Source: Bdellovibrio sp.
GTDB lineage: Bacteria; Bdellovibrionota; Bdellovibrionia; Bdellovibrionales; Bdellovibrionaceae
Assembly (NCBI GenBank): GCA_036676395.1
Contig: JAKFCY010000002.1
Span: 269,715-293,714 of the forward strand
Direction of reading: 5' to 3'
DNA length: 24,000 nucleotides
The notes beneath the pieces are model-generated. The model was not told where the DNA came from. It worked only from the letters and a program-made list of their open reading frames with translations, and searched no databases. Positions 1 to 24,000 of this stretch are shown piece after piece. A program made the position numbers and the translations under genes. How positions within the stretch are numbered: position 1 is the first letter of the stretch; every line of letters begins with the position of its first letter.

Positions 1-81
1 AATGGTTTTCCTCCAGAAGAAATTCAGCTTCCTCCTTTAGAAGCTTACAGGACGATTGTAAGTCGGCTTAAACCTGTCTAA
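1..81 (+). CDS. 3-prime end of an unidentified upstream CDS (partial, runs off window start)
   Basis: Frame 1 is open from base 1 to TAA at 79-81 (NGFPPEEIQLPPLEAYRTIVSRLKPV*). Too short to assign a family. Confidence 0.3.
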   Translation, partial: NGFPPEEIQLPPLEAYRTIVSRLKPV

Positions 82-202
82 CCCCTATACACCCCTGAAA
101 AATCGTCATATTCGTGCTTAACACGTCGCCATTCTCTAGAGATTCTGCTCAAATTGTGGTTTATTGGTCAGGTTTAGAAAAACATAAGGTTAGGGGAGTC
201 TC

Positions 203-1192
203 ATGCAACAGCAGGATAAAAACGCCGACAATAAAGCTCAAGCGACGTTACGTAAAGTTCCAACATTAAGCCTTGGTAGCTACACTCGTGGCTCTGAAGC
301 TGACAAAGTTAAGTTCATCGAACAACTTTTTACTGGAATCAAAGATTACGGCTTTATCGTATTAAAAGACCATGATGTTGATCCTGCTCTTCTTAAACAA
401 GCTTACGAAGTTTTAGAAAAATTCTATGCATTACCTGATGCAACTAAGCGTTCTTACATTTCTGAAAAAGGTGGCGGTCAACGCGGCTACACAGCTTTCG
501 GAACAGAGCATGCTAAAGGCGCTGAAGTAAAAGATTTAAAAGAATTCTGGCATGTCGGTCGTGAAGTTCCAGACGATCACCAGTTTTCTAAATACTATCC
601 AAAAAATATTTGGCCAGATGATAATGTTGGTGAATTTCGTCCAGTGTTCGAGAAATTATTTTCTCAGTTAGAAACTGCCGGCATTCAAATGATGGAAGCT
701 TTAACTTATCCATTAGAAGTTGAAAAAACTTATTTCAAAAATATGGTGCAAGAAGGTAATTCGATCTTACGTTTACTTCATTACCCACCGATTCCTGAAG
801 GCACTGATCCTCGTTGTATCCGAGCTGCAGCTCACGAAGATATTAATTTTATCACGATCTTACCTGCGGCCACGCAATCAGGTCTGCAATTAAAAGATCG
901 CGATGGCACTTGGTTAGATATCGAATCTGATTTCGGTACGTTAATCGTTGATGCTGGTGACATGTTAGCGCGTATTACGAATGAAGTGATTCCTTCGACT
1001 ACACACCGTGTGATTAACCCGCAAGATGGTACGAATAAATCGCGCTACTCAATGCCGTTCTTCATGCATCCACATCCTGAAAGCTTATTATCTTGTTTGC
1101 CTTCATGCCGCGGTACTGGGGCTAAATACCCAGACATCACAGGTCACGAGTTCTTAATGCAAAGACTTCGTGAAATCGGCTTAATCAAATAG
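203..1192 (+). CDS. 2-oxoglutarate/Fe(II)-dependent oxygenase (isopenicillin-N-synthase-like family)
   Basis: 329-aa ORF with GGGGAG Shine-Dalgarno about 6 nt upstream of the ATG. The translation shows the HxD iron ligands (AAHEDINF), the distal His (STTHRV) and the RxS 2OG-binding motif (KSRYSMPFF) in canonical order and spacing. Confidence 0.85.
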   Translation: MQQQDKNADNKAQATLRKVPTLSLGSYTRGSEADKVKFIEQLFTGIKDYGFIVLKDHDVDPALLKQAYEVLEKFYALPDATKRSYISEKGGGQRGYTAFGTEHAKGAEVKDLKEFWHVGREVPDDHQFSKYYPKNIWPDDNVGEFRPVFEKLFSQLETAGIQMMEALTYPLEVEKTYFKNMVQEGNSILRLLHYPPIPEGTDPRCIRAAAHEDINFITILPAATQSGLQLKDRDGTWLDIESDFGTLIVDAGDMLARITNEVIPSTTHRVINPQDGTNKSRYSMPFFMHPHPESLLSCLPSCRGTGAKYPDITGHEFLMQRLREIGLIK

Positions 1193-1220
1193 TTTTAATT
1201 GTTACTCAAGCAAAAAAAAT

Positions 1221-1253
1221 AACGCAGGGTCTAGTAAGGCTTCTGCGTTTTTT
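1221..1253 (+). terminator. Rho-independent terminator after the oxygenase gene
   Basis: Stem AACGCAG (1221-1227) pairs with CTGCGTT (1243-1249). It is followed by a T-run (1248-1253) and preceded by an A-run (1212-1219), about 30 nt after the stop codon. Confidence 0.7.
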
Positions 1254-1286
1254 GCTTTTGGCCACCAGTAATGGTTTGATTAAGGC

Positions 1287-1949
1287 ATGAAGACATTTCT
1301 TTTAATTTTATTATCATTAATATCAATTACTCAAAACTCTGTAGCTGCTGACGAGCCAGCTTACTGTGATCCAGAAACTTTTTTTCAAAAAGAAATTGAG
1401 ACACAAGCTGGAATTTGGCGCCATCACACCTTTAGATTTGGCGATGTGATTTTATTAGGCGGAGCCATTGGCTATAGTAATCCATTAAAGGTCACAGGCT
1501 TTGCCGAAGAAAATTCGACAGCAACATCAGCAGAGAAGTACTGCACTTGGTATTACAACGACGGAAATGATTTTGCTTCTACGTTGTTTAATCATCATTA
1601 CGTTACTAATCCGCAAAAAGTGACAGAAGTCACTGGCCCGCAAGAATATCGCGAAGTTTTAAAAGATCAGTTTGCAAAAGCTAACATGAGTTTTTTATCG
1701 TGTTTAGAAAATCATAAATATCTGGCGATGGGCTGCAATGGCCAAATGCACCGCGGACCTACAGTTTTTGGAATGTTGTTAAGCTTTTCAGGCTGTAGCT
1801 CGAAAAATTCTTTAGCTATCGTGAATAAGTTGTGGGGTAAGAACGGCGTTAAGCCAGAAGTTCGCCAAGCCATTATCGAAGAAGGTTACAAGCTAGGAAA
1901 CGACGACCCACAGGCTCGTCTAAGAATGCAAAAAGTTCTGGGCTATTAG
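1287..1949 (+). CDS. Secreted protein with CX5R (PTP/dual-specificity-phosphatase-like) P-loop, paralogue 1
   Basis: 220 aa with an N-terminal signal peptide (MKTFLLILLSLISITQNSVAA). The segment LAMGCNGQMHRGPTVFGMLL fits C-x5-R followed by x-T and a hydrophobic helix, as in cysteine phosphatases (Cys codon 1734-1736, Arg codon 1752-1754). The function call is by motif only. Confidence 0.8.
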   Translation: MKTFLLILLSLISITQNSVAADEPAYCDPETFFQKEIETQAGIWRHHTFRFGDVILLGGAIGYSNPLKVTGFAEENSTATSAEKYCTWYYNDGNDFASTLFNHHYVTNPQKVTEVTGPQEYREVLKDQFAKANMSFLSCLENHKYLAMGCNGQMHRGPTVFGMLLSFSGCSSKNSLAIVNKLWGKNGVKPEVRQAIIEEGYKLGNDDPQARLRMQKVLGY

Positions 1950-2045
1950 TTCAAAGGCTAGTTTTCTAGCCTAAGGTCTGCTGAATTTACGCGACTTTCA
2001 TACCGATAGGATAGGGATTCAATAACCCTAACCATCGGATGTGTG

Positions 2046-2705
2046 ATGAAAGCATTTCTATTAATTTTATTATCTGTAGTTACTTTAGCCCAGGTCGTCG
2101 CTGCTTCAGAGCCGGCTTATTGTGAACCTGAAAACTTTTTTAAGAAAGAATTTGATCCACACGAAAATATTTGGCGCGATCATGCGTTTAAGTTCGGTGA
2201 TGTTGTTTTATTAGGTGGAGCGATCGGCTACAGTAACTCGCGCAAAGTGGCTGAATTTGCAGAAGAAAATTCAACAGCTTCGGCAGCCGAAAAATACTGT
2301 ACTTGGTACTACAACGAAGGCAATGACAATGCGGCGGGGTTATTTAACCATCATTTCGTTTCGAATCCTAAAAAAGTCACGACGGTTACAGGCCCTAAAG
2401 AGTATCGCGCAGTTTTAAAAGATCAGTTTGCAAAATCAAAGAACAGTTTTTTATCGTGTTTAGAAAAACATAAAATTCTAGTGATGGGCTGCAATGGCCA
2501 AATGCACCGCGGCCCAACCGTGTTCGGAATGTTATTGGGTTTTTCGGGCTGTAGCTCAAAAAATGCGTTAACGATCGTGAATAAGCTTTGGGGTAAAAAT
2601 GGTGTTAAACCAGAAGTTCGCCAGGCGATTATCGAAGAAGGCTACAAGTTAGGAAACGAAGATCCAAAGGCCCGCCTAAGAATGCAAAAGGCTTTAGGTT
2701 ACTAA
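2046..2705 (+). CDS. Secreted protein with CX5R P-loop, paralogue 2
   Basis: 219 aa from ATG 2046; the track starts at GTG 2043, but alignment with paralogue 1 (MKTFLL vs MKAFLL) favours 2046. By eye roughly three quarters of residues are identical to paralogue 1. The GCNGQMHRGPTVFGMLL core and the C-terminal 50 aa are almost identical. Confidence 0.8.
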   Translation: MKAFLLILLSVVTLAQVVAASEPAYCEPENFFKKEFDPHENIWRDHAFKFGDVVLLGGAIGYSNSRKVAEFAEENSTASAAEKYCTWYYNEGNDNAAGLFNHHFVSNPKKVTTVTGPKEYRAVLKDQFAKSKNSFLSCLEKHKILVMGCNGQMHRGPTVFGMLLGFSGCSSKNALTIVNKLWGKNGVKPEVRQAIIEEGYKLGNEDPKARLRMQKALGY

Positions 2706-2758
2706 GAGCAGGTAGTCTAGGGTTGTTCGTAAAGTAAAATAAGAGTAATCTTACTTGC

Positions 2759-3535
2759 ATGAGAAAAGATCTATTATTAGGAATTGGAGCCACGTTATTA
2801 GCGATGGCTCTTTTTTATTTCGCGGATAATCCAACTGCAAAATTAAATATCGGAAAAAATAAAATTGATTCTGATTCTGATTATGGCGTGCCGGCCAATA
2901 AAAAAATATTAAATGACGAAGTCGTGCAAGCGCAGGAGATTATAGCTGCACGTTCGGCAGTTTCTGCACCTTCGGAGGCTTTAAAAGCCGGTACGGCTCG
3001 TGATATCATTTCAAAAAATTTCGTAGAGCATTTAAAAACTATCGGCACCTGTTTAAAAATTAATCCTGCGATTGATAACCCAACAATCGAACCCACATAC
3101 GATAACCTATTGATTAGCCTTCGCCCGGCCATTGGTGAGCTTGTGGTGCAAATGGATGATTGGACGCAGATGGATCTACAAAGTCCCGATGGCAGCCGTA
3201 AGCGCATTCGTACAGAGGTAAATTACGAAAATCCGAATGCTCCGGTTAAGTACGTGCAGCTTTATCATATCAACGATCAGGGCTTTCCTGAAATGCAGCC
3301 AGTTGACGCTGAAAAAGCGCGTAACCCATCAGATGATTATATTAATTATTTACGTGGTGGTGCTGATTTAATGTTAAATGAACGCGGAAGCCGCGTGTAT
3401 TTTCAAGAGGGCGAAGAGATCGTACTTGTTGAAAGATCTGGTGTGATCGAATCTTTTTCATTAAGCAAAAACGGAAAAACAGTCAGTTGCACTGGCTTAG
3501 ACGCCATCAATTCAAACTGTCAGTGTGTTCAGTAG
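2759..3535 (+). CDS. Hypothetical membrane-anchored/exported protein
   Basis: 258-aa ORF with an N-terminal hydrophobic segment (LLLGIGATLLAMALFYF). It has no recognisable family motif and no obvious Shine-Dalgarno. Confidence 0.6.
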   Translation: MRKDLLLGIGATLLAMALFYFADNPTAKLNIGKNKIDSDSDYGVPANKKILNDEVVQAQEIIAARSAVSAPSEALKAGTARDIISKNFVEHLKTIGTCLKINPAIDNPTIEPTYDNLLISLRPAIGELVVQMDDWTQMDLQSPDGSRKRIRTEVNYENPNAPVKYVQLYHINDQGFPEMQPVDAEKARNPSDDYINYLRGGADLMLNERGSRVYFQEGEEIVLVERSGVIESFSLSKNGKTVSCTGLDAINSNCQCVQ

Positions 3536-3557
3536 CGTGTTTGCAACACAACAATAA

Positions 3558-3579
3558 CGTGATCGCTTAAGCGATCACG
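3558..3579. terminator. Perfect 22-bp palindrome (9-bp stem CGTGATCGC/GCGATCACG, TTAA loop); possible terminator or protein-binding site
   Basis: Read directly from the sequence, 22 nt after the stop of the 2759-3535 gene. There is no T-run on the + strand; the minus-strand side is followed by TTATTGTTGTGTT. It overlaps the 3-prime end of the candidate small ORF on the minus strand. Confidence 0.35.
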
Positions 3580-3638
3580 ATGTGAGTTACGATAAGAGCA
3601 GCAAGTACAACCATTAATGACATATTTAAGTTATTCAT
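3567..3638 (-). CDS. Candidate 23-aa hydrophobic small peptide (MNNLNMSLMVVLAALIVTHIVIA)
   Basis: This is the internal ATG of the 77-aa track ORF. It is preceded by AAAGGGGAA about 9 nt upstream, and the peptide is essentially a single TM helix. The N-terminal 54 aa of the longer ORF do not look protein-like. There is no homology evidence. Confidence 0.25.
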   Translation of the reverse strand: MNNLNMSLMVVLAALIVTHIVIA

Positions 3639-3859
3639 AGGATTATTCCCCTTTCTTGGATCTATACATAGAACTATTTTTACGACATTTCCACTGTCAT
3701 AATCCTGACAGGCATTAACTTCATGAAGTGACAAATATCGAAAATTAGATGTCATCTGATTAGACGATTGGCTTTCTATGCCCGTTAAAATTAAGCTCAC
3801 TCTGGCCAGTAAACTGCTTTAATCCTTGCGGAACCTTAAAAGGGCTGAAGGACGTATTT

Positions 3860-5413
3860 GTGAAAAAGCTTGGAATTTATCTATTTTTAGCGATTTTATT
3901 GCAGAGTTTTACTGCCTCAGCAGATCTTTGGACTGTGACCCAACAGTGGTCGCCAGAGCTTGAAACTCAGTATCAAGAGTGGGTAAAAACACATGCAAAA
4001 GTCGACATGTTTTCGCGTGAATTTTTAGATACAAAAAAGACTGTTAAAAATCCTTATTACGGCATGACAACTGACTGTGCTGATACGGTTTATGCTTTGC
4101 GGGTGATTTTTTCTTTCGAAAATGGCCTTCCGTGGGCCATTAGAAATCCAGCAAATCCCAGAAAAGTTATCGCACAATCGATGACACGTTTTGATAGTTA
4201 CCCAGAGGGTGTTGCGCGCTTGCGTGCTTTTTTTAATATGCTATTTGATATCGTAAGCACAACAAGTTTACAGCACGACACGTATCCTGTTTCGATTAAT
4301 AAAATTCACCCAGGTGTGATTATCTTAACTGCGAAAATCAATCATCACTCATGGACAATTGCAGGCATCGACGCTAAAGGAAATCCCCGTTTAGTGTATA
4401 ATTCGGTTGTTGGTAAGGCGTCAGGTTCTAAATTACAACAGCGTTCAAGCTGGCCAAACCCGTTCTGGGTTTTCCAGCCAGATGAAAAGTTAACTGATCC
4501 AAATGATCCATTGTCGGCAAAATTTAAAGTTCCGGTCTATGTACCTGACAGTTACGCGGGATTTCGCTACTGGATCCCGGTTGATAAATTAACAACTGAC
4601 ATGCGCTTACTTCCTGAATACAGCAATGATCAGTACGAGCTAGATTTAAAATCGTGGAAACAAACTATTCAAACTAAATTAGCGACTAAAAAAGAATCTC
4701 TACAAGAAGTGGTAGAACGTCTACTAAAAGATGCTTGTGACGATGTTAAGCAGCGTATCACAGCAGTTGAAGAAGCTGATCACTATAGAAAATTATTAAA
4801 ACAAGCCCAAGAAAAAGAAGCTAGTTTAATTCTAGCCAAAGCTAGCATGCTGCCGATTACCGAAAATGATCAAGACTTATTAGATATTTTAAAAGAATAC
4901 AATGCTGATAAAAATACTCTGGCTAATCCGCAGTGTTTAACAGCAAAACAATACGACCAGCTTTCTACGCCAAGCCGTGATAAACGTTTATTTGATGCGG
5001 TGATGTTAGCGCGCGCTTACTTTGTACACGCAATGGAAGCCGGTGGCACAAAAGCATTCAGCGTTATTCGGTTAAAACAGTTTAAAAGAATTTTTGCTCA
5101 TCATGATAAACCTGCACGCGTTGAATCCGATTTAGCAACAGCTCCGATCGCCGCCGGTGAACTTTCAATTTGTCGTGTAAAAATCGGTAAAGAAACTTTA
5201 GACATGGCTGAAATTAAACGCCGCTTATTTAAAAGTTACCTTTCTTCGAATCCGAATGAAGATTTACTTGGCCGCTGGGGCGGTCGCGCAGATAAGCCAT
5301 CAGAACTAGCGGCTAGCTGTTCGACTTACGGCGAAGTTTATAAGGCGTATGATTTAGATCAGGCCGAAGTTGAAGCACAGCATGAAATTCAAACTTTTAA
5401 AGGTATGAACTAA
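3860..5413 (+). CDS. Secreted hypothetical protein (possible Cys/His hydrolase-like N-terminal domain plus helical C-terminal half)
   Basis: 517 aa from a GTG start with AAGGA 7 nt upstream and a signal peptide (MKKLGIYLFLAILLQSFTASA). TTDCADTVY (Cys73) and KINHHSWTIAGID (His162/163) resemble a papain-like/NlpC-P60-type Cys...His arrangement; this is a weak, by-eye call. Confidence 0.75.
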   Translation: MKKLGIYLFLAILLQSFTASADLWTVTQQWSPELETQYQEWVKTHAKVDMFSREFLDTKKTVKNPYYGMTTDCADTVYALRVIFSFENGLPWAIRNPANPRKVIAQSMTRFDSYPEGVARLRAFFNMLFDIVSTTSLQHDTYPVSINKIHPGVIILTAKINHHSWTIAGIDAKGNPRLVYNSVVGKASGSKLQQRSSWPNPFWVFQPDEKLTDPNDPLSAKFKVPVYVPDSYAGFRYWIPVDKLTTDMRLLPEYSNDQYELDLKSWKQTIQTKLATKKESLQEVVERLLKDACDDVKQRITAVEEADHYRKLLKQAQEKEASLILAKASMLPITENDQDLLDILKEYNADKNTLANPQCLTAKQYDQLSTPSRDKRLFDAVMLARAYFVHAMEAGGTKAFSVIRLKQFKRIFAHHDKPARVESDLATAPIAAGELSICRVKIGKETLDMAEIKRRLFKSYLSSNPNEDLLGRWGGRADKPSELAASCSTYGEVYKAYDLDQAEVEAQHEIQTFKGMN

Positions 5414-5473
5414 AGTCCAGATTAAAGATGTAACCTCTGGGGAAATTCTCATGACTTCGATAAACTAGAGGTC

Positions 5474-6577
5474 ATGAAGTATTTATTATTTTACACGATG
5501 GTTTTACTTTCGACTGCGGTCAAAGCTGAGATCGTCGAATTCAAATTACAAACTGAAAATCAAGCCTGCAAAGGTCTTTCACAAGTTGTCATCACTCAGG
5601 ATAAAGTGGTGTTGTATCAACTTGAAGTTCCAATGTATGGAACGGGCCAAATCCACTTACTCACTGGCAACTACCAAATCGATGTGATCAATAAAGCAGG
5701 TTGCACTTATCAGAACATCATTCAAATTTCTGATCTGCCAAATAAATTAATCGACGTAAAATTAGAAATGCAACCGCGTAAGCCTGCAATGACTTTAGAA
5801 GCTTCGGGCGGCATGGGTCAGGGCTTTAATCCGATGAGCTATAATTTATGGCCGTCACCCTGGTGGGGTGGTTGGGGTTATAACCAATTCAACACGCCAT
5901 TTTATTCTCCGTGTGGTTGGAGCATGTATGGCTGTAGTGGCAACTCTTACCCGCACAGTGGCAATATCGCTATGGGAAAACCAAATATTTATTTTAGTGG
6001 AAAAGATGAAGGTAAATTTAAATTAAAATTTACCGACGATAATTTTAACTTTTTAGCCACAGTGCCTTCATTTAAGGGAAAAGAAATTGGTGGCGAACTT
6101 CGTAAAGGCAGTATCTATTCAGAAAACACCTGGTATCCGTATTTATTTTACGATGCCCGTATTAGCGATGACCACTTACAAAATAACCAAGGTTTTTGCG
6201 GAACCCGCAAAGAAATCTTTCAATTTATGATGGAAGGTTTAAAAAAATATGAGTTTCCAAACGAAGCCAGAACCGATTTTGCCGAATACTGGTCAGTAAA
6301 AATTCCTGAAGCCCTACGCTACTGCGTTTTTCCACAAGCCAGTGCACAGTTAGATAAAGCGGCGCCACTAGAAATTACTTTTGATGATAAATCACAAGTG
6401 CGCACTGAACGATTATTCTATTTGGTGATTCCCCAAGATTACAAAGGTAAACGAATTCCTGCTAAGTCGAACAAATTCTCTGATAAACCAAAAAATCAAT
6501 GGAAGCACTATTCGCGCACCGTGATTCCAAAGGTCGCTTACATCTATGAATGGGGAGTCGGTTTTATTTTCGAATAG
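5474..6577 (+). CDS. Secreted hypothetical protein with Trp/Gly-rich segment
   Basis: 367 aa with a signal peptide (MKYLLFYTMVLLSTAVKA). It contains an unusual WPSPWWGGWGYNQFNTPFYSPCGWSMYGCSG stretch and no recognisable family. Confidence 0.7.
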   Translation: MKYLLFYTMVLLSTAVKAEIVEFKLQTENQACKGLSQVVITQDKVVLYQLEVPMYGTGQIHLLTGNYQIDVINKAGCTYQNIIQISDLPNKLIDVKLEMQPRKPAMTLEASGGMGQGFNPMSYNLWPSPWWGGWGYNQFNTPFYSPCGWSMYGCSGNSYPHSGNIAMGKPNIYFSGKDEGKFKLKFTDDNFNFLATVPSFKGKEIGGELRKGSIYSENTWYPYLFYDARISDDHLQNNQGFCGTRKEIFQFMMEGLKKYEFPNEARTDFAEYWSVKIPEALRYCVFPQASAQLDKAAPLEITFDDKSQVRTERLFYLVIPQDYKGKRIPAKSNKFSDKPKNQWKHYSRTVIPKVAYIYEWGVGFIFE

Positions 6578-6635
6578 TGCCAGGCCGTCTTTCTGGTCGC
6601 AGAGCAACAAGAAAGACGGCCTGGCACCTTTTTTT
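6577..6635. terminator. Strong intrinsic terminator between convergent genes (18-bp stem)
   Basis: GTGCCAGGCCGTCTTTCT (6577-6594) pairs perfectly with AGAAAGACGGCCTGGCAC (6610-6627) and is followed by CTTTTTTT (6628-6635). It sits exactly between the stop of the 5474-6577 gene and the stop of valS. Confidence 0.9.
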
Positions 6636-9333
6636 ACTGAAAGCGGGTTAAAGCTTCTTTAAGTGAAACTGCCTGAACTTTTGATTGCGCCAACAATAAT
6701 CTGTCAGCCGCAATTACATCTTCATCAGCATTAGCTACAAACTTCTCGTTGGATAATTTGTTCGTAAGTAAGTTGATGTCTTTATCAAGCTTTTCGATGG
6801 TTTTTTGAATACGTTTTAGCTCTTCATCAAAATCGACTAAACCTTCAAGCGGGATAATCACTTTCACTTGTGTGTCTTTTACCGATACCGAAGTTACGGC
6901 ACATTTCATTAAATCGCCATCAGCGCCGATATCTAAAGTTTCTAAACGACCGATCGTCATTAGCGCGGTACGGTTTTCGCTTAACGTTTTTTGAACAGCC
7001 TCATCAGTTACGCCCAGACGAACTTTAAGTTTAATAGCCGGGCTAATGCGGTTTTCACCGCGAATATTACGCATTGCTGTGATTACTTCTTTAACGATAT
7101 CAATTTCGTGCTCTGCTTTTTTACTGCCGAACGCTAAGAATTCACGATCATTAGCCGGTGTTGGGTAATTATCAATAATGCAGGCTTCTGCTTTTAACGG
7201 AAGTTTGGCATAGATCTCTTCAGTGATAAACGGGCAGAACGGGTGCAGAAGTCTTACGATGCGATTTAAAACATGCGCCATCACTAATTGCGTCGCTTGT
7301 TTTTGTTCGGCGTTTTGGCCAGCCATAATTGGCTTTGAAAATTCAATGTACCAATCACAGAATTGATTCCAGATAAATTGATAAAGTTCTAAAGCGGCTT
7401 CAGAGAACTTTTCGCCCTCTAAGGCTTCTTGCACTTTTTTCTCGGTATCGCCTAGTTTTGAAATAATCCATTGGTCAAATACGCTGATATTCGCTTTAGC
7501 TGGCATAGCTTTAAGGCCTTCAGCTGGAATCTGCATATCAGAAATGTTTGATAAGACAAAACGAGACGCATTCCAAACTTTATTCATAAAGTTACGGTAG
7601 CCCTCTAAACGTTGTTCAGAGAATTTAAAATCTTTACCGCTAAATAAATGCGCTAAGAAACTAAAACGTAAAGCATCAGCTCCGTATTTATCGATCATTT
7701 CAATTGGATCAATCGAGTTACCTAAAGATTTAGACATCTTACGGCCTTGAGCATCGCGAACTAATCCGTGAACATAAACTGTTCTAAACGGAACATCTTT
7801 TTTAAACTCAACGCCCATGACAATCATTCTAGCCACCCAGAAGAAAATAATGTCGTGCCCCGTAACTAAGTAATTTGTTGGGTAAAACGTTTTTTGTGTT
7901 TCAACAGAGTGTTGATCTTCATTTGGCCAACCCATTGTTGAAAATGGCCAAAGGGCAGATGAAAACCAAGTGTCCAACACATCTTCTTCCTGAGAAATTT
8001 TTGTGCTGTTGCAGTGATCGCAGTGAGTCGGCGTAGTTTCAGCAACCGTGTGCTTTTCGCAATCATGGCAGTGCCACGCGGGAATACGATGTCCCCACCA
8101 TAATTGGCGTGAGATACACCAGTCTTCAATAATATTCATCCAGTGAAGATAAACTTTTGTCCACGATTCTGGTTCAAAACGGATAGTGCCAGATTCAACC
8201 ACACGTTTTGCAGGAACAGCGAGCTCTTCCATTTTAAGAAACCATTGCTCAGACATAAATGGTTCAACGATAGCGTCTGTACGCGAACAGTGACCCACTG
8301 AATGCATGTGTGGTTCTTCTTTAACTAATAGGCCTTGTGCTTTTAAGTCTTCACAAACTTTTTTGCGAGCTTCTATAACTTTTAAACCCTGGTAAGGACC
8401 AGCGTTTTCATTCAATAGAGTTTTTTTAGTTAAAATATTAATAAATTCTAATTTGTGAGTTTTACCGATTTTGTAATCGTTAAAATCATGGGCTGGAGTA
8501 ATTTTCACCACACCTGAACCAAACGCAAGATCTACATAAGTGTCAGCGATGATTTTAATTTTACGATTGATCAACGGAACAGTTACAGTTTTTCCGATCA
8601 AGTGTTGGTAACGAGTATCGTCCGGGTGAACACATAATGCTGTATCACCTAACATGGTTTCTGGACGAGTCGTAGCTACAGTTAACATTTCACCAGTGCT
8701 ATCAACAGGATAGTTGATGTGGTAAAGAGTACCTTTAACTTGTTTGTGTTCAACTTCTAGATCAGAAATTGCAGACTCTAACGGGCCTGACCAATTGACT
8801 AAACGTTGACCTTTGTAGATTAAATTCTTTTTATATAAAGAAACAAAAGTTTTACGAACGGCTTTTGAAACGCCTTCATCTAATGTGAAAGTTGCGCGTT
8901 CCCAATCACATGAATCACCTAAACGACGCATTTGATTGTAAATACGATCGCCGTATTCATGTTTCCATTGCCAAACTTTTTCTACGAATTTTTCGCGGCC
9001 TAAATCATGACGGGTAACGCCGCCGTTTTTCTTTAATTCTTTTTCAACTACGGTTTGCGTAGCAATCCCTGCGTGATCTGTTCCTGGTAACCACATGGCA
9101 TTGAAGCCAGACATACGCTTCCAGCGGATTAACAAATCTTGAATGGTGTGATCAAGTGCATGGCCTAAATGTAAAAAGCCAGTGACGTTTGGAGGAGGTA
9201 AAATAATAGAAAACGGAGGTTTTGTTGATTGATCTTGGGCTTTGAAATAGCCTTTGTCTTCCCACTGTTTGTAAACAGTAGCTTCAACGTCTTGTGGATT
9301 ATATCTATCGGCCAATGTAGTTGGATTTGTCAT
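6634..9333 (-). CDS. valS: Valine--tRNA ligase
   Basis: 899 aa. It has the class I HIGH-type motif (PPNVTGFLHLGHAL), a literal KMSKS (GRKMSKSLGN), the ValRS-typical WCISRQLWWGHRIP segment and a C-terminal coiled-coil arm. Confidence 0.97.
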   Translation of the reverse strand: MTNPTTLADRYNPQDVEATVYKQWEDKGYFKAQDQSTKPPFSIILPPPNVTGFLHLGHALDHTIQDLLIRWKRMSGFNAMWLPGTDHAGIATQTVVEKELKKNGGVTRHDLGREKFVEKVWQWKHEYGDRIYNQMRRLGDSCDWERATFTLDEGVSKAVRKTFVSLYKKNLIYKGQRLVNWSGPLESAISDLEVEHKQVKGTLYHINYPVDSTGEMLTVATTRPETMLGDTALCVHPDDTRYQHLIGKTVTVPLINRKIKIIADTYVDLAFGSGVVKITPAHDFNDYKIGKTHKLEFINILTKKTLLNENAGPYQGLKVIEARKKVCEDLKAQGLLVKEEPHMHSVGHCSRTDAIVEPFMSEQWFLKMEELAVPAKRVVESGTIRFEPESWTKVYLHWMNIIEDWCISRQLWWGHRIPAWHCHDCEKHTVAETTPTHCDHCNSTKISQEEDVLDTWFSSALWPFSTMGWPNEDQHSVETQKTFYPTNYLVTGHDIIFFWVARMIVMGVEFKKDVPFRTVYVHGLVRDAQGRKMSKSLGNSIDPIEMIDKYGADALRFSFLAHLFSGKDFKFSEQRLEGYRNFMNKVWNASRFVLSNISDMQIPAEGLKAMPAKANISVFDQWIISKLGDTEKKVQEALEGEKFSEAALELYQFIWNQFCDWYIEFSKPIMAGQNAEQKQATQLVMAHVLNRIVRLLHPFCPFITEEIYAKLPLKAEACIIDNYPTPANDREFLAFGSKKAEHEIDIVKEVITAMRNIRGENRISPAIKLKVRLGVTDEAVQKTLSENRTALMTIGRLETLDIGADGDLMKCAVTSVSVKDTQVKVIIPLEGLVDFDEELKRIQKTIEKLDKDINLLTNKLSNEKFVANADEDVIAADRLLLAQSKVQAVSLKEALTRFQ

Positions 9334-9352
9334 AGCTATCTAAGATAGCAAT

Positions 9353-9682
9353 TTAGCCTCGGTCAGTCACCATTTGCTGATAACCGCCATCAATTAGATA
9401 GACGTTTGTATAACCTTTTTTTTCTAAACTATTCGCGATGCGCTCAGATTGCTTGCCATCAGGGCATAATAATAAAAGGGCAAAGTCTTTGGGGATCTTG
9501 CGGTCGTCTAATTCTTGCTGGAGCTGGCTTTCGGTAGTCATGACCTGCCAAGCTTCGACATGCATTTTTTGAATCGAAGAATACCAAGGGGCAATATCGG
9601 TTCCAAAATTAAAGAACATAAAGGGAACGCGGTTTTCGATCAGATTATTTAATTGGTAATAGCCGATTTTATTAAAACTCAT
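9353..9682 (-). CDS. Single-domain rhodanese-like protein
   Basis: 109 aa with a candidate active-site loop CPDGKQS followed by VYLIDGGY, typical of rhodanese layout. Its ATG overlaps the MFS stop codon (ATGA at 9679-9682). Confidence 0.75.
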   Translation of the reverse strand: MSFNKIGYYQLNNLIENRVPFMFFNFGTDIAPWYSSIQKMHVEAWQVMTTESQLQQELDDRKIPKDFALLLLCPDGKQSERIANSLEKKGYTNVYLIDGGYQQMVTDRG

Positions 9683-10944
9683 ACGTTTACCTTTTTCGCA
9701 TGATCTGGAAGATCTTTAAAAATCATAAAAATAATCGTTAATGCAAATAACGTGAAAGCACCAGCCAATAAAAATGGAGATCCTTTGAACGCGCTTTGTA
9801 GCAAAAAGCCGCCAATCGGTGGCCCAATGACTCGGCCTAACGCCGATAAACTTTGCGTGGTTCCCATAGCTAAGCCTTGTTCTTCTGGCGGAACAAGAAG
9901 TGAAACACTTCCCATAAAGGCAGGGTTTGTTAAGCCGTGACCTAACGATAACAGCGTCATCGTAATACCCATCGCCGGAATACTTGGTGCAAATGCAATT
10001 CCTGCAAGCCCTAAACCTAATAAAAGTAACCCCAGGCAAAGAACTTTCTTTTCGCCCACTTTAGGTAAAAGACGGCGCACTAAAAAGCCTTGCGTGAAAA
10101 CAATGATTACGCCGATATAAGCAAATCCAAAACTGACTTCTTTGATGTTCCAGTTAAAAATTTCTTTCATGTACAGCACCAAAGAAGATTCCATTAAAGC
10201 CATCGCCAGTGTTGCTAGCGCAAAGCAGGTCATCAGGGGGCCAACAGTTTTGGTTTTAAAATAACGAGCTAAGTGTGATAGCTTTTTTTGTTTTTCAGCG
10301 CTGTTCTTAGCGCGTGTTTCTGGGCTGATAGATTCTTTTAAATTAAAGTAAGCAAAAATAAATGTAAATAAACACAATAAAGCTACGCCGAAAGAAGAAA
10401 AGCCTGCGATAAAGCCCATGTCTGTAGACATTGTCTCGGCCCAAATAGTTAAGCCGCCACCGATCGCTGGTCCGAATAAAAATCCTAAACCAAAAGCAAC
10501 GCCGATCACGGCCATACCTTTAGATCTATTTTCTGGAGTCGTCACATCTGAAACATAAGCCGATGCGGTTGAGATTGAAGCTCCGAAAAAACCGGTTAAA
10601 ATACGCGCAACAAAAAGCATTTCTATTGAACGCGAATAGGCCAGTACCAAATAAGAAATCATTTCGCCCAAAAGGCAGTACATTAAAATAGGTCTGCGGC
10701 CGTAGCGATCTGATAGTTTTCCCCAAAACGGAGCAAAGATAAATTGCATCAATGAGTAAGACGCCATTAGTAAGCCCGCGATCCAAGGGGTTGCGCCGTA
10801 GTGAACACTTAAAAGCGGAATCACTGGAATGATCATTCCAAAACCTAAAAGGTAAATGAAAACTGTGAAAAATATTACGATAAGTGGTTTTGAATTTGGG
10901 TTGCTCATATTAGCCGATCTAGACCTTTGTCTTCTGCTTTTCAT
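9679..10944 (-). CDS. MFS transporter (DHA1/TetA-like efflux family)
   Basis: About 12 hydrophobic segments, with MFS motif A GKLSDRYGRRP after TM2. The start is uncertain: ATG 10944 (track) or ATG 10908 (MSNPNSK...). Confidence 0.85.
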   Translation of the reverse strand: MKSRRQRSRSANMSNPNSKPLIVIFFTVFIYLLGFGMIIPVIPLLSVHYGATPWIAGLLMASYSLMQFIFAPFWGKLSDRYGRRPILMYCLLGEMISYLVLAYSRSIEMLFVARILTGFFGASISTASAYVSDVTTPENRSKGMAVIGVAFGLGFLFGPAIGGGLTIWAETMSTDMGFIAGFSSFGVALLCLFTFIFAYFNLKESISPETRAKNSAEKQKKLSHLARYFKTKTVGPLMTCFALATLAMALMESSLVLYMKEIFNWNIKEVSFGFAYIGVIIVFTQGFLVRRLLPKVGEKKVLCLGLLLLGLGLAGIAFAPSIPAMGITMTLLSLGHGLTNPAFMGSVSLLVPPEEQGLAMGTTQSLSALGRVIGPPIGGFLLQSAFKGSPFLLAGAFTLFALTIIFMIFKDLPDHAKKVNV

Positions 10945-10972
10945 ATATAAACTCGGTTACACTGGTGTGGCT

Positions 10973-12175
10973 ATGAAAAAAACATCAAATACACTGCGTT
11001 CTAAGATTAATTTTGTCGTCTTAACGATGACACTTTTTTCAACTGCTCAAAGCTGGGCGTTTTTTGATCCCTATCAGGTGTATCGCCAGCAAAGATTCGA
11101 TTTGGCCGTAGATGCCCAATTTTATAAAACCACAGCCAATTTTGATTCAGGTGGTGAAAAAATCGACTTACCTTTTGAAAATAGCTTTCAAATTATCGAT
11201 GTGAATCCCCAATTACGCTGGGGGATGTTTCGTGACCTTGGGGTTCGTTTAGGCACTAACATTGGTTCTTCTGAATCCGTTGACCCAATTAATACACGCA
11301 ATAATTCTACCGTAAATCGTGTCGATGTCGGTGCCGATTACCAATTATTAAATTATGAATCTTTCCAAACGATCGTCGATTTTGAATATTCTCATCCTAT
11401 GGAAAAAGTCGACGTCGCTACTGATTCTTCATTAAACAGTAACGGGGCTTCTGAAATTAAACCAACGCTGATCATGAGAATGGATTTAGGAAGTTTTTAT
11501 CCGTACGCTTATTTGGGCGCAAACATTCGCAATGAAGGCTTATCAACATTATTAACTTATGGTGTGGGCGGGGAATTTCGCTTTTCAGAATTAGGATTAG
11601 GCGCCGTTGTTGAAGGTTTTAGTTCTGTTAAAGATGATGAATTCACTAATTCAGCTTCACGCCGTGATTTAATCACGACACGAGTGAATGGTGGCAGTAA
11701 AAAGTTTTATTCAATTAATCCAAATGCATTAGCCGCAGAAGTATTTTTAAATTTTGCGATGACAGAATGGATTAAGTTTAAAGCTTACGGTGGAGCGGAT
11801 GTAACAGGGTCAAATACCTCACAAGGATTTTTTGTCGGTGGTGCGCTGACATTGACTCTTGATTATGGCAATGGCAGTGATGATCTTGAAGAACAACGTG
11901 TGATTCGTCGTTCGCAGCGCCCGGCAAAGAAAGTAAAAAAACCAGTCGATAACGGTTTCAAAGAAAGCACTGATGATGGCGTAGATCAAAATTATTTTAA
12001 ATCTGTAGATCCAAGTAATGATGATTACGTGCAACCCATTGAAGAAGAAGAACAGCAGGCAGTACCCCAAAATGGAACCAGTTCTAGTGTTAATCCAAGT
12101 ACACAAGGCGATTTGGATCAACTCGGTTACCAAATCAAATTAAAGAAACTTAAAAAGAAAAAGAAAAATCAGTAG
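10973..12175 (+). CDS. Putative outer-membrane beta-barrel-like protein with a long charged C-terminal tail
   Basis: Start moved to ATG 10973 (MKKTSNTLRSKINFVVLTMTLFSTAQSWA signal peptide); the 10856 start would overlap the divergent MFS gene. Amphipathic strand-like segments are visible (VDVGADYQL, IVDFEYSH, TLIMRMDL, AAEVFLNFA, GGALTLTLDY). A 102-aa acidic/basic tail ends in KLKKLKKKKKNQ. Confidence 0.65.
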   Translation: MKKTSNTLRSKINFVVLTMTLFSTAQSWAFFDPYQVYRQQRFDLAVDAQFYKTTANFDSGGEKIDLPFENSFQIIDVNPQLRWGMFRDLGVRLGTNIGSSESVDPINTRNNSTVNRVDVGADYQLLNYESFQTIVDFEYSHPMEKVDVATDSSLNSNGASEIKPTLIMRMDLGSFYPYAYLGANIRNEGLSTLLTYGVGGEFRFSELGLGAVVEGFSSVKDDEFTNSASRRDLITTRVNGGSKKFYSINPNALAAEVFLNFAMTEWIKFKAYGGADVTGSNTSQGFFVGGALTLTLDYGNGSDDLEEQRVIRRSQRPAKKVKKPVDNGFKESTDDGVDQNYFKSVDPSNDDYVQPIEEEEQQAVPQNGTSSSVNPSTQGDLDQLGYQIKLKKLKKKKKNQ

Positions 12176-12292
12176 GACGCTTCGTGGCTATTTGCCACAG
12201 TAGCCTTTCTTATTACAATCATAACAAAATAAATAATGACAAGTTTTATAAGCCTTGATAGCTTGTCTCTATTCTATTGAAAGGAGAATCAC

Positions 12293-12376
12293 ATGATTAC
12301 AAATATTAATACGCACGCCTTAGAGCAAACATTAGCCGTCGAAATGTCCGATTCTCCTATGGCACATCAATTCTAG
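12293..12376 (+). CDS. Candidate 27-aa small ORF (MITNINTHALEQTLAVEMSDSPMAHQF)
   Basis: Near-consensus Shine-Dalgarno AAAGGAG (GGAG 12283-12286) lies 6 nt upstream of ATG 12293, in an otherwise ORF-free stretch. No other support. Confidence 0.2.
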   Translation: MITNINTHALEQTLAVEMSDSPMAHQF

Positions 12377-12545
12377 CAGTCTTGCCAGAATACAAAAGAG
12401 AATCCAAACAAATTTAAAGAATGAATCGCGATAATTAACATTATCGTCAAAGCTCATTGTGGCTTTTTCATTCTAAAATTTCAAAAAAACAGATCAATTA
12501 TTTTTATTTAACCGCACTCGGAAACGAGGGCAAAAAGGATATTTT

Positions 12546-12797
12546 ATGAAAAATGCTAAAAATTATTTAGCAGTGTACGAAAATTGGGAAAACTCAAACG
12601 CGGAGGAGCTTTGGCGCCTTTGGAAAAGCGTTCTAAAGTGTATTAGCCTGATCGCTTACTCATTTCACGCTATCGTGAAACTAGCGATCGGGTTTTTATT
12701 AAATTCTAATTATTTAGTTAAGCACAACGAATTCGGAAAACTACCAGAAGAAATTTCTGGTAGTTTTTCTAACAATCAGAACTGGTATCGTAACTAA
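12546..12797 (+). CDS. Hypothetical 83-aa protein
   Basis: AAAGGA lies about 8 nt upstream of the ATG, and the stop codon sits in the loop of a strong terminator hairpin. However, a second terminator-like hairpin lies inside the 3-prime coding part, and there is no family resemblance. Confidence 0.4.
   Translation: MKNAKNYLAVYENWENSNAEELWRLWKSVLKCISLIAYSFHAIVKLAIGFLLNSNYLVKHNEFGKLPEEISGSFSNNQNWYRN
12741..12768. terminator. Terminator-like hairpin 1 (bidirectional A-tract/stem/T-tract)
   Basis: CTACCAGAA (12741-12749) pairs with TTCTGGTAG (12755-12763). It is flanked by AAAA (12737-12740) and TTTTT (12764-12768). Confidence 0.55.
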
Positions 12798-12820
12798 TAC
12801 CAGTTCTGATTTCTTTTTTT
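12775..12820. terminator. Terminator hairpin 2 (14-bp stem plus T-run), likely shared by convergent transcripts
   Basis: ATCAGAACTGGTAT (12775-12788) pairs perfectly with ATACCAGTTCTGAT (12797-12810) and is followed by TTCTTTTTTT (12811-12820). It lies about 60 nt beyond the divIVA stop on the other strand. Confidence 0.8.
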
Positions 12821-12870
12821 ATGTCGGACAAGGGAGGGACGATGAAGTATGTATTTTATTTTTGTAAGAA

Positions 12871-13356
12871 CTATTCCAGATCCATGTTTTGCATGCGCAT
12901 TTTCGGCATGTAAGTTTCAGCTTGTTCTAATAATGACAAGTGGGCCTGAGCCATGGCTTTAAGATTGGCTTCGAATTGCATTCTTGATTTTTTAAGATCA
13001 GAAATTTCAGTGTAGATTTTACGTAAAGAATCTTTTGCATCACAAGTGATTGTTTCTGCCTTTTGTTGGGCCTCAGCAATGACTAATTTGCATTCGTGTT
13101 CTGCTTCTTGTTTCATTTGATCTGATAACTTAGTCGCTTGCGTGATAGCGCTGCGTAAGACATTATCGCGATCACGAAATTCGTGAAGCTGTAATTCTTT
13201 TTCTTTAAGTTCTTCAGTTAGTGTTTGAATTTGTTGTGCAAGATTTTCAGTTTGCGCAGCAATAATCGTCAGAAAATTCACAACTTGTTCAGGATCAAAG
13301 CCCATCATCTTGCGATCAAAGGTCTTATTGATAATCTCAGTTGGGTAAAATTTCAT
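12871..13356 (-). CDS. divIVA: DivIVA-domain cell-division/polarity protein
   Basis: 161 aa. The N-terminal DivIVA lipid-binding domain pattern (YPTEIINKTFDRKMMGFDPEQVVNFL) is followed by heptad-rich coiled coil. GGAGG lies 7 nt upstream of the ATG. Confidence 0.9.
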   Translation of the reverse strand: MKFYPTEIINKTFDRKMMGFDPEQVVNFLTIIAAQTENLAQQIQTLTEELKEKELQLHEFRDRDNVLRSAITQATKLSDQMKQEAEHECKLVIAEAQQKAETITCDAKDSLRKIYTEISDLKKSRMQFEANLKAMAQAHLSLLEQAETYMPKMRMQNMDLE

Positions 13357-13508
13357 TTAATTCCTCCATGAATCAAATTACGAACCCGTTGGTCTCTATT
13401 TAAGTATAGGCAATCCTTGCCCTAAAAAAAAGTCGAGTCCAAGGATGTGGTCATATCCTGTACTTTAGGAGGAGGGCCAAAAGTCGTGCTGAATTGTGTC
13501 GTTTAAAC

Positions 13509-14354
13509 TTAGCTTAGACCTAAGTCTGTCTGGCGTGAGATTTCGCGTGAGCGAAGGGCGGCTTTTTCAAAGCTGATGCGTAAAGCACGTTCGATCTCTA
13601 ATTCGCGCATTGAATTTAAACCAGCTGCTGTAACCCCTTTTTTAGAAGTCACTCGCTGTTGTAATTCTTCGATATCTACACTTGAAGATTGCGCCGCTAA
13701 TAGTGATGCACCAACAAACGTTTCGATCGTCATTACTTTGGCCTGTTCAGGTGTAAAGCCATGTTCAATGATCCAATCCTGCCAGTACATCATCATTTCA
13801 AAAACAAAACCTGTACCGCTAGAGCAAGAAATCATTAAAGCATCAAATTGGTCTTCAGTGTCTAATTCTAAAATTACGCCTAACCCTGAAAACAGATCTT
13901 TCGTGATTTCAATAACAGCAACATCTTTTTTGTGCGCCAGTAATCCTAAAACACCGCGACCGATTAATGATGGCGTGTTTGGCATAAGTCGAACAAGGCG
14001 ACCTTGGGGAATTAATTTTTCTAAGGAGTGCATCGGAATGCCAGCAGCTAATGAAATGATGATTTGATTTTCATCGAAAGCAGAAACTAAATTTGCCATC
14101 GCTGCAGGTAAGTCTTGCGGTTTCATCGCTAAAATCACGATGTCACATTCTTCGACGATCTGTTCGTTATGTTCACGAATTTCGATTTGATATAATTCTT
14201 TAAGCTTAAGTGGTTTACCCGGAGTGCGGTTCGAGACAAAAATCTGATCAGGTCTCATGAGCTTTGACTCAATCATTCCTTTAATGAGGGCCTGAGCCAT
14301 GTGTCCTGCGCCGATGAAACCAATTTTGTAAGACCGAAGTAAAGGGTGAGTCAT
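13509..14354 (-). CDS. proC: Pyrroline-5-carboxylate reductase
   Basis: Rossmann motif IGFIGAGHMAQAL, MPNTP motif and C-terminal VTSKKGVTAAGL. Start reassigned to ATG 14354 (281 aa), because the track start at 14423 overlaps the upstream gene by 59 nt and adds a non-homologous extension. Confidence 0.9.
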   Translation of the reverse strand: MTHPLLRSYKIGFIGAGHMAQALIKGMIESKLMRPDQIFVSNRTPGKPLKLKELYQIEIREHNEQIVEECDIVILAMKPQDLPAAMANLVSAFDENQIIISLAAGIPMHSLEKLIPQGRLVRLMPNTPSLIGRGVLGLLAHKKDVAVIEITKDLFSGLGVILELDTEDQFDALMISCSSGTGFVFEMMMYWQDWIIEHGFTPEQAKVMTIETFVGASLLAAQSSSVDIEELQQRVTSKKGVTAAGLNSMRELEIERALRISFEKAALRSREISRQTDLGLS

Positions 14355-14364
14355 ACTCGTTAGG

Positions 14365-15585
14365 CTACTGTACTTTTTGCCGTTCGCCAAATAAAACCGT
14401 GCCGATTCTGATCCATGTCGCACCTTCTTTGAGGGCGACTTGATAATCGTGGCTTGTGCCCATTGAAAGTTCTTTGACTTGTAAGCGATCCGCCAAGTTT
14501 TTTAATTTTTTAAAATGAACTTGATTGTCTGCAGCGACGTTTTGCAACGGCGGCATGGTCATTAATCCCACAATTCTAACATTTGAAAGTTTTGTCAGTT
14601 TTTCCCATGCGGCAATAACGCTGGCTTCGTCAAAACCCGCCTTAGTAGCCTCGTTCGCAAGGTTGACCTGAATAAAAATCTTTTGCACATGGTTGATTTC
14701 TGAAGCCTTTTTTGAAACTAATTCGGCTAACTCGAGCGAGTCTATGGCATGTAAATAGGCAAAATGATTTTTTAAAAATTTTATTTTGTTTTTTTGGATC
14801 GGGCCGATCAAGTGCCATTCTAAATTTAAATCTTTCAAGGCTTCGATTTTTTCTAACGCCTCTTGAATATAGTTTTCGCCGAAAGCGCGCTGACCTTGGC
14901 TGGCTAAATCGCGAATTTTTTCGATCGGCTGAAGTTTGCTGACCGCGAGCAAATTCTGACCAGAAGAAAGCTGAGCTTTGATTTGCGCCAAAGGTGATTT
15001 TTCAAAAGTCCAATTTTTACCAGCAAATAATTTTTCTAAAGCTGTCAAAGGCAAGCCCACAACGTTGTTGTAGTCACCCACAAATTTTTCCACAAATTTT
15101 CCGCCCAAACCTTGGATGGCGTAAGAGCCCGCTTTATCCATCGGTTCGCCGGTTTTGATGTAATCCCAGATGTCTTGATCAGTTAAATTTTTAAAATAAA
15201 CCTGCGATGTCTCAATATGAGAAATAATATGACCATTACTTTGGTCCAGAAGGATGATCGCGGTTTTTACTTCGTGCATTTTGCCTGAAAGTTTTTTCAA
15301 AGTATCAAACGCATCCTGTTCGTTTTCAGGTTTTCCGATCGCTAAATTTTCTAAACAAACCATCGTGTCTGAAGCCAAAATAATACCGCCTGGATTTTTG
15401 TCAGGACATTGGTCTAGGCAAGCCAACGCTTTTCTTTTTGCGATGTCGATTATTTGCTCGTCTAAGCTTAGGTTTTCATTCGGGATTTCCGATATAAAGA
15501 CTGGGAATGAGACAAAATAATATCCGGCTTTTTTTAAGATTTCAGCGCGGCGTGGAGATTGCGAAGCTAGGACAATTTTTTTCAT
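14365..15585 (-). CDS. Maf (nucleotide pyrophosphatase / septum-formation protein) fused to YggS/PROSC-family PLP-binding protein
   Basis: A single 406-aa ORF. The N-terminal ~190 aa carry Maf motifs (LASQSPRR, ILASDTMV, KAGSYAIQG). The C-terminal ~215 aa carry YggS motifs (LLAVSK with the PLP lysine, FGENYIQE, WHLIGPIQKNK, LSMGTSHDY, IRIGTVLFGER). Confidence 0.88.
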   Translation of the reverse strand: MKKIVLASQSPRRAEILKKAGYYFVSFPVFISEIPNENLSLDEQIIDIAKRKALACLDQCPDKNPGGIILASDTMVCLENLAIGKPENEQDAFDTLKKLSGKMHEVKTAIILLDQSNGHIISHIETSQVYFKNLTDQDIWDYIKTGEPMDKAGSYAIQGLGGKFVEKFVGDYNNVVGLPLTALEKLFAGKNWTFEKSPLAQIKAQLSSGQNLLAVSKLQPIEKIRDLASQGQRAFGENYIQEALEKIEALKDLNLEWHLIGPIQKNKIKFLKNHFAYLHAIDSLELAELVSKKASEINHVQKIFIQVNLANEATKAGFDEASVIAAWEKLTKLSNVRIVGLMTMPPLQNVAADNQVHFKKLKNLADRLQVKELSMGTSHDYQVALKEGATWIRIGTVLFGERQKVQ

Positions 15586-15615
15586 TCAAATTAAATTTAA
15601 ACCAAAAGAGGATCT

Positions 15616-16521
15616 ATGGGTAGTGCTGAACTCATGTTATTTACCGGGCTCATCTTAGCGGGTGTGTCGGTTTATCTTTTCATGACGTCGATTCTGGCGG
15701 GTAAACCCGGCGAAGCTCAATTGCAATGGGCCAGCGGCACTGAACCAGTTAAATCTAAAAATGGAATCATCAATCTTTGTCGTCCGATGGTGCATCAGTT
15801 CACTCTGCAGCATGCGGCAAAATTTAAATCAGAACAGTATCGTAAAAAAATTCGCCATTTGATCAAAACCGGCGGCATGTCATCAGAGATGAACGAAGAT
15901 GAATTTATTGGTTACCAATTGTTTTTAGGAATCGCGTTTCCGATTTTTATTAACATCATGAATTTTTCTTTGGATCTTGGTTTTTCGCCATTGGTTTTAT
16001 GTATGCTTGGTGTGGTGGGCTGGTTCATGCCACAAATGCACTGTAAGGCGCAAAAAAATGCCCGCACAATGAGTGTACAGGCCGATATGCCGTTTTTTAT
16101 TGATCTATTAGCCTTGTCAGTCGAAGCCGGTCTTGATTTTTTCGGAGCCATTCAAAAAATCGTCGATAAAGTCGCTGATCCAAATTCAGTTTTGGCTGAT
16201 GAATTAAAAACCGTTTTGAAAGATATTAAAGTCGGTTCGTCAAAAACAGATGCATTAAAAGAAATGGCAGCCCGTTTAGATATGCCCGAAATCACCAGTT
16301 TCGTGGCGGTGTTAATCGATGCTGAAGCCACCGGTGCAAGTATCGCGCAAGTGTTAAAAGATCAATCAGTGCAAATGCGTTTAGAACGGTTTGTGCGCGC
16401 AGAAAAAGCCGGAGCACGCGCTTCGCAATTAATTTTATTACCATTAATGGGTTTTATTTTACCAGCGGTATTTATCATGGTGTTTGGCCCAGTGGTATTA
16501 GGATTTATTTACGGAAAATAG
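15616..16521 (+). CDS. Type II secretion system F-domain (TadB/TadC-type) inner-membrane platform protein
   Basis: 301 aa with an N-terminal TM. The central T2SSF-type helical domain reads MPFFIDLLALSVEAGLDFFGAIQKI ... ALKEMAARLDMPEITSFVAVLIDAEATGASIAQVLKDQSVQMRLERF. C-terminal TMs follow (LILLPLMGFILPAVFIMVFGPVVLGF). AGAGGA lies 5 nt upstream of the ATG. Confidence 0.85.
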   Translation: MGSAELMLFTGLILAGVSVYLFMTSILAGKPGEAQLQWASGTEPVKSKNGIINLCRPMVHQFTLQHAAKFKSEQYRKKIRHLIKTGGMSSEMNEDEFIGYQLFLGIAFPIFINIMNFSLDLGFSPLVLCMLGVVGWFMPQMHCKAQKNARTMSVQADMPFFIDLLALSVEAGLDFFGAIQKIVDKVADPNSVLADELKTVLKDIKVGSSKTDALKEMAARLDMPEITSFVAVLIDAEATGASIAQVLKDQSVQMRLERFVRAEKAGARASQLILLPLMGFILPAVFIMVFGPVVLGFIYGK

Positions 16522-16534
16522 GAAAATAAGAACT

Positions 16535-16891
16535 ATGGCAAAACTTTATAAAATACAACACGGCGATAAAGCTGAGCTTTTGATTGAAAATCTAGAGCTG
16601 GCCGAATCATTTTTTGCCCGTGGTAAAGGTTTGTTAGGCAGAAAATCTTTAGCGGTTAACAACGCGCTTTGGATCAAACCCTGCAACAACATTCATACCT
16701 GTTTTATGAATTTTGCTATTGATTGTATTTTCGTAAATAAAAAAATGGAAATTGAAAAAATCGTATCAGGTGTAAAGCCCTATAAGATTGTAGGTCCATA
16801 TTGGAAGTCGGCTTCAGTTTTTGAAACTGCAGCAGGATGTGCGCAAAAATGGAACCTTCAGGTAGGAGATCAGTTATATGTGGTCAGTTAG
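16535..16891 (+). CDS. DUF192 (COG1430) family protein
   Basis: 118 aa. The layout matches DUF192 by eye (FFARGKGLLGRKSL, ALWIKPCNNIHTCFMNFAIDCIFVNKKMEI). It starts 13 nt after the upstream stop and overlaps the next gene by 14 nt. Confidence 0.7.
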   Translation: MAKLYKIQHGDKAELLIENLELAESFFARGKGLLGRKSLAVNNALWIKPCNNIHTCFMNFAIDCIFVNKKMEIEKIVSGVKPYKIVGPYWKSASVFETAAGCAQKWNLQVGDQLYVVS

Positions 16892-18539
16892 AGTCTTATC
16901 CGGTCCACAAACCGGACAAATCTTTGATTTAAAAATGGGTAAAAATCTACTGGGTCGGGGAATGAACTGTGATTTCAAAATCACTTCGGGTGGTATTTCT
17001 AAAGATCACTGCGAGATTCATGTTTATAAAGATAAAGTGATCGTGGTTGATTTAAAATCAAGCAACGGAACCTTCGTCAATGGCGTAAAAATTCAAAATT
17101 CAATTATTAAACTGGGTGATAAAGTCAGCGTATTCGATGTGATTATGGATGTGATTCCGTCTCCGGATATTCGTCCAAAACCAGCCGCACCCCGTCCGGT
17201 CGCATTGCGTCCGCGGCCAGCAGCGCAACAACGCCAAATGCCTCCACAAATGTACAACCAGCAACCTCCGGCGTATCCAATGCAAGGCGGAGCGGCGATG
17301 CAAGCGCAAATGTATCAACAACCACTGAATGGAGTTCCACCACAGCAAAATAATTTTGGTGCGGCTATTGAAGTGCCAAAAACCTTTGGCGAGCGCATTG
17401 ATGATTATATGGAAAACGTGGTGATGCCGGTATTTTATAAAATGTCGGTGGTGTTTCCATTTAAACAAGTTTTATTGGGCATGATGATTTTATTTGTCGT
17501 GTTCGTGACGATAGCTTCGATGTTTCCTTTAACAACAATTTTGCGCGAATCTAATTTTAATGAAGCCGCTAAACGAGCAAAAAGTGTAGCGCGTGCTATG
17601 GCGCGTATTAATGAACAGGCCTTATTATCAGGACAAATTAATAACTTAAATGTGAGTGAAGCTTTAAAAGAAGATGGCATTAAAGAAGCTATCATTATTA
17701 TGCAATCAGATGGTTCGGTTGTTGCTCCGACTGAAAAAGTCGGTCGTGATATGTCGAAATCTTTTGTGATTCAAGCGCGCAAAGAACCGCGTGCGATGGC
17801 GGCTCCCGTTGATGATAATACCATCGGGGCAAGTCATCCGATCGCAGCTTATGATCCACTATCAGGTGAAACGACTGTTAAATACGTAGCGATTGTTTTT
17901 TATGATATCAGCTCATTAAATGTGGATGATGGCCGTGTGGTCAGTTTATTTATGCAGACGTTAGTCATCTCGGCGTTATTTGGTATTGGATTGTATTTAT
18001 TGTTTTCGCGTTTAATTGAATTTCCAATTCGTCAGCTGAACAAACAAATCGATACGGCCTTGCGCGAAAAATCTGATCGCACTGAAGTTGCCTTTGATTA
18101 CCCAGAATTACAAAAAGCTGTAGCCAATGTGAATCTGCTTTTAAATCGTATGTGGAATGGTTTAAATGATTCTGAAACCATTAAACCAAGTCAAAATCGT
18201 GATGTCGAATTTTCACAAATGGTGAATATGCTAACTCAGCCTGCTGCTGTCATTTCTGCAAATGGATCAATTACTTCGTGTAATCATCAATTTGCAACCT
18301 TAGTGCAAACTGTACCCGAAGCTCTGGTGGCGCAAAGTTATATGACAATTACTGATCAGGCGATGGTACAGAATTTAGAAAGTTTAATGAGCCGAGCGCG
18401 TGAATTAGTTTATGAAACGCATCGAGATAAAATTCCGTTTTCTCAATTTGAATGTGAAATATTTTTACAGGCATTTTTAGACAGTGCCGGCGCACCAGAA
18501 TACTTTTTTGTAAGTTTAACCAAGGTGAATGAGGAGTAA
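16878..18539 (+). CDS. FHA-domain membrane sensor-like protein (FHA / P,Q-rich linker / TM / Cache-like periplasmic domain / TM / HAMP-like / PAS-like)
   Basis: 553 aa. The N-terminal FHA domain has GR (LLGRG), SxxH (SKDH) and NG (SSNGTFVNG). A P/Q-rich region spans aa ~95-160. TM1 is LLGMMILFVVFVTIASMFPL and TM2 is VVSLFMQTLVISALFGIGLYLLF. Between them lies a ~135-aa segment with the pattern IIIMQSDGSVVAP...VKYVAIVFYD. After TM2 comes an amphipathic HAMP-like stretch, then a PAS-like end (LTQPAAVISANGSITSCNHQFATLV). No kinase, GGDEF or other output domain is present. Confidence 0.8.
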   Translation: MWSVRVLSGPQTGQIFDLKMGKNLLGRGMNCDFKITSGGISKDHCEIHVYKDKVIVVDLKSSNGTFVNGVKIQNSIIKLGDKVSVFDVIMDVIPSPDIRPKPAAPRPVALRPRPAAQQRQMPPQMYNQQPPAYPMQGGAAMQAQMYQQPLNGVPPQQNNFGAAIEVPKTFGERIDDYMENVVMPVFYKMSVVFPFKQVLLGMMILFVVFVTIASMFPLTTILRESNFNEAAKRAKSVARAMARINEQALLSGQINNLNVSEALKEDGIKEAIIIMQSDGSVVAPTEKVGRDMSKSFVIQARKEPRAMAAPVDDNTIGASHPIAAYDPLSGETTVKYVAIVFYDISSLNVDDGRVVSLFMQTLVISALFGIGLYLLFSRLIEFPIRQLNKQIDTALREKSDRTEVAFDYPELQKAVANVNLLLNRMWNGLNDSETIKPSQNRDVEFSQMVNMLTQPAAVISANGSITSCNHQFATLVQTVPEALVAQSYMTITDQAMVQNLESLMSRARELVYETHRDKIPFSQFECEIFLQAFLDSAGAPEYFFVSLTKVNEE

Positions 18540-18547
18540 AGCACTAG

Positions 18548-19783
18548 ATGTCGACGGCTGAAAAGCTTAACCCCGCAGTTCAAATTAAATTGAAAGTGCT
18601 GAAAGGACCGCACGAAGGGCAGTCTTTTCACCTTGCAAAGAGCTCGTTTACTTTAGGACGTGGTCCTGAGAACGAGGTCGTGTTAATTAATGATCCGCAG
18701 ATCAGTCGTCAGCATGCGCGTTTACAAGTGGTTGGCCAAGATATCGAAATTATTAATCTCAGCAAAAAAAATAAAGTGATGGTGGGATCAGAAGAAATTC
18801 AGAAATGGAAACTGATCAATGATTCTACTTTTGTTATAGGTGATACTGAACTTCAAATTGCTTTTGAAATTGAAAAAATCACGCCCGTAGCGCCGTTGCC
18901 GCAATTAGTGCCTATAAGCAATTTACCAGCGTTGCCAACTCCGCCAGTTGAAAGTGGAGCACCTTCTTCTCCAGCTCCGGGCGGTGCAAGTGGGCCGCAG
19001 GCAAACGCACCAAAAATAAAACAACAACCAGCTCAGCGAAAGCCAATGTCTGCGCCAGCAATGCGCCAACAAGCGCCGGCGCAAAGACAACAGCAAATGC
19101 AACAACGCGGTCCGATGGTTGCGGGTCGGCCGATGCAACAACAAATGCAGCGACCGATGCAGCAGCAACAAAATGCACAGGTAAATTTAGGGTATGCAAA
19201 ACCTCAACAAGCCAGTGGTGGATTTTTTGCAAATCCAAAAGTTCGATTTTATTTAATCGTCGGCATAGCGGTCTTTAGTCTAGTTTATTGGCTGAATATG
19301 GAAGAGCCCAAAAAAGCTCAATCTACAGAGATTAAGTCGACTTTAAAATATGAAGATGAATATCTTCTTAAACAAAATTCGGTCACTGAAAAAGAGCTGG
19401 ACCTAAAACGTAAAAACCAATTGGAGCAAAAGAACTCGCCGACCAATTTACGTATCCAAGAGAACTTTCAAAAAGGGATGCGTGATTTTCAGTTAGGCAA
19501 TTACACGCGCTCCCTAGACTTTTTTCAGGTTGTTCTGAACTTAGATTCAAGCCACGTCATGGCCCGTAGGCATTTATATTTAGCAAAAATCCGCTTCGAT
19601 GAAATCGTAAAAGCGAAATTAGCACTTGGAGAAAGTTATTATCAGAAGCATAATTTTAAAATGTGCCTGGCTAATTACCAGCAAGTTTTGACTATGCTTC
19701 AGGGTAAAAACAACGACCAAAGTTACCAAACAGCCCAAAGCATGTCAGAAAAGTGTCAACTGGCAGCTGAGGGAATTCGTTAA
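18548..19783 (+). CDS. FHA-domain membrane protein with TPR-like C-terminal region
   Basis: 411 aa. The N-terminal FHA domain has LGRG and ISRQH, with the NG position degenerate. A ~115-aa P/Q/A-rich linker (MQQQMQRPMQQQQ) and a single TM (FYLIVGIAVFSLVYWL) follow. The C-terminus has TPR-like helical repeats (QKGMRDFQLGNYTRSLDFFQVVLNLD; GESYYQKHNFKMCLANYQQVL). Confidence 0.8.
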   Translation: MSTAEKLNPAVQIKLKVLKGPHEGQSFHLAKSSFTLGRGPENEVVLINDPQISRQHARLQVVGQDIEIINLSKKNKVMVGSEEIQKWKLINDSTFVIGDTELQIAFEIEKITPVAPLPQLVPISNLPALPTPPVESGAPSSPAPGGASGPQANAPKIKQQPAQRKPMSAPAMRQQAPAQRQQQMQQRGPMVAGRPMQQQMQRPMQQQQNAQVNLGYAKPQQASGGFFANPKVRFYLIVGIAVFSLVYWLNMEEPKKAQSTEIKSTLKYEDEYLLKQNSVTEKELDLKRKNQLEQKNSPTNLRIQENFQKGMRDFQLGNYTRSLDFFQVVLNLDSSHVMARRHLYLAKIRFDEIVKAKLALGESYYQKHNFKMCLANYQQVLTMLQGKNNDQSYQTAQSMSEKCQLAAEGIR

Positions 19784-19785
19784 AT

Positions 19786-21867
19786 ATGTCGAGACTGAAA
19801 GTTATATTAAGGGGAGCACAGATCAGTGACTTAAACCTTAGCCCCGAGCGTGAATACGTCGGTGGCCGTAAGGAAAGTTGTGATATCCGTTTGCAACCTG
19901 AAAAAGGAATCTCGCGCGAACATTTCAAATTAAAATTTGAAGAAGGCCGCTGGATATTAACGTCACTCTCACGTTTTGGCGAAATCTTTTCTTTAGGGCA
20001 AAGAGTTGAATCAACACCGCTCGAGCATGGCCAGGTTTTTCAAATTCCACCGTATGAATTTACGTTAAGCGATATACCAGATTCACAAAGTGATAGCGTT
20101 AATGCCAATGAGATGCCAGAGGCCGGCGAAAATGAACGAACGGTTATTGGCGTAGCCCAGCAAGTACCTTATATCAAAATGATGTCGTCAGACGGAGCCG
20201 TTCGCGAAATGCTTCGTTTAGAAGTGGGCGATGTTTGGGCTGCGGGGCGCGATCCTTCGTGCCAAATTATTATTCCTGATCAGCGTGTAAGTCGTCGGCA
20301 ATTTGAAGTTAGAAAAATTAATGGTATTTACACGATCATTGATTTAACGAGCGTGAACGGAACTTTCTTAAATGGTTCACCTATTTCAAGCACTGATCCG
20401 CAACCCTTAAAATCTGGCGATGCGATCACCGTACTTGATAACACCATGTACTTCGAACTTCATGATCCAAACTTTCAATACCGTATGGAGCGTATTGAAG
20501 TTCCTCCATTGCAAATGGCAGGTGCTGCCGGTATTGATGATCTTGAAGAAATTGGTCTTGATGAAATTCCACTAGAAGAAGAACAATACGATCCGAATCA
20601 GGATATGAATTACCCGCAAGAAATTGATCAAGGTTATTACCAAGATCAGTTAAATCCGGATGGCAGCCCGTTTACCGGAATGCCACAAGAACAAATGCAG
20701 GGTGATTACTACAATATGCAACAGGGTGAACAAGCTCCTGAGCAACAAGGCCCACCGCCGACACCCATTGTTCAGGCCTGGAACAGATTTAAAAATAACA
20801 AACCCGTTTTCTTTTCAGTGATCGCTTTGTTTTTGGTCGGCATGTATTTTTTAAGTGATATGATGAATTCGCCAGCGCCGCAAAAGAGCGGTCAGCAACA
20901 GGCTTTTAATCCGGATGATCCATTGTCTCGCTTAAAACCAGAAGAGCGCGAAAATGTTAATCTTTGGTATAACAATGCTGAAAAAGCCCTTCGTCAACAG
21001 GCGTTCACTATAGCCAAAGAAAATTTAGATAATATTCATAAACTAATGCCATTGGGATATAAAGATTCAAAACTTTATGAAGCTGAAGCTTTAAATGGTG
21101 AACAAACTTTATTAACTCAGCAAGAAACAGAACGTCGTGAAAAAGAACAGGCTGAATTACAGACCCTGATCAAGGCCACATTAGAAAAATGTGAAAAGGC
21201 CATTGTACCAGAAACGACTCCGGAAGGTTTGCAAGATTGCTTAGCGCCAGTGACAATCAATGATCCGACAAATGCCGAGGCCGAAAGAATGTTAATGCAG
21301 GTTAGAAAAACAATTTCTGACCGCTTAGCTAAAGAAGAAGCAGAACGTGTGGCAAAAAATCAGCGAGAAGAATTGAAAGAAATTTTTGAACGCGCAGAAA
21401 AAGTTCATGAAACTGGTTTTCCGAAAAAAGCCATTAAAGCTTATCGCGAAGTTATTGATAGTGATCTTCCGGATCCAGATGGATTAAAAGACACGGCGGC
21501 ACTGCGAATTAAATTTATACAAAAAAAGTTAGAAGAACGTAATGCTAATAATATTTCAAGTGCTGAGCTTTATTTAAAAGACGGTAAATTTAAAGAAGGC
21601 ATCATGGCTTTACGAGCGGCTTTGCAATTTGATCCCGATAATCAAACGATCAAAGATAAAATCGAGCGTTACTCAAATGATTTGCGCAATCAGGTGAAGG
21701 TGATGTACCAAGAGTCGATCATCGATGAAAATTTTGGTTATGTAGATGGTTCTGATACCCGCCCGGGTGCAAAAGATAAATGGAAAAAAATTATCGATAT
21801 CGATTTAGAGGACGGCGATTATTACCGTAAGGCCTTCATTAAGTTAAAACGTTATGGAGTATTATAA
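19786..21867 (+). CDS. Tandem-FHA membrane protein with long coiled-coil/TPR-like extracytoplasmic region
   Basis: 693 aa. FHA-a (aa ~1-95: GGRKE, ISREH, no NG) and FHA-b (aa ~130-226: AAGRD, VSRRQ, TSVNGTFLNG) are followed by an acidic Q/Y/D/E-rich linker and a single TM (VFFSVIALFLVGMYFL). A ~335-aa helical, K/E-rich region with TPR-like repeats completes the protein. The ATG lies 2 nt after the upstream stop. Confidence 0.8.
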   Translation: MSRLKVILRGAQISDLNLSPEREYVGGRKESCDIRLQPEKGISREHFKLKFEEGRWILTSLSRFGEIFSLGQRVESTPLEHGQVFQIPPYEFTLSDIPDSQSDSVNANEMPEAGENERTVIGVAQQVPYIKMMSSDGAVREMLRLEVGDVWAAGRDPSCQIIIPDQRVSRRQFEVRKINGIYTIIDLTSVNGTFLNGSPISSTDPQPLKSGDAITVLDNTMYFELHDPNFQYRMERIEVPPLQMAGAAGIDDLEEIGLDEIPLEEEQYDPNQDMNYPQEIDQGYYQDQLNPDGSPFTGMPQEQMQGDYYNMQQGEQAPEQQGPPPTPIVQAWNRFKNNKPVFFSVIALFLVGMYFLSDMMNSPAPQKSGQQQAFNPDDPLSRLKPEERENVNLWYNNAEKALRQQAFTIAKENLDNIHKLMPLGYKDSKLYEAEALNGEQTLLTQQETERREKEQAELQTLIKATLEKCEKAIVPETTPEGLQDCLAPVTINDPTNAEAERMLMQVRKTISDRLAKEEAERVAKNQREELKEIFERAEKVHETGFPKKAIKAYREVIDSDLPDPDGLKDTAALRIKFIQKKLEERNANNISSAELYLKDGKFKEGIMALRAALQFDPDNQTIKDKIERYSNDLRNQVKVMYQESIIDENFGYVDGSDTRPGAKDKWKKIIDIDLEDGDYYRKAFIKLKRYGVL

Positions 21868-21869
21868 TC

Positions 21870-22448
21870 GTGAAATCAAAAATTAACTCACATAACGGCG
21901 ACCAAAAGTTTCCTCAAACCAGATTACACAGTTTGTTAAATGATAATTTACTGGTGTGCATTCGTTTGTGGAGTGGACCTGAGGCTGAACAAAAAGCCGT
22001 GGATGAAATTTCAAGATATCTTTCTGCGGCAGATGCAGATTTAGAAGTGACGACGCCCTTCGACTATATTGAAAGCCTATCTTCATTATCAAATAAAGTG
22101 CGGGTAGCTTTGTTGTTGGCTAACGAAGCCATTTATTTAGATAATAAAGAAAGATATACCCAAGGCTATGAAATCGCGATTTGTTACAAGCATAACAAAG
22201 AAATCAGTATTGGATCAGTGGGCCGTTTTGCATTTACTGCAGAAAAAAAAGATAAACACTTTACGATATTTGAATCAGGCGCATTTTTAGATGATTTGGT
22301 TTTATTACCTACAGATTTATTGGGCATCGAACGCGAAGTAGATATTAAATGCACTTCGGTTTCTACGCGTGATTTAGAAGCCATTCAAATTAGCTCAACG
22401 TTTGACGAAAACACTTATTGGCAAGCGCACCTTAATCAATTTGACTGA
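21870..22448 (+). CDS. Hypothetical 192-aa protein (last gene of the FHA operon; possibly a degenerate PP2C-like fold)
   Basis: The GTG start lies 2 nt after the upstream stop, with GGAG about 10 nt upstream. It has no signal peptide or TM. Segments LLVCIRLWSGPEAEQKAVDEI and GYEIAICYKHNKEISIGSVGRFAF loosely resemble PP2C motifs but lack the metal-binding Asp residues. Confidence 0.6.
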   Translation: MKSKINSHNGDQKFPQTRLHSLLNDNLLVCIRLWSGPEAEQKAVDEISRYLSAADADLEVTTPFDYIESLSSLSNKVRVALLLANEAIYLDNKERYTQGYEIAICYKHNKEISIGSVGRFAFTAEKKDKHFTIFESGAFLDDLVLLPTDLLGIEREVDIKCTSVSTRDLEAIQISSTFDENTYWQAHLNQFD

Positions 22449-22473
22449 TTAATTGCCAATTCTTCGAATTGAG

Positions 22474-24000
22474 TTATAGTACAAAAGCCGGATCGATAAA
22501 AATCAATGGGTGATACCAAACTTTATTGGGCTGATATAAACCCCACATGTTTTCTAAAGCCAGATTCCAAATCGCGATTTTAATTTCTTCAAAATATTTT
22601 TTACGACTTAACTCATAAGTTAGCTTTGCTTTTTCAGAGCTTAAATCAAATAGACTTGCGTGTTTAAACTTTAAATAATCGACGAATAAACTATCATGAC
22701 AAGATTTTAGCTGTGAAAGGCTTGTCGGTGGTTTGCTGATCAGATTTAAACACCCCGAATAGGCCATATCCAGTTTTGTCAGATCTAATTTATCGATTTG
22801 TTTATTTTTAAGCTGTTGATTTAACCAGTACAGATAAAGCGGATGGTTTTCAGAAATTTTTAACGAGAAAAATTCAGCAGCAGGTAAAGTGTTTTTTAAA
22901 TAATCCCGGGCGATCACCGAGCCATTATCTTCAATGGGAGTAATGCTTGTCATAAATAAACGACGAATGCTTGGAATATCCTGCTCCGCATTTTTTTTGT
23001 TATTAAGGTTAACAACTTCAAAGCGATCGGTCGCTAAATTAAAAATTTCGGTTTCATCTTTGCGATCTATAACTAATAATGTCGGGCTGATAATCGCAAA
23101 GTTCAATTGTAGGGGTGATTTGATCCATGTATTAGAGGCTTCAACCAACAGCTGGCGAGTGCCGGCGATGCTGTCAGAGGCTTCACTGTAAAATTGACTG
23201 AGGTTCAACACTGGAAATCCATCAAGTGTTGAGGGTTCGTCTGACGCGAAGAAATTCTTAAGAGTATACCCTATGTCGGCCAGACTTATAGGAATGTCGT
23301 TCTTCCACGAAATGCCTTCATCGCCTTGCATGCGTGGAGGTTTGATTAAAAGTGACACAAGCGTATTTTCAGAGTGTAAATTTAAAAAAGCAGTTTCATT
23401 TAGGCGGTTATAATTATTGCTGCCGCGCAAACCGACAACGTAAACGTAAGTTTTATCCCAAATGCCGCGATCTTTTAGTTCAGTGATAAAGTTAAAGAGT
23501 TTTTCGTCTAATCTTTCAAGGTTAGTCGATGTTGTATCAAGCTCATTTAAAGCCTCGATTTCAGAATTGGTAATCACCGCAAAAAAGGGAGTCGAGTCTT
23601 CTTGTTGCCAATCTAAAAAGCTTTCTGAAGTGGTTTTGAAATCTTTGATAATTTGGTTTGAATATTGAGCGGCTGCTGAATCATCGAAGGTATCAAAGTA
23701 TTTCGATAAGCCAGTCTTTTTAAGTACATGCGGGTTGCCAGCGAAAAACCCAGTGCGATAACCTTTGTGGTATGCAGCCTCTTGTGCGGTTTTAACTTGC
23801 GAGTTTAATTGATCAAAACTGCGATGCACGCCGTGAACCAGCGGATACTGGCCAGTTAATATTGATCCCATCGCGGCAGCAGGTTGTAAGGATGTGGTGT
23901 AAGCATGAGTAAAGCGCATGAACTCTTTACAAATCAGAGCGATACCCGAATTGTCGTCGTTTTTTTCTTCAGAACAGTTCAGACGTTCATTGTCGAGTTG
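22474..24000 (-). CDS. Alkaline-phosphatase-superfamily (sulfatase/NPP-like) protein, 5-prime partial (continues beyond window end)
   Basis: The frame stays open upstream of the track ATG (23919) to base 24000 (…LNCSEEKNDDNSGIALICKEFMRF…). FTHAYTTSLQPAAAMGSILTGQYPLVHGV and KGYRTGFFAG match the sulfatase/NPP core layout. A canonical C/S-x-P-x-R is not readable. Confidence 0.7.
   Translation of the reverse strand, partial: QLDNERLNCSEEKNDDNSGIALICKEFMRFTHAYTTSLQPAAAMGSILTGQYPLVHGVHRSFDQLNSQVKTAQEAAYHKGYRTGFFAGNPHVLKKTGLSKYFDTFDDSAAAQYSNQIIKDFKTTSESFLDWQQEDSTPFFAVITNSEIEALNELDTTSTNLERLDEKLFNFITELKDRGIWDKTYVYVVGLRGSNNYNRLNETAFLNLHSENTLVSLLIKPPRMQGDEGISWKNDIPISLADIGYTLKNFFASDEPSTLDGFPVLNLSQFYSEASDSIAGTRQLLVEASNTWIKSPLQLNFAIISPTLLVIDRKDETEIFNLATDRFEVVNLNNKKNAEQDIPSIRRLFMTSITPIEDNGSVIARDYLKNTLPAAEFFSLKISENHPLYLYWLNQQLKNKQIDKLDLTKLDMAYSGCLNLISKPPTSLSQLKSCHDSLFVDYLKFKHASLFDLSSEKAKLTYELSRKKYFEEIKIAIWNLALENMWGLYQPNKVWYHPLIFIDPAFVL

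Follow-up and report, generated by a model that had tools for sequence, protein, structure and literature searches.

The tadC locus of an uncultured Bdellovibrio qaytius relative: a platform gene joined to FHA, DUF192 and pseudophosphatase-type genes behind a promoter buried in maf

Introduction

The locus described here raises the question of which machine is served by a platform protein encoded in a compact operon with FHA-domain proteins. The window, i.e. the whole stretch of 24,000 nucleotides that was analysed, is 94.5% identical in DNA to the MAG Bdellovibrio sp. LC001 and 85% identical to B. qaytius, and on these sequence identities the tadC locus it contains is that of an uncultured B. 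qaytius relative of the Pseudobdellovibrio clade. A first-pass annotation had regarded the platform protein as an orphan, a view that is superseded by the literature on Bdellovibrio-type predators, in which the region is already published as the 'tadC locus', its promoter mapped, its expression and mutant phenotypes recorded and an interaction partner identified (Karunker 2013; Duncan 2019; Front Bioinform 2025, PMC12034629; Tesseur 2026, preprint). The system is a known one, to which modest new detail is added here.

Results

Layout and conservation of the operon

The six open reading frames (Table 1) are separated by +13, -14, +8, +2 and +2 nt, coordinates and spacings being exactly those first annotated. 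The same gene order is kept in all 61 related species loci whose sequence runs far enough downstream, from Bdellovibrionaceae and Pseudobdellovibrionaceae and including five B. bacteriovorus strains. Because this order recurs in 61/61 loci, with intergenic gaps of at most 26 nt, and because the 14-nt overlap between the DUF192 and FHA protein 1 genes is invariant (73/73 loci), the arrangement is far beyond chance. Among loci of distant metagenomic lineages, whose TadC has an identity of about 40%, the majority also keep the order TadC-DUF192-FHA1-FHA2-FHA3, with the DUF192 gene after tadC; in 25 of the 28 such loci of sufficient length, FHA3 is followed by an ORF of about 245 residues, mostly with PP2C motifs.

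Table 1. Features of the tadC locus, in window coordinates
Feature	Position	Strand	Basis
FliA (sigma-28)-type attack-phase promoter	15468-15494	+	motif, conservation and HD100 ortholog
tadC (gene 1)	15616-16521	+	ORF; Pfam T2SSF
DUF192 gene (gene 2)	16535-16891	+	ORF; Pfam DUF192
FHA protein 1 gene (gene 3)	16878-18539	+	ORF; Pfam FHA
FHA protein 2 gene (gene 4)	18548-19783	+	ORF; Pfam Yop-YscD_cpl/FHA
FHA protein 3 gene (gene 5)	19786-21867	+	ORF; Pfam FHA, two stretches
Predicted PP2C-derived pseudophosphatase gene (gene 6)	21870-22448	+	ORF; AF2 and Foldseek

The flanks in the window are of a housekeeping nature (Maf-YggS fusion, ProC, DivIVA, an MFS transporter, ValRS and a sulfatase-like gene). 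Related loci share maf/yggS, proC and divIVA on one side and, on the other, the sulfatase-like gene followed by ExbB/TolQ; in the lineage of the window maf is fused to yggS and adjoins tadC, the two start codons being 30 nt apart. The claim that the window holds no secretion ATPase, secretin, prepilin peptidase or Hanks kinase was confirmed, no match to these families being found in its other ORFs of at least 60 residues. Within 10 kb of the locus, no other tad genes were found in the relatives checked and no Hanks kinase on either side in the relatives inspected; gliding genes are likewise missing near the locus in the window and in the relatives' flanks.

The layout matches that of Bd0470-Bd0475 in B. 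bacteriovorus HD100/109J in its six genes, their order and the 14-nt overlap of genes 2 and 3, and HD100 also shares the upstream maf (Bd0469) with a FliA-type promoter and the downstream neighbours, tolQ being Bd0477. The accessory proteins have, however, diverged strongly from those of B. bacteriovorus, with identities of 34-39% for FHA protein 2, 38-40% for FHA protein 3 and 29-31% for the gene 6 product, which has 192 residues in the window and 228 in Bd0475.

A FliA-type promoter within maf

The first new detail is that the FliA-type promoter of the operon is buried in the upstream maf gene, within the coding region of the divergent maf-yggS. It consists of TTAGG (15468-15472), a 16-nt spacer and CCGATA (15489-15494), against a published consensus of TTAAG-N16-CCGATA, and would start transcription near 15504. 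The sequence TTCCGATA is found 126-137 nt upstream of tadC in 79/79 related loci. Conservation of maf third codon positions is 0.85-1.0 across the motif, compared with about 0.35-0.6 around it, and by this sequence measure the motif is under synonymous-site constraint. The orthologous sequence in HD100 is the promoter of a mapped attack-phase transcription start, assigned to the operon '470-471-472-473-474-475' and flagged as FliA-dependent; Bd0470-Bd0475 have been mapped as one operon of six genes, driven by FliA in attack phase (Karunker 2013). All six HD100 genes reach RPKM values of 462-963 in attack phase versus 0-21 in growth phase, and the main TAD operon of B. bacteriovorus is likewise FliA-driven.

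TadC, a separately encoded platform subunit

The assignment of the 15616 ORF to the T2SSF family was upheld by profile search (Pfam T2SSF, 62 bits against a cut-off of 25.2, E=6.9e-17). The product, an inner-membrane platform protein of 301 residues, belongs to the kilH/cpaH class, with one T2SSF domain (residues 161-290) and, by hydropathy, four hydrophobic segments. The syntenic genes of 80 species of Bdellovibrionaceae and Pseudobdellovibrionaceae share 64-98% identity with it, relatives being named 'tight adherence protein C' by JGI, and it is the syntenic ortholog, at 69-71% identity, of the TadC of B. bacteriovorus strains, which HD100 coordinates and flanks identify as Bd0470. The latter is the reciprocal-best hit of both M. 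xanthus KilH and CpaH (CC_2940), and published work treats it as an essential, pole-localised platform subunit whose gene lies apart from others of a Tad/Kil-like machine that is itself essential and genetically dispersed (Seef 2021; Tesseur 2026). For TadC, the earlier proposal of a split Tad/Kil-like machine is corroborated by this orthology and reciprocal-best hit. In B. bacteriovorus, tadC deletion was unobtainable, foci of TadC-mCherry are seen together with RomR at the invasive pole, and cells depleted of Tad attach transiently without remodelling the prey.

The FHA proteins

Pfam places four FHA domains in the operon, one each in genes 3 and 4 and two in gene 5, and the proteins share a P/Q-rich linker between FHA domain and TM helix, the TM helices being assigned by hydropathy. 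Across 67-74 aligned sequences from the window and its orthologs, three of the four domains show at least 95% conservation of the GR/SxxH/N residues of the phosphothreonine pocket.

[quoted passage not shown] Its pocket residues R27, S41, H44 and N63 are at least 95% conserved. Besides FHA and a weak PAS match in Pfam, it matches the NCBIfam WalK model over residues 195-516, and its AF2 model (pLDDT 70-90 for residues 170-553, with the FHA domain poorly modelled) has the WalK model 9a5d_A as top Foldseek match (E=1.8e-13). Like WalK-type sensor histidine kinases, it has the succession of TM, extracytoplasmic alpha/beta domain, TM, HAMP-like helices and cytoplasmic PAS; unlike them, it ends after the PAS, lacks the DHp and catalytic domains and bears an FHA domain at its N-terminus instead. 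Neither Pfam nor the AF2 model revealed a kinase domain. The second new detail, as judged from profiles and model, is that this protein carries a WalK-like sensor module devoid of its kinase.

FHA protein 2 (411 residues), in the ortholog position of Bd0473, has an FHA domain with conserved GR, SxxH and N residues, joined by a long P/Q-rich linker to a single TM (232-252) beyond which lies a periplasmic TPR region, with Pfam matches to Yop-YscD_cpl/FHA and weakly to TPR. FHA protein 3 (693 residues) has two FHA stretches (8-96 and 153-215; 104.5 bits in Pfam), an acidic linker, a single TM (341-359) and a periplasmic TPR/helical domain of about 330 residues; it lies in the ortholog position of Bd0474, the architecture of which (two FHA, TM, TPR) is identical. 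Bd0473 is predicted by AlphaFold-Multimer to bind Bd0475, with an ipTM of 0.604 (Front Bioinform 2025, PMC12034629), and Bd0474 binds Bd0075, a GYF-TM-TPR protein, in a bacterial two-hybrid assay. Mutants of Bd0470 and Bd0474 have predation defects (Duncan 2019): the Bd0470 mutant does not attach, whereas the Bd0474 transposon mutant attaches to prey but neither kills nor rounds it, and the upstream insertion is possibly polar. An aglS mutant falls into the same predation-defect class as the tadC mutant.

The DUF192 protein and the gene 6 product

The DUF192 protein (118 residues) matches its Pfam model with 63.3 bits against a cut-off of 27, and hydropathy gave no signal peptide and no TM or hydrophobic segment. 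The gene 6 product, a cytoplasmic protein of 192 residues in the ortholog position of Bd0475, has no Pfam or NCBIfam match. Its AF2 model (pLDDT 90.2), by contrast, matches the bacterial PP2Cs tPphA, PstP, PppA and Stp1 in Foldseek, with E down to 4e-9 and TM of about 0.7, and the same slot in distant lineages holds Pfam-positive PP2C_2 proteins with NED/DGFGG/DG/DN motifs. The DGxGG motif is kept in 0/63 members of the gene 6 family. Because all catalytic Asp motifs have been lost in the Bdellovibrionaceae/Pseudobdellovibrionaceae family, the product is predicted to be a pseudophosphatase; the third new detail is that the last gene, hitherto of unknown nature, encodes by sequence and model a catalytically dead PP2C. 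The statement in the first-pass annotation that no PP2C is present holds for sequence profiles, but not for fold and ancestry, as the product of gene 6 folds like a PP2C and the gene itself is of PP2C origin.

Discussion

The locus is the ortholog of Bd0470-Bd0475 and very probably an attack-phase operon that supplies the Tad-platform protein TadC together with putative phospho-signalling or scaffold accessories. A close parallel is Kil cluster 2 of M. xanthus, a system dedicated to predation, in which the platform protein KilH is orthologous to Bd0470 and is adjoined by an FHA protein and an FHA+TPR protein (MXAN_4649 and MXAN_4648), likened here by their description (Seef 2021); the statement in the first-pass annotation that Kil is encoded with FHA proteins was correct. 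In M. xanthus, unlike in the window, a single large cluster holds KilH together with KilG and KilB, the published gene list names neither DUF192 nor PP2C, and the Kil ATPase itself has an FHA domain. With the canonical Tad/Cpa loci (Aggregatibacter tad, Caulobacter cpa) the window shares a single-T2SSF platform protein of the TadC/CpaH class. Such loci keep tadA-tadB-tadC together and are not known to contain FHA, DUF192 or PP2C genes, whereas in the window tadC is detached and joined into a putative signalling operon. The combination of FHA proteins with a PP2C-type protein for one envelope nanomachine recalls the post-translational control of the T6SS of P. aeruginosa by the kinase PpkA, the PP2C phosphatase PppA and Fha1; PppA (6jkv) is among the structural matches of gene 6, and the second FHA domain of FHA protein 3 (154-228) has its best match to the T6SS TagH/Fha model, at 70.8 bits against a cut-off of 120. 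The window operon differs in having no kinase, a catalytically dead phosphatase homologue and FHA proteins that are membrane-anchored with periplasmic domains.

The FHA proteins could instead be purely structural, serving independently of phosphorylation as ring or alignment subunits of the inner membrane around the Tad platform, similar to SctD, YscD or PrgH with their FHA fold in the T3SS, and without any signalling. The Pfam Yop-YscD_cpl model does match all three above cut-off, no kinase is found nearby, the phosphatase of the operon is dead in the window family, and MXAN_4649, next to KilH, is listed with a weak PrgH-type match (Seef et al, 2021). We nevertheless consider this unlikely, given the conservation of the phosphothreonine pocket, the sensor architecture of FHA protein 1 with its HAMP-like helices and PAS, and the apparently active PP2C kept in the operon of distant lineages, which points to real phospho-turnover. 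Moreover, the proteins reach 15-26 bits with the SctD equivalog model, whose cut-off is 86, over the FHA part only, and on the periplasmic side they have TPR or PAS-like sensor domains rather than ring-building motifs, so that the analogy with YscD and the T3SS ring, as first proposed, was not sustained.

It is more doubtful still that the FHA/TPR proteins form a gliding-motility or polarity complex, a focal-adhesion platform of the GltG/GltJ type merely co-expressed with tadC in attack phase. FHA protein 2 matches the GltG model over its first 240 residues (E=1.9e-10), but with 40 bits against a cut-off of 650. GltG is itself an FHA-TM-TPR protein, the Bd0474 partner Bd0075 presumably resembles GltJ, and the aglS mutant shares the defect class of tadC; on the other hand, the Bd0474 mutant, with attachment and no rounding, resembles Tad depletion, no gliding genes are nearby, and kilH is also abutted by FHA genes in M. 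xanthus. The overlapping or abutting linkage to tadC is, in addition, kept from Bdellovibrio to lineages with a TadC of about 40% identity. A general Ser/Thr-phospho module for the cell envelope or division, of the actinobacterial FhaA/FhaB/PstP type and beside tadC by chance, appears highly improbable. It would be in keeping with FHA and PP2C-type genes in one operon, with FhaB/FipA matches of the FHA domains and with DivIVA and YggS as neighbours, the genes of which often lie at the end of division and cell-wall clusters. However, the FHA domains reach 38-45 bits with the FhaB model, whose cut-off is 125, the DivIVA and YggS genes lie on the other strand and do not flank the operon in the distant lineage L151, the HD100 genes are specific to the attack phase, which is non-growing and non-dividing, and the mutants are predation-specific.

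We retain the reading of an attack-phase tadC operon with phospho-signalling or scaffold accessories, and propose the following mechanism. The FliA-type promoter inside maf would fire in the free-swimming attack phase and yield a single six-gene mRNA, whose overlaps and tight spacing may couple translation. TadC, in the inner membrane, would assemble with TadB, the TadZ-TadA ATPase, the secretin and pilins, all presumably encoded elsewhere in the genome, into a Tad/Kil-type platform at the prey-facing pole. The five co-transcribed proteins would constitute an accessory set, comprising a WalK-like sensor with FHA as sole output, two bitopic FHA-TM-TPR proteins, the cytoplasmic DUF192 protein and the PP2C-derived pseudophosphatase; the FHA proteins may act as Tad scaffold or regulators. 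Their periplasmic TPR and sensor domains could perceive envelope or prey-contact cues, partly via a TPR protein of the Bd0075 type, while the flexibly tethered cytoplasmic FHA domains may bind phosphothreonine sites on or near the platform or motor and so license a step after initial attachment. We favour such phospho-reading because the pocket is conserved in three of the four FHA domains, because gene 6 has a PP2C ancestry and because a predicted interaction of Bd0473 with Bd0475 and a two-hybrid-validated one of Bd0474 with Bd0075 have been published. The Tad platform would be gated in this way through the FHA domains, the DUF192 protein may have some part in the accessory set, and the PP2C relic may serve as a non-catalytic adaptor. 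In the distant lineages an apparently active phosphatase in the gene 6 slot would reset the signal; in the family of the window, given the lost PP2C catalysis, phospho-control could have decayed.

An operon for the TadC subunit of a probably dispersed Tad machine

The six forward-strand genes considered here are the orthologues of Bd0470-Bd0475 of B. bacteriovorus HD100, and the first of them encodes the platform protein TadC. All six open reading frames lie exactly where the first-pass annotation had placed them (table below), with the same spacings of +13, -14, +8, +2 and +2 nt, and its domain calls (T2SSF, DUF192, and FHA in genes 3 to 5) were upheld by Pfam. TadC is a polytopic protein of about 300 residues with a single domain and four hydrophobic segments in the hydropathy profile. 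Its identity to the syntenic gene product of five B. bacteriovorus strains is 69-71%; the HD100 coordinates and flanks identify that gene as Bd0470, whose product forms reciprocal-best hits with both M. xanthus KilH and Caulobacter CpaH (Seef et al. 2021). The T2SSF domain, the topology and the orthology to an experimentally studied TadC place the protein in the TadC/CpaH/KilH family.

The gene is not adjacent to tadA or tadB. A profile search of the window's ORFs detected no secretion ATPase, secretin, prepilin peptidase or Hanks kinase, and neither T2SSE, nor a second T2SSF, nor a secretin was present in the window or within 10 kb in the relatives inspected. Such separation of tadC from the tad cluster is characteristic of Bdellovibrio (Tesseur et al. 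2026 preprint). The genes tadA, tadB, rcpA and flp are present in B. bacteriovorus (Seef et al. 2021; Tesseur et al. 2026 preprint), and the Tad machine of HD100 is complete, yet dispersed (Tesseur et al. 2026 preprint). Mutants of Bd0470 are unable to attach (Duncan et al. 2019); attempts to delete tadC were unsuccessful, TadC-mCherry is found together with RomR at the invasive pole, and cells depleted of Tad attach only transiently and neither remodel nor invade their prey (Tesseur et al. 2026 preprint).

The layout of the window is reproduced by the HD100 coordinates of Karunker et al. 2013 (PMC3627812), who give the order maf (Bd0469), Bd0470 ('TadC'), Bd0471-Bd0475, Bd0476 and tolQ (Bd0477), with Bd0472 overlapping Bd0471 by 14 nt. 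The same study reports a single attack-phase transcription start site at 439801 for the operon '470-471-472-473-474-475', with a FliA-type promoter, and attack-phase-specific expression of all six genes (RPKM 462-963 in attack phase versus 0-21 in growth phase). Bd0470-Bd0475 are likewise treated as one operon in a more recent interaction study, in which a bacterial two-hybrid assay shows binding of Bd0474 (two FHA domains, TM, TPR) to Bd0075, a GYF-TM-TPR protein essential for predation, and a Bd0473-Bd0475 contact is predicted with an ipTM of 0.604 (Front Bioinform 2025, PMC12034629). In M. xanthus, the FHA protein MXAN_4649 and the FHA-TPR protein MXAN_4648 adjoin KilH (Seef et al. 2021). 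The observation behind the first-pass annotation is confirmed and its interpretation partly supported: the proposal of a split Tad/Kil-like machine is correct and already known, because the orthologous Bd0470-Bd0475 and the Tad machine to which this subunit belongs have been published.

Features of the window, with the range of protein identity to the window's genes in related loci
Feature	Position (nt)	Strand	Description	Identity
Paralogue 1	1287-1949	+	220 aa; signal-peptide-like N-terminus; without Pfam family	
Paralogue 2	2043-2705	+	220 aa; tandem with paralogue 1, 77% identical; signal-peptide-like N-terminus; without Pfam family	
ORF	2759-3535	+	258 aa; hydrophobic signal-peptide-like N-terminus; without Pfam match	
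ORF	3860-5413	+	517 aa; hydrophobic signal-peptide-like N-terminus; without Pfam match	
ORF	5474-6577	+	367 aa; hydrophobic signal-peptide-like N-terminus; without Pfam match	
ORF	10856-12175	+	439 aa; without Pfam family	
maf-yggS	14365-15585	-	Maf and YggS (PLP-binding, Ala_racemase_N) fused in one 406-aa ORF	
Predicted FliA-type promoter	15468-15494	+	TTAGG-N16-CCGATA; inside maf, 127 nt upstream of tadC start codon	
tadC (gene 1)	15616-16521	+	T2SSF (PF00482), 62 bits, cut-off 25.2, residues 161-290	64-98%
DUF192 protein (gene 2)	16535-16891	+	DUF192 (PF02643), 63.3 bits, cut-off 27	39-98%
FHA protein 1 (gene 3)	16878-18539	+	Pfam FHA, 54.7 bits, cut-off 20.7	36-98%
FHA protein 2 (gene 4)	18548-19783	+	Pfam FHA, 42.1 bits, cut-off 20.7	26-95%
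FHA protein 3 (gene 5)	19786-21867	+	Pfam FHA, two domains, 104.5 bits over two stretches, cut-off 20.7	31-98%
Gene 6	21870-22448	+	Without Pfam or NCBIfam match	25-97%
Sulfatase-like gene	22474-23919	-	Convergent; ends 25 nt past the operon	

The remaining sizeable ORFs of the window are either housekeeping genes (2OG oxygenase, ValRS, rhodanese, MFS transporter, DivIVA, ProC, the Maf-YggS fusion and the sulfatase-like gene) or Pfam-negative and mostly signal-peptide-bearing. Among the latter, both 220-aa paralogues carry M-G-C-N-G-Q-M-H-R-G-P-T, whose C-x5-R recalls the active-site loop of Cys-based protein phosphatases, and the 258-, 517- and 367-aa proteins may be members of the predator's secreted arsenal. 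An ORF of about 400 aa occupies the position syntenic to the 439-aa ORF in the related locus L003; in L003 and L006, ExbB/ExbD (TolQ/TolR-like) genes come after the sulfatase-like gene. No terminator-like hairpin was found between the operon and the sulfatase-like gene, Rfam and tRNA scans of the window gave no matches, and a generic sigma-70 and terminator scan returned background-level matches only. An antisense ORF at 17100-17468 was dismissed as lying opposite the low-complexity P/Q-linker region of FHA protein 1.

Conservation of the operon

The protein collection contains more than 2,000 proteins related to TadC; identity is 77-98% among the top 120, of which those with a name are nearly all labelled Bdellovibrio, Pseudobdellovibrio or Bdellovibrionaceae. 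Nucleotide identity of the window is 94.5% with the MAG 'Bdellovibrio sp. LC001' and 85% with B. qaytius, an epibiotic predator. A genome scan with one genome per GTDB species and a narrow TadC alignment yielded 80 loci, all from Bdellovibrionaceae or Pseudobdellovibrionaceae. Tblastn and ORF analysis recovered the six genes in the same order in every locus that extends for 6.9 kb or more beyond the tadC start (61/61). The related loci share syntenic flanks and intergenic distances that never exceed 26 nt, and the 14-nt overlap of the DUF192 and FHA1 genes is invariant (73/73 loci). Protein conservation declines along the operon, as can be seen from the identity ranges in the table. The possibility that a canonical Tad locus lies just beyond the window is excluded for close relatives, because the 10 kb on either side carry no tad genes in B. 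qaytius and in one relative with an 85%-identical TadC. Tad genes are not mentioned in the paper on the B. qaytius genome.

For more distant lineages, a metagenome scan was seeded with TadC proteins about 40% identical to that of the window. The order TadC-DUF192-FHA1-FHA2-FHA3 is kept in most of these loci with enough downstream sequence, and in the distant lineage L151 the operon is also detached from tad genes, being flanked by GH3, ABC permeases, MreB and a response regulator. Judged from these comparisons, tadC, DUF192, three FHA genes and a PP2C form an invariant module of ancient origin that stays separate from the rest of the tad genes.

Variants of the module were also observed. An extra FHA-only ORF of about 100-250 aa lies between the DUF192 and FHA1 genes in L121-L125, which brings the FHA domains of the operon to five. 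In one set of distant lineages (L129, L130, L132-L134, L136, L137, L139, L141-L143, L145, L146, L149, L150, L152, L154, L155, L157, L159, L161, L162, L164, L166) TadC is 395-508 aa long. Long TadC homologues (400-530 aa) were checked for an FHA-TadC fusion; their N-terminal extensions are without a Pfam domain and no such Rosetta-stone fusion was found. These extensions look like a signal-peptide-led periplasmic add-on to the platform protein. In L096 (9061-10903), as in L088 and L110, tadC is without downstream DUF192 and FHA genes; in L096 a PilZ-domain gene lies directly upstream of tadC among unrelated flanking genes, and may offer c-di-GMP another route to the same platform protein.

A predicted attack-phase promoter inside maf

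The predicted promoter matches 10 of the 11 bases of the published Bdellovibrio attack-phase consensus, TTAAG-N16-CCGATA, with exact spacing, and it is the direct orthologue of the HD100 promoter mapped by Karunker et al. 2013 (PMC3627812). The sequence TTCCGATA recurs in 79/79 related loci, at a distance of 126-137 nt upstream of tadC. Third codon positions of maf are 0.85-1.0 conserved across the motif versus about 0.35-0.6 around it, which indicates a constraint beyond protein coding. We consequently regard the element of this Bdellovibrio sp. as a predicted FliA-dependent attack-phase promoter. Since the main TAD operon is likewise FliA-dependent according to the literature, common FliA control would explain the co-expression of the split machine. 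Only 30 nt separate the start codons of maf-yggS (15585, reverse strand) and tadC (15616), and the predicted tadC promoter is located, on the opposite strand, within the first 40 or so codons of maf-yggS. HD100 has maf (Bd0469) as a short gene of its own, and in many relatives the tblastn match extends over only about half of the maf-yggS fusion.

Gene 6 as a predicted PP2C-derived pseudophosphatase

The protein of gene 6 belongs to a small family of 64 proteins, in which the closest with a name is from B. qaytius. Its AlphaFold2 model, built from 39 sequences (pLDDT 90.2, pTM 0.88), has the PPM fold, a beta-sandwich flanked by helices, and the top Foldseek matches in the PDB are bacterial PP2Cs: tPphA, PstP, the T6SS regulator PppA and Stp1 (E 4e-9 to 3e-7, probability 1.0, query TM-score 0.59-0.70). 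Gene 6 of the window has no match to Pfam PP2C, PP2C_2 or SpoIIE, sequence and profile searches against PDB sequences found nothing, and neither did a profile-profile comparison (hhalign) of the family with M. tuberculosis PstP (PstP sequence 100% identical to 2cm1_A). The link between gene 6 and PP2Cs therefore rests on the fold and on a bridge via distant positional orthologues. An ORF of about 245 aa follows FHA3 in 25 of the 28 distant loci with room for it; seven of the ten scanned pass Pfam PP2C_2 (25.5-36 bits, cut-off 24), and DGxGG is present in 22 of the 25, most of which also have NED/QED, [ST]DG and DN. Apparently, an active PP2C was part of the ancestral operon.

The motif DGxGG is found in none of the 63 Bdellovibrionaceae-type orthologues of gene 6, and the alignment of the 39 family members is without an invariant Asp. 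A joint alignment with PstP and the distant orthologues shows PQT, IRLWSG and SST at the first three motifs in gene 6 of the window, and a C-terminus truncated before the DN motif, so that the metal-binding Asp motifs (xED, DGxGG, DG, DN) are missing. Because a PP2C fold and ancestry are combined with lost Asp motifs, gene 6 is predicted to encode a PP2C-derived pseudophosphatase. The word phosphatase is absent from the 2025 interaction paper (PMC12034629), and this identity thus appears unreported among the papers searched. The PP2C-like proteins of the operon share an insertion missing from PstP, with invariant E-V-T-T-P-F (residues 59-64) in the window's gene-6 family and E-[VA]-T-L-P-F in the distant DGxGG-type PP2Cs. 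As a speculation, this loop could be an FHA docking site.

FHA proteins as putative phosphopeptide readers

The three FHA proteins also score above the cut-off of the FHA-variant model Yop-YscD_cpl (Pfam). According to hydropathy, FHA protein 1 has two TM helices around about 137 periplasmic residues; in FHA proteins 2 and 3 a single TM helix leaves about 160 and about 330 residues outside, respectively, and P/Q-rich or acidic linkers lie between FHA domain and membrane. Three of the four FHA domains, those of FHA1 and FHA2 and the second one of FHA3, have pThr-pocket residues (Gly-Arg, Ser-x-x-His, Asn) conserved at 95% or more, with the pocket His of the last replaced by a conserved Gln; the first domain of FHA3 is without the pocket Asn. 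This conservation argues for real phosphopeptide reading, the predicted function of the domains, and against a purely structural YscD-like role. Neither the window nor the flanks inspected in relatives yielded a cognate kinase.

An analogy with the YscD-type ring of the T3SS, as drawn in the first-pass annotation, is not borne out, given that the match to SctD/YscD/PrgH (TIGR02500, 15-26 bits versus a cut-off of 86) is confined to the FHA part, over only the first 57-100 or so model positions, and that the periplasmic parts are TPR or PAS-like. Other FHA systems fared similarly: T6SS TagH/Fha (TIGR03354, 70.8 bits, cut-off 120.25), FhaB (38-45 bits, cut-off 125) and GltG, the FHA-TM-TPR protein of gliding (NF033760, 24-40 bits, cut-off 650), are matched in the FHA part only, and GltG resembles the operon's proteins in architecture only. 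SctD/YscD, TagH/Fha, GltG and FhaB are therefore, on these profile scores, architectural analogies and not memberships.

Residues 195-516 of FHA protein 1 align to positions 7-331 of the WalK model NF033092 (E=1.5e-5), a match that scores far below the family cut-off. The AlphaFold2 model of residues 170-553 (pLDDT 70-90) shows a periplasmic alpha/beta domain between two TM helices, then HAMP-like helices, in which Pro383 is invariant, and finally a canonical PAS fold, and its best Foldseek match is the WalK model 9a5d_A (E=1.8e-13), followed by PAS proteins. The order of sensor modules is thus shared with WalK, whereas the DHp and catalytic ATP-binding domains of WalK are missing: no HisKA or HATPase_c match was obtained and the protein ends at residue 553, after the PAS domain, which leaves the N-terminal FHA domain as the only plausible output. 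FHA protein 1 is accordingly modelled as a sensor-kinase-like receptor without a kinase. Its residues 1-168 (FHA domain at 16878-17160) have a pLDDT below 50 despite a robust Pfam FHA match and a near-invariant sequence, which may be an artefact introduced into the model by the long disordered linker. For the DUF192 protein, a PDB sequence search and a literature search on DUF192 were uninformative.

A possible signalling input to the Tad platform

The account with the best support is that the FliA-driven attack-phase mRNA would yield TadC and a stoichiometric accessory set, that TadC would join TadB and the motor encoded elsewhere, and that the FHA proteins, through pThr-dependent binding, would link cues from the periplasm to the machine on its cytoplasmic face. 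This coupling step is supported indirectly, by the linkage in deep lineages, the conserved pockets, the PP2C ancestry, the FHA genes adjacent to kilH and the phenotype of the Bd0474 mutant, which resembles that of Tad depletion (Duncan et al. 2019; Tesseur et al. 2026 preprint). How the Tad machine is linked to adjacent signalling proteins is explicitly listed among the open questions of the field (Tesseur et al. 2026 preprint).

A bolder proposal, conceivable but in our estimation rather unlikely, is that the operon is a self-contained, kinase-less 'reader' device on the Tad platform that times the switch of the pilus from holding prey to invading or remodelling it. In such a device, the WalK-like envelope sensor would signal via its FHA domain and not via a kinase, the two FHA-TM-TPR proteins would make the connection with partners in the periplasm or outer envelope, and the PP2C that has lost catalysis in the Bdellovibrionaceae and Pseudobdellovibrionaceae loci examined would be kept as a phospho-adaptor, possibly with its family-specific E-V-T-T-P-F loop as a docking site for FHA.

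Tad pili are needed by Bdellovibrio to hold, remodel and invade prey, and the present analysis sharpens the parts list of a system that is already known, rather than revealing a new one. Its increments are the predicted PP2C pseudophosphatase, the putative kinase-less FHA sensor, the deep conservation and antiquity of the module and the predicted maf-embedded promoter, each open to a concrete mutant or biochemical test. If the reader device were confirmed, it would represent the first defined signalling input to a Tad machine in a predator, and a case in which a conserved operon retains a phosphatase that has become a pseudo-enzyme.
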